A DNA stretch of 58,489 nt, taken from the IMG/VR virus record IMGVR_UViG_3300032087_004351, positions 1 through 58,489 of that record. The stretch is one strand, 5' to 3'. This document shows positions 1 to 58,489 of this stretch, one piece after another (within the stretch, counting starts at the first letter, position 1; each line of letters begins with the position of its first letter). The DNA comes from a virus. Its lineage: Duplodnaviria; Caudoviricetes. The notes beneath the pieces were generated by a model that had not been told where the DNA came from, did no database searches, and worked only from the letters and a program-made list of their open reading frames with translations. Made by a program: the position numbers and the translations under genes.

Positions 1-91
1 CCGTCAGATATAGGTTTTAACGAGTCGGTCAGGTTGGCCGACGATCTTTATAAATTATATTCAAAATAATTCATCATGTCAGAAACGACAA
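1..91. repeat. Terminal direct repeat, copy 1 (assembly circularisation overlap)
   Basis: 1-91 is identical to 58399-58489; ORF 57193..58467 and the start of ORF 76..894 run across the junction. Confidence 0.97.
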
Positions 92-894
92 TTAAAAAGT
101 CTCCAGGGAGACCGAAGGCTGCGGCCCCAAAGCCAGCAGCCGCTAAGAAGCGCACTATTAAGCGCAAAGAAATTATCAACGCTGGAAATAGCGAATATGA
201 GATTATTCGTGGAGGCGGAGTAGTATTTATGCTACCCCAAAAGGGAGTAACTGTATTCGACAAGGAATCAGAGTCCGTAAGAGAAATGAGATATTGTCCA
301 AATGAGCCAAGCATTTGGAGGGACGAGCAAAGCGAAAACGCTGTTAGAAAGTCTGTAGTATTTGAAAACGGCAGACTTTTTGTTCCGTTTGACAAGCCTA
401 ATTTGAAAGAGTTTTTGGAAAAGCATCCAGGAAATTCTCAAAATGGAGGCAGCACATTTAAGCTTGTCAACAAAAAGAGAGACGCCGAAAAGGAACTTGA
501 AAAGGAGTTTAAGCTTACTGAAGCCGTTGCGTTGGTTCGAGATACAGACATCAACGATCTTCTGCCTATTGCTATTTATTTCAAGATCGGAATTGACTCT
601 CCAGTGTCTGAAATCAGATACAACCTTTTAAATATCGCTAAAAAGAAGCCTAACGAGTTTATTGAAGCGTTTGACTCTCCAAGCGTTCAAACTAGAGCTA
701 CGATTCAACAAGCAGGAAGCTATCAAATTATCAAGCTGTCAAAAGATGCAGTAAGGTGGTTTGATTCTAACTCAATGATTGTATCCGTTCCAGCGGGCAT
801 GGACCCAACGGACGTGATGGTTAGATACTGTCTTACAGAGAAGGGAGCTCCTGTTCTCTCAGACATTGAAGAACGGCTAGACAAGCTGGCCTAA
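76..894 (+). CDS. Hypothetical phage protein, late/structural module
   Basis: 272-aa ORF with a basic N-terminus, downstream of the capsid cluster and followed by a terminator. Confidence 0.6.
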   Translation: MSETTIKKSPGRPKAAAPKPAAAKKRTIKRKEIINAGNSEYEIIRGGGVVFMLPQKGVTVFDKESESVREMRYCPNEPSIWRDEQSENAVRKSVVFENGRLFVPFDKPNLKEFLEKHPGNSQNGGSTFKLVNKKRDAEKELEKEFKLTEAVALVRDTDINDLLPIAIYFKIGIDSPVSEIRYNLLNIAKKKPNEFIEAFDSPSVQTRATIQQAGSYQIIKLSKDAVRWFDSNSMIVSVPAGMDPTDVMVRYCLTEKGAPVLSDIEERLDKLA

Positions 895-912
895 TGCAGA
901 GCTGACAACGCA

Positions 913-942
913 AGAGCCACCTTCGGGTGGCTTTTGTTTTTT
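913..942 (+). terminator. Rho-independent terminator
   Basis: agagccacc-ttcg-ggtggcttt hairpin followed by a T-rich tract. Confidence 0.9.
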
Positions 943-943
943 G

Positions 944-951
944 TATATTTG
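944..951 (+). promoter_or_regulatory. Bacteroidota-type -7 promoter box (TAnnTTTG)
   Basis: TATATTTG directly after the terminator, 5 nt before ATG 957. Confidence 0.75.
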
Positions 952-956
952 TGTCC

Positions 957-1616
957 ATGGTAAGTGTAATAGAAGTATATACCATACTCAAGCATCTAGC
1001 AAATAAAGAGCAAAAGGGGTTTATTACTCCTGATGTTTTTAATTCATTTGCTAGTGTTGCACAGAGAAACATCATTAACGAGATGTTTGATGAGCTTGAG
1101 GGTAATAAGAGAAAGGCTCAGGTCGGTCAAGATCTTCCGAGAAGGAGGTCTTCTTATCAATCTGTTAAAGAAGACTTGGCTGGCTACATAAAGACACATC
1201 CGTCTACTTCAGACGATGGAAACCACGACATTCCAGATGATTGCAGAAAAATCATCAACATCAAAAGAGGGTCTACGGTTTTAGACTTGGTGTACGATGT
1301 AGAGATCATGGATCACATCAACTCAAGCGTGTTGTCTTCACCTACGTCTGCCTTCCCTGCAGCTCTGATCACTGGATCAATCGAGACCTCTCCAGCGGCA
1401 TCTAGTATCAGCATTACTTATTATAAAAACCCCGCCGTAAACCCACAGCTGGTTACTGGGCCTAACAATACCTTTGACACCGCAAATAGCGTAGATTTTG
1501 ATCTTCCAGAGGATTATACGCCAGAGGTTGTATACGAGATTGCCAAGCTTCTTGGAGTAAGGCTTAGAGATCAGAACGTTCAGTTCTTTGGCGCACAAGA
1601 AGCACAACAGCAATGA
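957..1616 (+). CDS. Putative head-tail adaptor / tail ring protein
   Basis: Start moved to ATG 957, since the track start lies inside the terminator; first gene of the tail operon; function inferred from position. Confidence 0.5.
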   Translation: MVSVIEVYTILKHLANKEQKGFITPDVFNSFASVAQRNIINEMFDELEGNKRKAQVGQDLPRRRSSYQSVKEDLAGYIKTHPSTSDDGNHDIPDDCRKIINIKRGSTVLDLVYDVEIMDHINSSVLSSPTSAFPAALITGSIETSPAASSISITYYKNPAVNPQLVTGPNNTFDTANSVDFDLPEDYTPEVVYEIAKLLGVRLRDQNVQFFGAQEAQQQ

Positions 1617-2347
1617 GTCAGAATACAGTACCACTCGATCAAGTAATCAGCGACTTTAAGATTACTATGGACGACTCTGATCATGTCGCCAATGTCACAG
1701 ACAGAGCCATTCATAACATAGCAAAAAGAGGGCTGAGAGAAATTGGTTTTGACATTAGCAAAAAGGTCAAGACTGTAAAGCTTAGCGTTGAAGACAACGA
1801 CACTGTGACTCTTCCAGAAGACTTTGTGGACGTCTGCAAGGTTGGAATAATCACAGAGGACGGAGTCATTGTGGCTTTGATATCTAACGAAAATATTACC
1901 ACGCTTTCAGCTACGGCAAACACGGTCGGCGAGGACGACGAGTTTGATACGCTGATCTTTGAGAACTACCTGCATAACGGCTCGCTTGGAAGGCTGTATG
2001 GAATCGGTGGTGGACACGCCCCAGGTCATTACAAGGTGAATTTGGAGGACAACAGAATAGAGATTGGGCAGATTTCAACGCTCTCAGAGGTCGTTCTTGA
2101 ATACATATCTGATCAGGCCCGCGCCACCAACCCAGAGGTTCATGTATATGCAGAGGAAGCCTTAAGGTGCTACCTGTATTACAAACTGATAGAGAGAAAG
2201 TCTGGTGTTCCAGCCAACGAAAAGCAGAGGGCTAGATCCGAATACTACAACGAATTGCGTAAAGCTAGAGCGAGGCTGAGCTCGTTCAATAAAGAGAACG
2301 CGCTGGCTACGATTCGCAAGAACTTTATGCTAGCACCTAAGTACTAA
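1613..2347 (+). CDS. Putative tail tube/ring protein
   Basis: 244-aa ORF with an ATGA overlap, directly before the large tail protein. Confidence 0.5.
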   Translation: MSQNTVPLDQVISDFKITMDDSDHVANVTDRAIHNIAKRGLREIGFDISKKVKTVKLSVEDNDTVTLPEDFVDVCKVGIITEDGVIVALISNENITTLSATANTVGEDDEFDTLIFENYLHNGSLGRLYGIGGGHAPGHYKVNLEDNRIEIGQISTLSEVVLEYISDQARATNPEVHVYAEEALRCYLYYKLIERKSGVPANEKQRARSEYYNELRKARARLSSFNKENALATIRKNFMLAPKY

Positions 2348-5300
2348 TGATAGACAAGCTGCAGCCGCGTAAGCTGGACAAAGACTCTGATTACAAGCTT
2401 GTCCAGAAGACGTCGATGATCGACGCTCTAAATGTGCATATATCTGAAGCAACCTCTGGTGATCAGGGTAATTCAGGCGTAATAAAACCGATTCGGGGGA
2501 CTCAAGCGCTGTCATTTACAGATGGCACAGTTATGACTTCTACCGACATTAGGGTCCTAGGAAGCACGGTAGATGACCTTACAGGCGTTTTGTATTTCTA
2601 CGTGTGGGCAGACGTTCCAGAAGAGCAGGGTGTTTATGCTTACGACAAAAGATCTATTTTGTCTGAAGACGGAGGCCTTATAAAGGTTTACACGAGCGCT
2701 ACGTTTAACTTTCCTCCAGACGGATTTGTCAAGGGTGATATCGTATACAAGAGGGAGAAGAATAGACCTCAGGACAGCACAATTCCAGACGTAGATTCTA
2801 TTCTGTATTTTACAGACAATGTAAACGAGCCTCGCAAGCTTGACGTCTATAGAGCGTTGTTTGCTGGCGACATACCTAATAGCGGCAATTTTTTACCTTA
2901 TAAAATTCATGACATTATCTGTGCGTGCCCTAAGGTGCCTATGGGTAACATTGATTATGAGTTTCAGGCCGACGCAACAAAGCAGGTAAGCAACTTTGAG
3001 AAAACGCCAGGTATTCAGTTTGCAGTCCAAGGCGTCTACACCGATGGATCCGTTACTTCGATTGGTCCGTATTCTAAGATTGCATTTCCTCCTTCTATCG
3101 TGAACAGGGGTGCGGCTCCTGCCGCAAAGGTTCTTAATCATAATGTATGCAAGATTAAAATACCTACATATGAAGAGGACTTTGAGTATATAAAAATTCT
3201 TTTTAGATACGGAAACAAGGCTTCGTTCAGAGAGCTTGCCGAGGTCCCAAACCAAGGCAGCTCTACTGACGAAAACTGGAATAGCACTACTAGGGAGTAT
3301 AGCTTTTATAACGACCAAGTAGTTAAAGGTGTTTCTCCTTCAGACGTCGCAAAGACGTTTGACAACCTGCCTCGTCAGGCTAGAGCTCAGTCTGTTGTGA
3401 GCAACAGACTTGTGTTTTCAAATTTTAAGGAGGGGTTTGATCCATACAAGCCAGAGGTTACAACCACTGTACTTTTTAAGCGCAGACCGCCAGAAGGGGT
3501 GGACTTCACTGTAGACATCGTTCCAACCATAGAAGGAAATTGGTCTCCAAATGGAGATGTCATCAATAAGGTTATGGGGTTTGAGATTGATACAGAACAA
3601 ATCCCAGACGACATATCAGAAGGAACCACCATTAGCGTAGCTTTTTCTTTCTCTCCAGACAAAAACTTTCACGTCTTCGAAGCAAGGGGTGGGTATCAGC
3701 AATCCCAACACATAGGCCCAGTTTCTGGAAACTTTAGAGGATTACCTACAGCGTATCAGTACGACGAGGGGAGAGGAAGATATTTTATAGGTGGCAATGG
3801 GGAATCAGCAGAAATAGAGGACATTACAGCCTTTTCTAAGGCCGCTGCTCCGCTCGGAATAGATAACTATGTTGAGGGAATAATACCTTCTACTGGTTCG
3901 GCTGGATATCTTTTAAATGACGGAAACGGAAGTGAAGGATGGACGTCTGCCTTAAGGTCTGGACAGGGGTCCAGCAGGTGGCTTGACTACAACAACGGAG
4001 GCCATCAATATGGATTGAAGTATGATGAAAATCATCCAGAGATTCCTCAGCCGTCGGTAAACGCATTCTTTGGTAGAAACTTTGGTGTAGGATACAGATG
4101 CGACGAAGGAGTCGGTAGTTCAAACTACCCATTTAAAAATACAGATGGGACTGAAGAAGAACAATGCCCCACGTACGAATACAAATACAGTACTCTTGAG
4201 CCCTTTACTACTAGGTCTGCATATGGGACAAGCGCAGGGAACCCTCTTATATTTCAAGGAGGAGCTCTTTTATTTAATGTCTCTTTTCAGATAACTCAAG
4301 ACGTGTCAAACGGAAGGGCTATCGTGGCTCAGACCATAGAAGATGCAATGGTCCGTAGAAGCATCACGCATCAGGATAGTGTCAATCTATTGAGTGTTCA
4401 AAACGAATACACGCACAAAATTGACATCCAGCTCAAAAACGGAGACAAGATTTATCCAGGAGAGGTAAATTCAGATCTCATATGCGCTTCTGCCGACGTA
4501 GGCAACACGGAGAATCCTTCCAACATGATGAATGCTGATAATCTTATTCAGCTTGTGGAGATGGGCGGAAGAGATCGAAGAATTCCAATGCACTACTTTA
4601 TTGTAAATAAAGCAGATGTGAGGTTCTTTTTTGAACCTGCCTACAGGCCAGCCCTTCCTAGCCCTCGGAAAGCTTTTCAGCTCTCTATAGCTAGCGTAAA
4701 TCTTGACAGTGAAGACGGTCTGTTTACGTGCATAAAAAGGCCAGAGCCTACAACGCCGTGGTATTGCATTTCGAAGAGTAAAATAGACGATGTATTAGAG
4801 AATCAGACGTCTTATAGCTCAATAATGTCAAGCTATACAAACTCGATAAGTGACGACTCTATGTTCTTAGACATGGACGGCATAGATCTTTTTGTCGAAA
4901 TGCTTGAATATCAAGTAGCGCACAAAATAAATCTAAAGGCTCTCGGAAGGATAAAGTGTAAGGAAACGGATCCAGACAGCGGATTTACTTCATTCTTCCC
5001 ATGCAGCATAGACATAGATGACGAGCTTTACTCTCCGTCTACTCAGCCTAGCGAAACACAGTTTAGGTTTTCTATCCTAGACGGAGCTGGGGGTCCAGGT
5101 GGGTACGCCCCAGGATCGAGCTCTGCCTACGCAAGTCACGATAATGGTAGATTTGGGTCTGTAGCTGGTCAAATGATAGCTACATTTCATGGGGTCCATG
5201 ATTCAGGAGGCGGAGGCATAAGATCTAAGCTCAAGACAATGGTGCCATCTATAGGCAGCTCTTATAGTGAAGACACGAATCTCGAAGGTTTTGAAGATGG

Positions 5301-7968
5301 AATGAATGTAGGAGTTAGAGACATTGGTGTTATTGGCGGTGTTTATGTGCAAGACGATGAAGGCATTGGAGCGGCCGATGTGTATCTTCCAGAACAAGGA
5401 GGTGATTATAACGATCATTTTTTTGGATACCCTTCAGAGGGTGCAATTAGAACAAGAATTACTCCAGATGTAAATAATTCAGGCGTCCCATCACAAAAGG
5501 ACGTTGTAGATTGGTGCGGCGGAGAAGGGAATTCAAACACTGATATCACCCCTACAGATGACAGGACTCTTGTAACTTATTTGCTGTGTGGGCCATTTTT
5601 TACTGGCAGCATAGCCTTGAACCCAATAGCCACCAATCCGCAGACCGACGCTGGGGAGGAAAATATAAGTGGGGTCGTCAATCACGATGGTGACGACGCC
5701 ATAGGCCCGCTAAGCGGAGTGTATAACGAGAATAGCCCAACAAACGGATACGAATTTCTTAACGGAGCGACATCAAAGATAAATAAAGATCAGCAGTGGA
5801 ATCCAGCTGGCGTGTGGGATCAGACAACCACAATGCCATACATTTTTTCTGGTTCTACAAACAGAAGAGTTTACCAAAATCAATTTGCATACTCTACTGT
5901 ATTTCCGTTCCCTCTTTTGGACGGAGCGAACCTAGCTCCCCCTCCTAGCTCGGAAACAGGGTTTACAGTTTACGATCAGCCAAATTCTCCTTTGTATGAA
6001 GATCTCTACGATCAGGGGTCGTTACCGACAGATTTAGGCTGGAATGCTTCTCATCCCACGTTCGGATCTATTAGCTGGGAGGACAAGCCTGGACACGCTG
6101 AAATGGCTTCTTCGACGACGTCGGTCACTGGACCTTCAGGAAAGCCTATTATGACGTTTAAGGCAAATGCAAATCACGAATTTGGGATTATATATTATGA
6201 CGAAAGAGGAAGGCACGGAAGGGTAAATCACCTTACAAGCGTTTATGTTCCTGGGTTCTCTCCAGCAGAAAGAAATGGTATTGCTGATGGCGGACCCGCA
6301 CACATACGGATGAAGTTCAATAGCGACCCGCCAGAATGGGCGAGATACTATAAAATAGCCTACTCCAAAAATACCTCTATATCAGACTTTTTTCAGTACT
6401 CCTCTGGAGGAGCGTTTATTCCGTACGGAGAGAGTCCTATTGACTCTGGCTTGAATTCTGCTAAGTTTTACGTATCTCTAAATTACCTCCAAGGTCACCC
6501 TATTTCATATTCTGATTCGTGGGGAGCAAAATCGCAGCTCGGAAGCCCTGTGGTGTTTCAACCAGAGCAGGGAGACAAGGTTAGAGTCATTTCTTACCAG
6601 AGAGGATCTGAGAGCCAAACAGAGAAGGTGTTTCCCAGAAACATTGTGTTTGATGTAATTGGCATTGAGTCCTTAGACGAAAGCAGCTCTAATCCTCTAT
6701 GGAATGTGGACGCCGATGGTGACGTTCCAGAAAACAGAAAAGGATTGTTCTTAACTGTTAGAAACAACCCAGCAAACGAAGGGTTTTCATACGCTGACAT
6801 TGAACAAAGCGCAGACGGTTGGGGGCAGAATTGCATCATCGAGATATATAGACCAATCGACACTCTAAGTGAAGATGACCGACTCTATTACGAGATAGGT
6901 CCTACGTATCGATGTGGCAACCCTCTAGTGAACACAGGCACGCTAGGATCGGCTATTCCAGATATAACCAAGTTTAAGCACTTGAATCACAACCATGAGG
7001 ACGATTCAATAGAGATTACAGACGGAGATGTTTTCTTCAGAAACACTGCTGTAAACCTCAGGGAATTTGATGGTGACGAATTTATAGACCTTATAAGAAG
7101 CGAACAGGTTGACGTAGACGGCGATGGCACGTTAGATGACGAATGGATTGTCACTTCAGAACCAAACTTTAAGAGTATATATACCGAAGCCATGTCTGCA
7201 TCGGACCTCTTTAAGTCCGATGCAATATCAATAGGGAGACCAAACAAAATAGACAATGACGAAAAGGAGGTTAGGCGAATAGCGTCACTTGTCCACTCAG
7301 ATAAAGACATAGCAAAAAGCTCTAAAGTCGGTTACTCATCCTTTAACGGGAGCGAATCTAACGACAAGGATCTTGATATTGTTCACGGCCAAGTAGATTA
7401 CACGGCAAATACAAACGATTCTCTTCTGGTTATTCAGAGAAACAGAGTCTCTCAAATTCCTGTGGACAGGAATCTTATATCTACAGCCGACAATGAACCA
7501 AGCCTTATTTCTTCGTCTAATTTCCTTAACACACCTAGATATTACGCAGGGAAAGCTGGTTCTGACGGGAATCCAGAGAGTGTGGCTATGGAGAACGGAA
7601 ACGCTTACTTTGTTCACAAGTCTGACGGCAAGGTCTTTAGGTTTAGCCCTTCAAACGGCATTATACCTATTTCTGACAAAGGAATGAAGGCGTACTTTAG
7701 AGATCTTCTTGGATCTGTGGGAAAGAATGATAAGATTATAGGTGGGTACGACCCCGTAAAAGGGGAGTACCTTATCACTATAAAAAACATAAGTGAACTT
7801 ACGGATCAAAATGGATATGTGATTCCGCTCTTTGGTATTCCAGATCTCACGTTTAATACAGACTTTCTACCTAATTCAACTACTATACAGGCGGAAACAA
7901 CTAGCGTATCTAGCGGAGATAGCCTGTTTGAAAGCGAGGAAGCCGACACAGACCCCGCAAGCGTTTAA
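2347..7968 (+). CDS. Large tail stabilisation / nozzle-type protein
   Basis: 1873 aa; segments such as 'LYFTDNVNEPRKL', 'NRLVFSNF' and 'FGIIYYDERGR' resemble tail stabilisation proteins of crAss-like/Flavobacterium podoviruses (recognised from memory). Confidence 0.6.
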   Translation: MIDKLQPRKLDKDSDYKLVQKTSMIDALNVHISEATSGDQGNSGVIKPIRGTQALSFTDGTVMTSTDIRVLGSTVDDLTGVLYFYVWADVPEEQGVYAYDKRSILSEDGGLIKVYTSATFNFPPDGFVKGDIVYKREKNRPQDSTIPDVDSILYFTDNVNEPRKLDVYRALFAGDIPNSGNFLPYKIHDIICACPKVPMGNIDYEFQADATKQVSNFEKTPGIQFAVQGVYTDGSVTSIGPYSKIAFPPSIVNRGAAPAAKVLNHNVCKIKIPTYEEDFEYIKILFRYGNKASFRELAEVPNQGSSTDENWNSTTREYSFYNDQVVKGVSPSDVAKTFDNLPRQARAQSVVSNRLVFSNFKEGFDPYKPEVTTTVLFKRRPPEGVDFTVDIVPTIEGNWSPNGDVINKVMGFEIDTEQIPDDISEGTTISVAFSFSPDKNFHVFEARGGYQQSQHIGPVSGNFRGLPTAYQYDEGRGRYFIGGNGESAEIEDITAFSKAAAPLGIDNYVEGIIPSTGSAGYLLNDGNGSEGWTSALRSGQGSSRWLDYNNGGHQYGLKYDENHPEIPQPSVNAFFGRNFGVGYRCDEGVGSSNYPFKNTDGTEEEQCPTYEYKYSTLEPFTTRSAYGTSAGNPLIFQGGALLFNVSFQITQDVSNGRAIVAQTIEDAMVRRSITHQDSVNLLSVQNEYTHKIDIQLKNGDKIYPGEVNSDLICASADVGNTENPSNMMNADNLIQLVEMGGRDRRIPMHYFIVNKADVRFFFEPAYRPALPSPRKAFQLSIASVNLDSEDGLFTCIKRPEPTTPWYCISKSKIDDVLENQTSYSSIMSSYTNSISDDSMFLDMDGIDLFVEMLEYQVAHKINLKALGRIKCKETDPDSGFTSFFPCSIDIDDELYSPSTQPSETQFRFSILDGAGGPGGYAPGSSSAYASHDNGRFGSVAGQMIATFHGVHDSGGGGIRSKLKTMVPSIGSSYSEDTNLEGFEDGMNVGVRDIGVIGGVYVQDDEGIGAADVYLPEQGGDYNDHFFGYPSEGAIRTRITPDVNNSGVPSQKDVVDWCGGEGNSNTDITPTDDRTLVTYLLCGPFFTGSIALNPIATNPQTDAGEENISGVVNHDGDDAIGPLSGVYNENSPTNGYEFLNGATSKINKDQQWNPAGVWDQTTTMPYIFSGSTNRRVYQNQFAYSTVFPFPLLDGANLAPPPSSETGFTVYDQPNSPLYEDLYDQGSLPTDLGWNASHPTFGSISWEDKPGHAEMASSTTSVTGPSGKPIMTFKANANHEFGIIYYDERGRHGRVNHLTSVYVPGFSPAERNGIADGGPAHIRMKFNSDPPEWARYYKIAYSKNTSISDFFQYSSGGAFIPYGESPIDSGLNSAKFYVSLNYLQGHPISYSDSWGAKSQLGSPVVFQPEQGDKVRVISYQRGSESQTEKVFPRNIVFDVIGIESLDESSSNPLWNVDADGDVPENRKGLFLTVRNNPANEGFSYADIEQSADGWGQNCIIEIYRPIDTLSEDDRLYYEIGPTYRCGNPLVNTGTLGSAIPDITKFKHLNHNHEDDSIEITDGDVFFRNTAVNLREFDGDEFIDLIRSEQVDVDGDGTLDDEWIVTSEPNFKSIYTEAMSASDLFKSDAISIGRPNKIDNDEKEVRRIASLVHSDKDIAKSSKVGYSSFNGSESNDKDLDIVHGQVDYTANTNDSLLVIQRNRVSQIPVDRNLISTADNEPSLISSSNFLNTPRYYAGKAGSDGNPESVAMENGNAYFVHKSDGKVFRFSPSNGIIPISDKGMKAYFRDLLGSVGKNDKIIGGYDPVKGEYLITIKNISELTDQNGYVIPLFGIPDLTFNTDFLPNSTTIQAETTSVSSGDSLFESEEADTDPASV

Positions 7969-7992
7969 CGTCAGAAAAACAAAAGAATCAAA

Positions 7993-8967
7993 ATGACTAT
8001 AGCGTTTTCTACAAGGAGCTTAGACTGGACCACCAGATATTCTTTTTCTGCGGACGAATTTGGAGTCACGGATGAAGAAATGGTTTCGTTTGTGAACTCA
8101 AGCAGCATTGCCTGGGAGCACGACAAAACAGACTCATATAACAGCTTTCATGGAACTACCTATCCTTCTGAGATTGAGATAGTTACAAATGAAGACCCTT
8201 CTGCTGGAAAGATATACGAGGCCTTTTCTGTAGAATCTACTGCTGGAAACTGGAGTGGAGAGTTCATTACAGAGACTGGAGAAACTCAGGCTAGTAGTTT
8301 CTCTGCTGGGTCGCTCGTAGAAAAAGAAGGGAAGCACTATATAGATGTACCTAAAAGCTCCTCTAGCATTGACCCTACGATTAAATATGTGGGCAAAACA
8401 ACCATAGGCAATCTAAGAGAGGCTCAATCGACCAATAGTATAAAGATAGAGGGAAAGCTTCTTTCTGTTCCGAATACATATCTTCTGTTTGCCTTGCCGT
8501 CTGGAGAAACCCCTCCTAACGGTCTTTCAGCTACTGCCTGGACTCAGGTTCCAGTAAAATACAGAGGGAATCCATATTTTTACTACCCCAACTTTGATCC
8601 GCCAACTAGCTGGAGTCTTACAGAGGTAGACGATTTTGTTGCATTAAACGATGAGTTTATTTCTCTTTTTCAGCCAACATACGATGCGGCAGAAAACACT
8701 ATTAATTTTCCTATAACCTTTCAGTTTGAGTTTGATAACTCAATGGGCGCCCCATACGGGATGACTGGAGATGAAGACGACTTTAACAATTTGTCTGTTT
8801 CAATATACACGACGTCAGGATCTACCGACATGAACGGAGAGGACATGCGCGGAGAATACATGAGGGTGAAGATATCTAGAGAAGGTAGCGACTACTACGA
8901 GCTATACTGTGTAAATATCGATCAACACAAAACAAGACTTGACCATAGTTTGGGTCAAAATAACTAA
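7993..8967 (+). CDS. Tail protein, possibly the separated C-terminal part of the nozzle protein
   Basis: 324 aa; N-terminal 'TIAFS..WTTRYSF' and C-terminal 'GEDMRGEYMRVKI...ELYCVN'. Confidence 0.45.
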   Translation: MTIAFSTRSLDWTTRYSFSADEFGVTDEEMVSFVNSSSIAWEHDKTDSYNSFHGTTYPSEIEIVTNEDPSAGKIYEAFSVESTAGNWSGEFITETGETQASSFSAGSLVEKEGKHYIDVPKSSSSIDPTIKYVGKTTIGNLREAQSTNSIKIEGKLLSVPNTYLLFALPSGETPPNGLSATAWTQVPVKYRGNPYFYYPNFDPPTSWSLTEVDDFVALNDEFISLFQPTYDAAENTINFPITFQFEFDNSMGAPYGMTGDEDDFNNLSVSIYTTSGSTDMNGEDMRGEYMRVKISREGSDYYELYCVNIDQHKTRLDHSLGQNN

Positions 8968-8972
8968 ATTTG
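8965..8972 (+). promoter_or_regulatory. -7 promoter box
   Basis: TAAATTTG, 4 nt before ATG 8977. Confidence 0.65.
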
Positions 8973-8976
8973 CAAT

Positions 8977-10359
8977 ATGATTAAGTTTCAAGGAGGTGGT
9001 CTAAGCCAAGCGAATGCCTACTACATGGCCACTATGAGCCCTGAGCAGCGTGCTGCGATGGCCGAGCAATCTAGAAGAGGTCAGATGAGACAGTCTGGCA
9101 TGCGCTTAGGGGCTGGGGCTTTTGACTTTTTTAAAGGTAGGGCGGCGCAAAAAGACGCAGAAGGAAGGATCGAGGAACTAGGGGCGCAGGCTGAGGACAT
9201 TAAAGCGCAGCTTGGGGGCATGAGAGCCCCCAGCTCGATGGACCCAAATACGGTTGCCGAAGCCACAAGAAATGCTGCAATCCTAGGCTTTCAAGACCCA
9301 GTGTCTGACACCTCTGACGACTTGGCTTCACAGGCTATGGCTCTCGGGGCTGGCGCAGACCCTTCTAAGTTGTATGCAGCCGCCTCTGCACAAGATCAAG
9401 CTGCTGACGCCCGAGAAAGAGCGGAAGCTATGGCTCAATTCAACCAGGGGTTAGGTCTTGCGCAGCAAGACGCACTGAGGGACTATCAGCAAGATTACAA
9501 TCAGTTGGCTGGTGAGCTCGGCGATGTAAACCAACAACTCAATCAGGCCCAGCAAGAAAGTCTGATTGCGCAACAACAAAAAAATAGAGGTATTCAGGGA
9601 GCAATCACTGGAGGCATTGGTATTGCACAATCTCAAGTAAGACCAGGAGAAGACAGAGGGTTTAAAAACTGGTGGGGTCAAAACTTTGGGAACCAAGATC
9701 GCACAGACCAAGCGTGGACTGATCAACAAAACATGTTTGATCAACAAGCCCAGATTAGACAGCAGCAACTGCTTAATCAATATAATCAAGGTGACGGTAC
9801 AGGCGTTACCACAGGCAACGCTCCTGCAGACTCCTACGTAGGTGGGGTCGAAGGAATCCCCCTAGCTTACAATATTGATTTTAATCTTAACGACCCGAAC
9901 TACGATCCAACGGGTGGACTTGATCCAGGTGTCGACCCGTTGACTGGGGAAGAGGTCGAGGATTGGGTGCGCATAGCAAATATGAAGAACAACGCTATGC
10001 TGAGGGCTGTTAACAGGGATTATGCCCAAGGCGGTTCCGTACAGCAGACCCCAGGTGAATACGACCACGACACCAACGACATGATCTTGATGGCGCAGGG
10101 GAGAGACGGTATGCTTGTAGACACTGGTATTCGTCAGACGGGAGGAGAGTACGTTATCGATCCGTTTGACGCAGGAAACATGCGTCAGGCTCATGACAAG
10201 ATTGATCCTATGGAGCTAGAGGCCGTAAGAACTGGTCGCGCCGAGCTCAGCGAAGAGCTCTTGGCGGCCCTTATGCAGCTGTACGACGCCCTTCGTTTTG
10301 TCGACGAGCCTCAATTCCAGGACGACTACTACGAAAAGAAAATGAACGGATATGCCTAA
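8977..10359 (+). CDS. Putative internal virion / ejection protein
   Basis: 460 aa, Gln/Ala/Gly-rich, helical/coiled-coil character; follows the tail genes. Confidence 0.45.
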   Translation: MIKFQGGGLSQANAYYMATMSPEQRAAMAEQSRRGQMRQSGMRLGAGAFDFFKGRAAQKDAEGRIEELGAQAEDIKAQLGGMRAPSSMDPNTVAEATRNAAILGFQDPVSDTSDDLASQAMALGAGADPSKLYAAASAQDQAADARERAEAMAQFNQGLGLAQQDALRDYQQDYNQLAGELGDVNQQLNQAQQESLIAQQQKNRGIQGAITGGIGIAQSQVRPGEDRGFKNWWGQNFGNQDRTDQAWTDQQNMFDQQAQIRQQQLLNQYNQGDGTGVTTGNAPADSYVGGVEGIPLAYNIDFNLNDPNYDPTGGLDPGVDPLTGEEVEDWVRIANMKNNAMLRAVNRDYAQGGSVQQTPGEYDHDTNDMILMAQGRDGMLVDTGIRQTGGEYVIDPFDAGNMRQAHDKIDPMELEAVRTGRAELSEELLAALMQLYDALRFVDEPQFQDDYYEKKMNGYA

Positions 10360-11983
10360 GCAAAAGTATTACGACTATCTAAAGCCTGAGGCCCCTGCTC
10401 CGACGTTCTCGGATATGGTCGATCAGCAGATTGCGCTTATCAACGAAAGAAAGTCGCAAGAAGCTGCACAGCAGATGCAAATCGCTGCGCAGCAGCAAAA
10501 GATACAAGACTCTCAGGCCCAAGAACTATACAAGTTTAAGGTAGAAGATTTGTCAGAGCTGGATAGAGAGCTGTTCAACGCCAAGAAAGAATGGATGGGG
10601 GACCGCATCAACTCTTACTACTACAGCGGCAACAAAAGAGGCGAGTTCATGCAGGATGTAGCGGCTCTAAAGAACAGATTTGAAGAGCTAAAAGTCCATA
10701 CAGACAACACGAAAGCAGAAAGAGCAAAGCTGGAGGGGTACGTTTCTGGCACGACACCGTGGACAGATACGGCTATGGAGCTTAAGGACGACATCAACTC
10801 GTACAACCTCAAGCTTGAAAACTGGAAGAAGGGTGGAATAGATCCGTCTACGATACAGGTTGATCCAGCCACAGGCGACGCATATGCCCAATACACGGAC
10901 ATCAATGGTAACCCTCTTCTTGACGAACAGGGAAATCCTCAGTTTGGCATGGCGCACCTGTCTCCAACTAGAGGCGCAAAAGAATACTTTACGCCTACGG
11001 TTTCTCCGTACGGGAACTTGCTGCCAGGAAAATACTCCAAAGATTTTTCCGCAGCAGCAAGCAGACTCAAGAGCAACCCAAACATGACGTACGAGCAGAA
11101 GGTGGCTGAGCTTCAGGCATGGGTGACCGCAGACGCTATGCAGAACGCAGCCGTCAACGCTACGGCAATGAATGTGTTCAACGAGAACTACGGGAAGAAG
11201 GCTACTACTGTGCTAGAGAACGACGCTAAAACCGACCCAGGAGACGGTAGTTACGTGCCTATACACTTGAGAGAGTATGTAGACGAGACCATGAAGTTCC
11301 TTATAGGGAACCTTGAAGACACTTCGTCTGACGGCAGCGGAGGATCTCTAAAAGGCGGCTTCCCCTCTATTGTAACGTTTGATAAGACTTTGTACTCCCC
11401 TCCATATGTAAGGATGGATAGCGCTGATAATATGCACGACTTTTATGGGTCAGGCAATCTTATGAATGGGATTACAAACCTGATGGTTCCTAAGGCTGGA
11501 ACAGGTGGGTCAAATATTATTGTCCCAGTTAGTCATGATGCTAATTGGCACGGGGCTGATCCAAGATATGGACAAGACGACACCAACTTTAAGGTTCTGG
11601 CCCTGGCTGTAGACCAGGACAAGAACCTGGTGGTAGATATAGAGATGTATTTTAAACTTACGGAAGAAGAGGCAGCTATGGATCCAGAATTGCAGGACAG
11701 AAAAGCAAAGCTTATTTCAATGGGCCTTCCAGAAGAAGCCGAAAAAATTTCAAGGAAAAAGAAAGTAGTACACACCGTTATAGCTCCAGTGTCTTACGGA
11801 AACTCATTCCCATACAAGACTCAAAGAAACCCAGAATATATGAGTATTTTGGCTCAGCTTGCAGCGGCTAAAGGGTACAAGATTGACAATCAGCTTGACG
11901 CTGCAGCAAAGGGGCTGGACATCCTTGAAGACTTTAACGATGAGCAGGCGCAAATTGCTTACTCATTGCCTCAGGGACAATAA
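10352..11983 (+). CDS. Putative internal virion / ejection protein
   Basis: 543-aa ORF between the tail genes and the giant protein. Confidence 0.45.
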   Translation: MPKQKYYDYLKPEAPAPTFSDMVDQQIALINERKSQEAAQQMQIAAQQQKIQDSQAQELYKFKVEDLSELDRELFNAKKEWMGDRINSYYYSGNKRGEFMQDVAALKNRFEELKVHTDNTKAERAKLEGYVSGTTPWTDTAMELKDDINSYNLKLENWKKGGIDPSTIQVDPATGDAYAQYTDINGNPLLDEQGNPQFGMAHLSPTRGAKEYFTPTVSPYGNLLPGKYSKDFSAAASRLKSNPNMTYEQKVAELQAWVTADAMQNAAVNATAMNVFNENYGKKATTVLENDAKTDPGDGSYVPIHLREYVDETMKFLIGNLEDTSSDGSGGSLKGGFPSIVTFDKTLYSPPYVRMDSADNMHDFYGSGNLMNGITNLMVPKAGTGGSNIIVPVSHDANWHGADPRYGQDDTNFKVLALAVDQDKNLVVDIEMYFKLTEEEAAMDPELQDRKAKLISMGLPEEAEKISRKKKVVHTVIAPVSYGNSFPYKTQRNPEYMSILAQLAAAKGYKIDNQLDAAAKGLDILEDFNDEQAQIAYSLPQGQ

Positions 11984-11990
11984 AGTTCAT

Positions 11991-11998
11991 TATATTTG
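11991..11998 (+). promoter_or_regulatory. -7 promoter box
   Basis: TATATTTG upstream of ATG 12013. Confidence 0.7.
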
Positions 11999-12012
11999 TA
12001 AAAAGCATTTAA

Positions 12013-15000
12013 ATGGCTAAAACCAACAAAGAGTACTTGGAAGGCCTCGAAGGTCAGGACCAATCTTTTTTTTTTAGGAGAAGATTCAACGGAGGTTTCA
12101 AACTCGGGTTCTCCTTCAGGCGGGACTTCATCGGGATCTACCTCGAATTCCCAAAAAGAACCTATAGGTTCGGATATTCAACTTCTTGACGTTAGCACTA
12201 TACCTCCTAATGTATGGAAGTTAATTTCAAACTCTCCTCATCCGACATATTACAGTCCTGACAGACGTCCCAACGATCCAGCTAACGACGTAACCCCTCA
12301 AGAATTTACGTCGTATCAGGAAGAGGGGGATGAGCCGTTCTACTTCGATTCAAATGCCTCTAATCTTGATAAGTGGTCGCCAGACAACCCAGGAGGCGTA
12401 AGCCCTCTAAGTACCTTGGCCCCCGCTGAATATTACGCGGGAGCATGGAGCAGAACAACGATTCCAGCCTCCTTATATGTCGAAGAAGCGAAGTATTTAG
12501 ATGCAAAATTCAACATAGAGCCTCGTTCTGGTAGAAAATACCCTTACAAAGGCACCACAGGCGTTCTTAAAAATGGGACAATCATTCCAGACGCCATTGG
12601 CGACATATCTGTTCTAAACAACTTTCAATATGGAAGCCTCGAAGAATCTTTTGAGGATCACATGAAAGACGTAAAGGCCGAAATTCTACAGAAGGCAGAA
12701 GAGTTTCCTGACGACTTTAAACTTATGTCGGAAGAAGATCAGAGGGCTTGGGTTGCTAATAGGCAGGTCAAGTTAGAAAGCATGTGGAATAATGCGTATG
12801 ACGAATGGGACATTAATGTGCAGCAACCTGTACTTAAGCAAATAGAAAATGTTAACGCAAACGTCCAGCTTCAAAATACATGGAGCCCAGAAGTCATAAA
12901 TGCACTGTTCAGAGTTTCCGATCCAGAGTCCGTGGAAGAGGCTTTTGGTGGCGACACAATAGACTTTAGTAAGTTGCGACCTAGAACAGGCGTAGGAGAA
13001 TTTAAATTTTCAGAAGATGCGCCTGGGATACCTATACCTCAGGTCACTGTAAATATTCCAGGATTTGGAATAACAAACAATGTGGGCCTTTCTCTGAATG
13101 ACTTTTTTGCGGGTTCAGATCAGGAGTTACCTCAACAAATGTTTGAGCCTGTGTACGGGGACGTAAGATCGCTTCAGATCGTAGACAGAGAAGAGCGTAG
13201 AGCAAGACCTACAGACCAAATTGGAGTTATAGGGTCTAAACTAACAGAAGAAGGTAAAAAGTGGTTCGAAAAATGGGTTGACCCTAGAGCTGAAAAATAC
13301 ACTCAACAGGCATTGTCACAGGCGGATTCGATGTACAGGAATTCGTGGTATAGAGGAGGACTTCTTGGGATGCTAGAAAAAACCATTGAAAGAAATGTTC
13401 ATCCAAGAAGTATTGACCCATACGAGACTGGCGGTGGTGAAGCGGGAAATATAGTTCGGCCAGCCGACCCCCGTCTCCAGGGGGAAGGCGACCGCGCAAG
13501 GTCTAAACAAGCACGTGATATAGAAAAGGAATTTTTCAATGCGCTAGAGACTTTAGGCAAAGCTCTTCGTCCAGAAATTGAAACCAATAGAAAAGATTGG
13601 GATAATATATACTCGTCGGCTTATATAGATTACGCTAAAAAAGTTCTTCCATCCATCCGCGCCTACACAAACCAGACAAAATACGGACTCGAAAATGTTT
13701 CTAAGGAAACTGCGATGAAGTTTTTAATGGATCACGTTGTGCCTGAGACACTTCCAGCGAACTTTGAATCTATAAAAGATAGACAGGATATAAAATCTAT
13801 TTTTGGCCGAACTTCTTTAGGCAAATATGATGACTTTGTTCAGACTGAAACATATAGAAAGTTCTATGAAAAAGAGCAAAGCTCTGCCTCGTCATACAAC
13901 GCAGCCATCAACGCCAGTGTTAACAATAAGAAGGAATTCTTAGTCGATCAAAATGGCAATGTTTCCGCAGAAACTCTTTTTCAATTTGAAAGCGGGGTTT
14001 ATACTTTAGAAGAACTATTATCTTTTGACGATAGTGCTTATGGAGATAGTATCGACGTAATTCCTGTAGAATATGGGGATCATGTAAAGAAAAGTTCTAG
14101 AGAGTTTATATTCCATCAAATGCTAGAGAAGCGAGCGAAAAATAAACTGGCAGCTCAATACGGTAGAACAATGGAGTATGGGGAACATGAGGGCACTGAC
14201 GTTTACGACCAGCTTATTTTCGTCGAGGACCCATACGTATCTGGTCATTATCTCAACACTTCAGATTATTCGTACTTTAAGGACTTAGAAGAGAAGATTT
14301 ATTTTGACATGCTCAAAGATGATCAGGGATCCCTGATGTCTCTTTATTTTAATTCAGACGGAGTAAAGCTTATGCTCGACGACTCGGAGACGGTCGGAGA
14401 GAGAAATAGCAGGTGGAGCGAGATTAAAACAAACTTGAGCCAAGGGGTCGGAGACCTTCAAAGCTCTTTGGATGCTTGGAATTCAAATTCACGAATAGGC
14501 CTTGAAGAAAGTGGTTTTGCCAATGTGATCAGGAGCAACCCTCTCACGGCGCCCCTTGAGCCTTTGGCATTGATGTCGGAAGTTACGTGGAGAAGCGATG
14601 AAGAGCTAAAAGCAAGCAGGGAAAGATATTACTATCGAGAGTACTACAGAAACCTAGAAAATAGAGCTATTGACCTGAAGAAAAACAAGCTAGCCAATAC
14701 AGCTTCTATGCTTCACGCATACGGCCAAACTGCGTTAGCGAACGATGCCGATTACCTTGAAGACCTAGAGGGAATTGCATCAAGGGTCTCGTGGGATAAC
14801 GAGTGGAATGAATATATACTTCCTAGCGTTAGGTCTCTGCCTACAACTGCCGCTGCTATGGCGGCAGGTGCCGTTACAACTGTTGCAACAGGCGGAAACA
14901 CAGTAGCAGGAGCCCTTGTTGCTGGCGGATTTATGTATAACACAGTTGGGTCTAAGTGGTATTTGGACTCATACTTAGACCCCAACAAAGATTGGATGGA

Positions 15001-18000
15001 TGATGGGTTTTGGGGTAATCGAATGATGACCGCTAGAGGAATGGGGGCCGCTGAAGGCGCAGGTGAATTTGCGCAATTCCTTTTACTTGGTAGCGCAGGT
15101 ACAATCGTTAAGTATTCAGGATTAGGCTCAGTTTTACCTAAGGCTGCAACCAGGGGGGTTGCAGACAGATTTATAACTAGGGTTATAAACGGAGAGCTGC
15201 AGATTGCAGAAAGATCGGCTTTTCAGCTTTTTCAGGATGTAACTATCGGAGGGCTGACGTATCAGGGTGTAAACGCTGTTGGAGAGGCCATCGCCGAAGG
15301 CTCAACGGGTGGCTTACAGTATGTATTAGAGCAATATGCTACAAAACAACCTATAGACGCGGGAGAGTTTTGGGACCGCGTTGCTCACGATGCGAAAATA
15401 GGTGTATACTCGTCATTTATAATATCTGGTGGCAGCCTCTCGGTTCAGAACGGCACGGCGGCGATTATGAGTCAAATAGATCCAAATTCATATTTAGGTC
15501 AAAAATATCAAGCAAAACAAAGGGCAAGAGTTATTGACTCAATAATTCAAAATGGAGAGCTTTACGGAGTCAGAAACGCTCAGCAAGCAAAATCCCTAAG
15601 AGACGCGATGAAAAGTCTTAGGGAGTCTCTTGACGGCAGAGACGTTCAGGTCTCCAAAGACGAATTGGCTAAAATTCTTTCTGGCGAACCGTCAAAAGCC
15701 ATAGCTCTTACAGAGGAAGAGCAAAAATATATGATCCGAATAAAGGCCCTTCTTTCAGAAGTTACAGCGGCGAAGGGCGTTGAAGGATCTGTATATCAGC
15801 TTCTTATGGATCAGGGTAGATATGACTTAGTTGCAGAGCAAATAGCAAGAGACAACCTAAATCAATTTTATGAATTTGCTCTTTCTTTTGATGAAAGAGG
15901 CATTACTATAGATGGAAATGGTGCGGCGAGAACAGCAGACGGAAAACTAGCCACTGGATATGGCTCAAGGCTGGACTCTATTCTCGGAAAGCTTTCTGAA
16001 GAAGAAAGACAGAAGTACACAGAGGGAAAGAAGGCAAATGACTTGGCCACCAAGATATTAAAGGCGCAGGCAAGGACTAATGCCTCTAGGATTTTAGGCC
16101 TAAATGTAGTCAATCCATATAGAGGCACGCTAGAAAAACAATCCGAAAACCCTTCAAGTGGGTTTGTCTTGACTGCTGACTCTGATGGTAACGTGGCAGA
16201 AGTTGATCCAAGCCAGCTCGACGGCATGGACTCACGGCGAATTGGGCTGATTGAGGTTGCTGCTCAGTTTGTGGCTGATGCAGAAGGACGGGTTAGGGTT
16301 ATAGTTCACACAGACAGGTCAAGCTTTGTAAAAGCGACTAGAAGTGAGGTTGGTGCTGGAGCTTACTTTGAAGCCACTCAAGAGCAGCGTGAGCAAGGGA
16401 TGCAAGATGAAGTCCATATACTTATGGATGAGAAAACTTCTGAAGGGGACATCACTAGAGCTTTGGTTCACGAGCTCGGTCACTTCAAGTTTCAGGCGCT
16501 CGTAAACAATAGAAAAACAAGAAAAGAGCTGTACGGTAAGATTTTAGAAATAGCTCAAGAGACCAACAAGAAAGGAGAGTTTGTCAATCCTTTTGTTGCT
16601 TCGCTTGTAGCTACAGTTCTAGAAGAGTACGGAGAGGCTGGATACGATGAAGTAGCGCTCGAAAAAGAAGTAATTAACCACTTTGTTCAGTCTCTGGCTG
16701 CTGGACTACATACAGACGAGGGTATGCTTAACGTGTTTGTAGACCAGATAGGTCGCAAACACATCAGAAAGTCTGACGCCTTGAAAGCGGTGCTTGATTT
16801 CTCTGAATACGTAAGTAAAACAGCAGGTGAATACGTTTCATTCAGTAAGTCGGAGTTTGAGCAAGCAAAAATGCACGAGCAACAAGAGCAACAAGCTCAA
16901 GAGATGGAGTTTACAGAGGCGGATGAAGGAGTAAACGAACCCAATCCTAACAACCAAGAGGCCATGGAGTCTCGTAAGTTCAGCAAGCCGTTTACTTACC
17001 TGCAGAACACAAAGCTGCAATACTCGTTTAATGAGATGGATTATAGCGTACGAGGTGCTTTGTTCCCCGTGCAGAGAACCATGACGGTGACGGTAAAGGA
17101 TTACAACCACTTTAGAAACCTTTATGCAAAGCTTACTGGAAACGGCGCTGCTCCTGGCCGTATGACCGACATAGTATACTTCAAGGACGGTAAGGCATAC
17201 AAGGTCAATCCGCCTAAGCCCAAGTTGGACAGGGAGACGGGGGAACCGATTATTATGGAGGTTCCAAAGTACAAGGGGTGGCAAGCAAGACAGATTGAGC
17301 AGATGGAGGCTGAGGTTGCGGGTAAGCTTCACATTGTTCGAAACCTAGACGCACTGCAAAGACAATTCCATCAGTCATTTAATAACTCGATAGTAAGCAA
17401 ATACGCAAACTCAGAGGCATTTTTCCCGTACGAAACATACTCTTTAGAAACTTTCAACAAGATGTCTGCTGCAGAGAAAGCAGTTATCGTTGAAGCGGCT
17501 TTAGCAAACCTTAATGCTTTCTTTGAGATGGGACTCACCGTAGAGGAGATAGAGTCTAGGGCAGAACAGCCAGGGTCTCCTCTTCAGTCTCCTTGGCTTG
17601 ACGTAAAGAAAAACCTAGACATATTTAATGCAGCGAACAACAAGGTAGAGACTAGGGCTGAAAAGAAAGCTAAGCTTCAAGAAGGCGTTGAGCGCCACGG
17701 CGTAGCACCGTGGCAGCTCATGCCGAAAGACTCTATGGCTTATGAAAGAAGGAGGGTAAACTTTGCTCTCTTGTCAAATGAGGATCTAAATTACGCGCTT
17801 CAAGAACTTAAAAAGCTTGACAGCGGCAGATCTATGGACGGCCCACTTATGCCTCTTCAGTCTATCAAGATCGGATCCCTGGACGGATCCTCGAAGGCCG
17901 ATAAGCGGAGAGTTCCAAAAAAACATGTTGGAAAAGACGGCCTTATTAAAGGGGTTCCAGAGGTCAATCAAGCAAAGCACCTTCTTGAGGCGGTAAAGAA

Positions 18001-21000
18001 GCACGTTATGCGACTTAATCCAACGCTCTCCGAGGGAGATGCGCTTCAAGCAGCATTAGTGGCTATTGAAAAAGCTTCGTTTACTACTCACAACATTGAT
18101 TTGACTAGAGATGGGGTGATTGAATTCAAAATGTCATTTAAGGGTGTTGACGGAAAAACATACACGACGACATTTAGATCAAATCAAAGGCTTGCAGACG
18201 GAACGCTTAGAGAAGTCACTGGTCTTGCTGGAGGGCCGCGAGGCGCTATCGGCAGACCTAACGAAGTACACTCTAATACCTCGGAGCAAGCTCAAAAAGA
18301 AATTATAACAAACGCCAGAAAGGTTCAACAGTCGGACTCTACTGAACACTATGTGTTGCTTCTTAGAGCCCTTACTGCAGAAAACTCCTTTAAGAATCCG
18401 CTCACGTCTGTAATACTCATAGATTCTATGCTTCAAACTATTGAAGAGTTTGGAGATGTGAAGGTTAAAGACGGAAGCAGAACGATCACTGTGAAACAAA
18501 AGGTCGCAGAGGTGCTTCAGCAGTACATGGAAAAAGTCCACTCTACCGAAGAGTGGATTGAAATAGAGACAAAATATCTAGACGGAACGGATGAAGTTTT
18601 AGACCCGTCTAAGTTTACACTGACTGTTTGGGAGAATTCGTATCAGAACAAGATAAACACCAATGTTCCAGGTCTTTCTCAGAAGAACAACATGGTTCAG
18701 ATTACCGAGGAGGGCGTCATTAGCTTCCTGACTCAGTTAAAAGAGATTGCCCCAACGTCAGGATTCGGGTTTGGCGCTCGGGGTGATTTCATCGCACGAG
18801 TTCTTGGTCCTCAAGTAGGGCTGTCTAAGATAGGCTTTGTCTCAAAGGAGTCTTTTCTTGAGTCTATAAACGACCCACTGTTTAGTGACGCTCAGCCAGG
18901 AGACGTTGTTGCGGCTTCATTTGTAAATATGTCTACAGATGCTGACGGCAACTCTCTTGTAAAGCCTGTAAACGTAAGAGACACTGTAACAAAGGCTAAA
19001 AGCAAAAACATATCGTATGAATACGGAGTCGAGGGGTCGGCTGGGTTTTATGTTCTGGGGGCATTTTTGAGCCCAACTGAGCTGGGTGTAGAGTTTACTC
19101 CTAGAGCTAGAATGACGGCCCTAGCTAAGTTGTCAGGCGCTCAAGAAGGTTCTCTGGCCGCTGAGTCTAGAAGGCTTCGTGGTAGAATTTACGTTGAGGG
19201 AGCAACTTCTTGGGAGCAGTCAACTGCTACTCACTACGGCAACATGATTGCCACTCTTTCTAGAAAGCTCCAAGACAAGTATTCTGACTTACTTCTTCTT
19301 CAGCAGGATATCGAAACGTTTAGAAAGGAGAAGCTCCCAGAGTCTCAAGACTTTGAGATGCACATGAACCTGTACTACGGCAAACTTAGAACAGACCTTG
19401 AACTAGTTGAGAAAATCCTGGACAATGTAAACAAGCTTTCTTCCAAGCGCGGAATAAAGGCAAGCGATCTTTCAGATTTCTTGTATGCGATGCACGCTAG
19501 AGAGCGTAACGCACACATAGCTAAGCAGAGGCCAGAAATTCTTGACGGCTCTGGTATGTCAGATGAGATGGCAGAAGAGATTTTAAATGAGCTCGATTCG
19601 CCAGAAATGAGAGAAGTAGCGGCGGAGGCGATGAAGTTAGTGTCGTTAACCAGACAATACATGGTTGAGGGTGGACTAGAAAAGAGGTCAACCATAGAGG
19701 CTTGGGAGGCTATGTACGAACACTACGTGCCTCTCAATGGACTGGCAGAAGACGAGTTTGACGGCGAGACGAACTCATACCCAAGCGGAGGAGCAGGCAT
19801 GGCTATTTATGGTCCGTCTTCAAAGAAAGCTAGGGGAAGATCTTCAAAGACTGGGGTAAACATCTTGGGTAGCATGGCCATGCAGACTGCTGCGGTGATG
19901 CAACGCGCAAGAAAAGACCAAGCAATGCTTTCTCTCTACAGGATGGCCGAAAACAATCCTAACGAAAATGTTTGGTCTGTACACGGACCAGGCAACAGAC
20001 TCACCGTTATGGGTCAGGAGCTTAGCGATGAGGCTATGAGAAACAGGAATGACGTTGTTCCGCTTAGGATCAACGGAAGGCAGCACTTTATCAGGTTTAA
20101 AAACGAAAACCACGCGAAGGCTCTCAAGGGTATGACCACTGAGCAGCTTAACTTCGTGACAAGGTTGTACAGCAAATATTCTACGTTCCTAAGAAATTCA
20201 TTTACGGTATGGAACCCATCGTTCTTCTTGCCTAACTTCATTCGAGATGTGCAGTCAGCATTGTTCAACGCTGCCGCTGAAATAGATAGAGAAGGGGGTA
20301 TTCTTGAAGGTATGGGTCTTACTGCAACAGAGTTCAATAAAAAACTCATGGGCACGACACTGTCCGCCTTGATGTCTCTGTTGGGCAAGGCATCTCTTGG
20401 GCTCAATATGAATGCAGAAATGCAGGGCTATGTAGATGAGTGGATGGCTGCTGGTGGAAGAACGGGCTGGTCTTATTCTGACACGCTGAATAAAGTTGTT
20501 TCAGATCTTAACGACAAATCAAGAGGTAGAACTAAAGCTGGAGCACGACTTGGTAAGGCTTGGGGATGGACTGTCGGCGGTGTCGCTTCTTACGTAGAGG
20601 GTATCAACGAAGCGTTTGAAAACTCGATAAGACTTGCCGCGTATATCGAAGCTAGAAAGGCTGGTGCTACAAAAAACAGAGCGGCAGAGCTGTCAAAGAA
20701 CATCACCGTAAACTTCAACAAGTCTGGAGAAGTCAGCCCGTCGATAAACGCCATGTACTTGTTCTTTAACGCAGCAATGCAAGGTGTTGACAGGTTTGGA
20801 CAGACGTTCATGACGCAGAAAAGAAAGGTTCCTAAGACTGAAAACAACCCAGACGGAGGAGGAAGAAGGGGTATTACAGCCGCTCAGAAGATGGGGGTTG
20901 GGATGGTTGGGATTTCATTTGCGCAGACAGTCTTTAATATTCTTATGTCAGGAAGAGATGACGACGACGAACTGTATTACAAGAAGGACATACCAGACTA

Positions 21001-22057
21001 CAGAAAGCAGAGAAACTTTGTCATCTTTACTGGACAAAGAGACAACGTCCAAGTACCTCTTCCTTATGGAATAAACATTTTCTCAAACGTAGGGATGACG
21101 CTGGCAGAACTTTGTTTTGGCATTACCGATGTAGACGATGCGGCCTTGTTCTTGGCGATATCTGCCAACTCATCGTTCAACCCTATTGCGTTTGGGCATG
21201 GAGATAATGTTGGCTCTTATGCTGCAACTACACTTTCGCCTACATTCCTAAAGCCATTCGTAGAAGTTGCAATGAATGAGACGTATTTCGGAACCCCAGT
21301 ATACAGAGAGCAGTACGATTTTGGAACTGAAGTGCCAGAATACACGCTCTCTTATAGAGCTCCAGAGTGGATGGTTGAGATAAACAAGGCGCTAAACGAA
21401 GCTAGCGGAGGCAAAGAGTATATAAGCGGGGATATGGACTTTAATCCAGATCCTATATACTACCTCATACAATCGATGCTTGGAGGCTCTGGTAAGTTCT
21501 TCTCAGAAACATTTGATCTTGGCTACACTGGATACAAGGTCATAGAAAATGCCATTAACGAAACGGATGAAAACACTGGATTCCTTGAGGCCCTTGAGAA
21601 AACAGAGAAGCCAAAGCTGAGAAGAAGCGATATACCTATCCTCAAACTTATATACGCAGATCCCAACCGATTCTATGACTTTGACTTGTTTGAGAAAAAC
21701 AGCAAAGAAGTCAGGCAGTATAGAAATCAGGCGGACAAATATCTTGAGCAAAAAACAGATGATGTCGAAGGATTGGACTTCACTGGAATTGGAAACAAAG
21801 AAGAGGGACTCATTAAAGAACTCAACGATACAGAGGCAATACTACAAGACATTAGAAATCTTCGCGTTGCTGTAAGAAATTCAGACCTTAACTACATCGA
21901 AAAAAATAACGTACTATATGACCTTGACGTAGAGGAGTCAAAGACAGTCGTGTACTTTAACGCCAAGTACTATGAACTTAGAGGGCAGTACATTGATCCA
22001 CGCCCAACAGGACTTATCTCCGAAAAGGAACTTAGAAAAGCATTTGGAGTAGAATGA
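12013..22057 (+). CDS. Giant polyvalent/ejection protein (~3347 aa), frameshifted at T10 (12066-12075); HExxH zincin-like motif and LPD38-like C-terminus
   Basis: ATG 12013 is one base out of frame with the long frame, which is open from 12002 to 22057; 'LVHELGHF' motif; 'KNITVNFNKSG...YLFFNAAMQG' resembles LPD38. Confidence 0.7.
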
Positions 22058-22485
22058 AACAGAAGATAAAAGACACAAGACTTGGTAAATGGTTGAAGGA
22101 GAAAGCCCCCACCGTTTTGGATACGGTTGGGGATCTTCTCCCTGATCAAGGCGCATTAGGGGTTGTGAAAAACCTGCTCGACAATGATGATAGTGTAGAC
22201 CCTGCAGAGGCCAAGGCTATGGTAGACGCAGAGATTGCATATCAGAATAACGTCACGGAAAGATGGAAGGCCGACATGGGTGGAGACATCAAGCTCGCTA
22301 AGTACATCAGACCTGTGACTTTGATCGCATTGATGGCCATGTTTGTACTTACAATGGTGCTCGACTCTATGGATGACTTACCCTTCAACGTCAAGGATAG
22401 TTATGTATCTTTGTTGGAAATCCTAATGTTGACAGCATTCGGCGCATATTTCGCTGGAAGAACCATTGAAAAGGCTAAGAAATGA
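22054..22485 (+). CDS. Putative holin
   Basis: 143 aa with two C-terminal hydrophobic helices; 'IRPVTLI...AYFAGRTIEK' is typical of phage holin-like proteins. Confidence 0.65.
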   Translation: MKQKIKDTRLGKWLKEKAPTVLDTVGDLLPDQGALGVVKNLLDNDDSVDPAEAKAMVDAEIAYQNNVTERWKADMGGDIKLAKYIRPVTLIALMAMFVLTMVLDSMDDLPFNVKDSYVSLLEILMLTAFGAYFAGRTIEKAKK

Positions 22486-22760
22486 ACGTAAGTGAGAAGA
22501 CTCAGCTAACGCTTGATTTAAAAACTATAGCAATTATTGTCTCATTTGCGATCTCGCTTACTACTATGTGGTATGCTGTTCAGGCTGATATCGAGCTTGC
22601 CAAGCAGCTCCCAGAGCCAGAGGTATCAAGGACCGAATACGACCTCAAGGATCAGCTCATCAGAGAAACCATCATGAATACTCAGGCTCAGGTCGAGGAG
22701 AACGGAAAGAAACTCGACCTCATAGAGGCTAGATTGTACGAGTTAAGCACTCAGCCATGA
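22482..22760 (+). CDS. Membrane-anchored coiled-coil protein (possible lysis accessory)
   Basis: N-terminal TM helix followed by a coiled coil; coupled to the holin gene. Confidence 0.5.
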   Translation: MNVSEKTQLTLDLKTIAIIVSFAISLTTMWYAVQADIELAKQLPEPEVSRTEYDLKDQLIRETIMNTQAQVEENGKKLDLIEARLYELSTQP

Positions 22761-23110
22761 ACAAGACGATAGCTGCAATAGCAATCACGTCTGGCCTCGT
22801 GGGTACTGGGGCGGTCATGAATCTGTCTGAAAAAGAAGCAGCGCCAGAGGTCACTGTAGTTCAGATCAACGCAAAATGGAACCGATACAACACACGGGAG
22901 GACCTTGAATACCTTGAAGACTGTGAGTATAGGTTCGGGTGGCTTGAAGACCAGCCATACGAGCTTAGAAGCACAATCAAGTCCGTACCCGTCGTAGTCA
23001 TCTACGACGAAGGACACCCAGCCTATCAATACGTAGCTGGAATTAGCTTAGAACTAGACACACCATTCGATACTATCCAGAATCAAGTCTGGAAAGAGCT
23101 GGATGATTAA
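22757..23110 (+). CDS. Exported protein, possible thioredoxin-like fold without CxxC
   Basis: Hydrophobic N-terminus; 'VVQINAKWN' and 'IKSVPVVVIY' patterns. Confidence 0.4.
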   Translation: MNKTIAAIAITSGLVGTGAVMNLSEKEAAPEVTVVQINAKWNRYNTREDLEYLEDCEYRFGWLEDQPYELRSTIKSVPVVVIYDEGHPAYQYVAGISLELDTPFDTIQNQVWKELDD

Positions 23111-23778
23111 CGGATCAGCATTACGTGGCCTGAAGCCACGAGCTGATCTTCGGAAGACCCCATGATCGTCCAGATGTAAACGCCCTGAGGGGCGCCAGAT
23201 CCGTCCCAGCACGATCCTTTTAGTAGATCTCCGACAAATACGATTCGGCCCCTCCTGTCGTATACCTTAAGCTCAAGGTCGTCCCAGCAATACTCGTCTA
23301 CTACAGGGCAGAAGGTTTCGTTTAACCCGTCTCCATCTGGGGTAAATGAATTGGGTACGTAGATGTCATAGTCGCATCCCACGCAAGAAGCCCCAGTAAA
23401 GCAATCAACGCTGGTTACGCTGTAAACTGTGTCTGGATCAAGCGTGATGTAGTTGACGATCTCGACGGTGTCTGCGGGTAGTTGCACGTATACCGTGTCG
23501 CATGACTCTACTGGCGGCTCAAGAACTCCGCACTTCCACGCCACCCAAGCAGCCCATATGCCATCGACACCGTGGTAGTAATCACACAAGAGCTCCCCGA
23601 CTTCGTATGGGGTCGTGCAATCAAGACAGGAGCCGTCGTCCACGGTAGCTTCGTCATTGTAGTTGCATGAGTTTGGCCACATGCACCCATAAATAACTGG
23701 CGTTTCTACATAGACCGTATCACATTGACTAACAGCGATTAACGGAACAAAGAACAGGGACAGAAGAGCTTTTTTCAT
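23107..23778 (-). CDS. Secreted Cys-rich protein with a T9SS type-B (gliding motility-associated, CHU_C-like) C-terminal domain
   Basis: Signal peptide; 'GCMWPNSCNYNDEATVDDGSC' module; C-terminal 'YVPNSFTPDGDGLNETF...VYDRRG...WDG...GVYIW...GHVMLIR'. Confidence 0.8.
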   Translation of the reverse strand: MKKALLSLFFVPLIAVSQCDTVYVETPVIYGCMWPNSCNYNDEATVDDGSCLDCTTPYEVGELLCDYYHGVDGIWAAWVAWKCGVLEPPVESCDTVYVQLPADTVEIVNYITLDPDTVYSVTSVDCFTGASCVGCDYDIYVPNSFTPDGDGLNETFCPVVDEYCWDDLELKVYDRRGRIVFVGDLLKGSCWDGSGAPQGVYIWTIMGSSEDQLVASGHVMLIR

Positions 23779-23782
23779 TACG

Positions 23783-23790
23783 CAAAAATA
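23783..23790 (-). promoter_or_regulatory. -7 promoter box
   Basis: TATTTTTG on the - strand, 4 nt before ATG 23778 and right after a terminator. Confidence 0.6.
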
Positions 23791-23791
23791 A

Positions 23792-23821
23792 GAAAAAAAG
23801 AAGGGGCCGAAGCCCCCTCTC
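23792..23821 (-). terminator. Rho-independent terminator
   Basis: - strand gagggggc-ttcg-gccccttc followed by ttttttt. Confidence 0.9.
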
Positions 23822-23907
23822 TAAGATTGCGAAGTTCCACAGTCAACTAACCCGTGTAACGGACCCAAGATAATACATCTGGGATATCCAGCATCTATCG
23901 ATCCTTT

Positions 23908-25800
23908 TCATCGTACTGGACATGCTCCGCCTTCGCAGTCGGCTATTTCTATATCCTCCATGTTGAGCTGAGTAAGGCTCGTGATTGGAGTACAGGCCTT
24001 CGACATCTCAAGCCACTGATCGTGAGTGATCTCCTCCATTGGAGCCTGATCGAATCCATGCTCGTTGTGTAGCAGAAAAGAAACCGACTTCACATTGATG
24101 TAGTTTTCATCAAGCCACGTCCTGATAGCGTCTAGCTCCTCTTTTCTGTAGTAAATTGTTACAGATACAGAATTGTCCGACCATTCAGCCTGTAGCCGCT
24201 TGATCACTTCAAGCTGATCAACGGCGCTCATGTCTTCGGCGAACGTTGTGCCAGCAGGGAACGAGCAAGGGAAGCTTACGACCACTGTGGAGTGGTCTTC
24301 CGTTCCGTCAAAGTTTCGGACATATTCTACGTGATACCCGTTGTCTCGGCACACGCCGACCAGCTCGCTATCTGCAGCCATTCTGATTCGTCGTATGTAG
24401 TACTGTGAATATCCTGGGTGTGCTCCTGGTGTAACGCCAGCAAGTAGAGACAGCGTTCCACTGGGCTTGACCGTCGTAAGTTTAATAGATGTTGGAAATC
24501 CGCAAATTCTAGAGTACTCTTGATCATATGCTCTCAGGTGATTGTAAACGGATGGGAGCCAGCTGCGTTGCTCTTCAGTAGCCTGAAGGTATCCAGTCAC
24601 ACCAATCCCCATACGCATGTTTTTATGAACGATATCCTCAGTTTCGGGAACCGCGCACTTGATCGCCAAGCTATGCTTATTGATACGGTATAGCAGTGTA
24701 GCAACATCTTTGAGCTCTCTCTCCGTCTCAATATTCGGTAGATAGATCTCAGCGAGACAACAGGTCTCAAATGGAGCAAGACTCTGTTCCGCACACGGGT
24801 TGTACCCCATGACGTCGGGGTCAGGGTACTTAACATCACCCGTCCTTCCCATACGACGCGAGGCTTCAAGATTGATGAGTCCGTATGGCTCTCCATTTCC
24901 TTTGTATCCTTCCCAGAATTCTTCAGGAAGTAAGGAGATGTCGTCGCATGCAACTGAGTTGTTGGACATGGCTCTCCAGTTAGGTATTCCTCCCAAGTCC
25001 CATCGCTTGGCTCGTAGGTATTCGATGTCATCATGATCTCCGATTGCAATTTGGGCAGACCGACGGACGTTACCTGCCACTACGATCTTGCCGATTATAT
25101 TCATAATGTCTAAGCAGTCAATGGGGCGCAAGCGCTTTCCGCTGCGCTCATTGAGGATGCGGTTGATCTCGTTCATTCCCCAGATAAGATCTCCAGGACC
25201 TGAAGCCGTGCCGCCGAATCCCTTGATAGGGGATCCTGCTGGCCGAACAAGAGAGGTATCGTACGTGAATCCATTGCCTGTAAAGAATGAGGCCTCTAAT
25301 ACGCGCTCAAGAAGCTCCGTCCAACCCTCACGAGAATCTGGCACGATGAAGTCCGCTCCATGATCCTCTACGTGTTGAACCTTAACCTTCTTCTTCACCT
25401 TAGGTAGTTGGTATACGTGCTCTCTCTGGATGTTAAATCCTACACCGCTCCCGAGCATGAGCATCTCAAATGCCCATGTGAAGGGGCGTACAGGTTCATC
25501 CACTACGGTGAATGCACAATTCTGCAGCGAAGGAAGACCGAGTCGGTCTACTGTCTTGGTGCCGAGTTGCCATAGGAATCGTCCAGCTACCGTGCCTTTC
25601 AGCTGCATCATCATCCGCTTGATGTCCTCTTGATCCTTCTCGTTGAAGTCACACTTGAGTTGCTTGTTGCACGCTTCGATCACGCGGTCTACTGTCTCCT
25701 CCCATTCCTCGGTTCGGTCTTTGATCGGGCGAGCATAGGTACGCTTATATGTGGCGTAGCCGACCTCACCCCAGGGGATTAGCTCTGGGTTATAAGTCAT
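23908..25800 (-). CDS. nrdJ: Class II (B12-dependent) ribonucleotide reductase
   Basis: 630 aa; 'LQNC', 'GNVRRSA', catalytic 'NPCAEQ', 'TTVKPSGT' and C-terminal 'CEGGACP'; no beta-subunit gene seen. Confidence 0.92.
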   Translation of the reverse strand: MTYNPELIPWGEVGYATYKRTYARPIKDRTEEWEETVDRVIEACNKQLKCDFNEKDQEDIKRMMMQLKGTVAGRFLWQLGTKTVDRLGLPSLQNCAFTVVDEPVRPFTWAFEMLMLGSGVGFNIQREHVYQLPKVKKKVKVQHVEDHGADFIVPDSREGWTELLERVLEASFFTGNGFTYDTSLVRPAGSPIKGFGGTASGPGDLIWGMNEINRILNERSGKRLRPIDCLDIMNIIGKIVVAGNVRRSAQIAIGDHDDIEYLRAKRWDLGGIPNWRAMSNNSVACDDISLLPEEFWEGYKGNGEPYGLINLEASRRMGRTGDVKYPDPDVMGYNPCAEQSLAPFETCCLAEIYLPNIETERELKDVATLLYRINKHSLAIKCAVPETEDIVHKNMRMGIGVTGYLQATEEQRSWLPSVYNHLRAYDQEYSRICGFPTSIKLTTVKPSGTLSLLAGVTPGAHPGYSQYYIRRIRMAADSELVGVCRDNGYHVEYVRNFDGTEDHSTVVVSFPCSFPAGTTFAEDMSAVDQLEVIKRLQAEWSDNSVSVTIYYRKEELDAIRTWLDENYINVKSVSFLLHNEHGFDQAPMEEITHDQWLEMSKACTPITSLTQLNMEDIEIADCEGGACPVR

Positions 25801-25843
25801 GTTTTAAGGTTTGTTTTTTAAAAAAGCGGACAGCTAATGTACG

Positions 25844-26347
25844 TCAATATCTCTTATCATACTCCCATACTCGGTACGAAAGTAAACTCTTGATATCGTG
25901 CAATTTGAGGATCGTAATTACATCCTGCCTGTCCTTACGGGTGTACTTTTTAAGGTACGCTTCGCGTTTGTCAGTGACTACTTCGTCTCTGACGTGTTTC
26001 TCGCAGAAGAAAGCTAACTCTTCTCGATCAACGATGGAAAACCCACCTTCCTCTGGCATATCGAAAGCGATGATCGTTGCACCGCCGTATAACCAGCCTG
26101 GGTTTCCCTTTACGTTCTTGAATTCACACCAGATTTCGTCTGGCAGATTGTTTCCCTTTACGTCAACACCCCACTTCTTGTCTCCGCTAAGCGCTAGCCA
26201 ATAGTCGATGTGTTGGTGTATGTCTTCGGTGTGTGACGACTTGGTCACAAGCAGGCCTTTGTTTCTTGCAGCACGCACAAACCTGACCTCCGCTACCCTT
26301 CCTGTACTTCCAGAATAAGCCCTCCGTTTAGAGCTTATATTGGCCAC
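25844..26347 (-). CDS. Putative PD-(D/E)xK-family nuclease
   Basis: 'HIDYW...GVDVKG...WCEFKNV..GWL' pattern. Confidence 0.55.
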   Translation of the reverse strand: MANISSKRRAYSGSTGRVAEVRFVRAARNKGLLVTKSSHTEDIHQHIDYWLALSGDKKWGVDVKGNNLPDEIWCEFKNVKGNPGWLYGGATIIAFDMPEEGGFSIVDREELAFFCEKHVRDEVVTDKREAYLKKYTRKDRQDVITILKLHDIKSLLSYRVWEYDKRY

Positions 26348-26546
26348 TATACTCTCCGATAAGTTCTCGAATAAGGTCTATCTCGTTGTTGACCCATTCT
26401 CGAAAGTCTCGAATGTTTTGCTCGGTCTCCAATATATCGGCGTGAGGCTCCCCGTCGGGGTGCATAGCCTCATACATATCTGTGGTCGCTTGGTGTATGC
26501 GGTCACATGCTGTATGTATCCTTTGACTTAGTTCAAATATCTCCAC
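26328..26546 (-). CDS. Hypothetical protein
   Basis: 72-aa ORF coupled to both neighbours. Confidence 0.55.
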   Translation of the reverse strand: MEIFELSQRIHTACDRIHQATTDMYEAMHPDGEPHADILETEQNIRDFREWVNNEIDLIRELIGEYSGQYKL

Positions 26547-26994
26547 TTTTAATTGATTTTAGTATTTCTTGGATAGCATGGTCTACCTGACCGCTATTCT
26601 TGGCTAAAAATACAATCGTATTGGAGTCATTTCCAACTAAATGCCTAAGAAAAAGCTTCCACCTCATGGGAAAATCGTGATGAGAGGGTAAATACCCTTT
26701 CGTTTCGATGATCCAATCGTGATCCCGCCCCACAAAATCAGGCTTGTATGTAATAGGAAGAATGAGGGACCCTGATCGGTCCCTCATCTCCTTCCCTTTG
26801 GAAGTCATCTTAAAGTACTTGTTTGGGAATCGGAACTTTTCCATCAACTCAAAGGTGTGTTCCTCATAGTCAAAAGCTAGCCCGTATTCTTTCAGTTGAT
26901 CAGCACAGTACTTCTCTAGAGAACTTGCGTAACGACCCAGGTGCTTTTTGCGAGCACTGGATCGCTTCCGCGTTGTCTTCTTCTGTCTCTTCAT
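26533..26994 (-). CDS. Endonuclease I-like Holliday junction resolvase
   Basis: 'YASSLE', 'YKPDF' and 'IIETKG' motifs as in the T7 endonuclease I family. Confidence 0.7.
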   Translation of the reverse strand: MKRQKKTTRKRSSARKKHLGRYASSLEKYCADQLKEYGLAFDYEEHTFELMEKFRFPNKYFKMTSKGKEMRDRSGSLILPITYKPDFVGRDHDWIIETKGYLPSHHDFPMRWKLFLRHLVGNDSNTIVFLAKNSGQVDHAIQEILKSIKSGDI

Positions 26995-27025
26995 ATACCG
27001 AAGGTACCAAAGAAAAAATGCAAAG

Positions 27026-28831
27026 TCAATTTTTCTGTTTGAAGAACTCTAGATTGATGGGCATTATGGATTCTTTTGAAAAGTCAATCGGCTCATACAG
27101 AGAACGTTTGCCAATTCTGTTTGTGAATCCAGTGTGAGAAAGGTTCATGCAGAACACGTACGGATCCTCCAGTGGAGTAGGCTGACCGCCTGTCTCTACC
27201 TCACGCACCTTCCTGACATGTAACTCGCTCATTTTGCGTATGTCATGGTCTGGCGCTTGAACCTTTCGGTGAATTGTCATGAAGCAATCAGCTCTGTTTA
27301 CGAACTTTCCACCACCTTCTGTGTCTTCAGCGTACGGAGCAACAGGCAATCCATCAGGACCCTTGCGTCTCTGCGCCTCAGTTACAGCGTGCATGTTAAG
27401 CCACACAGCCAAGTCATTAGCCTTGCTGAACGTCAGGAACTCGCTCGCTGCTTCGTAGTGGTAGTCGTGTACCCCTATGCTCGCATTCCGCATATCCAGT
27501 TTTAGACTGTTGTACGGATCCACGAAGATCGCGTCCAGTGGCTGCTGACGTAAAATCTTTTCCATGAAAAGAATGATGTCTGCGTACGTGTAGATTTGAT
27601 TGTTGTTGATGATAGTGAAGTGCTCTCCTACCCATTTGTATGCTTGTTTACGTTCTAAATAAGTCATGTCGACGACCTTTTTGTCAAGAGCAAACTGCAT
27701 GAGAGTCATCTTGACAGAGGCTGTCTTGTTTTCTGAAGAATAAATAGCCCATTTCCAGCCGTGTCTGATTGCTGAGTTAGCAATCATGTACAGCATGGTC
27801 GTAGTCTTACCTACATTCGAGTGGCCGTTGACGATAACGAACTCTTTCTTGTATCGGAAGAACTCGTCAAGCTTAGGATCGCCAGTGTCAAGACCGACTT
27901 GAATCTTTCCTTGAGAGTAGTCGTCAATCCAACGGAAGTCTTCGTCATCCGACGAGATGAATGACATGTCCCCGTCATTGAGGAGCATCTCACGCTGAAT
28001 TGATTTCTCTTCTTCGATGACATCTCGGATGGGCATGTTCTTGCCTATCTCGATCCCGTCAAGGATCGTGTTAAGCGCATGCTCTTCGCTGTCAATGTCA
28101 CGCTTGCATATCTCTCTGTGCAGGATCCGTACGACCTCGTCTTGTTCCATCTTGCCTGCGGCTATGTAACCACCACACAATCTAGAAGCATTGACCAACA
28201 CGCGATGCTTGTCCCCGTCTTCCGCATTTCTGATCATGCGGGCAGCTAGGTTGAGCTTCATGTAGTCGGTATAGTCGTACGCTTCGTTCACTGGGATTTG
28301 CGCCTCAGCAAACTCAGTACTAAAGTGACCGAATCTTCGGAAGTCGTCCTTGATAATGATGTCTGGGTCGTGCGATTCAAAGCACGCCCGAGACTCATTG
28401 ATGCCTGACTCGTCGAGCTCTAATCCGTGCGTCCTTTCGAAGTACTTGATAAGCGCTCTAAAGTGGTCTCGATGTCGTTCAGGGTGCGTAATCTTGACCA
28501 GAGCCTTGACTCCTTGGCCGCTAGGCGACGTCCAGCATGAATGAATAAAATCATCCGTTGCAAGAGACCTTTTGGTCGCGTCAACATCAACGTGATCAAA
28601 GTCGAGTACAATAAAACCCGAATGTTCGAAGAGCGCGTCATCCGCCCTTGACGAAAACTCCCCGCTGAAGCAAACAACGGGGAGCTCTTTCTTTTTGTCT
28701 TTATCACCTTGCCTAACTTCAGATACCAGAGTACTCGATTTCCCATTCTGTATCCTCTCCAAAGCTTGTTGAAGTGGTATGTAGTGTGGGTTTGTTTTGT
28801 CGAACACGTTCTTGAATATCGTTACTTGCAT
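27026..28831 (-). CDS. Primase (VirE N-terminal/BT4734-like) fused to an SF4 DnaB-like helicase
   Basis: 'KKELPVVCFSG', 'LDFDH', 'SPSGQGVK'; Walker A 'GHSNVGKTT', 'FVDPYN'; start set at ATG 28831. Confidence 0.82.
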   Translation of the reverse strand: MQVTIFKNVFDKTNPHYIPLQQALERIQNGKSSTLVSEVRQGDKDKKKELPVVCFSGEFSSRADDALFEHSGFIVLDFDHVDVDATKRSLATDDFIHSCWTSPSGQGVKALVKITHPERHRDHFRALIKYFERTHGLELDESGINESRACFESHDPDIIIKDDFRRFGHFSTEFAEAQIPVNEAYDYTDYMKLNLAARMIRNAEDGDKHRVLVNASRLCGGYIAAGKMEQDEVVRILHREICKRDIDSEEHALNTILDGIEIGKNMPIRDVIEEEKSIQREMLLNDGDMSFISSDDEDFRWIDDYSQGKIQVGLDTGDPKLDEFFRYKKEFVIVNGHSNVGKTTTMLYMIANSAIRHGWKWAIYSSENKTASVKMTLMQFALDKKVVDMTYLERKQAYKWVGEHFTIINNNQIYTYADIILFMEKILRQQPLDAIFVDPYNSLKLDMRNASIGVHDYHYEAASEFLTFSKANDLAVWLNMHAVTEAQRRKGPDGLPVAPYAEDTEGGGKFVNRADCFMTIHRKVQAPDHDIRKMSELHVRKVREVETGGQPTPLEDPYVFCMNLSHTGFTNRIGKRSLYEPIDFSKESIMPINLEFFKQKN

Positions 28832-29084
28832 CTTCGTTGGCAATCATGAGGAGGATAAGGTATCCAGCGAGGTCTTGCAACGTATCCTCCGTTGCGTCTA
28901 CGAGACCTGCATTTTTAATTCTCTTAAGCTTGTCGTCTATTCTCATTTTGATACCAGCGACAGCATTCGCCTCAGAGAAGATGTTTAAGGGATCTAGAGC
29001 TGAGTTTCCGTACTTAGAGTTCTTCATTAGAAGAAGTTCTTCCAAGGCCTTACACTTGCTCTTGATTTTGTTTCTTGTGCTCAT
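28719..29084 (-). CDS. DUF1599-like nucleotide-modification-associated protein
   Basis: 'KNSKYGNS...RIDDKLKRI...EDTLQDLAGYLIL'. Confidence 0.65.
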   Translation of the reverse strand: MSTRNKIKSKCKALEELLLMKNSKYGNSALDPLNIFSEANAVAGIKMRIDDKLKRIKNAGLVDATEDTLQDLAGYLILLMIANEDASNDIQERVRQNKPTLHTTSTSFGEDTEWEIEYSGI

Positions 29085-29307
29085 CTAGCGAGAGGTTTGA
29101 GTGTGAAATAAATTTCTTGTCGATGATTTTCCGAATGATGATATGCTTCTCCGACTTTGCGTTCTTGCCGTATAGCTCTACTTCGAGTCTGTGCATGGTG
29201 TGGTAGTCGTATTTGCGTATGTCATTCGGGTCATCGAAGACGGATACTATCCACACAACACGCTCGTGTACAACCTTCCGTTTCTTGAAGGCGACACGAG
29301 CGGTCAT
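29050..29307 (-). CDS. Hypothetical protein
   Basis: Basic ORF in the replication operon; start uncertain (29307 or 29343). Confidence 0.5.
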   Translation of the reverse strand: MTARVAFKKRKVVHERVVWIVSVFDDPNDIRKYDYHTMHRLEVELYGKNAKSEKHIIIRKIIDKKFISHSNLSLDEHKKQNQEQV

Positions 29308-29326
29308 GTAGTAGATAGGCGCCCCC

Positions 29327-29644
29327 TTAGAAGGGGAGGTCATCAGTCTCAGCTACTGGCTGAGGAGCTTGCGCTGCCTGAGCCTTAGCCTCACGCTTGG
29401 CCTGAGCCGCTGCGCTGTTCGGATCGAACACGGAGCAGCATGGTTTACCATTCTTACTGAAGAACAGTTTGAGGTATACATTGCCACCCTGACCCTGTTC
29501 ATTCACGGATGTCGTGTACTTGTCGATCATCTCTTGAAGCTCAGAGGCTTTGAGTTTGACGGACCAGCTTGACAGGTTGTCCTCGTAATAACGAGGTTCT
29601 TCGGTGTACCCTACGAGTACTGAATCATATTGCTTATCGCTCAT
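29327..29644 (-). CDS. Putative single-stranded DNA-binding protein
   Basis: C-terminal acidic 'ETDDLPF' tail; lies next to the annealing protein and exonuclease. Confidence 0.6.
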   Translation of the reverse strand: MSDKQYDSVLVGYTEEPRYYEDNLSSWSVKLKASELQEMIDKYTTSVNEQGQGGNVYLKLFFSKNGKPCCSVFDPNSAAAQAKREAKAQAAQAPQPVAETDDLPF

Positions 29645-29731
29645 GATGAAAAAAATTAAATTGGTAAAAGGTTTACAATAGTGTAGTGAACGCAGAACGC
29701 TAGAAGCGCATACCACGTGTAAATAAAAGTC

Positions 29732-30502
29732 TTATACAATAAATTCCGCATAGTGTGTCTCTGTATTTTGTCCACCATCTAACCATGTTTTGATGTTTTC
29801 GATGGCTTCGTGAAACTTCATCTCCCCTTTGAATAGGGTTTCTTCTGAACACTTGACGTCTGCAGGGAAGAAAGGATATGCCTTCTCTTGCACAACCCAG
29901 TAGAAATCCTTGATGTCGAACACCTTGGTGTACACATACGCTTGGATGTCATAGCTGAAGCTATTGACGTCGTACCTAAACTTATCGATAGAGCGTGAGG
30001 ATTTAGAGTCGATGATGGAGTCATCCTGTAGGCAGTCGAGGAATCCCTTCAAGGGAATTCCGTCGACGTCCACATTGAACTCTACCTGAAACTTACCACC
30101 CTCAAATCGCTTATCATATAAGCCACATTCTTTGAGGCGCTTGATCATGTCATTGGCACGTCTCCACTCTTCGTTACTGACCAGCTCTTTGCTAGTCGTG
30201 TCCATAGAGTCGAGAGTTTCTGCCTTCCATTCACGATACTTCTTTGTATTGCGTGGTGACTTGCCTCCAATCTCTTGGATGATTTTCTCATCGTCGAGAG
30301 TGTAGTATGTCTCGTGCGCCTTCTCTGGCTCAAACAAAAGCATGTCGTACAGGGTGCCGAAGTACAGAGCTTCTGACTCCTTCTTCAGTTGTCCCCGCAT
30401 GTACATCTCCCAGAGCTTCATGTCTCCGAGAGCGTACTTGAGTGAGGAGTACGAGAGGTGGGGCTTGCCCACACTCTCTGTAAGTTTCTCCCGTAGACTC
30501 AT
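29732..30502 (-). CDS. PD-(D/E)xK exonuclease (RecE/DUF3799-like)
   Basis: 'HLSYSSLK', 'LKGFLD', 'IIDSKS', 'YDIQAYVY'. Confidence 0.75.
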   Translation of the reverse strand: MSLREKLTESVGKPHLSYSSLKYALGDMKLWEMYMRGQLKKESEALYFGTLYDMLLFEPEKAHETYYTLDDEKIIQEIGGKSPRNTKKYREWKAETLDSMDTTSKELVSNEEWRRANDMIKRLKECGLYDKRFEGGKFQVEFNVDVDGIPLKGFLDCLQDDSIIDSKSSRSIDKFRYDVNSFSYDIQAYVYTKVFDIKDFYWVVQEKAYPFFPADVKCSEETLFKGEMKFHEAIENIKTWLDGGQNTETHYAEFIV

Positions 30503-31053
30503 CGCACAAACTTCTTGAGTCCAGCTACTTGCTTCTCGGTAAGTTGGTCCCCGTACTTCTTGGTGACAGAATCAAATGCTTTGCGCTTGTCTGTCTGACC
30601 CTTGATGTAGGCGACCGCCTTGTCCATGATGTTTTCTACTGGCGCGTCGAGCGCCTTACTAAGCTTTTGAACATGAGGGTTCTGAGCGATGGCCTCTTGT
30701 TTGGCGATGGCGTCCTCGACTTCATTAGCTGACGCAATTGACGTGTCGATTCCGATTCCGAGCATTGCCAACGCTCTTCCGACAGCGGATGTTTCACAAT
30801 TTTCGACATAGGATGTTTTGTTGATGTTTGATGAACCCTTCTCTTCGTGGGCATGGCCCTGAGCTACGACCTGACCCGCAGGGGTAGTGATCGTACACAA
30901 GCAAAGACATTGGGTGTCGTCGATGACTGGGAATTCCGTCAGAATACCCCAGTCCTTATATCGCTCCTCTTGTCGGAAGAACTTAATACGCTCGTTTACT
31001 TCGACGTACTGCTTGCCACGGATGTTCGTGGTCTTGAACTTGTAATTAGACAT
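30499..31053 (-). CDS. Putative single-strand annealing protein (Sak/Rad52-like)
   Basis: 'GKQYVEVNERI' and 'ENCETSAVGRAL'; coupled to the exonuclease gene. Confidence 0.65.
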   Translation of the reverse strand: MSNYKFKTTNIRGKQYVEVNERIKFFRQEERYKDWGILTEFPVIDDTQCLCLCTITTPAGQVVAQGHAHEEKGSSNINKTSYVENCETSAVGRALAMLGIGIDTSIASANEVEDAIAKQEAIAQNPHVQKLSKALDAPVENIMDKAVAYIKGQTDKRKAFDSVTKKYGDQLTEKQVAGLKKFVR

Positions 31054-31073
31054 TGAATTAAATTAGATTGAAA

Positions 31074-31081
31074 CAAAGATA
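31074..31081 (-). promoter_or_regulatory. -7 promoter box for the recombination/replication operon
   Basis: TATCTTTG on the - strand in the intergenic gap. Confidence 0.65.
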
Positions 31082-31092
31082 TCACACGCTAC

Positions 31093-31539
31093 TCACACTT
31101 CCAACTGAAGCGAAAGATTTTTCATCATGTTGTCACGCCTGCTTTGCAGGGCTTCGATGGTCCTTTCGATGGATTCGATTTCAGTTTGTACACAATTAAC
31201 TGACTCGGTGTGCATAATGCGTGGTAACAAACCATACTTGGATGCGAATCGCTCAACCACACGTAGTGCAATCGAATAGTTGAATCGGTATGCTGGAGAG
31301 TACTTCATATGTGTGTCGTGCTCTCGTAGGCAGTGAACGATTGTTGTGTGGTTTATCTTGCCCGTCATTTTGGCTAACTGCATATGGGTTGCATATGGTC
31401 TTGCCGCATTGACTAGTGCAACACGCAGCTCCACCTTGTCGCGAACCCTAGACTTGGGGTCGATGGTGTCGCCTACCTCATCCTCGTAGGATATACGCAT
31501 TCGTTCCAGCAGTTGGTCAATTTTAATTTTCATATTCAT
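31093..31539 (-). CDS. Putative DNA-binding protein (DnaA C-terminal-like HTH)
   Basis: 'QLAKMTGKINHTTIVH' resembles the DnaA domain IV 'DHTTV.H' motif. Confidence 0.5.
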   Translation of the reverse strand: MNMKIKIDQLLERMRISYEDEVGDTIDPKSRVRDKVELRVALVNAARPYATHMQLAKMTGKINHTTIVHCLREHDTHMKYSPAYRFNYSIALRVVERFASKYGLLPRIMHTESVNCVQTEIESIERTIEALQSRRDNMMKNLSLQLEV

Positions 31540-31900
31540 ATAGTGCTTGTGCTTGTTCGCGAACCTCTAGGTAAGCTAGGAGTGAGCGCATGATGCTCAT
31601 CATTCCTTCTCTGAACCCTTCGATGCTCTCAAGCGTTTCGATTCTCATAGATTGCTCGACTCCGAGTTCGGCTAGCTCATCCTCCTGCGACAATAGATTG
31701 CCAAGGTCGCGGACTAGTTCTTTGGAGACCTCTTCGGTCACCTCTACGTAACTAGCCACGATAACTTCTGCGGGAAGGTCTAGCCATTGCTCGAAACCGA
31801 ATTCACCTATGTCTTGCATAATCATACCGAATGCAGATTGCTTTGCGCTATCTCCGTCAAGGTATTCGCGCATCCAGTCAATCACTTCGATCTTTGTCAT
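31523..31900 (-). CDS. Hypothetical acidic protein
   Basis: 125-aa ORF in the early/middle gene run. Confidence 0.6.
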   Translation of the reverse strand: MTKIEVIDWMREYLDGDSAKQSAFGMIMQDIGEFGFEQWLDLPAEVIVASYVEVTEEVSKELVRDLGNLLSQEDELAELGVEQSMRIETLESIEGFREGMMSIMRSLLAYLEVREQAQALYEYEN

Positions 31901-32171
31901 TGGCGTTGTTTAGTTTTTTAAGTTCACGTTCCATTAGCCTGCGTCTGGCTCTTGCATTTTTAGGTTGCTTCGCTATGTTGCGGAGGAACCTCTCGAATTT
32001 ATCCATATAGTTGGTATTAAGTGTATTCGTCTTTGATTCTAAGTTTTTGTTTTGCGTCGTAGTCCTGAAGAAGAAGCATGACGACTTGCTTGTTCCATTT
32101 TGTTGGCTCTCGCTCTGCTCTATCCATTGCGGCTTCAATCTTTTGCCACAACATGCTCATGTATTCGTCAG

Positions 32172-32579
32172 TCACGGATAGAGGTTTTCGATAATCTCAC
32201 AAAGCTCTTCATTTGACATCTTGTTTTCACGAACAAGTCGAGAGCACTTGACAATGACGTTCATTGTTGTTACGACATTTTCTGTTGGGGGACTTTCTGT
32301 TTCGACTTCTTGTTCTCGGTTGAAATCAAGCGTCAACTCTCCACGTCTGACTCTCTTGTTGATTGCAGTTTGCACATTCTTGAAGGGCATTCCTATTGTG
32401 TTGATTGAGAATTCATTGAGGGTGTTTGCTTCGCCTTTGCTCAGTTGTTTGTAAGAAAGAAACAACTCACCTTCTCTTGTGCCTGACTTTACTTTTCCGA
32501 CAGATGTTTTGTTGAACTGCGACTGAAAGAAGTTTTCAATGTCGTTGACGGTTTCTTGTGTGTATTTAACGGGTGTCAT
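32172..32579 (-). CDS. Hypothetical protein
   Basis: 135-aa ORF. Confidence 0.6.
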   Translation of the reverse strand: MTPVKYTQETVNDIENFFQSQFNKTSVGKVKSGTREGELFLSYKQLSKGEANTLNEFSINTIGMPFKNVQTAINKRVRRGELTLDFNREQEVETESPPTENVVTTMNVIVKCSRLVRENKMSNEELCEIIENLYP

Positions 32580-32748
32580 CTGATATTAATTGATTGATAA
32601 AATTTGTGATTGGGTCGTTGGGGTCGTGTTCGTAGCATGAGCAATACCTTGGTGGCTTTCTATTGTAATGACGTTGGTATAGTTTGTCGTCAGTTACACC
32701 GCCACACACTGGACATCTGCCGCGCTCGATGTATTCTTCAATCTTCAT
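32566..32748 (-). CDS. Small Zn-ribbon-like protein
   Basis: 'CPVCGG...YCSC'; start uncertain. Confidence 0.5.
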   Translation of the reverse strand: MKIEEYIERGRCPVCGGVTDDKLYQRHYNRKPPRYCSCYEHDPNDPITNFINQLISDDTR

Positions 32749-33400
32749 TCTGCTGGTCATCAATCCCGTGGATGCGGCACTCAAAATTCAAGTTCTCCAT
32801 TAACCCCTTGAGGTTGTTGGTAACCGATTCTGCCTCGTAGCTACCCACCTTGTCCCGAATCCAGTCGAGGTCGAGGTGTTCAGAGAGGTCGACGTACTGC
32901 GTGTACTCCACCTCGAAGTTACCCATGCACTCCCTGTCGCTGATTTCAATGTCAGAGGCATTTTCAAGTTCATAGCAAGCGTCCTCAACACCCTGCTTGA
33001 TACCCTCACGGAAGATGGCGATGGCTACGTCACGAGGGATGACTGGCATCGTGGGCGTCAACACTTGGCCCTTCAGTTGGTCTTCAAGGGACTTTGTTTG
33101 TTCGAGTTCTGCCTTGAGATTGTCTACTTCTTTCTTCCACGCTTCTGCTTGGGATGTCTTGACGGTGAGGTCGCGCTCCAGCCGTACGATGTCGTCGTAC
33201 TGACCCTGCACCTTGGATTCGAGCTCTTGTACCTGCTTGGTCAGTGACTCTTCACGTCCTGTGCGCTCTTCGTATTCTTTCTTTGCCATTTCTTGCCTGA
33301 ATTGCATTGATTCGATTGTTGATTGTGCCGCAGAGATAGCGTTCTCTGCGTAGCGGATAGCCGCTTCGAGTTCGTTCTTGGATTCTTGAAATGAGTTCAT
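32738..33400 (-). CDS. Coiled-coil hypothetical protein
   Basis: 220 aa with a long heptad-rich N-terminal half. Confidence 0.65.
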   Translation of the reverse strand: MNSFQESKNELEAAIRYAENAISAAQSTIESMQFRQEMAKKEYEERTGREESLTKQVQELESKVQGQYDDIVRLERDLTVKTSQAEAWKKEVDNLKAELEQTKSLEDQLKGQVLTPTMPVIPRDVAIAIFREGIKQGVEDACYELENASDIEISDRECMGNFEVEYTQYVDLSEHLDLDWIRDKVGSYEAESVTNNLKGLMENLNFECRIHGIDDQQNED

Positions 33401-33585
33401 TGTAATGTTGCTTGGAAGATTGAATTGACGCAGTCAATGACTACGCTTTTGAGTTGTGGTGAAGTTTGTAAATGTTTCTTGAGTTGTCGTGTAGTTTCGG
33501 GTGCTACACGTTCGATGTGCTCTACTCGGATGCGGTAGTCCCCGTCGTATGGGTTAGCACTGAGAAGGTCGTTTACTCGTATCAT
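33397..33585 (-). CDS. Hypothetical protein
   Basis: 62 aa, ATGA-coupled to the next gene. Confidence 0.55.
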   Translation of the reverse strand: MIRVNDLLSANPYDGDYRIRVEHIERVAPETTRQLKKHLQTSPQLKSVVIDCVNSIFQATLQ

Positions 33586-33587
33586 GT

Positions 33588-33743
33588 TTAAAAGTTCTTA
33601 TGGAGGTACCCCGACAACATCAGTTGTTGTTTCACGTCTGAGGTTGGCGTCTTGAGGATTTTGCGTACACCCTCGTCTTCTGAGGCGAGCACGGGATCGA
33701 TATTGTATTGTTCGCAAAGGAACATGAAGTCATTGATTTTCAT
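33588..33743 (-). CDS. Small hypothetical protein (51 aa, not in ORF track)
   Basis: MKINDFMFLCEQYNIDPVLASEDEG...; start overlaps the stop of 33740..34387. Confidence 0.55.
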   Translation of the reverse strand: MKINDFMFLCEQYNIDPVLASEDEGVRKILKTPTSDVKQQLMLSGYLHKNF

Positions 33744-34387
33744 GATTCAAAGGTTACATTTTTGTCTAACCAATCTTTAAGGTCGTCGGCTACGTGGAAC
33801 GGGTTGTCGTAGCTATCAGACCCCTTGGGCTTGGGGATACGGAAAGCGTGCATCACGTAGTCGTCAACGTCGATGAAGGCGTGCTGGCGGTAGTACACAT
33901 CCGAGATGAAGTCCGTGAGCTGCTCAAGGTTGTTGATGGCATCTGTCGTGGTGTCCATGACATCACTTGATACACGAGCCACAAGTGACATACACAGAGG
34001 GGTGTAGTCCCATGCTTGGGTGGCTTCGAGTTGATTCCACGTCAACCAACATGACTCGGTAGACTCACCTCGGTTGGACATATCAAGCTCGATGACTTGG
34101 AATACCTCGACACTAACGTCGTCGCCATACTCTGCCACGTATTCGTCGTGGGTCATGTCTGACGGGACGCAAGCCTTGTAGTTGTCGTAGTCACGAGTCA
34201 TCGTGACGTACACCGCATCTTCGGTTGCGTGGTCGATGAGTACGCACATATCATCCTTGCGGTAGTCGTCAAGGATTTGAGCGATGTGTCTGTCTGCGAA
34301 ACCCCGCTTGGGGAAGAACTCGCAGGTGGTGTCGGAGTACCCTTCAAAGAGTCCTGCGACGGCGTGGATTACTGCATATTGTTTCAT
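33740..34387 (-). CDS. Hypothetical early protein
   Basis: 215 aa, preceded by the CAAACTTCAA leader motif. Confidence 0.65.
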   Translation of the reverse strand: MKQYAVIHAVAGLFEGYSDTTCEFFPKRGFADRHIAQILDDYRKDDMCVLIDHATEDAVYVTMTRDYDNYKACVPSDMTHDEYVAEYGDDVSVEVFQVIELDMSNRGESTESCWLTWNQLEATQAWDYTPLCMSLVARVSSDVMDTTTDAINNLEQLTDFISDVYYRQHAFIDVDDYVMHAFRIPKPKGSDSYDNPFHVADDLKDWLDKNVTFES

Positions 34388-34418
34388 GGTGTATTGAATT
34401 GAAGTTTGTAAAAATTAG

Positions 34419-34481
34419 AAGGGAGGTTGGGATTCGAACACAACTGCCATCCGTAGATGTACGCACCGACTGCGCTCCCTT
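34419..34481 (-). ncRNA. tRNA-like element lacking an anticodon loop
   Basis: AAGGGAG/CUCCCUU 7-bp outer stem; CGCA-GUCGG-UGCG arm; CAUC-UACG-GAUG arm; T-arm with GUUCGAAUC. Confidence 0.65.
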
Positions 34482-34534
34482 GATTGAGGTGGGGGTGTAG
34501 TGACGTTTCACCAAGCACCCCCGATGGTCAAACT

Positions 34535-34678
34535 TCAATCAACCAAATCCTCTTGTTCGTCTTGCCACTTGTCGTAGGCATCATCGACTGCGTTGTTCAA
34601 CGCCTCCGCCTCTGCTCGATCGATTGGTTGGCCGAACATCTCAAATATTTTCATCACTTCTTTTACAGGGTCTTTCAT
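34535..34678 (-). CDS. Small acidic protein (47 aa, not in ORF track)
   Basis: MKDPVKEVMKIFEMFG...EDLVD; ATGA-coupled to the upstream gene. Confidence 0.5.
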   Translation of the reverse strand: MKDPVKEVMKIFEMFGQPIDRAEAEALNNAVDDAYDKWQDEQEDLVD

Positions 34679-34872
34679 GCTAATTGTTTATGTGATTCCC
34701 AATAGTTAATTTCTTCGTCGTGGATGCGGAAGCTGCACGACTCTCCCATCGTGTCGTTCCACACCCTGTCTATCCACACTCCGTAGTCGTCTGGCGCTCC
34801 CATCACAACGGATGCGCTGAATCCAGATTCTTCAAGTGCTTCGACTGCGCGTTCGCACTGCTCTTGTGTCAT
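34675..34872 (-). CDS. Hypothetical early protein
   Basis: MTQEQCERAVEALEESG..., start reassigned; ATGA-coupled to a 40-aa ORF at 34869..34991. Confidence 0.55.
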   Translation of the reverse strand: MTQEQCERAVEALEESGFSASVVMGAPDDYGVWIDRVWNDTMGESCSFRIHDEEINYWESHKQLA

Positions 34873-34987
34873 TGTTCTTTCGGTTTGGTGTTGGTTAACT
34901 GCTCCGCAAGGGACTTGTTGTGCTTGATTAGTTCTGACTCTTCCATCTTGGAGAGTTCGACGATGTTGTTGAAGATGTCTTTGATGT

Positions 34988-35302
34988 TCATAGGTCAATG
35001 ATTACGCCCTTCTCTTCGAGGGCTTCGATTATATATTCAGGGAGTTCGAAGCATCCATCGTACCCCGTAAGGCGCACATCTCCGTTGTCATCCCAATAAA
35101 CTTCGAGGATGCCGCCTGCATAGAAGCGGTCACCTGACGTGTCAAGGTCGTATGTTTCGTACCATCCGCCATACTGATGGTCAGGGTCAATCCCAATAGA
35201 GGTGTCCATCTCCACGTTCAACTCTGCGTCAAGGTCTACGTCGTAGGCTGTCCGCATTGACACGAAGGGGAGTGTGCTTTTGAAGGAGTGTGTAAATTTC
35301 AT
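34988..35302 (-). CDS. Hypothetical early protein
   Basis: 104 aa with 'LTGYDGCFELP'; coupled to both neighbours. Confidence 0.6.
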   Translation of the reverse strand: MKFTHSFKSTLPFVSMRTAYDVDLDAELNVEMDTSIGIDPDHQYGGWYETYDLDTSGDRFYAGGILEVYWDDNGDVRLTGYDGCFELPEYIIEALEEKGVIIDL

Positions 35303-35529
35303 TGCTCTGAATTTTCGGCATCGTTAGCCCATTCAACAAGGGTGTCAATCACCGCATCCTTTGCGTCGTCGCTCATGAATGTGGAGTTGGAGACGAGAGA
35401 GGCCATGCCCTTCACGTCCTCGGGCACAAGCCGAGCGCACCGATTCAGGTCGTCGAGATGCTTTCCGAAGTGGAGGTCATTGAGTGCGAGCACTGCCGCA
35501 CCGACGGGGCGTTTGAAAAAGTTATCCAT
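35299..35529 (-). CDS. Hypothetical early protein
   Basis: MDNFFKRPV..., start reassigned. Confidence 0.5.
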   Translation of the reverse strand: MDNFFKRPVGAAVLALNDLHFGKHLDDLNRCARLVPEDVKGMASLVSNSTFMSDDAKDAVIDTLVEWANDAENSEQ

Positions 35530-35785
35530 TGTACTTGTCGTTGATTCGTTGTTGTGTTTCTTCGCAGCAGGCAATCCATGCCTCCATGTTTACGAAGGAG
35601 ATTTTGCCTTCCTCGCGGTCCTTTGCTGCCTGTTCGAGGATGACCTCTTTGTTTTCGAGGTAGTTGTCAAGGCCCTTTTGCAGGCAGTCGAGCACCACCA
35701 TCTGCACGAGTGCCCCGTGCTTGTTGTACCCAGTCATGAGGTGTTCCATGAACTCCCCGTTCGTCATTTGTTTGATGTTGTCCAT
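35522..35785 (-). CDS. Hypothetical early protein
   Basis: MDNIKQ... directly after a tandem CAAACTTCAA leader motif. Confidence 0.6.
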   Translation of the reverse strand: MDNIKQMTNGEFMEHLMTGYNKHGALVQMVVLDCLQKGLDNYLENKEVILEQAAKDREEGKISFVNMEAWIACCEETQQRINDKYNG

Positions 35786-35813
35786 CGGTTTTGAAGTTTG
35801 AAGTTTGACATTT

Positions 35814-35876
35814 GAGAGGTGTTGTATATATACTCTCTTCACTACGTTCAGAGAGAGTATATATACTAACACTCTC
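35814..35876 (-). repeat. Long hairpin element, copy 1
   Basis: 33-bp core 35829-35861 is identical to 37083-37115; flanked by inverted arms. Confidence 0.9.
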
Positions 35877-35878
35877 TA

Positions 35879-36067
35879 TTATTTGAAGTCACGAGTGGAG
35901 ATGCCGAGTTCGGTAAGGTCAAGGTAAATGTCCTCGTCGAAGGCGTCGCACACCAATGCGACAGCCTCGACGTCATCGGTGTAGTAGTAGTACTCGTATG
36001 CCTCCGCAAGTTCCTCGTGAGATAGGTCACGGAAGGGGTTGAACATATTGCTGAACTGAAACGTCAT
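35879..36067 (-). CDS. Small acidic early protein
   Basis: 62 aa, Asp/Glu/Tyr-rich. Confidence 0.55.
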   Translation of the reverse strand: MTFQFSNMFNPFRDLSHEELAEAYEYYYYTDDVEAVALVCDAFDEDIYLDLTELGISTRDFK

Positions 36068-36183
36068 GACTTGTTGTTTTTCAGGTTAATAGATTCGATG
36101 GCGTAACGGGAGAGCATGAACGCTCCTGTGATAAAGATACCGCATACAAGTGCGAGGTCAATGTAAATTACTGCTTGAAGCAT
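36064..36183 (-). CDS. Small single-TM peptide (39 aa, not in ORF track)
   Basis: MLQAVIYIDLALVCGIFITGAFMLSRYAIESINLKNNKS; leader motif upstream, ATGA overlap downstream. Confidence 0.6.
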   Translation of the reverse strand: MLQAVIYIDLALVCGIFITGAFMLSRYAIESINLKNNKS

Positions 36184-36206
36184 AGATTGAAGTTTGATGG
36201 TTTAAC

Positions 36207-36377
36207 TTATTGATTATCAACAACCTTGAAGCTGGTTGTCTTCACGGTCTGACTTGTGCCCAGCCACTTGTTTCGAGCTAGGTCTTTAGCCAACGCAAGG
36301 TGTTCAGCGTAGATGAAGTGCTCGGTCCAATCGTCGCGGTCACGGCCTCTGTAGGTAATGTATCTGTATTTGTTCAT
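36207..36377 (-). CDS. Hypothetical early protein
   Basis: MNKYRYITYRG..., ATGA-coupled to the upstream gene. Confidence 0.55.
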   Translation of the reverse strand: MNKYRYITYRGRDRDDWTEHFIYAEHLALAKDLARNKWLGTSQTVKTTSFKVVDNQ

Positions 36378-36739
36378 TTGAGTCTGATTTCTTCGTTGTT
36401 CCAAAGGTCGTAGATGGCAATCTCGTCGCGGTCCTTGCCCAAGGCGATCGCCTCTGCGCGGTCCTGCACGATGTCAGAGAGTTCGAGGTATGCAAATCCG
36501 TCGTTGTCAACCCATCCTCCGACGAGGAGCCGAGAAGCCTTGCCTCGTGCCTGCTCACGAAGATGAGCCATGATGTCGTAGGCAAAATCGTTCCAAGACA
36601 ACCTATCTGCCTTGACCGTGTAGCACTTGGACGCTCCGCCCACTGCGAAGCCACCACCTTCGTATGTGCTCAGGTCGTGCTTGACGCTGAACCCGTCCCA
36701 TGCTTGAATCTTGAAGTATAGCTCTTGAAGTTTGTTCAT
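36374..36739 (-). CDS. Hypothetical early protein immediately downstream of the hammerhead ribozyme
   Basis: MNKLQELYF...GGWVDNDGFAYLELSD...AIYDL; ATG follows the leader motif. Confidence 0.65.
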   Translation of the reverse strand: MNKLQELYFKIQAWDGFSVKHDLSTYEGGGFAVGGASKCYTVKADRLSWNDFAYDIMAHLREQARGKASRLLVGGWVDNDGFAYLELSDIVQDRAEAIALGKDRDEIAIYDLWNNEEIRLK

Positions 36740-36758
36740 CGTAAATGAATTGAAGTTT

Positions 36759-36812
36759 GACATAGACACCACCTTCGTGGTGTTTCGCGCACTCAGCGCT
36801 CATCAGTATGCC
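36759..36812 (-). ncRNA. Hammerhead ribozyme (type I topology)
   Basis: GGCAUA-CUGAUGA-GCGC-UGAGU-GCGC-GAAA-CACCAC-GAAG-GUGGUG-UC^UAUGUC: complete catalytic core, three stems and a GUC cleavage triplet. Confidence 0.93.
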
Positions 36813-36879
36813 TGCTCTCGAAGTAGTGGAGGACTACGCAAAGGATAGCCGCCCCGTAAATGACATACAAGTATGTCAT
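36793..36879 (-). CDS. Small single-TM peptide (28 aa, not in ORF track) overlapping the ribozyme
   Basis: MTYLYVIYGAAILCVVLHYFESRHTDER; ATGA-coupled to the upstream ORF. Confidence 0.55.
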   Translation of the reverse strand: MTYLYVIYGAAILCVVLHYFESRHTDER

Positions 36880-37025
36880 CGTGTTCCGATTAAATCGGCC
36901 AAGGTCATCTGTTCATCGCACGTCAGCTCGTCCCACTCGCTGGTGGACGTGATGGCGCTGAAGGGGAGAGAAGAGTCAAGGAGTTCAGCAATAAGCTGAC
37001 GGCGTGTATCTGCAAAGGTTTGCAT
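36876..37025 (-). CDS. Small early protein (49 aa)
   Basis: MQTFADTRRQLI... directly after the leader motif. Confidence 0.55.
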   Translation of the reverse strand: MQTFADTRRQLIAELLDSSLPFSAITSTSEWDELTCDEQMTLADLIGTR

Positions 37026-37066
37026 GAGAATTGAATTTGAAGTTTGACAATGAGAGAACGTTTCCA

Positions 37067-37129
37067 AGAGTGTCTTAGTATGTATACTCTCTTCACTACG
37101 TTCAGAGAGAGTATACATACAAGACCTCT
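37067..37129 (-). repeat. Long hairpin element, copy 2
   Basis: Same 33-bp core as copy 1; outer arms differ in sequence but still pair. Confidence 0.9.
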
Positions 37130-37136
37130 AATGGGT

Positions 37137-37229
37137 TTAGAAGTTGTGCCGTAGCTCAATCACAGCGAGGATGCAGAGCGTAGCTGCGAGCGGGAGGACC
37201 GCTCCGTAGTAAAAGATTTCAATAGTCAT
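37137..37229 (-). CDS. Small single-TM peptide (30 aa, not in ORF track)
   Basis: MTIEIFYYGAVLPLAATLCILAVIELRHNF; preceded by aattcatctacgATG. Confidence 0.6.
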   Translation of the reverse strand: MTIEIFYYGAVLPLAATLCILAVIELRHNF

Positions 37230-37239
37230 CGTAGATGAA

Positions 37240-37353
37240 TTAAAGGTCAAAGAAAAGTTCGATGGCTTCTCGAACAATCACGAAGGCACAGGGCACCAGC
37301 ACAAGAGCGCAGATGAACACGGGGACTGATTCAAAATAATCGTAAAAGTTCAT
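37240..37353 (-). CDS. Small single-TM peptide (37 aa, not in ORF track)
   Basis: MNFYDYFESVPVFICALVLVPCAFVIVREAIELFFDL; preceded by aattcatttacaATG. Confidence 0.6.
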   Translation of the reverse strand: MNFYDYFESVPVFICALVLVPCAFVIVREAIELFFDL

Positions 37354-37363
37354 TGTAAATGAA

Positions 37364-37876
37364 TTAGAGTTCAAAAGGAAGTTCGTCGATGCTGACGAAG
37401 TCAGCAGAAGAAGGAATCGTAGATTCCATCGCGACCGCTAGGCAGGCCGTGAGGGCTTCAATCTTCGCCTCAAGAGCTTCGATTCGGCTTGACTCGACTG
37501 CCTTCGCCTTGGCCTCTGCTCGCTTGGCCGCCTTGGCCGTGGCGCCAGTGTGCTCACTCACGGCCTTGGCTGAAGCGGCGGCTTTAGCTACGTTGGCCTT
37601 CTTGGCCTTCTTCGAAGGCTTCACAGGACCAACTTCGTTGGTTCGCATGGCGGCTCGGTCCATTTGGTCAGCAACCTTCTGAGCCGAAGTTCTCTTAGTC
37701 GTCTTACGACGACGGCGTGTGGTCTTCTTTGAAGACTCTTTGACCTCTTCGAGGTTGTTGATGAAGTCCAGCGCTTCTTGCAGAAGCTTCGCGGCTGCGG
37801 CCTTGCGGGCTGCGGTTGGACGGAAAGAAGCCTGATTTACTGCCTTACGGCAGTCTGAAAAATTGAAGTTGTTCAT
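37364..37876 (-). CDS. Lys/Ala-rich basic protein, first gene of the early arm
   Basis: 170 aa from ATG 37876 after the leader motif; histone-H1-like composition. Confidence 0.65.
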   Translation of the reverse strand: MNNFNFSDCRKAVNQASFRPTAARKAAAAKLLQEALDFINNLEEVKESSKKTTRRRRKTTKRTSAQKVADQMDRAAMRTNEVGPVKPSKKAKKANVAKAAASAKAVSEHTGATAKAAKRAEAKAKAVESSRIEALEAKIEALTACLAVAMESTIPSSADFVSIDELPFEL

Positions 37877-37927
37877 TGTAAATGAATTTGAAGTTTGACC
37901 TAAGGACCGACTCTCAAAATCCTTTAG

Positions 37928-37984
37928 GAGATAATAGATAGAAGAGAGAGTCATAGACTCCTCTCTCTCTTCTATCTATATCTC
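37928..37984. repeat. Long inverted repeat upstream of the first early gene
   Basis: atagatagaagagagag (37934-37950) pairs with ctctctcttctatctat (37963-37979). Confidence 0.85.
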
Positions 37985-38550
37985 TATTTCGGCAACACCT
38001 TATTCCTTTATCTAAGGATAAAGTAATAGATGAAGGGAAATCTCGGTAGTCGCAGGAAGCTAACAAGTTAGCTACGTAGGCTACTGCACTGCACACCGCT
38101 CCGCCAAGTAGATTTTGCTATTGATATTTGTATTGCTAATAGCTATGGCTATTAGAATTGTCAACACAAACTAGTTGGTTAGTGAGCAGTCAAGTTGGAG
38201 TAATACTCCAAGCCGATAGGTCGAAGGGTGTGATTGTCATTGCATTATACCTAGGACAACGTACAACTTCGTCGGAATCCATCGAGATTAAAGCATAGCT
38301 TTAATGCTTCAGTCATAAATGACTGGGTCTGAGGGTTCTAGGACAAAAAGCTACTTTAAAAAAGTAGCTCGATTGAGGGGAGGGGGGTCCGAAAACTCGT
38401 TTTCGATTAGGGGATGGTCGTCCTATATATACATATTATCCCCACCATATACATTACTCACAAATTTTTTGCGATCATGCGGATTTCGCCCAAAAATCCG
38501 CTAACTATTGCAGTCTCAATGCGTTATACGGTGCTATTAAAGTAAAACTT
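37985..38550. other. Non-coding divergence region with clustered palindromes (candidate genome end/origin)
   Basis: Strand switch point; at least seven short inverted repeats; G-rich run at about 38377-38387. Confidence 0.55.
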
Positions 38551-38578
38551 TAGGGTTGACTTTTAAAAATTTCTGTTA

Positions 38579-38586
38579 TAACTTTG
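38579..38586 (+). promoter_or_regulatory. -7 promoter box with upstream TTG (-33-like) at 38556
   Basis: TAACTTTG at the start of the + strand arm. Confidence 0.65.
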
Positions 38587-38597
38587 CGATCGTGAGA

Positions 38598-38975
38598 ATG
38601 AAACGGTTGTTTAGTGGGATGCTTGATGGCATCCACACGGATACGGTTCTCATATTCACTGTTAAATACGCGATAGCTGTACTTATGCCCCACCTAGTCA
38701 AGATATCTATAGAAGGATACAAGCGGTTCTCTCCAGATCGGGGGAACGACTGCAACATTATAGAGTCAAACAGGATATCTATGCGTGATGTCGATCACCC
38801 TGTGGTGGGTGTCGACAATCACGGGAACGTAAAGGTGATGTTCCCAGAGAGGGAGTACCGATTTACAGGAAGTCGCGTCCTTGAGATACCAGTAGATAGA
38901 GTATCTGATATGAATGAGTCCGACATCAAGGAAATGGCTATTAAAACAGCCAAGGACATGGGATTTCTCAAGTAA
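38598..38975 (+). CDS. Hypothetical protein
   Basis: ORF after the promoter; start uncertain. Confidence 0.5.
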   Translation: MKRLFSGMLDGIHTDTVLIFTVKYAIAVLMPHLVKISIEGYKRFSPDRGNDCNIIESNRISMRDVDHPVVGVDNHGNVKVMFPEREYRFTGSRVLEIPVDRVSDMNESDIKEMAIKTAKDMGFLK

Positions 38976-38986
38976 CTTTATAGTGT

Positions 38987-38994
38987 TATATTTG
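38987..38994 (+). promoter_or_regulatory. -7 promoter box
   Basis: TATATTTG, 4 nt before ATG 38999. Confidence 0.7.
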
Positions 38995-38998
38995 CCCC

Positions 38999-39952
38999 AT
39001 GGCAAAAGCTAGAAGAAAACTACGCAGACAGTTGATGAAGAAAGCCAAGAAAGGCTATCTGACTCCTGGTGAGCGTGAAGACTTGATGCAGCTCGACAGA
39101 GAGGTAAACAAAGCGAACAGACAGGCCGCCGCTGTAGGTGTACCTGCATTGGCTACGGCACTTGCCATAGCGTCTAAAAGCAATATGTATCAAGATTGGA
39201 GGTTTCAAAAGGATCTTGAGGAGGCGATTGAGAAGGGATTTATTAGTGTAGCTGACGATGATGAAGCTACCCCTAAAGAAGCGCCTACTGATGAAGCTAC
39301 CCCTAAAGAAACTCCTGAAGGTGTCTCTGACACCACCCCAACCGAAGGAAGTATTGATGATCAATTAAGAGGTATTCAGGAAAAAAACAATAAAAAGTTT
39401 ACTAGACCAGACTTTGTTCCTAGTAAACGTGACGAAGAGGAAGAAGATTATTTTGAAAAAGAAGCACTTCAGATACGTAGGGAGATGGATCGCTATTCGA
39501 ATTGGCCATACACGCCTGGAACTGAAGAACGACTTGGCGATATGAGCGGTGAAGAGTTAGCTCAAATGATGGCAATAAGGGAAACGGGACCGTATAATCT
39601 TCGCCCAGAAGAAGAAGATAAGTATCTTGACTATCTAGGCCTTGGTCAAGATCAGAGCAAGCCCCGCCCAACAAAAATGCAAAGGAGAATGATGAGGCGC
39701 GGATTTGATCCTGTAGAAGGTGAGTTTTATTCGAAAGAGTCTAATCCTGTTATGATTGGCTCACCTCGCCCAGAATCAAGACTAAAAGAACCCGAAATGC
39801 GTACACCTCCTTTTTCTCAAATGCGACCAGGCCAAGGAGAGGATATTATGGACCCTAACTTCGGCCAAATGCCGCAGAAAACGGGTGGGTATACACCGTT
39901 TCTCTCAAGCTTGAGAAACAAATTCCAAAAAAGACTTACAGGTAAAAGATAA
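38999..39952 (+). CDS. Hypothetical late protein, low complexity
   Basis: 317 aa; internal 22-bp duplication at 39259-39280 and 39289-39310 (DEATPKE twice). Confidence 0.6.
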   Translation: MAKARRKLRRQLMKKAKKGYLTPGEREDLMQLDREVNKANRQAAAVGVPALATALAIASKSNMYQDWRFQKDLEEAIEKGFISVADDDEATPKEAPTDEATPKETPEGVSDTTPTEGSIDDQLRGIQEKNNKKFTRPDFVPSKRDEEEEDYFEKEALQIRREMDRYSNWPYTPGTEERLGDMSGEELAQMMAIRETGPYNLRPEEEDKYLDYLGLGQDQSKPRPTKMQRRMMRRGFDPVEGEFYSKESNPVMIGSPRPESRLKEPEMRTPPFSQMRPGQGEDIMDPNFGQMPQKTGGYTPFLSSLRNKFQKRLTGKR

Positions 39953-40401
39953 TGGCTACACTAACAGTTACATTAAAGGAGGATGTTCTGCTTAACGGCG
40001 CCCAAAGAGGCTCCGAGAACGTCGTAGACATCGCTTCTGTTTCAGAGATCTACTCTCGAATCTTCGATATAGGGAACGCATCAGATACAGAGGTACTGAA
40101 ATTCGATTCAGCCGACGGTGCTGGTACGATCACAAGATCTAAGCTGAAGTATTTGAGATTTACAAACCTTAGCTCAACAACCGCCGAGACCATTACACTG
40201 TCTTTGGAGAACACAGACGCATATCAATACTTTGTCAAGCTTTCAGCTGGACAATCATTTATACTAACAAACACGGACATCGAAGCAAACGACGCCAACC
40301 CGTCGATTGCGATAGGTACTCTTTCTGGATCTCTTGACCTGATTATGGCAAAAGCAGCTTCAGGAACACCTCAGCTTGAGGTTTTTGCCGCTATGTCATA
40401 A
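39952..40401 (+). CDS. Putative small virion protein
   Basis: 149 aa, Thr/Ser-rich beta-type; loosely similar to the 52490-53810 proteins. Confidence 0.5.
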   Translation: MATLTVTLKEDVLLNGAQRGSENVVDIASVSEIYSRIFDIGNASDTEVLKFDSADGAGTITRSKLKYLRFTNLSSTTAETITLSLENTDAYQYFVKLSAGQSFILTNTDIEANDANPSIAIGTLSGSLDLIMAKAASGTPQLEVFAAMS

Positions 40402-40405
40402 TATC

Positions 40406-40413
40406 TATATTTG
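40406..40413 (+). promoter_or_regulatory. -7 promoter box
   Basis: TATATTTG, 4 nt before ATG 40418. Confidence 0.7.
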
Positions 40414-40417
40414 CAAA

Positions 40418-42307
40418 ATGCCAGGATATAATAAGTCTAGAAGATATATAGGTCCCAGAGTGTCGTACGGCTGGGGCGGCGCTGCTTTAAAGTTTGGATC
40501 AAACCTTGTTGACAACTTACAGAGTGGAAAAAAACTAGGTAGCGGCCTTTTAAAAGGAACTATGAAAGGGGTAGGTAAGGCTGCCGTTACTCCAGGTTCT
40601 GGCTTTGCAGCTGCAGGAGACCTTGTAGGGGGTCTTACTCAAAACGCAAAGAACCCCTTTATTAAAAATCTAGGACAGGCCGTAGACACAGCTACGAACT
40701 TCCTTCCAGGAGGAGGAGGGGTAAGACAAACCGTCAAGGATGTAGCTGGGTATATCGGAAACAACCAGCAAGCTCAGGGCAATGCCCCATTGACAGGAAG
40801 CGGTCAAGGTCAGCAAGGTGGCTTTATGAACAAAGTAAACAACTTTATGGATTCTCCAGTCGGTCAGAACATTATGGGTCAGGGTCAGCAAGGAGGTCTT
40901 TTAAACACAGCAATGAATTTTCTCGGAGAAGCTGGTCAAGCAGTTCCTCATAATAATCCAACTATGCAAGGAGTAACACTTATGAAAAACGGAGGCGTTT
41001 ACGCTGAAAACGGAGTAAACACTAACGGAGTCAACGGCGATCCGTCTACTATGGGGCCTGGCGATACAACCCCAGCGGAACCAGGTGCTTTCAGCATGGG
41101 CATTCAGATGGCCTCTGACAGTCTTGAAGCAGCAAAGAGAGAGCTTCTTAATGGACTGAGCCCAAGATTAATGGAAAAAGCCAGAGAGCTCGGGATTATA
41201 GACAATCAAGACAACATGTCTTTTTATGATGTTTGGAGCAGCCTTAATCTCACTGATGGTGAAGCAAAGGCAGCTATAAACAGAACCGCTGGGCGCAACA
41301 CCCAAGAGTCTGCTAGACTGCTTGGCGCCTGGCGTAATATCGATAAAGCTCACGAAATTTTTGACGACGCAGGCCTAAGCTTTGACGAAGGTCTTTCTCG
41401 TTTGGATCAACAGCTTACCAACCAAGGTTTTACTGCTGGTCAGCCTGCAGAAAATTTTGCCACTTACTTGTCTACTTCTGAAATAAATTTAGGGCAGCCT
41501 ATGTGGGGATTCTTGGCAGACCCAACAAAATCTGATCTACAGGGTAATTACGCAGGCAGAGGCGGTAATTTTGTTATGCCTTCATACGATGAATTTGAAG
41601 AGGCCAATAAGTCTACGTTCTTAGGCTTTGAAGCGGGTCAAAAAGGCATAACTAGAGGGGGTGACGTTGGCTCGAAGGCCATTGACTCTGGAATATTTGA
41701 TGTTGTTTTTAAAGGCCAAAAACTTCCAGGGGACTTTGAACCAAGTCAAAGACGAGAAACAACCCGATCTAAAAGAGATCGAGGTATTGGCGATGGACCC
41801 GAATTCCCTGATAGAGAAACCACCAAAGACCTACCTATGCAGGGTGGTAACGATGGCGGCGGAAGCCGCGTCGGTGGTGCCACTCAAATCCCTAATATGC
41901 CGCCACCCGTCGAAGAGGAAGAAATCATGCGCGAGGTCACGCTTGACCCAATAGAGATTTATGACAGGGAGGAGGAGTATCCAAATATGCAACCAACAAT
42001 AGTGGTTGAACCACAGAAGCCAAAGAAAAATCCCGAGCTCAGGTGGGATCCAAGGTGGGGTTCCCCGTTCCCAGACACGGGCTTGCAGGGCGATTACTTC
42101 CCTGGTGGCACCCCGAACTACGGAGGCACTGGCTACAATCAATTCTATTCTCGCAATCCACAATTTCATCCTGAACACATAAAATTTTTGGAGGAAAGAG
42201 CAAATCTCATGCAAAAGCAAGTTGGAGGTCAGCGACAGTTTAATGGGGGCATTGCAAGAAAACCCAGAGTAAAAGTTATGAAGAGAGGAGGGTACAACAA
42301 CTACTAA
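40418..42307 (+). CDS. Gly-rich hypothetical protein (possible virion/ejection protein)
   Basis: 629 aa from ATG 40418; 'GQGQQGG' occurs twice. Confidence 0.55.
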   Translation: MPGYNKSRRYIGPRVSYGWGGAALKFGSNLVDNLQSGKKLGSGLLKGTMKGVGKAAVTPGSGFAAAGDLVGGLTQNAKNPFIKNLGQAVDTATNFLPGGGGVRQTVKDVAGYIGNNQQAQGNAPLTGSGQGQQGGFMNKVNNFMDSPVGQNIMGQGQQGGLLNTAMNFLGEAGQAVPHNNPTMQGVTLMKNGGVYAENGVNTNGVNGDPSTMGPGDTTPAEPGAFSMGIQMASDSLEAAKRELLNGLSPRLMEKARELGIIDNQDNMSFYDVWSSLNLTDGEAKAAINRTAGRNTQESARLLGAWRNIDKAHEIFDDAGLSFDEGLSRLDQQLTNQGFTAGQPAENFATYLSTSEINLGQPMWGFLADPTKSDLQGNYAGRGGNFVMPSYDEFEEANKSTFLGFEAGQKGITRGGDVGSKAIDSGIFDVVFKGQKLPGDFEPSQRRETTRSKRDRGIGDGPEFPDRETTKDLPMQGGNDGGGSRVGGATQIPNMPPPVEEEEIMREVTLDPIEIYDREEEYPNMQPTIVVEPQKPKKNPELRWDPRWGSPFPDTGLQGDYFPGGTPNYGGTGYNQFYSRNPQFHPEHIKFLEERANLMQKQVGGQRQFNGGIARKPRVKVMKRGGYNNY

Positions 42308-42322
42308 GCAAAAACATTAGAC

Positions 42323-42357
42323 AAAAAAAGAGCCCCTTGATGGGGCTCTTTTGCTTT
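42323..42357. terminator. Bidirectional terminator
   Basis: aaaagagcccc-ttgat-ggggctctttt between convergent genes. Confidence 0.88.
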
Positions 42358-42372
42358 GTATAGATGTTGTTT

Positions 42373-42828
42373 TTAGTCAAGCATAGTTTCTGCAGAAACG
42401 AATGTCGCTGACTCTCGTGCAATCCTTAATGGTGACGGCTTAGAGGAAAGAATCCCGTTGCTTTCTTCTGCCCACCCTTGCTCTTTCATGACTCTGATGT
42501 AGTCTTGATCAAAGACAATACATGTCTGATTTGTAATTTCTTCTGTGGCGATGTTTCCACCCACAAAGCAGTATACACCTTCTTCTCTAATGTCAAAGAA
42601 TGTTTCCCCGATGTGAACCTTTCCTTCAATAAAGTTCAGCTTAGGTCCAGCCGTATCAAAGAACTTGTCCCAGTCTTTGACTTCGTGAACGTCTACATCG
42701 ACTTTGTAGATTGCGACAGCGTCTACGCTAGTATTATCGGTAAACACCCACTCTCTGTAATTAATGTCTTGAGCGAGGATAGAGAAGAACATCGTGCATA
42801 AGGTTGCCACCATAATTGCCTTTTTCAT
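42373..42828 (-). CDS. Exported protein of unknown function, counter-oriented in the late arm
   Basis: 151 aa; signal peptide MKKAIMVATLCTMFFSILA. Confidence 0.65.
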   Translation of the reverse strand: MKKAIMVATLCTMFFSILAQDINYREWVFTDNTSVDAVAIYKVDVDVHEVKDWDKFFDTAGPKLNFIEGKVHIGETFFDIREEGVYCFVGGNIATEEITNQTCIVFDQDYIRVMKEQGWAEESNGILSSKPSPLRIARESATFVSAETMLD

Positions 42829-42941
42829 TATATCAGGTTTTAAGTGTGTTTCGTATCTTTGGCGTTAATCGCTGATCTCATTGTATGGAGAAAAACATAT
42901 TCCCTCCAAATTTTGAGCTGTGAAAATTCGTTAACAGCACT

Positions 42942-43418
42942 ATGAAGTTATCTAAGAATCTAACACTGGCCGAATGTCTAAAGAGTCAAACTGCAAGACG
43001 CCTCGGCATAAATAATGAACCACATGAAGAATGGGTTGTCGAAAATCTTAAGTCGGTTGCAGAACATATCTTCCAACCTTGTCGCGACCATTTCGGAGTT
43101 CCTATATACGTGTCGTCAGGGTATCGTTGCCCTGAGCTCAATCGTGCGATCGGCGGCGCAAAGCGTAGCCAACACATGGAGGGACGCGCACTTGATCTTG
43201 ATTGCGATGTATACGGTCGTATTACAAACGCTGACCTCTTTCACTATATTCGGGAGAACCTGGAATTTGATCAAGTTGTTTGGGAATTTGGTACGGACGA
43301 CAATCCTGATTGGGTTCACGTTTCTTACGTTCACGGGGGTGATAATCGCAAGAGGTGTCTCAAAGCTTGTCGAGACGATCAAGGCAAAACTTACTACGAA
43401 GTAATCTTCGCAAAATGA
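42942..43418 (+). CDS. Peptidase M15-family endolysin
   Basis: 'SSGYRCPELNRAIGGA..SQH..GRALD' and 'WVHVSY'. Confidence 0.88.
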   Translation: MKLSKNLTLAECLKSQTARRLGINNEPHEEWVVENLKSVAEHIFQPCRDHFGVPIYVSSGYRCPELNRAIGGAKRSQHMEGRALDLDCDVYGRITNADLFHYIRENLEFDQVVWEFGTDDNPDWVHVSYVHGGDNRKRCLKACRDDQGKTYYEVIFAK

Positions 43419-44197
43419 TGCGCGGACTTTCCCTGGGCTTGGGCTCAGATATAACTAGGGGGTTTGGTGGTGCAGCAAAAGCTGCAGGTGGCGGAGCATA
43501 CAAGAATTCTCACGCCCTTGAGGTAGACGGGGTAGATCAGTCTATGCGCTGGAACCACGGAAACGATCCTATCGGGGCGGCGCTTGCCACAACCACAGAC
43601 GAAGGAACAATATCTTTCTGGGTGTACTTTGACGACCTCAGCGGCACAAAGTATATTATGGAGAAAGGCACTTCTTCGTCAAACTACTTTAGGGTCTTTC
43701 ATTCTGGAACAAACCTCAGCCTACTGGGGTATGCTAGCGGTACGCTTTCTGTGTTCCAAAACTATACGTCTGTAATTTCAGCTGCTACATGGCACATGAT
43801 TACGATAACTCTTGACGGCACGGGCGGGACGTTTGTAACTACGCTTCACTTAGACGGAACCAAATTAACCCCAGACTCCTCGTTTCCTACGTCAAGCTCA
43901 GCTATTGATCCAGGATCTCCAGGGAGGTTGTTTATGGGAAGAGCGTATAACACTACGTCTTACAGTCAGCAAATTACAGACGAGGTTGCTGTGTGGGACA
44001 CCGTCCTTAGTGATGCCGCCATTACAGAAATCTACACTCACCACACTCTCAATCAGGACGAAGGAGACTACGCAAGCTCATCAGATCTTGTAAGGTGGTG
44101 GAAGCTCAACGAGGACGCTACAGACTCTACAGGGAACGGAGACGACATCACGCTGTTTAACAGTCCGTCATACACCACAAACATACCATTCTTGTAA
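43415..44197 (+). CDS. LamG/concanavalin A-like domain virion protein
   Basis: 'TISFWVY', 'WHMITIT', 'LHLDG', 'DEVAVWD..LS', 'WWKLNE'. Confidence 0.75.
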   Translation: MMRGLSLGLGSDITRGFGGAAKAAGGGAYKNSHALEVDGVDQSMRWNHGNDPIGAALATTTDEGTISFWVYFDDLSGTKYIMEKGTSSSNYFRVFHSGTNLSLLGYASGTLSVFQNYTSVISAATWHMITITLDGTGGTFVTTLHLDGTKLTPDSSFPTSSSAIDPGSPGRLFMGRAYNTTSYSQQITDEVAVWDTVLSDAAITEIYTHHTLNQDEGDYASSSDLVRWWKLNEDATDSTGNGDDITLFNSPSYTTNIPFL

Positions 44198-44451
44198 TGC
44201 AGGTATCAAGCACATATCAGATCGTATTGCTAACAGACCTGACTCAGTCCATAATAGATGCAGTCAACCAAGACTCTTCTTCTACGGTAAGGAAGTCAAA
44301 CGACGGAACCAAGTGTATCGTAAGCTGGGAGGGGGCAACCCCATCTGCGCTGTCTGCAGGCCAGAACTACACGCATGAGCAAATTCTTGCCATTATAAAT
44401 GATGAGCAGGGAGAGTGGTATGTGGCTCCTCCAGACGTCCCTAATCCATAA
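44197..44451 (+). CDS. Hypothetical protein
   Basis: 84 aa; 'RKSNDGTK...YTHEQIL...EW'. Confidence 0.6.
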   Translation: MQVSSTYQIVLLTDLTQSIIDAVNQDSSSTVRKSNDGTKCIVSWEGATPSALSAGQNYTHEQILAIINDEQGEWYVAPPDVPNP

Positions 44452-44863
44452 GCTCTCTGTAGAATCTCTGTACTAGAAGTCTAGCCTTCTGCGTCAACCC
44501 GTATCTCACTCTGTAGTTAAACTTCGTCTCATCTCGGAATAGATGATCCTCGTACGTATCAGACGGGGTGAGCTTGTCGAAGTGCTTGTACAGATATCCA
44601 GCTCTTTGTAGTGGATATATGATTCTGTTGGACAGGTTTGTCTTGTTCATCTCTAGATCCTGGGCTGCATAGTCTATCGTAAAAAACTGCAGGTCATATC
44701 CCCAGAGAAGAAACTCTAGGTCTGAAAATGAGATCTCCCACTGCGACTGAACCTTTTGCCGCATTTGTTTGAGCCTCTTTAGATTGTTCCTTTTGATATA
44801 CTTCTTATCTTGTCGACTAAAGTCGCGGAACATCCGTTTTTTTGGAACTTTGCTTTTGGGCAT
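44441..44863 (-). CDS. Putative winged-helix DNA-binding protein
   Basis: 140 aa from MPKSKV; 'IYPLQRAGYL' and 'RYGLTQKARLLV'. Confidence 0.5.
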   Translation of the reverse strand: MPKSKVPKKRMFRDFSRQDKKYIKRNNLKRLKQMRQKVQSQWEISFSDLEFLLWGYDLQFFTIDYAAQDLEMNKTNLSNRIIYPLQRAGYLYKHFDKLTPSDTYEDHLFRDETKFNYRVRYGLTQKARLLVQRFYRELMD

Positions 44864-44878
44864 ATTAAAAGAACTATT

Positions 44879-45184
44879 ATGAGAGAAGATGAATTTTTGA
44901 TGGAGGTTCACAGATTGGCAATAGAGCTGGAGCTTCTGATTGATAGCTACGAATTGCGCGACCGTGTTTTGTCTATGATGGTTGTTGGTGTGCTTGACTC
45001 CCTCGACATAGATGAAGAGGAAAAGTCTCGCATGAAGGCTATATACTCGCACAACATGCACAATGAAGATGAGTTAAACGTCATTGTTGACTTCGCTGTA
45101 GATACATGGAAGGATAGCAAAGATACAGACGATGGGTATGATTTCGACGGTCTATTTGACGGTTTGGACATATCTTTGAACTAA
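44879..45184 (+). CDS. Acidic hypothetical protein
   Basis: 101 aa from ATG 44879. Confidence 0.55.
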   Translation: MREDEFLMEVHRLAIELELLIDSYELRDRVLSMMVVGVLDSLDIDEEEKSRMKAIYSHNMHNEDELNVIVDFAVDTWKDSKDTDDGYDFDGLFDGLDISLN

Positions 45185-45192
45185 AATTCAAT

Positions 45193-45426
45193 ATGGGCCT
45201 TATTAGAAAGATAATCATTGGGAGAGATCCCAAAGATGCCATGGCGTACTTTGTAGGAATGAGAGCGGGTGGAGGAGAAGTTAGTGCGATTGTTATGGAC
45301 GAAGAACACTTAATTAGATACAGTCGTAAGAGATATCTCGTATATTTGCATCAGGACGAATCTCAAGTTCTCTGGAAATCAGTAGACGAGATGCCGTGCA
45401 TAATTGAATACGACTGTAATTTTTAA
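45193..45426 (+). CDS. Hypothetical protein
   Basis: 77-aa ORF before the GroES-like gene. Confidence 0.6.
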   Translation: MGLIRKIIIGRDPKDAMAYFVGMRAGGGEVSAIVMDEEHLIRYSRKRYLVYLHQDESQVLWKSVDEMPCIIEYDCNF

Positions 45427-45429
45427 TTC

Positions 45430-46032
45430 ATGAAAACCTTAGACTTGTTTGTCGTTGAGCTCGAAAAGCAGCTCAAGGACAGCATCAAGACTGAAAGCGG
45501 GTTTGAGCTGTACGTAGACCCGAAGTACAAAGACTTCGAACATCGAGTTACAGACGGCCCAGTAGTATGTTCCCCGCTACGCCACAAGACAGGCGTCAAA
45601 GAAGGGGATACGCTTTACTTCCACCATCTTGTAGTTCTGAACGAAGGCCAGGTCCTTACAGGAAATGACAAGCATTTCGTTGTGAGATATGACCCAGTTC
45701 ATACGGTGAACAATCAAGCCATTGCCTACAAGTGCAAAGACACTGGCACGATACAACCGCTTGCTGGTTGGTCGCTTCTAGAGCATGTAGAGGAAATGGA
45801 GCCTGGAACTCAAAGCGATTTAATCGAGGTCGTTAAACTCGAAGAGTCGAAAGTAACCAAGGCTCGTGTAGCGTTTAATGCTCCATGGCTAGAAGAGATG
45901 GGGCTTAAGGTTGGCGATGTTGTAGGTATCAAAAGAGATATGGACTATAAGATCATTATCGATGACAAGCCGTACTACCGAGTACGGGCAGAAGACTTGC
46001 TATATGTCGAGGAAGAAGTTCACAACGATTGA
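45430..46032 (+). CDS. GroES-like (tandem co-chaperonin fold) protein
   Basis: 'KTESGFELY', 'VKEGDTLYF', 'LKVGDVV', 'IDDKPYYRVRAEDLL'. Confidence 0.6.
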   Translation: MKTLDLFVVELEKQLKDSIKTESGFELYVDPKYKDFEHRVTDGPVVCSPLRHKTGVKEGDTLYFHHLVVLNEGQVLTGNDKHFVVRYDPVHTVNNQAIAYKCKDTGTIQPLAGWSLLEHVEEMEPGTQSDLIEVVKLEESKVTKARVAFNAPWLEEMGLKVGDVVGIKRDMDYKIIIDDKPYYRVRAEDLLYVEEEVHND

Positions 46033-46294
46033 AGCTGCACAGCGCTTGATGGCTAGCATGGAGGTCGCGATCAACAACATGATCGACGAGGTCAAAAAGC
46101 CTGTAGACCCAGAGGCTGGAGGCGCGGCTCGTAAAGCCGAGCTCCAGTCCATCAAGCAGACAGCCACTGACTGTAAAGAATTGCTGGTAGAGCGCCAGCG
46201 ACTAGAACAAATGATAAAAGACCTAACAACAAATGGAGGAATCGAAGAAGCCAAAGACTACAGCGGAGGTTTCGCTGAAAAATTCTCTAGATGA
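46004..46294 (+). CDS. Hypothetical protein (candidate terminase small subunit)
   Basis: 96-aa helical protein upstream of terL; function inferred from position only. Confidence 0.4.
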   Translation: MSRKKFTTIEAAQRLMASMEVAINNMIDEVKKPVDPEAGGAARKAELQSIKQTATDCKELLVERQRLEQMIKDLTTNGGIEEAKDYSGGFAEKFSR

Positions 46295-46422
46295 TTGGAA
46301 AGCAGTTGTTTACCAAATGAATAAAACAGATTTTAAGTTCTGGGAGGAATCCTGGAACGGCGAGTTCGAAGACTAATTCCTTTTTCGTCAGGCGGCCCTC
46401 TACGCATATAGGGCAATCAAAC

Positions 46423-46496
46423 TGGGGCGTAGTTCAGTTGGTTAGAGCGTCTGTCTTATACACAGGAAGTCGCGGGTTCAAGTCCCGCCGCCCCAA
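46423..46496 (+). tRNA. tRNA-Ile, anticodon UAU
   Basis: Cloverleaf: TGGGGCG/CGCCCCA acceptor stem, TCTGT-CT TAT AC-ACAGG anticodon arm, GCGGG-TTCAAGT-CCCGC T-arm; CCA not encoded. Confidence 0.9.
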
Positions 46497-46514
46497 CATC
46501 ACTATATTTGTTTC

Positions 46515-46736
46515 ATGAAGCGCGACTACAAAAAAGAATACGCTAAGTACGGTAAGAGCCGTGCCGCTAAGAAGTATCGTGCCATACTTAATAAATACAA
46601 TAGACGTAAAGGAACTTATGGGAACGGTGATGGTAAGGATGCAGCTCACTCTGGAAGCAAGATCAAAGGATTCCTCAGAGAGTCGCTTAACCGAGCCAAC
46701 AACAGACCCAAGACTAGAAACTCGACGCGCTCGTAG
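46515..46736 (+). CDS. Small basic HNH-like protein between the two tRNAs
   Basis: 'RDYKKEY...GDGKDAAH...NRANN'; own TATATTTG box at 46503-46510. Confidence 0.55.
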   Translation: MKRDYKKEYAKYGKSRAAKKYRAILNKYNRRKGTYGNGDGKDAAHSGSKIKGFLRESLNRANNRPKTRNSTRS

Positions 46737-46800
46737 CTCAGCTGGATAGAGCATCTGCCTTCTAAGCAGACGGTCACAGGTTCGAATCCTGTCGGGCGTA
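46727..46800 (+). tRNA. tRNA-Arg, anticodon UCU
   Basis: GCGCTCG/CGGGCGT acceptor stem, TCTGC-CT TCT AA-GCAGA anticodon arm, ACAGG-TTCGAAT-CCTGT T-arm. Confidence 0.93.
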
Positions 46801-46817
46801 CAATTTAATTAAAAGAC

Positions 46818-47000
46818 ATGGCTAAGTACAAATGCGAATGCGGAGGCGAAAAAGACGCCTCTGGCGTAAAGATCAAATTCGTCGACGGCAAGGCTCGTCA
46901 CGAAATCACATGCGAAGAATGTGGTGAATACATGGAGCTGGCCAACCCGAAGACGGGTGCCCCAAGCTTCAGAAGCAATAGGTATGGGCAAGTTTTCTAA
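46818..47000 (+). CDS. Small Zn-ribbon protein
   Basis: 'YKCECG...CEECG'. Confidence 0.6.
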   Translation: MAKYKCECGGEKDASGVKIKFVDGKARHEITCEECGEYMELANPKTGAPSFRSNRYGQVF

Positions 47001-49114
47001 TGTCTGTCTTAGTAGACATAGATGGGTATGATGTACCTGCTATCTCAATTTGTCCCAACGGTACAAAAGGTGAGTGTATTGAACGTGGTAACCTACTCAT
47101 TTCACTTCCCGCTCAGCCTCCCGAGGAAGAAATTGAAGGATATGGAAAGCCAGAGCACTTGCAGCTGTGGAAAAGGCTTCCTATGCCAGAGGAGCTGTCT
47201 AGGATTAAGAGTATGGACGAGTGGTCCGAGACGCCAAGAGAGTTTCGACAGAAATTTTCTCCGTATATCGAGGAGGAATTTCGCCGTAGGCGTGAAGGCT
47301 TTTGGTTTTTCAATGCAGGTAGGCCTACTTATATTACGGGCAGGCACTACATGATGTTGCAGTGGACCAAGATAGATGTAGGATATCCTCACTATCTTGA
47401 GTTCCAGAGAGACATCTTTCTGCACATGGCAGCGTGTGAGGCGGATCCCCGATGCTTGGGACAGCTATACACTAAGTGTCGGCGGAGCGGGTATACCAAT
47501 ATCTGCTCTGCCGTACTGCTAGACGAGGCCACACAGGTAAAAGATAAGCTCATGGGCATACAGTCAAAGACTGGTAAGGACGCCCAAGAGAATATATTCA
47601 TGAAGAAGGTTGTGCAGATGTTTAGGCATTACCCCTTCTTCTTTAAACCCATCCAAGATGGTACAACCAACCCACGTATGGAGCTGGCTTTTCGCGAGCC
47701 GTCTAAGAGAATCACAAAGAACAATAAGACTTCGCAGAAGGGCGAGGCTCTCAATACGGTATTAAACTGGAAAAACACAACTAACAACGCATACGACGGT
47801 GAGAAGCTTCACCTGTTGTATCTAGACGAAGCAGGAAAATGGGAAAAACCTACAGACATAAGGGACGCCTGGAGGATTCAACGGACGTGTTTGATCGTCG
47901 GGCGAAAAGTAGTCGGAAAGGCAATGGTCGGAAGCACCGTAAATCCGATGGACAAAGGGGGAAAAGAATACAAGGAGCTATGGGCGGATTCAGATCCAAT
48001 GGATCGGAACGCCAATGGGAGGACGAGGAGTGGCCTATATAGGCTTTTTATACCAGCATATGAATCACTAGAAGGTTTTTTTGATGTACACGGACGACCA
48101 ATCATGGATGATCCTGATGGGCCTTTGGACGGTCTTGACGGCGATAGCGTTATTCAAGGGGCGAGGACGTACCTGAAGAATGAGCGCGACAGTATGAAAC
48201 ACAACCCGTCGGAGCTTAACGAGATAACTAGACAGTTTCCGTTCAGCGAAGACGAGGCATTCCGCGACAGTATCGATGGTAGCCTATTCAACATAGGTAA
48301 GATCTACCAGCAGATACAATACAATGATGAGCTATACCCAAATCCAGTGGTTAGGGGCAACTTCGTTTGGAAAGAAAAAGACAAAGAGGTTGTGTTTTCT
48401 CCAGACTCTAACGGCAGGTTCCGCGTGGCTTGGATGCCACCTGCGGAACAACGCAACGTTAGAAAGATGGATAGGGGTAAGCTTGTCGCTCCATTTGCAG
48501 ACAGAGGATGCGGTGGTGTTGACTCCTATGACCTCGACTCCACAGTCGACGGGAGAGGCTCTAAGGGGGCGTTACATCTCTACAACAAGTTTCATATGGA
48601 GAACCCCTCTAATATGTTCGTTGTAGAGTACGCCTCACGTCCAGATCTAGCCAAGATCTTCTACGAAGATGTCCTTATGGCTGCTTTCTTTTACGGATAT
48701 CCACTCCTCGTGGAAAACAACAAGTACGGCATCGTAAGATACTTTGAATCAAGAGGTTACGATGGGTACTTAATGAACAGACCAGAGCACCTAAAGACCC
48801 CAAACTCAAGGGTCAATGTAAAGACCAAGGGCATTCCGTCTAACTCTCAAGATGTTATTCAGTCTCACGCTCAGTCTATTGAAGCCTATATCCACGATCA
48901 CGTGGGCGAGAACTACGACACTGGTGAATATGGCAAGATGTACTTTAATCGTACATTAGAGGACTGGATAGGCTTCAAAATTAACGACAGAACTAAATAT
49001 GACTTGACAATCAGTTCTGGCTTAGCTTTGCTGGCAGCCCAGAAAGTTAAACAGAAGCCGAAGTCAGACCTTGCGGAGAAGGTATTCTTCCGTCGATATA
49101 AGACGATCGGATGA
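47000..49114 (+). CDS. terL: Terminase large subunit
   Basis: 'KCRRSGYT' Walker A-like, 'LLYLDEAGKW' Walker B, 'GST', nuclease 'GGVDSYD', 'LVENN'. Confidence 0.88.
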   Translation: MSVLVDIDGYDVPAISICPNGTKGECIERGNLLISLPAQPPEEEIEGYGKPEHLQLWKRLPMPEELSRIKSMDEWSETPREFRQKFSPYIEEEFRRRREGFWFFNAGRPTYITGRHYMMLQWTKIDVGYPHYLEFQRDIFLHMAACEADPRCLGQLYTKCRRSGYTNICSAVLLDEATQVKDKLMGIQSKTGKDAQENIFMKKVVQMFRHYPFFFKPIQDGTTNPRMELAFREPSKRITKNNKTSQKGEALNTVLNWKNTTNNAYDGEKLHLLYLDEAGKWEKPTDIRDAWRIQRTCLIVGRKVVGKAMVGSTVNPMDKGGKEYKELWADSDPMDRNANGRTRSGLYRLFIPAYESLEGFFDVHGRPIMDDPDGPLDGLDGDSVIQGARTYLKNERDSMKHNPSELNEITRQFPFSEDEAFRDSIDGSLFNIGKIYQQIQYNDELYPNPVVRGNFVWKEKDKEVVFSPDSNGRFRVAWMPPAEQRNVRKMDRGKLVAPFADRGCGGVDSYDLDSTVDGRGSKGALHLYNKFHMENPSNMFVVEYASRPDLAKIFYEDVLMAAFFYGYPLLVENNKYGIVRYFESRGYDGYLMNRPEHLKTPNSRVNVKTKGIPSNSQDVIQSHAQSIEAYIHDHVGENYDTGEYGKMYFNRTLEDWIGFKINDRTKYDLTISSGLALLAAQKVKQKPKSDLAEKVFFRRYKTIG

Positions 49115-49119
49115 TTTAT

Positions 49120-49127
49120 TATATTTG
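49120..49127 (+). promoter_or_regulatory. -7 promoter box
   Basis: TATATTTG, 5 nt before ATG 49133. Confidence 0.7.
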
Positions 49128-49132
49128 CAAAA

Positions 49133-51610
49133 ATGTATAGTACTGGCAACATCAATAAAAAGGGGAGCTTTCCAGACCCCCTGGCCGACAGATCTGAAAA
49201 GTCCTCCGAGGAGTACGGCCTTCAGTACGCAAGAGCCATATTTTCTCAATGGGGAAAGCAGACAGACTCGACTTCTCTGTTGGGGAAAAGAAACAAAGTC
49301 TTTGAAAGAAACAGAGATTACGCTAACGGAAACCAAGACACGTCAATCTACAAGCAGCTTCTTAACTCATTGTCTCCCAACAAAGGAGACGGTAGTTTGT
49401 TGAACCTGGACTTTACCCCAGTTCCTATCCTGCCAAAGTTTGTTCGTGTTGTTGCAAATAAAATATTATCTCGCAACCCGTATCCAAACCTGGAATCCGT
49501 AGATCCGCTTTCTTCTTCTGAGAAGAACAAGATGAAGGACAAGATTCGTGTTCAGGTGGAAAACAAGCCTGCGTTACAGCAACTTAAGGAAACAACTGGA
49601 CTGGTCCTAGATATGGATCCAGACCAGATACCAGACACTCTTGAGGAGGCTGAAATCTTTTTGGAAACAAATATCAAGACCGACGCAGAGGTAGCGGCTC
49701 AGATCGCAACCAACATGACTCTAGAGTGGTCTAACTTTAACGACACCACATACAGACGATGCGTTAACGACATTGTGGCGCTAGGTATGGCCGTCACCAA
49801 AAGAGATAACGATCCGTCCTATGGTATTGACGTCAAGTATGTAGACCCAGTGAACTTTGTCCACAGCTACACAGAGGACCATAACTTTGGTGACCTCGTG
49901 TATGCTGGGCACGTAGAGCGAATTTCTATCGGGGAGCTGAAGCGCAAAATGGCTGGCGAAAAACCTGAGGAGTACTTCAAGGAGCTGGCTAAGCAGGTGA
50001 AAAGCAACGAAGGGAACAATCCAGCGGATTTTTCGAAGACAAGGTATGATGAGCGCATGCAGCGCACCGAATACGGATATGACGGGTACATGCTTGATGT
50101 GCTGTCGTTTGAGTTTATTTCGGTAGACACCATTTACTTCGAAGAAAAAGAAAACCGATTCGGTAATGTCAACTTCTACTTGAAGGGCTTTGAATACAAG
50201 GAGCGTAAAAACTCTGTGTTCGAAAGAACCCCTCACAAGATGGAGGTTGCGTCTGTATACGGAGGCAAGTTTATTGTCGGAACGGATTGCATTTTTGACT
50301 ATGGCCCGATGAAGAATATTCCAAAGAATATTCATGACATCAGCAGAGCCAAGCTGTCTTATTCTGTGGTTGCAACAAACATCCGTAGAATGGTTCCTAA
50401 GTCTATGGTTGAGAGCTGCACTGGTTTTGCGGATATGCTTCAGCTGACGCACCTTAAAATTCAGCAAGCCGTAGCAAAGGCAAAGCCAGACGGATTGATT
50501 ATTGATATTGAAGGTCTTGAGAACGTTCAGCTCGGAAAAGGAGGTGAGCTTCAGCCGCTAGAGCTTCATGATATCTACGAACAAACTGGTGTCTTCTATT
50601 ACAGAAGTAGAACGCCAGAAGGAGGACAGCAGGCACCACCGATTCAGCAGATTCCAAACTCGATTCGGAACATCAACGAAATGATTGCTCTGTACAATCA
50701 TTATTTGCAGTTGATTCGCGACACAACGGGGATCAACGAGCAAATGGACGGCACGACGCCTAAAGCTGACGCTCTTGTAGGGGTTCAGCAAATAGCTATC
50801 CATCAGGGAAACAATGCTATTCACGACATCACAAACGCCTCATTGACCCTGTATAAGACAGTGTGTCAAGACGTGGTAAAATGCCTTCAGATTCTTCCAG
50901 AAGGTTCTGTCATCTACGATATTTATGCCAACGCTATCGGTGAGTCCAATATGGGTGTTCTAAACTCATTCAAAGATCTGCCTATGTACAACTTTGGCGT
51001 TATGGTCGTTAGAGACATGGAGGACAAAGACAAAGAGTACCTGGAGCAAAACATTCAGATGGCCATACAGCAAGGTCAGATAGACCTTGAAGACGCTATG
51101 GCAGTCAGAAGTATGAAGGATATCAACCAGGCGGAAAGACTTCTTGTTTTGCGCAGAAAGAAGCGCATGGCTCAGCAGTCAGAGCAAGCAGCTCAAAACT
51201 CTCAGATGCAGGCCCAGCAAGCTCAGCAAGCTGCGCAGGCCGCATCACAGGGAGAGCAGCAAAAGCTCCAGATGGAGGCGCAGATAAGGCAGCAAGAAAT
51301 GCAGCTTAAGGCTCAGCTTGAGATGCAACTAGAGCAAGCCAAGCATGAGATGCGCAAAGAGATTGAAATGATTAAAGCTCAAGCCACCCTTGGTTTCCGT
51401 GAAGACGACCAAAACTTCAAGGAGAAGATTGAGGTTATGAAAGAGCAGAACAAGAGCGATAGACAAGAAAGACAGCTGGCTGCGACTCAAGAAGAGCCAC
51501 AGCCTGCTCCTGAAATGACCGCAGATAATACTGAATCAAATGTGCCTGCAGATATGGAGGCACAGCTAATGTCTATGATGAATGAAGCAGCGACTAAAAG
51601 ACAAGCTTAA
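49133..51610 (+). CDS. Portal protein
   Basis: 825 aa directly after terL; Gln-rich coiled-coil C-terminus typical of podovirus portals. Confidence 0.8.
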   Translation: MYSTGNINKKGSFPDPLADRSEKSSEEYGLQYARAIFSQWGKQTDSTSLLGKRNKVFERNRDYANGNQDTSIYKQLLNSLSPNKGDGSLLNLDFTPVPILPKFVRVVANKILSRNPYPNLESVDPLSSSEKNKMKDKIRVQVENKPALQQLKETTGLVLDMDPDQIPDTLEEAEIFLETNIKTDAEVAAQIATNMTLEWSNFNDTTYRRCVNDIVALGMAVTKRDNDPSYGIDVKYVDPVNFVHSYTEDHNFGDLVYAGHVERISIGELKRKMAGEKPEEYFKELAKQVKSNEGNNPADFSKTRYDERMQRTEYGYDGYMLDVLSFEFISVDTIYFEEKENRFGNVNFYLKGFEYKERKNSVFERTPHKMEVASVYGGKFIVGTDCIFDYGPMKNIPKNIHDISRAKLSYSVVATNIRRMVPKSMVESCTGFADMLQLTHLKIQQAVAKAKPDGLIIDIEGLENVQLGKGGELQPLELHDIYEQTGVFYYRSRTPEGGQQAPPIQQIPNSIRNINEMIALYNHYLQLIRDTTGINEQMDGTTPKADALVGVQQIAIHQGNNAIHDITNASLTLYKTVCQDVVKCLQILPEGSVIYDIYANAIGESNMGVLNSFKDLPMYNFGVMVVRDMEDKDKEYLEQNIQMAIQQGQIDLEDAMAVRSMKDINQAERLLVLRRKKRMAQQSEQAAQNSQMQAQQAQQAAQAASQGEQQKLQMEAQIRQQEMQLKAQLEMQLEQAKHEMRKEIEMIKAQATLGFREDDQNFKEKIEVMKEQNKSDRQERQLAATQEEPQPAPEMTADNTESNVPADMEAQLMSMMNEAATKRQA

Positions 51611-51872
51611 AAGGTATGGGCTCTCTGGGCTCAACAAGCCCAAGAGATCCCCTAAGGGGAAGAAGTCTCACGTTGTGGCGGTCCGCGACAACGGCAAGGT
51701 TAAAATCATACGCTTCGGCGAAAGAGGTGCAGAAACTGCAGGTAAGCCGAAGGCTGGTGAGTCTGCCCGCATGAAGGCGAAGCGGAAATCATTTAAGGCT
51801 CGCCACAGAAAGAACATTGCTAAGGGTAAGACAAGCGCAGCTTACTGGGCAGACAAAGTGAAGTGGTCATGA
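51582..51872 (+). CDS. Small basic protein
   Basis: 'KIIRFGE...KSFKARH...SAAYWA..VKW'. Confidence 0.65.
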   Translation: MKQRLKDKLKRYGLSGLNKPKRSPKGKKSHVVAVRDNGKVKIIRFGERGAETAGKPKAGESARMKAKRKSFKARHRKNIAKGKTSAAYWADKVKWS

Positions 51873-52027
51873 AGGTTCTTAAGAAAAAAGTATCGGTAGA
51901 TCCCCCTAAGGGATATCACTGGATGGAAGAGGGTGGTAGATATTATCTCATGAGCGGTGAATATAAGCCACACCCAGGCGCCGTGGCCAAAGCTCAGTTT
52001 AAAACTGTAACCCATGGCAAAAAGTAA
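51869..52027 (+). CDS. Small basic protein (52 aa, not in ORF track)
   Basis: MKVLKKKVSVDPPKGYHWM...; ATGA-coupled. Confidence 0.55.
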   Translation: MKVLKKKVSVDPPKGYHWMEEGGRYYLMSGEYKPHPGAVAKAQFKTVTHGKK

Positions 52028-52196
52028 AAGCAGAGTAAACGAGGCTGGAAATTACACAAAGCCGTCGCTTAGAAAAAGATTATTTAATCGCATCAAGGCA
52101 GGCACTAAGGGTGGTAATGCTGGGCAGTGGTCTGCCCGCAAAGCTCAGATGCTAGCCAAGCAGTACAAAGCTGCAGGCGGTGGATACAAAGACTAA
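52014..52196 (+). CDS. Small basic protein
   Basis: 'YTKPSLR...GQWSARKAQMLAKQYKAAGGGY'. Confidence 0.65.
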   Translation: MAKSKSRVNEAGNYTKPSLRKRLFNRIKAGTKGGNAGQWSARKAQMLAKQYKAAGGGYKD

Positions 52197-52459
52197 TGCC
52201 TAGACTTAAAAAATCACAGAAGTCTTTAAAGGACTGGACGTCACAAAAGTGGATGACGTCTGGCACTCACGCAAATAAAAAGAAAGGCAGCTCCAAGGAG
52301 GTTAAGTCTGCTGGAAAGAAGCGGTATCTGCCTAAGGCAGCATGGGACGCTTTGAGTAAAGGCGAGAAGGCGGCTACAAACAAAGCGAAGGCATCGAGCA
52401 GTAAGCAGTTTGTCAAACAACCCAAGTCTATTGCTCGTAAAACTTCACGTTACAGATAA
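52196..52459 (+). CDS. Small basic protein
   Basis: 'QKSLKDWTSQKW...RYLPKAAW...KQFVKQP'. Confidence 0.65.
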   Translation: MPRLKKSQKSLKDWTSQKWMTSGTHANKKKGSSKEVKSAGKKRYLPKAAWDALSKGEKAATNKAKASSSKQFVKQPKSIARKTSRYR

Positions 52460-52463
52460 TTAC

Positions 52464-52471
52464 TATATTTG
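52464..52471 (+). promoter_or_regulatory. -7 promoter box for the head operon
   Basis: Intergenic TATATTTG. Confidence 0.7.
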
Positions 52472-52489
52472 CAGAAATAACAAATACAA

Positions 52490-52954
52490 ATGGCTACTAC
52501 CACTGTTACCCTATCGATTGCAAGTGCAGACCTGACGACAGACGCTCTGTCGTTGAGCGCTACTAAAACGCTGTACAATGCAGGCACCTCTACGGGTATG
52601 TCTCAGGTTGAAGGTGTGGCAAAAAAGTTTTTGGCTGGGGACGCTACCAACCCTCAGAACTACGTTATTGGTAACGCAAGCGTGTCCAAGTTTACTGCTG
52701 GCGGCGCAACCAAGATCTACATTAAGAATACATCTACTGTGACCTCTGACTACCTCACGGTTATCGTCGGAGAGGACGCAGGCGCTTCAGACGGAACCTA
52801 CACTGGTCAGGAGTTGGGTAGACTTTATGGAGGTGACTTTTTGTTCATCCCGTGGTCTGCCGTGACTACCTCAACCCCAGACTCTGACATTATTGTTCAG
52901 ACTCCAGCTAACTCTCTCAACCAAGAGGTCGAATACCTTATAATTTTCGAATAA
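52490..52954 (+). CDS. Putative virion protein, paralog 1
   Basis: 'MATTTVTLSIASADLTTDALSLS...LYGGDFLFIPW...VEYLII'. Confidence 0.6.
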   Translation: MATTTVTLSIASADLTTDALSLSATKTLYNAGTSTGMSQVEGVAKKFLAGDATNPQNYVIGNASVSKFTAGGATKIYIKNTSTVTSDYLTVIVGEDAGASDGTYTGQELGRLYGGDFLFIPWSAVTTSTPDSDIIVQTPANSLNQEVEYLIIFE

Positions 52955-53346
52955 TGCCTACAACCACAGCTACACTCACGCTTACTAGCGCAGACCTCAC
53001 AAGCGACGCTTTGTCTCTCAGCACCACTGCTACGCTCACGCAGCACAACAGCGACACTGGTCTTGACTACACGACTGGCGTAAACAGAATTACATACGGA
53101 AGCACTCAAACCAACACCACTCTTATTGCGTCTGCTGACTACACCGCTGCAAAGGCTCACAAGATTTACATCAAGAATTTGTCAACAAGCAACTCTGATT
53201 CTTTGACCATTGAGGTTGCTGCACGAGAACTTGGAGACTTGTATGGTGGTGATTGGTCATTCTTTCCGTACGACGCATCAAGCGATATCACCATATCAAC
53301 AAGCGGTGCTCTCAGCGTTGAGTACATGGTAATCTATCAACAGTAA
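52954..53346 (+). CDS. Putative virion protein, paralog 2
   Basis: 'MPTTTATLTLTSADLTSDALSLS...LYGGDWSFFPY...VEYMVI'. Confidence 0.6.
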   Translation: MPTTTATLTLTSADLTSDALSLSTTATLTQHNSDTGLDYTTGVNRITYGSTQTNTTLIASADYTAAKAHKIYIKNLSTSNSDSLTIEVAARELGDLYGGDWSFFPYDASSDITISTSGALSVEYMVIYQQ

Positions 53347-53810
53347 TGGCATCAGTTAGCGTAACACTAGGTATTAGCAGCAGCGACGTTCTAAGCACAA
53401 GCGTTGGCTTGAGCGCCAGGATGTCTCTAGAGGCCGACTCTGGAACCATTATAAAGTCTAGAATTGCAGACACCACAGGGGCTGTAAAGGAAACCTCTGG
53501 AGGCGCTGGAGACGGAGAGCTAAACGGGGTCACTGTATATAAGGCGAATGACAAGCAGACTAGGGCTTATGTTTACGTAAGAAACCTGTCCGATGTTCTC
53601 GAAGACTACATCTACGTGTACAACTCTACCGATAGTGATTTAGGATTTACTACTTTTTCTGAAGCTTCTGTAGCAAAGATCGGAGGTGGTCAGTTTGCAT
53701 TTATCCCTGTGTCCGTAGACACTACATTTAAGGCATACGCCACAAAAGCAAATCAAGTTATTGAATACGGAGTCTTCGGAATGGACGACCCAGATTATAT
53801 ATTAGAATAA
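53346..53810 (+). CDS. Putative virion protein, paralog 3
   Basis: 'MASVSVTLGISSSDVLSTSVGLS...IGGGQFAFIPV...IEYGVF'. Confidence 0.55.
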   Translation: MASVSVTLGISSSDVLSTSVGLSARMSLEADSGTIIKSRIADTTGAVKETSGGAGDGELNGVTVYKANDKQTRAYVYVRNLSDVLEDYIYVYNSTDSDLGFTTFSEASVAKIGGGQFAFIPVSVDTTFKAYATKANQVIEYGVFGMDDPDYILE

Positions 53811-54100
53811 TGGCACATCCATCAGACACACTACCTAAGGACGTCTACGTTCTCGACGCAACAAATGCTCTCGTTCCTTCAGAAGGGAAGTACATCTTCG
53901 CTCTGCTGAACCCCACTGCCGCAGCGATTAATGCCACGGTAAAAGGTAGCATTTACAACTGGGATGGCACGACATCTACATATAAGCAGATTGCATCCAC
54001 GGCCACGGACGTTATTCCCGTGCAGCCAGGAGCTGTCGTATACGGTAGATTTACCTCTTGCCTTGCCAGCGCAGCAGACCTGATCTGCTACGTAGGATAA
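53810..54100 (+). CDS. Putative small virion protein
   Basis: 96 aa, TAATG-coupled. Confidence 0.5.
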   Translation: MAHPSDTLPKDVYVLDATNALVPSEGKYIFALLNPTAAAINATVKGSIYNWDGTTSTYKQIASTATDVIPVQPGAVVYGRFTSCLASAADLICYVG

Positions 54101-54123
54101 AATAGAATAAAAATTTAAATATA

Positions 54124-55236
54124 ATGGAAGAGAATACAACTCCAGAAATCCAGGTCTTCGACAACCCCGAAGACCTTGCTGCATCTATGAGTGCAGGGTC
54201 ACAATCTGTCGAACAACCACAAGAAACGATTCAAGAGACCTCTCCTGAGGCTTCTCCTGAACCTTCTTATGAGGGCAATGAGTCTACCCCATACGTAGAC
54301 CCAGAGGCATCTCCTACACAAGAGCAGTCACAATTTGATGCCGTTGTAGAAAGCAGACAGGAAACTCCTTACGAACGCCCTCAGTACACTCAAGAGGATG
54401 TAGACAACAGAATTCTTAGTTACGTGAGCCAAAGGCTCAATAGAGAAATTAACTCTTTCGAGGATTTCAATCAACCTCAGGTAAACGAAAGTGTTGAAGC
54501 CATCAACCGCTTCGTCCAAGAGACAGGACGTACGCCACAAGATTGGTTTAAATACCAGACGTTGAACCCAGAGGGGATGGATGATCTCACCGCCGTTAAG
54601 GTTGCTGCGGCTGCAGGTTACAAAAACCTGTCACCGCAGGAGATCGATATGCTCGTTAGTGACAATTATAAATTAGACGCTGAGAAGCACGGAGAAGAGA
54701 CAGCAAGACTTGCTGCTCTTCGTCTTAAAATTGATGCTGAACAGGCACGCGCAGAGATCCAGGAGATTAGAGATCAATACGCGGCACCTATTCAAAATCA
54801 GAACGAAGACGAACCTCTGTTCGATCAGCAATGGATCAACAACATGGCTAACGAGTTTAGCTCAGTCGAAGGGTTGGAGTTTGACCTCGGAGACGGAAGT
54901 AGCATGACTTTTGGCCTGAATGATCAATATCGCCGATCCATGATGGAAAGAGGCGCTAAACTAGATGAGTTCTTCGACCCTTTCTTTAGAGAGGACGGGA
55001 GCTTTGACTACGATGGGCTTGCTACACAGATGGCAGTGCTTGACAACATCGACACCATTGTGCGTGCTGCGTACAACAAGGGTCGTGGTGACGGGCAACG
55101 CGGTCTTGTAAACAAAGCCGCTAACGTAGGTATGGTTCAGCCAAACTCTGGAAGCATGAATGAATCAAACCCGCTTGGCGAGCAGGTAAGAAATTTGATG
55201 AGCAAAAGCTCTGATAAACTAACATTCAACATCTAA
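54124..55236 (+). CDS. Putative capsid scaffolding protein
   Basis: Acidic, low-complexity N-terminus, helical; directly upstream of the capsid gene. Confidence 0.6.
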   Translation: MEENTTPEIQVFDNPEDLAASMSAGSQSVEQPQETIQETSPEASPEPSYEGNESTPYVDPEASPTQEQSQFDAVVESRQETPYERPQYTQEDVDNRILSYVSQRLNREINSFEDFNQPQVNESVEAINRFVQETGRTPQDWFKYQTLNPEGMDDLTAVKVAAAAGYKNLSPQEIDMLVSDNYKLDAEKHGEETARLAALRLKIDAEQARAEIQEIRDQYAAPIQNQNEDEPLFDQQWINNMANEFSSVEGLEFDLGDGSSMTFGLNDQYRRSMMERGAKLDEFFDPFFREDGSFDYDGLATQMAVLDNIDTIVRAAYNKGRGDGQRGLVNKAANVGMVQPNSGSMNESNPLGEQVRNLMSKSSDKLTFNI

Positions 55237-55250
55237 AAAACTAAATAATT

Positions 55251-56672
55251 ATGGCTACTATAGGAACGGGTACTAACTACTCTCTGGACCAGGCGCCAGC
55301 GAGTCTTAAGCTGACGCCCGATAAGTACACTACCCTTAACGACCTCGTTAAGACCACTAAGGACTTTGTCCTTCCTGACTTGGTTCAGTCTTACGGCGAC
55401 CAAGGCATTACTGGATTTTTGAACCTCGTTGGCGCCGTTAAGAGCGGCGGCACTTCCGACATGATCGACTGGTGGGAATCTGGTCGTCGTCACAAGGCTA
55501 TCGATGCCACTGCTGCTCAGCAGACCTTGACTACTGGTGCGACCCCCGCTACTGGTAAGTTGGTTATTGACTTCGGCTCCGCTGACGACAACCTCAACTC
55601 AGGTATCAGAAAGCAGGACGTCGTTATGGACGCCGCTACTGGTACTCGCTGGATCTGTGACGCTACTCCAGACGCTTCTGGAGTAGTATTGAGGAAGCTC
55701 GACGGAACAGACGTTGTTACTGCTGACACCGATGCAACCACGGACTCTAAGTTCATCGTCTTGGGCAACATGTACGGACAGGGTACGGCACAGCCCGATC
55801 GCTTCTGGGATTCAGACGTTAAAAAGCGTCAGAACTCATTCATGATCGTAAAGGATCGCTACCAGGTCAACGGCTCTCAGGCAACCAACATTGGCTGGGT
55901 CAACCTCGGCAACGGTGACTACAGATGGTTCATGTACGGCGAGCAAGAAGCACGCAAGCGCTTCGAAGATCGCAGAGAGATGATGTTGCTTTTCGGTGAG
56001 AAGACTACCACTACGGACGGTGATGCTGCTGCTGATATGGCTGGCGGAGTCTTCGGATCTGAGGGTTACGTCTCTGCTATCGAGGACAGAGGTATTGTCA
56101 TCTCTAATGCGAACGCAAACCCAATGGATAGCTTCTCTGAGTTCGACGACTTGATCTTGCAGCTCGATAAGCAGGGTGCTCCTTCTGAGTACGCTATGTA
56201 CTTGAACAGAAAGCAAGACCTCGCTATCGACGACATGCTGGCTTCTGGTATCGCAACTTCAGTAACTGCAGGCCTGGCTGGTCAGTTCGGTGCGTTCAAC
56301 AACGATGCTGATATGGCCGTCAAGCTCGGCTTTAAGTCGTTCACTAGAGGCGGTTACACTTTCCACAAGCACGACTGGAAACTCCTGAACGATCCTACAC
56401 TCTTGGGTGCGGGTAACTACCTGCAGGGAGCTATGATTCCATTGACTAATGTTACTGACGCTCGTTCAGGCGCTAAGGCTCCTGCACTCGCTATGTACTA
56501 CAAGGAAGCAAATGGCTACTCTCGCGAGTTGGAGCACTGGGTAACTGGCGGAGGTGTCCTTGGACATAACAACAACGGTGACTCTGGTGAGGACACGGCA
56601 ACGTTCCACTACCGCTCAGAGATCGCTCTCTGCACTCGCGCTGCTAACCAGCACGTTATCATCAAGGGATAA
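55251..56672 (+). CDS. Major capsid protein
   Basis: 473 aa after the scaffold-like gene; visibly biased codon use; followed by a UUCG hairpin. Confidence 0.75.
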   Translation: MATIGTGTNYSLDQAPASLKLTPDKYTTLNDLVKTTKDFVLPDLVQSYGDQGITGFLNLVGAVKSGGTSDMIDWWESGRRHKAIDATAAQQTLTTGATPATGKLVIDFGSADDNLNSGIRKQDVVMDAATGTRWICDATPDASGVVLRKLDGTDVVTADTDATTDSKFIVLGNMYGQGTAQPDRFWDSDVKKRQNSFMIVKDRYQVNGSQATNIGWVNLGNGDYRWFMYGEQEARKRFEDRREMMLLFGEKTTTTDGDAAADMAGGVFGSEGYVSAIEDRGIVISNANANPMDSFSEFDDLILQLDKQGAPSEYAMYLNRKQDLAIDDMLASGIATSVTAGLAGQFGAFNNDADMAVKLGFKSFTRGGYTFHKHDWKLLNDPTLLGAGNYLQGAMIPLTNVTDARSGAKAPALAMYYKEANGYSRELEHWVTGGGVLGHNNNGDSGEDTATFHYRSEIALCTRAANQHVIIKG

Positions 56673-56687
56673 TTAATCTGAAGTGAC

Positions 56688-56709
56688 GGACGGGGCTTCG
56701 GCCCTGTCC
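56688..56709 (+). terminator. Stable hairpin after the capsid gene (weak terminator or mRNA stabiliser)
   Basis: ggacggggc-ttcg-gccctgtcc with no T-tract. Confidence 0.55.
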
Positions 56710-56730
56710 TAACTTCATAAAATCTTACTC

Positions 56731-57120
56731 ATGAGCTTTACAGGTATTTTTATTCCAACTGGAGCGGCAGGACCTACTGCCATCTCTACTAGCGGAACAA
56801 CTCAGGAGTTGGATCCAGCGGACTCTCCAATTATCAACTTGACTTCTACGACTGCAGCAGACGTCGCAACCCTCCCAGCCCCGCAGAAAAAATCTGCAAA
56901 GGTTCAGGAAAGCGGCTCTTTTGTGATTCCAAAAGTCATTATTGGTCAGTACCTCAACCTTAAGCTGGTTGTTGACGGAGGAGAGCTTGTTGTCACAACA
57001 ACTGATGTTGCTGGCAGTGCAATGACACTTACGTTTTCAGATGCTAACGATGAAATTATTCTCGTTGCTGCTGAAAACGGATACGCCATCCTCAAGAACG
57101 AGGGTGTTGTTGTTGCTTAA
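56731..57120 (+). CDS. Putative capsid decoration/auxiliary protein
   Basis: 129 aa directly after the capsid gene. Confidence 0.5.
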   Translation: MSFTGIFIPTGAAGPTAISTSGTTQELDPADSPIINLTSTTAADVATLPAPQKKSAKVQESGSFVIPKVIIGQYLNLKLVVDGGELVVTTTDVAGSAMTLTFSDANDEIILVAAENGYAILKNEGVVVA

Positions 57121-57141
57121 GTTTTACCACAACAATGAAAC

Positions 57142-57167
57142 AGGCCCTACGGGGCCTTTTTCTTTTT
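57142..57167 (+). terminator. Rho-independent terminator
   Basis: aggccc-tacg-gggcct followed by ttttcttttt; TATATTTG promoter box follows at 57170-57177. Confidence 0.88.
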
Positions 57168-57192
57168 AGTATATTTGCATCAGTTAAATCCA

Positions 57193-58467
57193 ATGAAGAA
57201 GTTTTTTCTCTTTAGACAAGAGCCTGTACAGGCCGCAAGCGTTAGATCGTCCGACACAGGGCTTGGTCTTAGCATATTTGTCATCCCCGTAGACAAGCTT
57301 TCGTTTATGACCGCCACAGACGGGGAGGTACAGCTTGTATTCGACGACGCCACGCTCTATCAAGAATCAGCTCTTTATACAGGCGAGGCCATCGAAAAGA
57401 CAGCTGTCAACGTTGCCTGCAAGAAGGGCGATGAGATGAAGCTTATAGACGACGTGATGAAATTTATATCGTCTGATAAGGCAGTAAGCCGCTTCATGAG
57501 ATTTGACGGAGCTACAGGCGGATATACATCAGAGTATGTAGACACAACCAAAGCTCAGACTGTTGTGCCTAAGATCAAGGCCAACCCGATCAACGTACAG
57601 ACTGGAGAGAGAAGCTTTGGTGATGCTACCGCGATCGCTGCAAATACGATCGCTGGCATCAACTTTAACTACACGCAGCCGTTCCTCGACTACAACCACG
57701 AAGGGTTAGCGTCCACGACCGACGCGGCACAGATCAATTCGTGGGATAATGCAGGGACAGGAGGTGCAACATACGACATCTCTACAAACGTAGGTACGCC
57801 AGAGTGTGTAGACCCAGACGTAAGGGATCTTGGCCTGGCATACAAGGGTGCTTTACTCAACGAAGGTGAGCACTTTATCGTCCCGTCTGCCACGATTAAA
57901 GACGACTATACGCTGTACTTTGTGACTAGCACGAAGTACGCCGCAGACCTCTACTCACCGTACTTTATGACACTTTACGGAGATGCGGCTGGCGAGACAC
58001 TCGGCCCAGGAGGGCAGTTCATTGAAGATGGGGCTGCAGATAAAGTTAAACTGTCTACAAGGTATTTTTCATTTAGGCACTCTGGAAAGACTGGGGCTCC
58101 CGCTGTATTGCTTGCAGACGATCAAATTGTTCAGAGGAACACAGACTCGGAATTTAATCCGTGTCATGTGTTCATTATCAGGAGAACTGCAGATCACACC
58201 ATATTTGTACACGACAGAACAGGTAAAGTGATTGCCCAAATAGACGACCTGGAGTTCAGTGCGAATACAGCGTTTCATAAGGAGTCACACGCCCCTAGAT
58301 GTACAGAAGGACCGCTTCTTATCGAAAGGCTTGGTACGGCTGCAGACATACTTACGAACCATTACCATAAGCAGGTTCTCGGTAGATTCGGGGTTATCCC
58401 GTCAGATATAGGTTTTAACGAGTCGGTCAGGTTGGCCGACGATCTTTATAAATTATATTCAAAATAA
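57193..58467 (+). CDS. Putative virion protein with a beta-sandwich/lectin-like C-terminal half
   Basis: 424 aa from ATG 57193. Confidence 0.5.
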   Translation: MKKFFLFRQEPVQAASVRSSDTGLGLSIFVIPVDKLSFMTATDGEVQLVFDDATLYQESALYTGEAIEKTAVNVACKKGDEMKLIDDVMKFISSDKAVSRFMRFDGATGGYTSEYVDTTKAQTVVPKIKANPINVQTGERSFGDATAIAANTIAGINFNYTQPFLDYNHEGLASTTDAAQINSWDNAGTGGATYDISTNVGTPECVDPDVRDLGLAYKGALLNEGEHFIVPSATIKDDYTLYFVTSTKYAADLYSPYFMTLYGDAAGETLGPGGQFIEDGAADKVKLSTRYFSFRHSGKTGAPAVLLADDQIVQRNTDSEFNPCHVFIIRRTADHTIFVHDRTGKVIAQIDDLEFSANTAFHKESHAPRCTEGPLLIERLGTAADILTNHYHKQVLGRFGVIPSDIGFNESVRLADDLYKLYSK

Positions 58468-58489
58468 TTCATCATGTCAGAAACGACAA
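58399..58489. repeat. Terminal direct repeat, copy 2
   Basis: Identical to 1-91. Confidence 0.97.

What the first reader, a model, noticed from the sequence alone, without database searches (positions are those of the whole stretch)
34388..37990. Possible early-mRNA processing system: different structured elements each precede a shared leader motif
Seen: five CAAACTTCAA-led early genes are each preceded by a structured element. These are the long inverted repeat (37928-37984), hairpin copy 2 (37067-37129), the hammerhead (36759-36812), hairpin copy 1 (35814-35876) and the tRNA-like element (34419-34481). Established: T7 early mRNA is segmented by RNase III hairpins, and tRNA-like folds are cut by RNase P/Z. 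Inference: this phage may segment one early transcript by three routes (self-cleavage, RNase III-type and tRNA-processing enzymes) so that each piece starts near a standard leader. I know of no description of this combination, but I cannot search the literature.
Basis: inference. Interest (0 to 1): 0.85.

Follow-up and report, generated by a model that had tools for sequence, protein, structure and literature searches.

The report
Interchangeable RNA modules punctuate phage operon
In a marine phage of Bacteroidota-type bacteria, a self-cutting hammerhead RNA, long hairpins and a tRNA look-alike take turns at the same spot in front of a fixed leader before gene blocks, which gives a natural test of what such RNA elements do in phages.

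Summary
The window is a complete 58.5 kb phage. Nine exact CAAACTTCAA copies lie in 34.4-37.9 kb, eight of them on the minus (gene) strand.

The hammerhead is genuine by sequence and covariation: 23 variants, 382 of 382 cells paired, 8 of 17 pairs compensatory, core invariant, and the cut falls 5 nt before the leader. The tRNA-like fold, both hairpins and the long inverted repeat also covary.

In relatives, orthologous genes are preceded by a hammerhead in some genomes and by a hairpin or tRNA-like element in others. An unrelated high-GC phage mixes hammerhead II, pistol, a tmRNA-like tRNA domain and the same hairpin apex.

Cleavage, a single transcript and "early" timing are not shown. The hairpin apex is also the core of a short repeat found in many bacterial phyla, and G-U asymmetry does not favour the sense strand. 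The leader could instead be a promoter.

Hammerheads flanking prophage genes are already published. This is a new variant of a known kind. Best reading: RNA punctuation/insulation, about 0.48.

The parts
37928..37984 (-). Long inverted repeat (about 22-bp stem, apex GGAGUCUAUGACUC) before the first gene of the leftward block
   Evidence: Fold. In an alignment of 9 relatives, 18 of 35 predicted pairs have compensatory changes, and several G-U pairs lie on this strand.
37902..37924 (-). Second small hairpin with conserved loop GAGAGUCG, between the long repeat and the leader
37888..37897 (-). Leader copy 1 (CAAACUUCAA), 11 nt before the ATG of gene 37876..37364
37067..37129 (-). Hairpin A copy 2. 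Core UGAACGUAGUGAA at 37104..37092: tandem G-A, two pairs, GNA triloop
37037..37046 (-). Leader copy 2, before gene 37025..36876
36759..36812 (-). Type I hammerhead. Stem I GGCAUA/UAUGUC, core CUGAUGA, stem II GCGC/GCGC, GAAA, stem III 7 bp, C17 at 36765. Predicted cut between 36765 and 36764, 5 nt before the leader; the last stem I base is the first leader base
36750..36759 (-). Leader copy 3, before gene 36745..36374
36187..36196 (-). Leader copy 4, 3 nt before the ATG of a 39-aa ORF, with no structured element upstream
35814..35876 (-). Hairpin A copy 1 (core at 35850..35838). It starts directly after the upstream stop codon
35791..35807 (-). Leader copy 5, a tandem overlapping duplicate (CAAACUUCAAACUUCAA), before gene 35785..35522
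34527..34538 (-). Anti-leader: the minus strand reads UUGAAGUUUGAC and overlaps the stop codon of gene 34678..34535. It can pair over about 12 bp with leader copy 6 across the tRNA-like module
   Evidence: 13 unique copies stand in the same context in relatives.
34491..34522 (-). GC-rich hairpin (GGGGGUG...GUGAAACGUCAC...CACCCCC). In most relatives it is followed by a U run, which makes it terminator-like
34419..34481 (-). tRNA-like element: 7-bp acceptor stem, D arm with GG, T arm with UUCGAAU loop. The anticodon arm is reduced to a 4-bp stem plus tetraloop; no CCA
   Evidence: Not called as a tRNA by ARAGORN or by any Rfam family.
34399..34408 (-). Leader copy 6, before gene 34387..33740

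Best explanation
The first 3.5 kb of the leftward gene block of this SD-less (Bacteroidota-type) phage is punctuated by interchangeable RNA modules. Each module sits directly 5' of a fixed, G-free translation leader (U-CAAACUUCAA, then 10-12 nt, then AUG), and each leader heads a block of translationally coupled small genes.

Each module gives the block a defined, unstructured 5' context and gives the upstream RNA a structured 3' end.
- The hammerhead does this by cutting itself 5 nt before the leader, leaving a 5'-OH on the leader and a 2',3'-cyclic phosphate plus stems II and III on the upstream piece.
- The tRNA-like element does it as a substrate of RNase P and RNase Z.
- The long hairpins (A, B and the first inverted repeat) do it as RNase III-type double-stranded sites, or at least as end-protecting and insulating stems.

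Shown: the anatomy, the covariation, the interchange at orthologous sites, and recurrence of the same mix in an unrelated phage.

Inferred: every cleavage event, the single transcript, the timing, and the leader's role in ribosome loading.

My sub-odds: hammerhead active 0.85; tRNA-like processed 0.55; hairpins cleaved 0.35.
For: 1. Hammerhead. In 23 distinct sequences, 382 of 382 cells are paired and 8 of 17 pairs have compensatory changes in all three stems. CUGAnGA, GAAA and GUC are invariant, and the cut site is always 5 nt before the leader. A covariance model finds one copy in the window and 30 strong hits in relatives' loci, some of them duplicates of the same contig.

2. Interchange. 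Of 107 unique leader-gene pairs, the same gene family is preceded by a hammerhead, hairpin A, hairpin B or a tRNA-like element in different relatives. The first direct example is L007 (hammerhead) against L006 (hairpin) before the same gene.

3. Hairpin A. 16 of 19 pairs are compensatory in 39 sequences from several unrelated phage lineages. In viral contigs, 64 of 139 copies have long stems; of those 64, 29 are sense to the coding strand, 1 is antisense and 34 are unclear. 30 of 31 multi-copy loci keep one strand.

4. Unrelated phage. The high-GC phage L056/L051 carries Hammerhead_II (45.8 bits, cut-off 37), Pistol (57.4, cut-off 34.5), a tmRNA-model tRNA-like domain (61-65 bits, cut-off 47) and four copies of hairpin A. 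These lie between small genes, all on one strand within each locus.

5. tRNA-like fold. RNAalifold returns a cloverleaf with 7 of 21 pairs compensatory. The anticodon arm varies freely in length and loop.

6. The hairpins are not terminators. None of the three is called as a whole hairpin with a U tract: there is no call at hairpins 1 or 2, and the only call on the long repeat is its apex, with the stem's own 3' arm taken as the tail. True GC-stem plus U-tract terminators exist elsewhere in the phage.

7. Leader. U at -1 in 94%, then an invariant 10-mer, then about 10 G-free nt. The ATG lies 10-12 nt downstream in 84 of 113 copies. Only 2 of 61 genes have an SD-like 4-mer. Bacteroidetes lack SD sequences and tune initiation by mRNA structure (PMC6847099, abstract start seen in the listing).

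8. Motif placement. The motif also occurs just after the ATG in 6 unique cases (ATGT-CAAACTTCAA). A promoter for that gene could not sit there.

9. One contig from an RNA library bridges the hairpin 3' arm, the leader and the gene (35554-35855). This is weak, because DNA carry-over is not excluded.
Against: - No RNA end data. The only RNA run is held as contigs and shows no ends.
- Hammerhead and tRNA-like fold energies are no better than shuffles.
- Rfam gives no hit for the hammerhead in the 3.9 kb scan. The narrow scan gives only RAGATH-1-hammerhead at 21.5 bits, against a cut-off of 56.3.
- The G-U asymmetry test for hairpin A does not favour the sense strand. Relatives: 0 sense against 38 antisense G-U pairs in 50 hairpins. 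Other phages: 21 against 28 in 42 hairpins. A looser count gave 66 against 157. Only the count of 1x1 mismatches favoured sense: 64 G-U against 3 A-C.
- The same 19-mer apex is the core of a short-stem repeat on both strands in more than 120 bacterial contigs of many phyla. The hairpins could therefore be REP-like or mobile DNA.
- Hairpin B replaces the tandem G-A with Watson-Crick pairs, so the apex is not essential in this family.
- One leader has no structure before it.
- No canonical TAnnTTTG box lies on the minus strand between 31.1 and 39 kb, so the promoter of the block is unknown.
- An invariant 10-mer is more typical of a promoter than of a translation leader.
Confidence: 0.48

Rival explanations
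1. Promoter cassettes. CAAACTTCAA is, or overlaps, a phage-specific promoter that gives very short leaders. The upstream structures are 3'-end elements of the preceding unit: stabilising hairpins, a hammerhead or tRNA-like 3'-end maker. This would be a moron- or PeSL-like set of autonomous cassettes.
For: - The 10-mer is invariant in 113 unique copies.
- It heads each coupled gene block.
- In the same phage, the plus-strand genes carry TATATTTG boxes 4-5 nt (5 cases) or 14-18 nt (3 cases) before the ATG, twice just after a terminator. So a motif close to the ATG can be a promoter here.
- No canonical -7 box lies on the minus strand between 31.1 and 39 kb.
- DNA contigs of related strains delete or swap gene cassettes exactly at hairpin/leader borders, for example 35530 to 35812.
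Against: - The motif bears no likeness to TAnnTTTG in the sense direction.
- No phage RNA polymerase was found: Pfam, PHROGs, PDB sequences and the Atlas show only a polyvalent LPD protein. This search was not exhaustive.
- Nothing upstream of position -1 is conserved.
- The motif sits after the ATG in 6 unique cases, and 1-4 nt before it in 10.
- The hammerhead stem I includes the first leader base and the conserved U at -1.
- The hairpins have no U tract.
Confidence: 0.2
2. Only the hammerhead, and perhaps the tRNA-like fold, is a cleavage site. The long hairpins are not processed. They are REP-like intercistronic stabilisers, or selfish strand-specific single-stranded-DNA palindromes that settle in the few permissive intergenic sites.
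For: - The 19-mer apex occurs in more than 120 bacterial contigs (the scan stopped at its limit). 150 of 152 copies there have short stems; 41 are sense, 28 antisense and 81 unclear; 13 of 26 multi-copy loci keep one strand. Many pair with an inverted partner, as in REPIN doublets.
- Hairpins come and go at the same site in relatives: tRNA-like alone, or tRNA-like plus hairpin.
- C-GNA-G triloops and tandem G-A are stable in DNA as well (recalled).
- G-U asymmetry gives no support for sense RNA.
Against: - Phage copies differ from the bacterial ones. 64 of 139 have long covarying stems, 29 are sense against 1 antisense, and 30 of 31 multi-copy loci keep one strand.
- Stems differ between copies while keeping pairing.
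- The hairpins occupy exactly the slot of ribozymes before orthologous genes, and they sit alongside ribozymes in an unrelated phage.
- In three unrelated phages (L016, L017, L058) the SD of the next gene lies inside the 3' arm.
Confidence: 0.22
3. Antisense units. The complement TTGAAGTTTG is a weak Bacteroidota -7 box (GAAGTTTG against TAnnTTTG) that fires plus-strand transcripts, and these end in the hairpins.
For: - 7 of 8 positions match.
- On the plus strand, hairpin 1 is followed by a U-rich tail.
- Antisense G-U counts are not lower than sense counts.
Against: - It gives the hammerhead and the tRNA-like element, which are strand-specific, no function.
- The tandem G-A becomes a U-C mismatch on that strand.
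- In other phages the apex is sense to the genes.
- The one sense-oriented copy of the box is followed by a terminator-like hairpin in relatives.
Confidence: 0.05

Closest known systems
Clustered hammerhead ribozymes flanking genes in prophages (Perreault et al. 2011, PMC3088659; passages seen)
   Same: Hammerheads lie between single genes or short gene blocks of phage origin. The authors proposed that long phage transcripts are cut into gene-length mRNAs and showed cleavage in vitro for three arrays.
   Different: Here a single hammerhead shares its slot with non-ribozyme modules (long hairpins, tRNA-like folds) before orthologous genes. It is also fused at a fixed 5-nt distance to an invariant leader, in an SD-less host lineage.
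Ribozyme-associated neighbourhoods and RAGATH motifs (Weinberg et al. 2015; paper not held, recalled; context from section 13 of the 2019 review PMC6765202)
   Same: Self-cleaving ribozymes of different classes cluster near each other and near phage genes. The window's hammerhead partly matches the RAGATH-1-hammerhead model.
   Different: I could not check whether hairpin A is one of the published RAGATH candidates. It matches no Rfam 15 family.
RNase III segmentation of T7 early mRNA (recalled)
   Same: Intercistronic hairpins in one early transcript. Stems of about two helical turns.
   Different: Cleavage is untested here. The hairpins have a conserved apex (tandem G-A plus GNA triloop) that bacterial RNase III is not known to need.
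tRNA punctuation of mitochondrial transcripts, and MALAT1/mascRNA 3'-end formation (recalled)
   Same: A tRNA or tRNA-like fold between coding segments serves as an RNase P/Z cutting signal.
   Different: The context is a phage, the anticodon arm is degenerate and variable, and relatives carry up to three such folds in tandem.
PeSL cassettes of T4-type phages, and morons (recalled)
   Same: A stem-loop plus a conserved short motif borders small early genes and marks the breakpoints of cassette exchange. Strain joints fall at hairpin/leader borders.
   Different: In PeSLs the motif is a sigma-70 early promoter. Here the motif does not resemble the host promoter.
REP/REPIN elements (recalled)
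   Same: The same 19-mer is a short palindromic repeat, often in inverted doublets, in many bacterial genomes.
   Different: Phage copies have long stems, keep one strand and lie sense to the genes.

Membership tests
Hammerhead ribozyme (type I) | Three-way junction with core C3-U4-G5-A6-N7-G8-A9, G12-A13-A14, an A15.1-U16.1 pair and a non-G at position 17 | tested here: met
   All core positions are invariant in 23 sequences; position 7 is U or C. The MFE of the window copy is the junction.
Hammerhead ribozyme (type I) | Stems I-III supported by covariation | tested here: met
   382 of 382 cells paired; 8 of 17 pairs compensatory; 0 of 500 shuffles reach the covariation score.
Hammerhead ribozyme (type I) | Reaches the Rfam gathering score of a hammerhead family | tested here: not met
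   No hammerhead hit in the 3.9 kb scan. RAGATH-1-hammerhead scores 21.5 bits against a cut-off of 56.3 in the narrow scan.
Hammerhead ribozyme (type I) | Self-cleavage | not testable with these tools
   Needs in vitro transcription.
tRNA | Called by ARAGORN or the Rfam tRNA model; 7-nt anticodon loop | tested here: not met
   No call. The anticodon arm is a 4-bp stem plus tetraloop in the window, and of arbitrary length in relatives.
tRNA-like RNase P/Z substrate | 7-bp acceptor stem stacked on a T arm with a UUCGAAU-type loop, and a D loop with GG | tested here: met
   (7 of 21 pairs compensatory, n=9)
tRNA-like RNase P/Z substrate | Cleavage by RNase P and RNase Z | not testable with these tools
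   Needs an enzyme assay.
RNase III processing hairpin (T7 type) | Intercistronic double-stranded stem of about 20 bp or more | tested here: met
   Stems of about 22-28 bp with 1-2 bulges.
RNase III processing hairpin (T7 type) | RNase III-dependent cleavage | not testable with these tools
   No RNA end data.
Intrinsic terminator | GC-rich stem directly followed by a U tract | tested here: not met
   No terminator call at hairpins 1 or 2, and the call at 37961-37947 is only the apex of the long repeat. Genuine examples are at 57142-57157 and before 944.
Bacteroidota sigma-A promoter | TAnnTTTG (-7 box) upstream of the gene in the sense direction | tested here: not met
   No match on the minus strand between 31.1 and 39 kb.
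REP/REPIN repeat | Short palindromes on both strands, often as inverted doublets | tested here: not met
   Met for bacterial copies but not for phage copies.

The most novel reading that the evidence does not exclude
Hairpin A (any long stem capped by U-GA-AC-GNA-GU-GA-A) is a new, widespread RNA processing module. It would be functionally equivalent to hammerhead and pistol ribozymes, either as the recognition cap for a universal bacterial nuclease or, less likely, as a self-cleaving motif. On this reading, phages of many host phyla use a plug-and-play set of cutters (ribozyme, hairpin, tRNA mimic) to give each gene block a free 5' end. In SD-less Bacteroidota, that end would carry a dedicated ribosome-loading leader.
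Probability: 0.15. Interest if true: 0.85.

Novelty: new variant of a known kind. Interest (0 to 1): 0.66.

Why it matters
The 2019 review calls the biological roles of bacterial and phage self-cleaving ribozymes "largely elusive" (PMC6765202, section 13).

This phage family supplies a natural substitution series. The same gene, with the same leader, is preceded by a hammerhead in some genomes and by a plain long hairpin or a tRNA mimic in others. This implies that the elements share one job, most simply to make or isolate an RNA end, and it turns that idea into a direct experiment.

The finding also flags an unannotated hairpin motif present in many phage lineages and, in a short form, in many bacterial phyla. 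And it gives a compact natural counterpart of the synthetic insulators (ribozyme, RNase III site, tRNA) used in genetic engineering (recalled).

Tried and rejected
- **Rfam.** The whole window at gathering score gives only two true tRNAs. The 3.9 kb region at E up to 10 gives only chance miRNA/snoRNA hits. Narrow scans of hairpin 1 and of the tRNA-like region match no real family. Thirteen relatives' loci at gathering score give only tRNAs.
- **Phage blastn** of 33000-39500 found no match.
- **RNA evidence.** One metatranscriptome run held 21% of the sampled words. It is stored as contigs, so ends, strand and level cannot be read. Stretches without cover there say nothing.
- **A shared protein partner for hairpin A.** All-against-all blastp of ORFs from 55 unrelated hairpin-bearing loci plus the window found no cluster that includes the window.
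- **A phage RNA polymerase** that might use the leader as a promoter. None was found in 18 of the larger proteins by Pfam, in 10 early proteins by Pfam, in 10 proteins by PHROGs, in 2 giant proteins against PDB sequences, or by a DxDxD-type regex (two DxDGD strings in the 1873-aa protein, not followed up). The Atlas places the 3213-aa protein among polyvalent LPD proteins. About 40 small ORFs were not scanned.
- **The crAss-like phage phi14:2 preprint.** It reports no common motif upstream of its early transcripts, so it gives no parallel (passages).
- **G-U asymmetry** as a test of the folded strand was inconclusive or contrary.
- **Literature.** Searches on RAGATH/hammerhead/phage, ribozyme/bacteriophage/hairpin/tRNA-like, self-cleaving/phage/polycistronic/intergenic from 2019 and the 15-letter apex (0 papers) found no description of this combination or of hairpin A. 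Subscription papers, the 2015 RAGATH paper and all supplements could not be seen and may bear on this.
- **Sampling bias.** Loci were fetched with the hairpin A pattern or with one protein, so hairpin A is over-represented. Rows for one search were pre-selected for at least 12 of 16 ungapped flanking pairs. Its apex columns are invariant by construction of the search pattern.

Full report
**What the window is.**
- The window is a whole virus record: 58,489 bp, direct terminal repeats, rated complete.
- A primase-helicase with a BT4734-like N-domain is most similar to those of Maribacter, Cellulophaga, Flavobacterium and Nonlabens phages. There are 41 matching records; the best is 35% identical over 91% of the query.
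- One gene carries a CHU_C type IX secretion domain (E 1.3e-10).
- Only 2 of 61 genes have an SD-like 4-mer upstream.
- DNA runs that hold the stretch are seawater or marine metagenomes.
- The host is therefore very probably a marine member of the Bacteroidota.
- Genes from 38 kb down to 23 kb run on the minus strand.

**The observation.**
- CAAACTTCAA has nine exact copies, all between 34399 and 37897. Eight are on the minus strand. With one mismatch allowed there are 21 matches, against 6.9 +/- 2.5 in shuffles.
- Six copies lead genes. The sixth (36187-36196) follows a stop codon with no structure.
- One copy lies inside a gene (36725-36734), directly after the ATG of the gene behind the hammerhead.
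- One is a tandem duplicate (35791 and 35798).
- One is inverted (34529-34538).
- Across the window and its relatives, 113 unique copies show U at -1 in 94%, the invariant 10-mer, then about ten G-free nucleotides. The ATG follows after 10-12 nt in 84 of 113 and after 1-6 nt in 11. In 10 there is no ATG within 30 nt.

**The hammerhead.**
- On the minus strand, 36812..36759 reads GGCAUA-CUGAUGA-GCGC(UGAGU)GCGC-GAAA-CACCAC(GAAG)GUGGUG-UC/UAUGUC. The MFE fold is the three-way junction.
- Rfam misses it in a wide scan. A narrow scan gives only a sub-threshold match to RAGATH-1-hammerhead (21.5 bits). Its folding energy is unremarkable (z -1.2).
- The decisive evidence is comparative. Twenty-three distinct versions from relatives align without ambiguity. 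Every core position is invariant, 382 of 382 cells pair, and 8 of 17 pairs carry compensatory changes in all three stems.
- A covariance model finds one copy in the window and 30 strong hits in relatives' loci. Some contigs were fetched twice, so these 30 are not all independent.
- The cut site is always 5 nt before the leader. The last base pair of stem I uses the leader's first C.

**Relatives and the replacement test.**
- A protein search found two relatives. Before the same gene, one (L007) has a covarying hammerhead and the other (L006) has a long hairpin.
- A pattern scan with the hairpin apex then brought in many more contigs. Thirty-seven held loci carry the leader.
- Among 126 unique leader copies, the upstream 100-120 nt classify as follows: hairpin A 40, hammerhead 24, inverted repeat of the first gene 10, hairpin B 6, tRNA-like alone or with a hairpin 11, another hairpin A variant 1, anti-leader context 13, other or none 21.
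- Grouping 107 leader-gene pairs by the downstream protein gives these counts:
  - MTKLQELYF family: 16 hammerhead, 2 hairpin A, 1 tRNA-like, 1 other.
  - MDKHIRRQL: 12 hairpin A, 5 hairpin B.
  - MDNFFKRPVG: 12 hairpin A, 2 hammerhead.
  - MDIKDMTNDEF: 12 hairpin A, 1 other.
  - First gene: 10 inverted repeat, 1 hairpin B, 1 other.
  - MKQYAVIHA: 7 of 7 tRNA-like, with or without a hairpin.
- The sample is biased towards hairpin A by how it was fetched, but replacement in both directions is plain.

**Hairpin A.**
- The two window copies share the apex CUCUGAACGUAGUGAAGAG on stems of about 25 bp that differ by compensated changes.
- The apex reads as U-A, tandem G-A/A-G, A-U, C-G and a GNA triloop.
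- The 19-mer occurs in 90 IMG/VR stretches, including several lineages that share no protein with this phage.
- In 39 sequences, 16 of 19 pairs show compensatory change. The rows were pre-selected for pairing, and the apex is fixed by the search pattern.
- No Rfam family matches.
- In viral contigs, 64 of 139 copies have long stems. Of those 64, 29 are sense to the coding strand, 1 is antisense and 34 could not be called. Thirty of 31 multi-copy loci keep one strand.
- In three unrelated phages the SD of the next gene lies in the 3' arm.

**A complication.**
- The same 19-mer is found in more than 120 bacterial contigs from many phyla; the scan stopped at its limit.
- There it is the core of a short-stem unit (GTCA-apex-TC), often followed by an inverted partner. 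150 of 152 copies have short stems; 41 are sense, 28 antisense and 81 unclear; 13 of 26 multi-copy loci keep one strand. This looks like a REP/REPIN-type repeat.
- The G-U asymmetry test, which should favour the transcribed strand if the RNA folds, does not.
  - With a strict helix definition, relatives give 0 sense against 38 antisense G-U pairs (n=50). Other phages give 21 against 28 (n=42).
  - A looser count gave 66 against 157.
  - Only the count of 1x1 mismatches favoured sense: 64 G-U against 3 A-C.
- Hairpin B in relatives keeps the 3' strand (AUGAAGAG) but pairs it fully. The tandem G-A is therefore dispensable in this family.
- So the hairpins are structurally selected and gene-oriented in phages, but whether they act as RNA is inferred, not shown.

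**The tRNA-like element.**
- ARAGORN and Rfam do not call it.
- RNAalifold on nine versions returns a cloverleaf: a 7-bp acceptor stem, a 4-bp D stem with GG in its loop, and a T arm with UUCGAAU. The "anticodon" arm has a covarying stem and a loop that is anything from a tetraloop to about 100 nt. Seven of 21 pairs are compensatory.
- Relatives carry up to three different tRNA-like folds in tandem at this junction.
- The module is bracketed by an inverted copy of the leader (UUGAAGUUUGAC, overlapping the upstream stop codon; 13 unique copies). This copy can pair with the leader over about 12 bp. The two positions beyond the 10-mer vary only among purines that still pair with U.
- A GC hairpin stands next to the anti-leader. 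In most relatives it is followed by a U run, so it may attenuate transcription there.

**The first inverted repeat.**
- Nine versions give a 22-bp stem with 18 of 35 predicted pairs compensatory.
- Here there are more G-U pairs on the sense strand than A-C oppositions. This suggests that transcription starts upstream of 37984.
- Both the apex and the loop of the next small hairpin contain GAGUC.

**Recurrence elsewhere.**
- In an unrelated high-GC phage (L056, with relative L051), Rfam at gathering score finds a type II hammerhead, a pistol ribozyme and an 83-nt match to the tmRNA model that is only its tRNA-like domain.
- Four hairpin A copies lie between the same small genes, all on one strand within each locus. 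Each is followed by an SD and an ATG.
- The mixture of ribozyme, hairpin A and tRNA mimic is therefore not peculiar to one lineage.

**Terminators and promoters.**
- The early hairpins are not called as terminators and have no U tract. Classical terminators exist elsewhere in the genome.
- TAnnTTTG, the Bacteroidota -7 box (recalled), is not enriched overall: 36 matches against 35 expected.
- TATATTTG, however, occurs nine times on the plus strand. It sits 4-5 nt before an ATG in five cases and 14-18 nt before in three. This suggests host promoters with leaderless or very short-leader mRNAs for those genes.
- None lies on the minus strand between 31.1 and 39 kb. The promoter of the studied block is therefore unknown, and the leader-as-promoter rival gains weight.
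- Against that rival:
  - no phage polymerase was found;
  - nothing upstream of position -1 is conserved;
  - the motif stands after the ATG in six unique cases;
  - the motif is physically part of the hammerhead stem.

**Reading.**
- I take the elements as intercistronic RNA punctuation. Each fixes the 5' context of a G-free leader in a host whose ribosomes ignore SD sequences and depend on unstructured initiation regions (PMC6847099, abstract start only).
- The hammerhead cuts by itself, the tRNA mimic through RNase P/Z, and the hairpins through RNase III or by simply insulating and protecting ends.
- The same borders are also the breakpoints of cassette exchange between strains (DNA contigs skip 35530 to 35812, with a leader-like 22-mer between).
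- Overall confidence is 0.48. The promoter-cassette reading gets 0.20, the hairpins-not-processed reading 0.22, and antisense units 0.05.

**Novelty.**
- Hammerheads flanking phage genes, and the idea that they process long transcripts, are in print (PMC3088659, passages; PMC6765202, section 13).
- Four literature searches did not find any of the following in print: the substitution series with hairpins and tRNA mimics, the fused invariant leader, or the hairpin A motif.
- The 2015 RAGATH paper and all supplements could not be read.
- I rate the finding a new variant of a known kind, with interest 0.66.

Noticed in passing
window 944, 11991, 38987, 40406, 45341, 46503, 49120, 52464, 57170 (+): TATATTTG, the canonical Bacteroidota -7 box, occurs nine times on the plus strand. 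It lies 4-5 nt before an ATG in five cases and 14-18 nt before in three. Two of the boxes come directly after a GC hairpin plus T run. This suggests leaderless or near-leaderless mRNAs for the structural and other plus-strand genes.
   Followed up: partly
L098-L217 (genome contigs): The 19-mer apex is the core of a short repeat, GTCA-CTCTGAACGNAGTGAAGAG-TC. It is often paired with an inverted partner (GATTCTTCGC...CTCAGAATGAC). It occurs in more than 120 contigs of Ignavibacteria, Syntrophomonadaceae, Bacteroidota, Chloroflexi, CPR and other groups, with several copies per genome. It is REPIN-like and unusually conserved across phyla.
   Followed up: partly
L008, L010, L014, L022, L025, L027, L030, L073, L089 (junction orthologous to window 34400-34540): Relatives carry arrays of two or three different tRNA-like folds, with large insertions in the anticodon or D arms. 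None is called as a tRNA.
   Followed up: partly
window 12416-22057 (+): A 3213-aa protein with an LPD38 domain whose nearest Atlas neighbours are viral LPD proteins. It is probably a large polyvalent virion protein.
   Followed up: partly
window 35530-35812 and 34816-35812: DNA contigs from seawater runs skip or replace gene cassettes exactly at hairpin/leader borders. This points to strain-level modular exchange.
   Followed up: no
L008 10640-10670, L015, L027, L065, L067, L085, L094 (just 5' of the hammerhead): A small covarying hairpin with a GUA triloop overlaps the upstream stop codon (for example UUGAUAU-GUA-AUAUCAA) directly before the hammerhead. It may correspond to the extra 5' part of the RAGATH-1 model. 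It is absent in the window.
   Followed up: no
window 36793-36879 (-): A 28-aa hydrophobic ORF would run into the hammerhead core (…CAT ACT GAT GAG CGC TGA). In relatives the upstream gene ends before the ribozyme.
   Followed up: no
window 37947-37961 and 37905-37915 (-): GAGUC occurs both in the apex palindrome of the first inverted repeat (GAGUC-UAU-GACUC) and in the loop of the next hairpin. It is conserved in 9 relatives.
   Followed up: no
L018, L039; L009, L036, L043, L062, L063, L086, L096: In other viral contigs the 19-mer sits in exact 70-bp tandem repeats. In high-GC phages it sits on short stems, sometimes doubled, followed by CT-rich iterated repeats. Its role there is unknown.
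   Followed up: no
window 23107-23778 (-): A phage gene with a CHU_C type IX secretion sorting domain (E 1.3e-10).
   Followed up: no

Follow-up and report, generated by a model that had tools for sequence, protein, structure and literature searches.

A family of anticodon-less tRNA-like RNAs in the early operons of marine phages

Introduction

tRNA-like elements can recruit RNase P and RNase Z to longer transcripts, as exemplified by MALAT1/mascRNA and MEN-beta of mammals and by the tRNA punctuation of mitochondria. The tRNA frame has also been engineered as a scaffold for recombinant RNA, in which the anticodon arm is swapped for an arbitrary structured insert and the chimera is correctly processed and stable. 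In phages, hammerhead ribozymes flank genes and have been suggested, in passages of Perreault et al. (2011, PMC3088659), to cut long transcripts into gene-length mRNAs, and one halovirus hammerhead is placed there 13 nt before a start codon. A catalogue of structured RNAs from IMG/VR (PMC10690425) mentions tRNA-like candidates.

The element described here lies between two early genes of a virus record that is complete at 58,489 bp and carries direct terminal repeats; the whole record is hereafter called the window. With the mascRNA type and with mitochondrial tRNA punctuation it shares a cloverleaf-like RNA with a reduced or non-decoding anticodon arm, embedded in a longer transcript; if it is cut, cleavage at its borders would, as in the mascRNA type, set the 3' end of the upstream RNA at a protective structure and free a small tRNA-like RNA. 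It differs in belonging to a bacteriophage, in an arm that can be lost, in the missing linker between acceptor and D stems and in an acceptor/T helix of 13 pairs, one of them a mismatch that is conserved, and its cleavage is putative. Like the engineered scaffold, it is a tRNA frame in which an insert replaces the anticodon arm, whereas the phage element is natural, its D region is reduced and its inserts have no known function. In this phage group, hammerheads take the same intergenic slot directly upstream of the cistron leader, but the element has no hammerhead core and would need host enzymes instead of cleaving itself. No description of this family was found in the literature or in Rfam 15, and a search of part of the PMC10690425 supplement for four contig identifiers found none of them; the family is apparently undescribed and may be listed in that catalogue.

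The phage and the locus

The genome encodes a terminase, a portal protein, a primase-helicase, a ribonucleotide reductase and a 3,213-aa giant protein of the virion type. Its TerL is 40–47% identical to the TerL of Flavobacterium and Cellulophaga podophages, and a CHU_C domain of type IX secretion is encoded in a 223-aa ORF; the phage is of the Bacteroidota-type podophage kind, with a likely Bacteroidota host. A look-up of 33700-35000 of the window found DNA of the locus in seawater and marine metagenomes, and no RNA run.

The element is situated within the leftward early region, in a 147-nt gap between the stop codon of a 47-aa ORF and the ATG of a 215-aa ORF (Table 1). The 3' end of the 47-aa ORF, together with the adjoining AGUUUGACC, is conserved at the DNA level in many relatives. 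No tRNA-related enzyme was detected in the early region when 25 proteins were compared with Pfam and 42 with PHROGs, and no integrase was found nearby.

Table 1. Features of the element, its surroundings and the G-less leaders of the early region in the window
Feature	Position	Strand	Remarks
tRNA-like element, 63 nt	34419..34481	-	Recognised by sequence, fold, family model R1, covariation and RNAalifold
Acceptor stem, 5' strand	34475-34481	-	
D-like hairpin	34462-34474	-	4 bp, loop GUCGG
UA linker	34460-34461	-	
Arm CAUC-UACG-GAUG	34448-34459	-	At the anticodon-arm position
GCA	34445-34447	-	
T arm	34426-34444	-	6 pairs including one U x C, loop UUCGAAU
Acceptor stem, 3' strand	34419-34425	-	
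Discriminator-like C	34418..34418	-	Right after the acceptor stem; followed by UA in the window
Upstream ORF, 47 aa	34535..34678	-	No family match
G+C-rich hairpin GGGGGUG...CACCCCC	34491..34522	-	Tip UGAAACGUCA
G-less leader of the next cistron	34388..34417	-	UAAUUUUUACAAACUUCAAUUCAAUACACC
Downstream ORF, 215 aa	33740..34387	-	No family match; anchor for the sample of relatives
Leaders	37897, 37046, 35807		Preceded by long inverted-repeat hairpins
Leader	36759		Preceded by a canonical minimal hammerhead
Leader	34408		Preceded by the tRNA-like element
Leader	36196		Nothing obvious before it
Canonical minimal type I hammerhead motif	36759..36812	-	CUGAUGAG ... CGAAAC ... GUC, three paired stems

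The hairpin upstream of the element has a conserved tip and a covarying stem, and is absent from a few relatives (L060, L015 and L016). In most relatives it is followed by a U-run that reaches base -1 of the element, the run being degenerate in the window (ACCUCAAUC). A consensus terminator scan yielded no terminator-like site in 33500-35500; the element itself does not have the features of an intrinsic terminator, and the U-run hairpin of the relatives is a separate feature. The hairpin was also considered as a hammerhead remnant, its tip reading GAAAC and then GUC, and this was rejected: it contains no CUGANGA and leaves no room for stem III. On the other side of the element, CAAACU in the leader can pair with AGUUUG (34529-34534) just past the upstream stop codon, and a fold computed in context (z -1.99) retains the hairpin and the cloverleaf along with a 6-bp bracket between the stop region and the leader. 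The window has two copies of the motif TGAAACGTCA, where 0.12 would be expected.

Promoters were scanned for with a Bacteroidota-type consensus that we presume to apply. The presumed motif was seen within 400 nt upstream of the element in just one of 33 contexts, so that the element normally belongs to the transcript of the upstream genes, without a recognisable promoter of its own. In four of the 33 contexts a match to the same presumed motif lies 27–35 nt downstream of the element.

A tRNA-like fold without an anticodon arm

On the minus strand, from 34481 to 34419, the element reads AAGGGAG CGCA-GUCGG-UGCG UA CAUC-UACG-GAUG GCA GUUGUG-UUCGAAU-CCCAAC CUCCCUU. This is exactly the sequence given in a preliminary description of the locus, whose fold had passed over the U x C mismatch at the fifth pair of the T stem. 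The minimum free energy structure of the single element is the proposed cloverleaf, with an arm of 12 nt formed by a 4-bp stem and a UACG loop. The folding of this one sequence does not exceed chance (34 of 200 shuffles are as stable, z -0.83), and the lone window sequence proves nothing by itself; what goes beyond chance is the comparative evidence, namely conservation, covariation and the RNAalifold consensus. The family model R1 recovers the element as one copy in the window with 86.1 bits (E 1e-20). The minus strand is the functional one, because G.U pairs are present and R1 scores 86 bits on it against 13 bits on the plus strand.

ARAGORN leaves the element uncalled, as the preliminary description had expected, and reports in the window only the ordinary tRNA-Ile(UAU) and tRNA-Arg(UCU) at 46.4–46.8 kb (46423 and 46727). 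Rfam gave no tRNA-clan match between 34300 and 34600, either at the gathering threshold or at E<=10, and in loci of 20 and of 14 relatives neither the element nor its arms matched a known family. With an ordinary tRNA (RF00005) the element has in common a 7-bp acceptor stem, a GG in the D loop, a T loop of the UUCRANN form, a discriminator position and a weak cross-match of R1 to the true tRNA-Ile of the window (18.2 bits). Unlike a tRNA, it lacks the anticodon stem-loop, with its 5-bp stem and 7-nt loop, as well as bases 8-9, the two-base linker between acceptor and D stems and an encoded CCA, and the six pairs of its T stem, U x C included, extend the acceptor/T stack to 13 positions.

The tRNA-like domain of tmRNA (RF00023) is similar in that an acceptor stem, a T arm and a reduced D region are conserved while the remainder is inserted at the place of the anticodon arm. 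The element differs from it in having no tag reading frame, no pseudoknots and a 12-nt arm, and neither an ARAGORN tmRNA call nor an Rfam match was obtained. The G3.U70 pair is also missing, since position 3-70 is G-C in 28 of 30 distinct members and G3.U70 occurs only in L065. Neither the element nor the upstream hairpin contains the hammerhead motif CUGANGA, and no ribozyme match was found in 34300-34600.

Distribution of the family

The 21-mer at the 3' end, running from the T loop to the 3' strand of the acceptor stem, was found exactly in 30 IMG/VR contig stretches, in every one of which the acceptor 5' strand AAGGGAG lies upstream. The first 20 nt are identical in 25 of these, and the rest deviate only in the D loop (L009; L010, L014 and L018; L008, with a 45-nt insertion). 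A 19-mer from the 5' end is present in 34 viral stretches and in at least 110 metagenome stretches, TARA contigs included, and at least 70 distinct sequences with the conserved 5' half were obtained from marine viral and metagenome contigs. A 14-mer pattern of the D hairpin proved too loose and returned mostly chance matches, from which R1 retained two new members, L172 and L122.

Such pattern searches build in part of the invariance of the core. A second sample was anchored on protein, comprising 33 loci chosen by a neighbour 49–80% identical in amino acids to the 215-aa protein. R1 matches an element in 28 of them, always on the strand of the gene, with at least 64 bits in 24 and with 30–40 bits in four diverged copies. 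The other five loci have no R1 match anywhere in their records; three are fragments, and the two remaining element-free relatives are near-complete (estimated at 92% and 100%). In L081 there is no intergenic region at the junction where the element would stand. The element is thus common but dispensable. In some relatives at least two such elements stand in tandem.

Outside viral and metagenomic contigs the family was hardly encountered. The exact 21-mer gave no match among one genome each of 185,579 prokaryote species, and a degenerate version gave 29 matches, at none of which ARAGORN calls a tRNA; the sole family member among them, L236, comes from a contig of 12 kb that was binned to a Parvibaculum MAG, and its element matches that of the viral L101. 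In 50,697 GenBank phage records, blastn found no match either for 1.1 kb around the element or for a 71-nt element query, and tblastn with the 215-aa protein likewise found none.

Conserved structure and covariation

Across the family there is almost no variation in the acceptor stem, the GG-bearing D hairpin or the T arm. Covariation was assessed on 36 R1 matches, 30 of them distinct, in an alignment fitted to the model and hence leaning toward the model structure; standard pairs occupy 93.8% of its cells and fall to 42–56% when the 3' partner is slid by one to three columns. Eleven of the 21 pairs have changed on both sides, and none of 500 shuffles reached the observed pairing score. RNAalifold, applied to a plain MAFFT alignment of 25 variants, returned the same four-helix cloverleaf.

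Compensatory changes, whose lack in homologues would by the preliminary description have refuted its proposal, are also evident in the raw sequences. The acceptor stem reads AAAGACG/CGUCUUU in L095 and AAGGGGG/CCCCCUU in L122, and its fourth pair changes from G-C to A-U in L172; the D stem becomes UGCU/AGCA in L069. The T stem switches between GUUG/CAAC and GAGG/CCUC, the latter in at least 12 of the 70 distinct variants, and the base of the arm is paired as CAUC/GAUG, CGUC/GACG, CACUC/GAGUG or CAUG/CAUG. The fifth pair of the T stem is non-standard in 29 of 30 distinct members.

The unpaired bases obey tRNA rules. Among the 70 variants, the T loop is fixed at positions 1–3 and 5, has a purine at position 4 and varies at positions 6–7, giving the forms UUCGAAU, UUCGAGU, UUCGAUU, UUCAACU and UUCAAUU, and GG is kept in nearly all observed variants of the D loop. 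The base following the acceptor stem is C in 70 of 70; the next bases vary, CTA being the commonest sequence, and no CCA is encoded after the discriminator-like C.

The position of the anticodon arm behaves differently. Its length ranges from 0 to about 80 nt among the 70 variants without any constant loop, so that elements of relatives measure 49 to 130 nt against 63 nt in the window. Seven distinct variants are armless; these are 49 nt long, and their D and T hairpins are connected by only three bases. Where the arm is short, a stable tetraloop of the UNCG or GNRA type closes it, with UACG in the window and GAAA, GAGA, UUCG or GAUC elsewhere, and the same arms are found combined with both T-arm types. 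A 33-nt piece of the L004 arm recurs in L036, outside the element.

ARAGORN tRNAs overlap none of 100 homologue loci scanned (40 viral and 60 metagenomic). The window copy is therefore not merely a tRNA that has lost its anticodon, the outcome that the preliminary description had named as fatal to its proposal, and the whole family is anticodon-less. Its view of a tRNA mimic in which a tetraloop hairpin replaces the anticodon arm, and which is not a product of simple decay, is borne out by the homologues and extended to them. The element is a genuine non-coding RNA under selection and belongs to a family, restricted to phages, of 'top-half' tRNA mimics that lack an anticodon and whose top half is under strong purifying selection.

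Hammerheads and interchangeable modules

Six early cistrons of the window start with a G-less leader of the form CAAACUUCAA...AUG, and what precedes these leaders differs from one to the next (Table 1). The hammerhead belongs to the same early operon as the element and runs directly into the leader CAAACUUCAAUUCAUUUACG, with the ATG at 36739. Model R2 matches it with 67.2 bits (E 2e-17) and has no other match in the window, while Rfam gives a local match to RAGATH-1-hammerhead at 18.1 bits, below the gathering threshold.

A scan of the collected loci, relatives included, for the motif plus the required pairing yielded 23 distinct hammerheads, in which the 100% pairing is partly by construction. 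The leader follows the hammerhead within 10 nt in 20 of the 23, with an ATG about 20 nt beyond; in two, the hammerhead is followed by a second kind of anticodon-less tRNA-like RNA, and in one by another hammerhead-like sequence. A hammerhead directly before the 215-aa gene was looked for in the element-free relatives and not found.

The element of L066 and L071 has the end ...CUCCCUUC, after which come UGUGUC, a pair of small hairpins and then the second tRNA-like RNA, and in L073 and L093 a hammerhead ends in ...GGCGUC (or GUA) at the same point, before the same UGUGUC and downstream sequence. Because these ends align, the predicted RNase Z site of the element coincides with the hammerhead cleavage site. 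The same early-operon slot is thus filled by the tRNA-like element, by hammerheads or by long hairpins, which amounts to a positional equivalence of modules. The second tRNA-like family has G3.U70 in L073, L093 and L071, and is the only one touched by the tmRNA model, in L093 at 20.1 bits, below gathering. An alanine identity for aminoacylation was considered and rejected, as G3.U70 is confined to L065 in the first family and is inconsistent in the second, L066 being without it.

Proposed function and alternative explanations

These results suggest, with a probability of roughly 0.5, that the element is an intercistronic processing module at which host RNase P and RNase Z cut and from which a stable tRNA-like RNA is released. 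The element would be co-transcribed with the early genes on the minus strand. Host RNase P would then cut at its 5' end, so that the upstream mRNA would end in the G+C-rich hairpin, and a cut behind the discriminator C, by RNase Z or an equivalent, would leave the next cistron with a short G-less leader. The compact 63-nt RNA thus released would have a tRNA elbow and may be CCA-tailed and stable. We infer all the cleavage steps, the CCA addition, the stability and any function of the released RNA from the sequences. As in the mascRNA type, the fold is tRNA-like, the element is intergenic and on the strand of its flanking genes, and a promoter of its own is not recognisable by the presumed consensus. 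Among the functions raised in the preliminary description, a processing signal for RNase P and RNase Z gains indirect support, because the element occupies the same slot as hammerhead ribozymes, and an RNA-stabilising role is compatible with the data. The decoy for host tRNA-targeting defences that it also raised is unlikely as far as anticodon nucleases are concerned, because the arm is variable and dispensable.

Several points tell against processing. Recognition by RNase P has to be assumed, because the mismatched acceptor/T helix has 13 pairs where the canonical number is 12 and the two-base linker between acceptor and D stems is missing. In most relatives the hairpin and its U-run resemble a terminator that ends at base -1, and in the four of 33 contexts with a promoter-like motif downstream, by the presumed consensus, the element would close a transcription unit instead of making the 5' end of the next cistron. 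Its absence from two near-complete relatives also shows that it is dispensable. The main reservation is the near-invariant sequence of the stems, which in the acceptor and D helices exceeds what a substrate of RNase P and RNase Z needs and hints at a sequence-specific partner or a function in trans, as a decoy, sponge or chargeable mimic. Such a role, which we regard as doubtful, would have a stable tRNA mimic bind or titrate a factor that recognises the acceptor stem and the D/T elbow, processing being merely the way in which it is made. The partner might be a defence enzyme of the host that attacks tRNA ends, an enzyme that processes or modifies tRNA, a synthetase or a translation factor, and the RNA might be CCA-tailed or charged. 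It would explain why the acceptor stem, the D hairpin and the discriminator C are near-invariant in sequence, and not just in pairing, when the flanking proteins are 49–80% identical, and it accords with an arm that can be lost wholly, which places the function in the top half, and with the tandem elements of some relatives. Against it stand the early-region proteins, with no tRNA-related enzyme among the 25 and 42 compared, the single copy per genome without a recognisable promoter, the two near-complete relatives that live without the element, and the absence of the marks that we take to confer identity independently of the anticodon, with G3.U70 only in L065 and base -1 being C or A, not G. 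An unlikely combination of both ideas is that interchangeable modules (hammerheads, long hairpins and the top-half tRNA) cut the early RNA, and that the excised, CCA-tailed and stable scaffold engages a specific host factor, e.g. a tRNA-end-targeting defence or a tRNA enzyme, through its acceptor and elbow while the arm displays variable hairpins; if so, the element would be a natural counterpart of the engineered tRNA scaffold.

It is quite improbable that the element is an uncleaved structure acting in cis, either as a 3' stabiliser or insulator of the upstream mRNA or as a 5' structure that protects or tunes the downstream cistron, in concert with the hairpin and the AGUUUG/CAAACU pairing. 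Although the element always stands between the hairpin and the next unit and the context fold described above retains all three parts, a plain stabiliser needs no tRNA-specific loops such as UUCRANN and GG, the equivalence with self-cleaving hammerheads points to cleavage, and the consensus scan detected no terminator at the locus. A role at the DNA level, as a tRNA-gene-derived attachment or recombination site, a promoter or origin element or a mosaic-boundary sequence, is suggested by an identical core set between sharply differing flanks and by the mixed combinations of T-arm and arm types, which suggest recombination within or at the element. It is nevertheless very unlikely in view of the compensatory changes in all four helices, including acceptor strands 50–120 nt apart, of the G.U pairs that favour one strand, of the absence of the 21-mer from all 185,579 species genomes and of ARAGORN tRNAs from the 29 degenerate matches, and of the lack of an integrase nearby. 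That the element is a functionless, decaying tRNA gene is scarcely credible: its tRNA-like build without an anticodon, in a phage that owns real tRNA genes elsewhere, would fit, but at least 70 variants retain an intact core while the arm is remodelled, stable tetraloops close the short arms, compensatory changes repair the stems, and the 100 homologue loci include no ordinary tRNA according to ARAGORN.

If the processing reading holds, a minimal tRNA mimic would punctuate phage operons by means of host tRNA-processing enzymes, interchangeably with ribozymes, and an acceptor stem, a T arm and a D hairpin of 13 nt would suffice for recognition as a tRNA even where the anticodon arm is missing. 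The family would then be a widespread one, with at least 70 variants in ocean viromes, TARA contigs included, lying outside both Rfam 15 and the 50,697 GenBank phages, and could serve as a compact processing or stability module for RNA engineering in Bacteroidota. For annotation pipelines it would also be an example of a tRNA-like gene that is functional yet overlooked by tRNA finders.

The acceptor strands of the element could be read as Shine-Dalgarno or anti-Shine-Dalgarno mimics with a CCUCC-like core, a reading set aside because the host is probably a member of the Bacteroidota, in which Shine-Dalgarno pairing is rarely used.

Hammerhead ribozymes at early-cistron leaders

A motif-plus-pairing scan across the phage group revealed 23 distinct hammerheads, the window's own included, all of which lay on the gene strand. 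Within 10 nt of 20 of them, a leader (the short G-less stretch that precedes the ATG of early cistrons) with its start codon was found. The relatives bearing them were L002, L005 (which carries two in tandem), L008, L009, L011, L020-L022, L026, L029, L033, L043, L047, L049, L050, L058, L060, L065, and L093. From these sequence arrangements, the early cistrons of the phage group appear to be systematically processed by ribozymes.

The hammerhead motif of the window scored below the Rfam gathering cut-off. The ATG at 36739 on its 3' side opens a 121-aa reading frame and is probably where the ORF with the listed coordinates 36374..36772 truly starts. The weak plus-strand match is probably due to chance.

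Features in the window and its relatives
Feature	Position	Strand	Remarks
Minimal type I hammerhead motif	36759-36812	-	Canonical; directly followed by leader and ATG at 36739
Weak hammerhead-like match	39287-39326	+	12.2 bits, E 0.42; CUGAUGA and GAAAC; within plus-strand 317-aa ORF
Long, nearly perfect inverted repeat	about 35824-35867	-	Just 5' of early-cistron leader
Long, nearly perfect inverted repeat	about 37078-37120	-	Just 5' of early-cistron leader
Long, nearly perfect inverted repeat	about 37922-37994	-	Just 5' of early-cistron leader
Potential pairing AGUUUG/CAAACU	34529-34534 with 34403-34408	-	Upstream-stop flank with next cistron's leader
Second-family tRNA-like RNA	L073:740-808		Passes Rfam tRNA cut-off, 38.8 bits
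Second-family tRNA-like RNA	L093:1641-1706		Passes Rfam tRNA cut-off, 36.2 bits
Second-family tRNA-like RNA	L071, about 1215-1290		In tandem, 3' of family-1 element
Second-family tRNA-like RNA	L066, about 2320-2400		In tandem, 3' of family-1 element
tRNA frame with insert	L243, Bacteroidaceae MAG contig; ends at match to degenerate 3' 21-mer of the element	-	
223-aa ORF	23107-23778	-	CHU_C domain (type IX secretion signal) at the C terminus, E 1.3e-10

Other structures near the leaders

The three leader-adjacent inverted repeats of the window form AU-rich stems of 16-20 bp, two of them share the conserved loop UGAACGUAGUG, and the same module occurs 3' of the family-1 element (the anticodon-less tRNA-like RNA) in many relatives. 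They could serve as RNase III-type sites or operators. In L029, L043, and L049, a promoter-like motif (TTTG, 21 nt, TAnnTTTG) lies 27-35 nt 3' of the element and encloses an inverted repeat with the DnaA-box-like TTGTCCACA.

AGUUUG begins just 3' of the upstream ORF's stop codon, and its potential pairing with CAAACU, which can extend to as many as 9 bp in relatives, would bracket the upstream hairpin together with the family-1 element. The pairing may be incidental because the leader motif is common.

Further tRNA-like RNAs

A second tRNA-like family, found in four relatives, has anticodon loops truncated to 5 or 3 nt. Its members in L073 and L093 contain G3.U70 and A73, with a hammerhead located 36-49 nt upstream. 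Some long arms (the variable hairpin at the anticodon-arm position) of family-1 elements, those of L031, L311, L320, and L353, contain GAUGAG...CGAAAC (or CAAAAC) and resemble part of the hammerhead core; their core is without CU, ruling them out as canonical ribozymes.

The tRNA frame of L243 is canonical, comprising an acceptor, a standard D arm, and a T arm, with an insert of about 33 nt in place of the anticodon loop, and received no ARAGORN call. It may represent a further tRNA scaffold of natural origin, carried by the genome of a cellular Bacteroidota member. The phage itself carries a hallmark of Bacteroidota, the CHU_C domain of its 223-aa ORF.

What the first reader, a model, noticed from the sequence alone, without database searches (positions are those of the whole stretch)
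36759..36812. Canonical hammerhead ribozyme inside the phage early operon
Seen: the - strand reads GGCAUA CUGAUGA GCGC UGAGU GCGC GAAA CACCAC GAAG GUGGUG UC^UAUGUC. All conserved core nucleotides are present, with stem I (6 bp, one G-U), stem II (4 bp), stem III (6 bp plus the core A-U) and a GUC triplet. It is in the sense orientation of the early genes. Established: such cores self-cleave after the triplet, leaving 2',3'-cyclic phosphate and 5'-OH ends. Inference: a cut between 36765 and 36764 would split the early polycistron and give gene 36374..36739 a 25-nt 5'-OH leader made almost entirely of the shared leader motif. Hammerheads are known in phages, but their role there is largely unexplained.
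Basis: partly seen in the sequence, partly recalled or inferred. Interest (0 to 1): 0.92.

Follow-up and report, generated by a model that had tools for sequence, protein, structure and literature searches.

The report
Hammerhead ribozyme before a phage gene
A genuine, evolutionarily conserved self-cutting hammerhead RNA sits just upstream of a small gene in a marine Flavobacteriia phage, where it most likely trims the long message so that the gene starts with a short standard leader; phage hammerheads are already known, but this family offers a good handle on what they are for.

Summary
The - strand at 36812..36759 is a complete type I hammerhead. It is the only one in this 58,489-bp complete phage genome, and 0 of 300 shuffles gave one.

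It belongs to a family. I found 67 copies (49 distinct) in the 49 related viral loci searched. All have an intact core, and three stems pair in 763 of 763 cells, with compensatory changes at 8 of 17 pairs. No Rfam hammerhead model reaches its threshold.

Almost every copy is fused to the leader motif CAAACTTCAA. Cutting would leave a 25-27 nt, G-poor, unstructured 5'-OH leader.

Homologous genes in relatives carry a long hairpin or a tRNA-like element in place of the hammerhead. This suggests interchangeable RNA-processing modules. Cultured relatives also carry such hammerheads: Flavobacterium phage elemoE and Cellulophaga phage phi18:3.

Cleavage and transcription were not shown; RNA contigs were uninformative. 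Perreault et al. 2011 already proposed hammerhead processing of phage polycistrons.

The scan noted look-alikes on other DNA before (e1-6316795, e1-6198889). Verdict: new member of a known kind.

The parts
36759..36812 (-). Complete type I hammerhead ribozyme. Stem I is open; stems II and III are capped by 5-nt and 4-nt loops.
   Evidence: Sequence. The MFE fold is the hammerhead junction. Own covariance model R1 gives 73.3 bits, though the window is in its training set. The descriptor finds 1 site here and none in 300 shuffles.
36800..36806 (-). Catalytic core strand CUGAUGA (C3-A9)
   Evidence: C3, U4, G5, A6, G8 and A9 are invariant in 67 of 67 family copies; N7 is U or C.
36783..36786 (-). 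Core GAAA (G12, A13, A14, A15.1)
   Evidence: invariant in 67 of 67 copies. The search pattern fixed these bases.
36764..36765 (-). Predicted scissile bond, 3' of C17 (36765) and 5' of U1.1 (36764)
   Evidence: Position follows from the hammerhead numbering applied. U16.1 and C17 were not fixed by the search pattern and are invariant in 67 of 67 copies. Cleavage itself was not tested.
36740..36764 (-). Predicted 25-nt 5'-OH leader of the downstream gene. It contains the shared motif CAAACTTCAA at 36759-36750, whose first C is the last base of stem I.
   Evidence: There are 8 exact motif copies on the - strand between 34399 and 37897, and 21 matches with at most 1 mismatch in the window against 6.9 expected. 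Family leaders are 25-27 nt in 48 of 55 copies, 7.3% G, with A at -3 in 42 of 54.
36374..36739 (-). Downstream gene, 121 aa, function unknown
   Evidence: No Pfam hit; weak match to phrog_17808 of unknown function. Homologues at 74% identity in L001 and L002. In this gene family 23 members are led by a hammerhead and 3 by a long hairpin.
36876..37025 (-). Upstream gene, 49 aa, whose message would be separated from the downstream gene by the cut
   Evidence: Translation. In this gene family 29 members are led by a long hairpin, 6 by a hammerhead and 2 by weak structure. No terminator-like site lies between it and the hammerhead.

Best explanation
This is a functional cis-acting type I hammerhead ribozyme, transcribed as part of the - strand small-gene (putative early) message of a lytic podovirus-like phage of marine Flavobacteriia. 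When it folds it cuts itself after C17, between 36765 and 36764. The upstream RNA keeps nearly the whole ribozyme as a structured 3' end with a 2',3'-cyclic phosphate. The downstream gene 36374..36739 receives a 25-nt, G-poor, unstructured leader with a 5'-OH end, the same standard leader that other genes of the cluster carry. The likely purpose is to uncouple the cistron from whatever lies upstream, in a host whose ribosomes do not use Shine-Dalgarno pairing and are sensitive to structure near the start codon. It probably also sets the stability of the two products. In this phage group the hammerhead is one of several interchangeable structured modules placed before the same leader. The others are long hairpins, probably RNase III sites, and tRNA-like elements, probably RNase P or RNase Z sites. 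Shown here: the motif, its conservation and covariation, its fixed fusion to the leader, and its exchangeability with other elements. Inferred: cleavage in vivo, co-transcription, early timing, the nucleases acting on the other modules, and the effect on translation or stability.
For: 1. Complete core and three stems; the MFE fold is the hammerhead.
2. One site in the window against none in 300 shuffles.
3. A viral-contig scan fixed only the two core strands and the leader. It returned 47 stretches on 46 contigs, which gave 61 hits when L002 and the window are included. In the 47 distinct sequences all 763 cells of 17 pairs are standard pairs. Eight pairs have changes on both sides (102 cells). 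The covariation score is 0.333 against 0.110 in shuffles (0 of 500 reach it), and slid registers pair at only 26-51%.
4. Model R1 finds 67 copies in 49 related loci (432,549 bases), up to 4 per locus. All 67 have an intact core, including U16.1 and C17, which the pattern did not fix.
5. A at -1 is invariant in 58 of 58 copies, and the loop II end positions are U in 57 and 58 of 58 copies. None of these positions was fixed by the search pattern. This is the kind of conservation expected for a tertiary contact. A at +1 is also invariant in 58 of 58, but the leader pattern fixed it in most copies.
6. The cut-to-ATG distance is 25-27 nt in 48 of 55 copies. Leaders are 7.3% G against 24.2% in the genome, have A at -3 in 42 of 54, and have a median MFE of -2.8 kcal/mol. 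Flavobacterium lacks SD use and tunes initiation by structure and A-3 (PMC6847099, abstract).
7. Exchangeability: L002 has a hammerhead with different but pairing stems before the orthologous gene, while L001 has a long hairpin there. Of 13 gene families with hammerhead-led members, 5 also have members led by other elements.
8. No terminator-like or promoter-like signal lies between the flanking genes. There is no Bacteroidota-type TAnnTTTG box on the - strand between 31081 and 43764, whereas + strand genes have TATATTTG boxes. This fits one long message.
9. More distant cultured relatives also carry a type I hammerhead in a block of small same-strand genes. Elemovirus NC_055854.1 scores 49.7 bits and has a CAAACTTTAA leader. 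Cellulophaga phage phi18:3 scores 29.5 bits, and its hammerhead lies four genes upstream of ardA.
10. Precedent: Perreault et al. 2011 showed hammerheads flanking prophage genes that cleave in ~2 kb transcripts, and a halovirus hammerhead 13 nt before an early gene whose mapped 5' end lies within 3 nt of the cut site (PMC3088659, passages).
Against: 1. No experiment or read data here shows cleavage or even - strand transcription at the site.
2. No Rfam hammerhead family reaches gathering score on the window or on 12 related loci.
3. Stem I is only 6 bp. I found no convincing covarying tertiary contact between loop II and the flanks, so fast cleavage at cellular Mg2+ is not assured.
4. The R1 score for the window is circular, because the window is in the training alignment.
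5. The family was collected with a pattern that demanded the leader, so 'always fused to the leader' is partly built in. Only about 6 of the 67 copies were found without it.
6. This genome has a single hammerhead, while its other leaders follow other elements or little structure. Cutting is therefore not a general requirement for expressing leader-led genes.
7. 'Early' is inferred from gene size, position and orientation only.
8. Two of the five Cellulophaga and Tenacibaculum relatives tested have no match at E <= 1, two have only weak matches (E 0.03 and 0.07), and the nearest GenBank record MW202828.1 has none.
Confidence: 0.8

Rival explanations
1. The hammerhead plus leader mainly marks a recombination boundary, a mobile regulatory cassette like the PeSL motifs of T4-type phages. 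Repeated structured-element and leader junctions let small early genes be shuffled between phages, and cleavage is secondary or incidental.
For: The same leader and a small set of elements flank many different small genes: 34 gene families, with 5 of the 13 hammerhead-containing families led by more than one element type. One RNA-library contig of a relative joins 35823 to 34412, skipping 1410 nt, with its ends at an element/leader boundary. PeSL cassettes are documented (PMC2839356 and PMC4122927; search listing and abstract starts only).
Against: A recombination linker needs sequence identity, not an RNA fold. Here the stems vary freely while pairing is kept in 763 of 763 cells, and the catalytic core is invariant. 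That pattern shows selection on the ribozyme itself. The two readings are not exclusive.
Confidence: 0.08
2. The ribozyme serves the upstream gene rather than the downstream one. It makes a defined, structured 3' end with a 2',3'-cyclic phosphate that protects, or times the decay of, the upstream message. The position before the leader is a by-product.
For: After cleavage almost the entire ribozyme, with stems II and III, stays on the upstream fragment. Long hairpins that replace it in relatives could equally act as 3' stabilisers. Reviews consider effects of ribozymes in 3' UTRs (PMC6765202, passage).
Against: The distance to the downstream ATG is tightly fixed (25-27 nt in 48 of 55 copies), and stem I overlaps the leader motif by one base. 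The distance to the upstream stop varies: 63 nt in the window against 8 nt in L002. The element is therefore anchored to the downstream gene.
Confidence: 0.08
3. The hammerhead acts in trans on many sites, a one-ribozyme, many-targets system as proposed by earlier notes of this scan for other phages. It would cut at the GUC that precedes the other leader copies.
For: Several other leader copies are preceded by GUC or AUC. Earlier notes e1-6237059, e1-6200246 and e1-6240230 describe such arrangements in other genomes (unchecked).
Against: Within 3 mismatches, no - strand site in the 33.5-38 kb small-gene cluster other than its own matches the arms of this hammerhead. No strand combines the complement of the leader with a CUGANGA core beyond chance (33 matches against 24.6 expected; 6 of 100 shuffles do as well; none on the early strand near a stem II/GAAA). 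The motif is a complete cis ribozyme.
Confidence: 0.02
4. It is a chance match or a decayed, inactive relic.
For: Rfam models do not reach threshold.
Against: None of 300 shuffles gives a match. The core is invariant and compensatory changes occur across 49 distinct copies.
Confidence: 0.01

Closest known systems
Hammerhead ribozymes flanking genes in prophages and phages, and the halovirus HF1/HF2 hammerhead before an early helicase gene (Perreault et al. 2011, PMC3088659; passages read)
   Same: A cis hammerhead lies in an intergenic spacer of a phage polycistron, a few tens of nt or fewer before a start codon. Relatives of the window carry 2-4 copies flanking single small genes. The proposed role is cutting long phage transcripts into gene-length mRNAs.
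   Different: Here the ribozyme is fused in fixed register to a conserved leader motif. The hosts are SD-blind Flavobacteriia. The ribozyme is exchangeable with long hairpins and tRNA-like elements before homologous genes. The window has only one copy. I could not see that paper's supplementary alignments, so members of this family may already be listed there.
Type I hammerheads of Rfam (RF00163 and related families; RF03152 RAGATH-1-hammerhead)
   Same: Same core, same three-way junction, same open stem I topology.
   Different: No Rfam family reaches gathering score. The best is RF03152 at 18.1 bits against 56.3. Stem I is a bare 6-bp helix flanked by invariant A residues, and loop II is U-N-N-N-U. 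The known loop-bulge or pseudoknot contacts are absent.
RiboJ-type ribozyme insulators of synthetic biology (named from recall; only a search listing of papers that use RiboJ was seen)
   Same: A hammerhead placed upstream of a coding region cuts off the variable upstream RNA. The gene then always has the same short 5' leader with a 5'-OH.
   Different: RiboJ is engineered from a plant satellite ribozyme and carries an added hairpin before an SD site. This element is natural, has no SD, and is followed by an unstructured C/A/U-rich leader.
RNase III processing sites between T7 early genes (recalled textbook knowledge; no call)
   Same: Structured elements between cistrons of a phage early polycistron would give each gene its own message. 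The long hairpins that replace the hammerhead in relatives resemble such sites.
   Different: The hammerhead needs no host nuclease and leaves 5'-OH and 2',3'-cyclic phosphate ends rather than 5'-phosphate and 3'-OH.
Type I hammerheads in 5' UTRs of RNA mycoviruses whose self-cleavage enables translation initiation (Lopez-Galiano et al. 2026, PMC13725137; abstract read)
   Same: A type I hammerhead lies in a viral 5' leader, and cleavage is linked to translation of the downstream ORF.
   Different: Those are eukaryotic RNA viruses using cap-independent initiation. This is a dsDNA phage with bacterial initiation.
PeSL promoter/stem-loop cassettes of T4-type phages (PMC2839356, PMC4122927; listing only)
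   Same: Repeated short regulatory cassettes lie before many small early genes of unknown function, in a plastic genome region.
   Different: PeSLs are promoter-terminator DNA motifs. Here the element is a catalytic RNA under selection for its fold.

Membership tests
Hammerhead ribozyme class | Conserved core: C3 U4 G5 A6 N7 G8 A9, G12 A13 A14, the A15.1-U16.1 pair, and H17 (not G) at the cleavage site | tested here: met
   All present in the window and invariant in 67 of 67 family copies.
Hammerhead ribozyme class | Three helices radiating from the core, supported by covariation, with G10.1-C11.1 closing stem II | tested here: met
   763 of 763 cells pair. 8 of 17 pairs have changes on both sides. 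G10.1-C11.1 is GC in 47 of 47 sequences. Slid controls pair at 26-51%.
Hammerhead ribozyme class | Type I topology: stem I open, stems II and III closed by loops | tested here: met
Hammerhead ribozyme class | Site-specific self-cleavage giving 2',3'-cyclic phosphate and 5'-OH ends | not testable with these tools
   Only contigs of two runs could be laid, and they gave no usable cover at 36618-36818.
Hammerhead ribozyme class | Tertiary contact between stem I and stem II or loop II, as in fast natural hammerheads | tested here: inconclusive
   A(-1) and A(+1) are invariant, and loop II has U at both ends (58 sequences). No covarying pairing between loop II and the flanks was found.
Rfam hammerhead families (RF00163, RF00008, RF02275, RF02276, RF02277, RF03152) | Bit score at or above the family's gathering score | tested here: not met
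   None at gathering score in the window or in 12 related loci holding many copies. In E-value mode the only hit is RF03152, at 18.1 bits against 56.3, E 1.5.
Clustered gene-flanking hammerheads of prophages (Perreault 2011) | Two or more hammerheads close together, flanking single genes or short gene blocks | tested here: not met
   Only one copy in this complete genome. Relatives do meet this feature, for example 4 copies in the 2,980-bp locus L049 and 3 in L041.
Trans-acting split hammerhead (earlier notes of this scan) | One catalytic strand whose arms match many substrate half-sites | tested here: not met
   No further target of the arms, and no enzyme strand aimed at the leader.

The most novel reading that the evidence does not exclude
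Marine Flavobacteriia phages may use a mix-and-match toolkit of RNA-processing modules, each fused to one universal Shine-Dalgarno-free leader. The modules are a self-cleaving hammerhead, long hairpins with conserved caps, and tRNA-like elements. Every small early gene would then be released as its own message with the same 5' end, and the hammerhead would be a natural, nuclease-independent equivalent of an engineered ribozyme insulator. In relatives where two hammerheads flank a gene, the excised RNA carries matching stem I arms in 8 of 15 distinct consecutive pairs. Such fragments could re-form a hammerhead across their ends and be ligated into circular mRNAs. This genome, with one copy, would show only the simple cut.
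Probability: 0.3. Interest if true: 0.7.

Novelty: new member of a known kind. Interest (0 to 1): 0.5.

Why it matters
The biological role of bacterial and phage hammerheads has stayed open since they were found in 2011 (PMC6765202, passage). This family gives unusually direct comparative evidence for a role. The ribozyme sits in fixed register before a standard translation leader. In homologous positions it is replaced by other elements that are likely nuclease sites. It also occurs in cultured phage-host pairs (Elemovirus with Flavobacterium sp. BAL314; phi18:3 with Cellulophaga baltica), where end mapping and mutants are feasible. In addition, current Rfam models miss a whole clade of marine phage hammerheads, and a RefSeq record annotates a spurious protein gene across one.

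Tried and rejected
1. Rfam at gathering score on the window and on 12 loci gave only tRNAs. In E-value mode only a sub-threshold RAGATH-1-hammerhead hit appeared.

2. blastn of the 4-kb region and of the 81-nt element against GenBank phages gave no match and only chance short matches, respectively.

3. Sequencing runs: one RNA-library run (X1) and one run of unknown kind (X2) each hold about a fifth of the sampled words. When laid as contigs at 88% likeness they give patchy, low cover. Depth in the bin 36618-36818 is 0.17 and 0.45, and no contig is listed across the site. This says nothing about transcription or cleavage.

4. A pseudoknot between loop II and the UUCA repeats of the leader is rejected. 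Loop positions 2-4 vary while the leader is fixed, and no complementary covariation was seen.

5. The trans-acting one-to-many hammerhead is rejected for this genome.

6. The in-frame AUG created by the stem I 3' arm, which would give a 1-nt-leader message, is rejected as general. Most family members have UGUAUC there, and in L013 the AUG runs into a stop out of frame.

7. Leader as a host promoter: no Bacteroidota-type -33/-7 pair occurs there (the consensus is recalled), and no TAnnTTTG box lies on the - strand in the cluster.

8. The 3213-aa virion protein as a recognisable RNA polymerase: only Pfam LPD38 and no PDB sequence match. Which polymerase makes the early message is unresolved.

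9. The genome-contig scan with the hammerhead-plus-leader pattern gave 3 stretches. None is a hammerhead by R1, so it yielded no prophage or host link.

10. A second weak R1 hit at 39287-39326 (+), 11 bits and E 1.3, lies inside an ORF and is treated as chance.

11. Literature: no paper holds 'hammerhead', 'ribozyme' and 'Flavobacterium phage' together. The searches found no description of this leader-fused family. Supplements, for example the alignments of PMC3088659, are closed and could hold members.

Full report
WHAT IS THERE

- Stem I is a 6-bp helix with one G-U.
- The core strand CUGAUGA follows.
- Stem II has 4 bp, is closed by G10.1-C11.1 and is capped by a 5-nt loop.
- GAAA follows.
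- Stem III has 6 bp plus the A15.1-U16.1 pair and a 4-nt loop.
- C17 comes next, then the 3' arm of stem I.

Stem I is open, so this is a type I hammerhead. The scissile bond lies between 36765 and 36764. The minimum-free-energy fold of the 62-nt stretch is this three-way junction (-21.7 kcal/mol, z -2.48). The junction is kept when 201 nt are folded.

A deliberately loose type I descriptor finds this one site in the window and none in 300 dinucleotide-preserving shuffles. Rfam does not help. No hammerhead family reaches gathering score. With permissive settings only RF03152 appears, at 18.1 bits against a threshold of 56.3.

THE GENOME

The window is a whole virus record of 58,489 bp with direct terminal repeats, rated 100% complete. 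Its terminase, portal and virion proteins match PHROG families.

The nearest cultured relatives by terminase are:
- Flavobacterium phages of the genus Elemovirus (39.5% identity);
- Cellulophaga phages phi13:2, phi18:3 and phi38:1 (34-35%);
- Tenacibaculum phage Gundel_1 (29%);
- crAss-like phages, as distant partial matches.

A BT4734-like primase-helicase domain also points to Bacteroidota. The host is therefore very probably a marine member of the Flavobacteriia.

Genes on the + strand are often preceded by TATATTTG, the Bacteroidota -7 box (consensus recalled). No TAnnTTTG lies on the - strand between 31081 and 43764. No terminator-like or sigma-70-like site separates the hammerhead from its flanking genes. 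This fits a long - strand message across the small-gene cluster. However, 'early' and 'polycistronic' remain inferences.

A CONSERVED FAMILY

The downstream 121-aa protein has two relatives at 74% identity on viral contigs.
- In L002 the orthologous gene is preceded by a hammerhead whose three stems differ from the window's but still pair.
- In L001 a long hairpin stands in the same place.

A scan of the viral collection fixed only the two core strands and the leader motif. It returned 47 stretches on 46 contigs, which gave 61 hits when L002 and the window are included.

In the 47 distinct sequences:
- all 763 cells of the 17 pairs are standard pairs;
- 8 pairs show changes on both sides (102 cells);
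- the covariation score is 0.333 against 0.110 in shuffles, with 0 of 500 shuffles reaching it;
- sliding the partners by 1-3 columns drops pairing to 26-51%.

The stems were not part of the search pattern, so this is independent evidence for the fold.

A covariance model built from 48 distinct copies (R1) gives these results:
- 67 copies in the 49 related loci, up to four per locus, with none in L001;
- only the one copy in the window, where the next best hit scores 12.6 bits at E 0.43. The window's own 73.3 bits are circular, because it is in the training set.

All 67 copies have an intact core, including U16.1 and C17, which the pattern did not fix.

The base before stem I is A in 58 of 58 copies. 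The first and last bases of loop II are U in 57 and 58 of 58. None of these positions was fixed by the search pattern. The base after stem I is also A in 58 of 58, but the leader pattern fixed it in most copies. The middle of loop II varies, and I found no covarying partner for it. A tertiary contact is plausible but not shown.

THE LEADER

The last base of stem I is the first base of the motif CAAACTTCAA. This motif occurs eight times exactly on the - strand between 34399 and 37897, each a few to 14 nt before an ATG.

Across the family:
- the cut-to-ATG distance is 25-27 nt in 48 of 55 copies;
- the predicted leaders hold 7.3% G against 24.2% in the genome;
- A stands at -3 in 42 of 54;
- the leaders are nearly unstructured (median -2.8 kcal/mol with the first 15 coding nt).

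Flavobacterium ribosomes do not use Shine-Dalgarno pairing. Initiation there is tuned by mRNA structure and by A at -3 (PMC6847099, abstract).

INTERCHANGEABLE MODULES

I found 207 distinct leader contexts in the window and loci. Of these, 179 have an ATG within 35 nt, an ORF of at least 30 aa, and enough flank; the rest were dropped.

Those 179 are preceded by:
- a long hairpin in 93 cases;
- a hammerhead in 50;
- weak structure in 30;
- an element with a T-loop motif in 6.

Their proteins fall into 34 families. Thirteen families have hammerhead-led members, and five of these also have members led by other elements.
- The family of the window's downstream gene has 23 hammerhead-led and 3 hairpin-led members.
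- The family of the upstream 49-aa gene (36876..37025) has 29 hairpin-led, 6 hammerhead-led and 2 weakly structured members.

In L010 a hammerhead is followed by a tRNA-like element (38.8 bits) and then a leader variant. The simplest reading is that these elements do the same job: each creates an RNA end just upstream of a standard leader. The hammerhead would do this by itself. The long hairpins would probably use RNase III and the tRNA-like elements RNase P or Z. These last assignments are inference from textbook knowledge.

MORE DISTANT, CULTURED RELATIVES

R1 gives the following on GenBank phage records.
- Flavobacterium phage vB_FspP_elemoE_6-9C (NC_055854.1, 16303-16362, - strand) has a type I hammerhead at 49.7 bits. 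It is followed by CAAACTTTAA and the ATG of gp66. The record annotates a 35-aa + strand protein across it.
- Cellulophaga phage phi18:3 (KC821620.1, 21903-21959, - strand) has one at 29.5 bits, E 7e-6. It has a complete core (CUGAAGA) and lies between gp050 and gp049, four genes upstream of ardA.
- Phages phi13:2 and phi38:1 and record MW202828.1 gave no match at E <= 1.
- Calle_1 and Gundel_1 gave only weak matches.

The scan of one genome per prokaryote species gave three pattern matches. None is a hammerhead by R1, so the module was seen only on viral DNA.

HOW IT MOST LIKELY WORKS

The ribozyme is transcribed within the - strand message, folds, and cuts after C17.
- The upstream RNA ends in stems II and III with a 2',3'-cyclic phosphate.
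- The downstream gene starts with a 25-nt unstructured 5'-OH leader.

I recall from published work, but did not check here, that 5'-OH ends escape 5'-monophosphate-stimulated decay. If so, the cut could set both translation and stability.

Rival readings are listed with their evidence in the rival explanations. They are a recombination cassette, a 3'-end stabiliser for the upstream gene, a trans-acting ribozyme, and chance. The first two are compatible with cleavage and are less well anchored by the fixed spacing to the downstream ATG. The last two are disfavoured.

COMPARISON WITH WHAT IS KNOWN

Perreault et al. 2011 (PMC3088659, passages) described hammerheads flanking genes in prophages. 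They showed cleavage in ~2 kb transcripts and proposed processing of long phage transcripts into gene-length mRNAs. They also noted a halovirus hammerhead 13 nt before an early gene whose mapped 5' end lies within 3 nt of the cut site. A 2019 review still calls the role unsettled (PMC6765202, passage). A 2026 paper links type I hammerhead cleavage in RNA-virus leaders to translation initiation in eukaryotes (PMC13725137, abstract).

The present element is thus a new member of a known kind. Four things appear to be new, as far as three literature searches can tell:
- the fixed fusion to a standard SD-free leader;
- the exchangeability with other structured elements;
- the failure of Rfam models to detect the clade;
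- the availability of cultured hosts.

Earlier first-reader notes of this scan describe look-alike hammerheads in two other genomes (e1-6316795, e1-6198889).

VERDICT

My confidence in a functional cis hammerhead that processes the message before the leader is 0.8. Novelty is 'new member of a known kind', and interest is 0.5.

Noticed in passing
window 37067-37129 and 35814-35876 (- strand); L001:2905-2960 and many loci: Long hairpins of about 15-20 bp carry a conserved cap (CUGAACGUAGUGA and variants). The cap could form tandem G.A pairs under a GNA triloop, with a 2-nt bulge, which is kink-turn-like. These hairpins precede the same leader and replace the hammerhead before homologous genes. 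Other cap types occur in relatives.
   Followed up: partly
window 34419-34481 (- strand); L010:7528-7596 (-): A tRNA-like element with a T-loop precedes the leader of gene 33740..34387. Neither ARAGORN nor Rfam calls it a tRNA. In L010 a tRNA-like element (38.8 bits) sits between a hammerhead and a leader variant.
   Followed up: partly
window 34526-34538 (+ strand): A single antisense copy of the leader motif lies beside a G-rich hairpin. The same arrangement recurs once per locus in at least eight related loci (L001, L003, L007, L008, L010, L042, L048 and the window), so it is conserved. Its role is unknown.
   Followed up: partly
L007:4330-4412 (+): A structured element ends in the same bases as the window's stem III and stem I 3' arm, directly before a leader. 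It lacks a hammerhead core and has no Rfam match at gathering score. It could be a different or degenerate ribozyme.
   Followed up: no
window 36793-36879 (- strand): A 28-aa ORF starts in ATGA overlap with the upstream gene's stop and ends at the UGA that begins loop II of the hammerhead. In L002 the upstream gene stops only 8 nt before the hammerhead and no such ORF exists, so it is not a conserved feature of the module.
   Followed up: partly
window + strand, e.g. 944, 11991, 38987, 40406, 45341, 46503, 49120, 52464, 57170: TATATTTG boxes stand just before + strand genes. None lies on the - strand between 31081 and 43764. The two gene sets may use different promoters or polymerases.
   Followed up: partly
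NC_055854.1 16289-16396 (locus L054:2290-2397): RefSeq annotates a 35-aa hypothetical protein (gp65) on the opposite strand across the Elemovirus hammerhead. This is probably a spurious gene call.
   Followed up: yes
window 34412 / 35823: One contig of RNA-library run X1 joins these two points, skipping 1410 nt with 16 other letters between. A relative appears to lack the intervening gene cassette, with its borders at a hairpin/leader junction.
   Followed up: no
L018, L030, L039, L043, L048, L049: In 8 of 15 distinct consecutive hammerhead pairs, the 5' end of the excised fragment (201-1126 nt) could pair fully with stem I of the next hammerhead. That geometry would allow self-ligation to a circle. 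Stem I diversity is low, so this may be chance.
   Followed up: partly
window 12416-22057 (+): A 3213-aa ORF matches only Pfam LPD38 (large polyvalent protein domain) and has no sequence match in the PDB. Its function is unknown.
   Followed up: partly
window 39287-39326 (+): A weak hammerhead-like match (CUGAUGA ... GAAAC ... GUC; 11 bits, E 1.3) lies inside ORF 38999..39952. It is probably chance.
   Followed up: no
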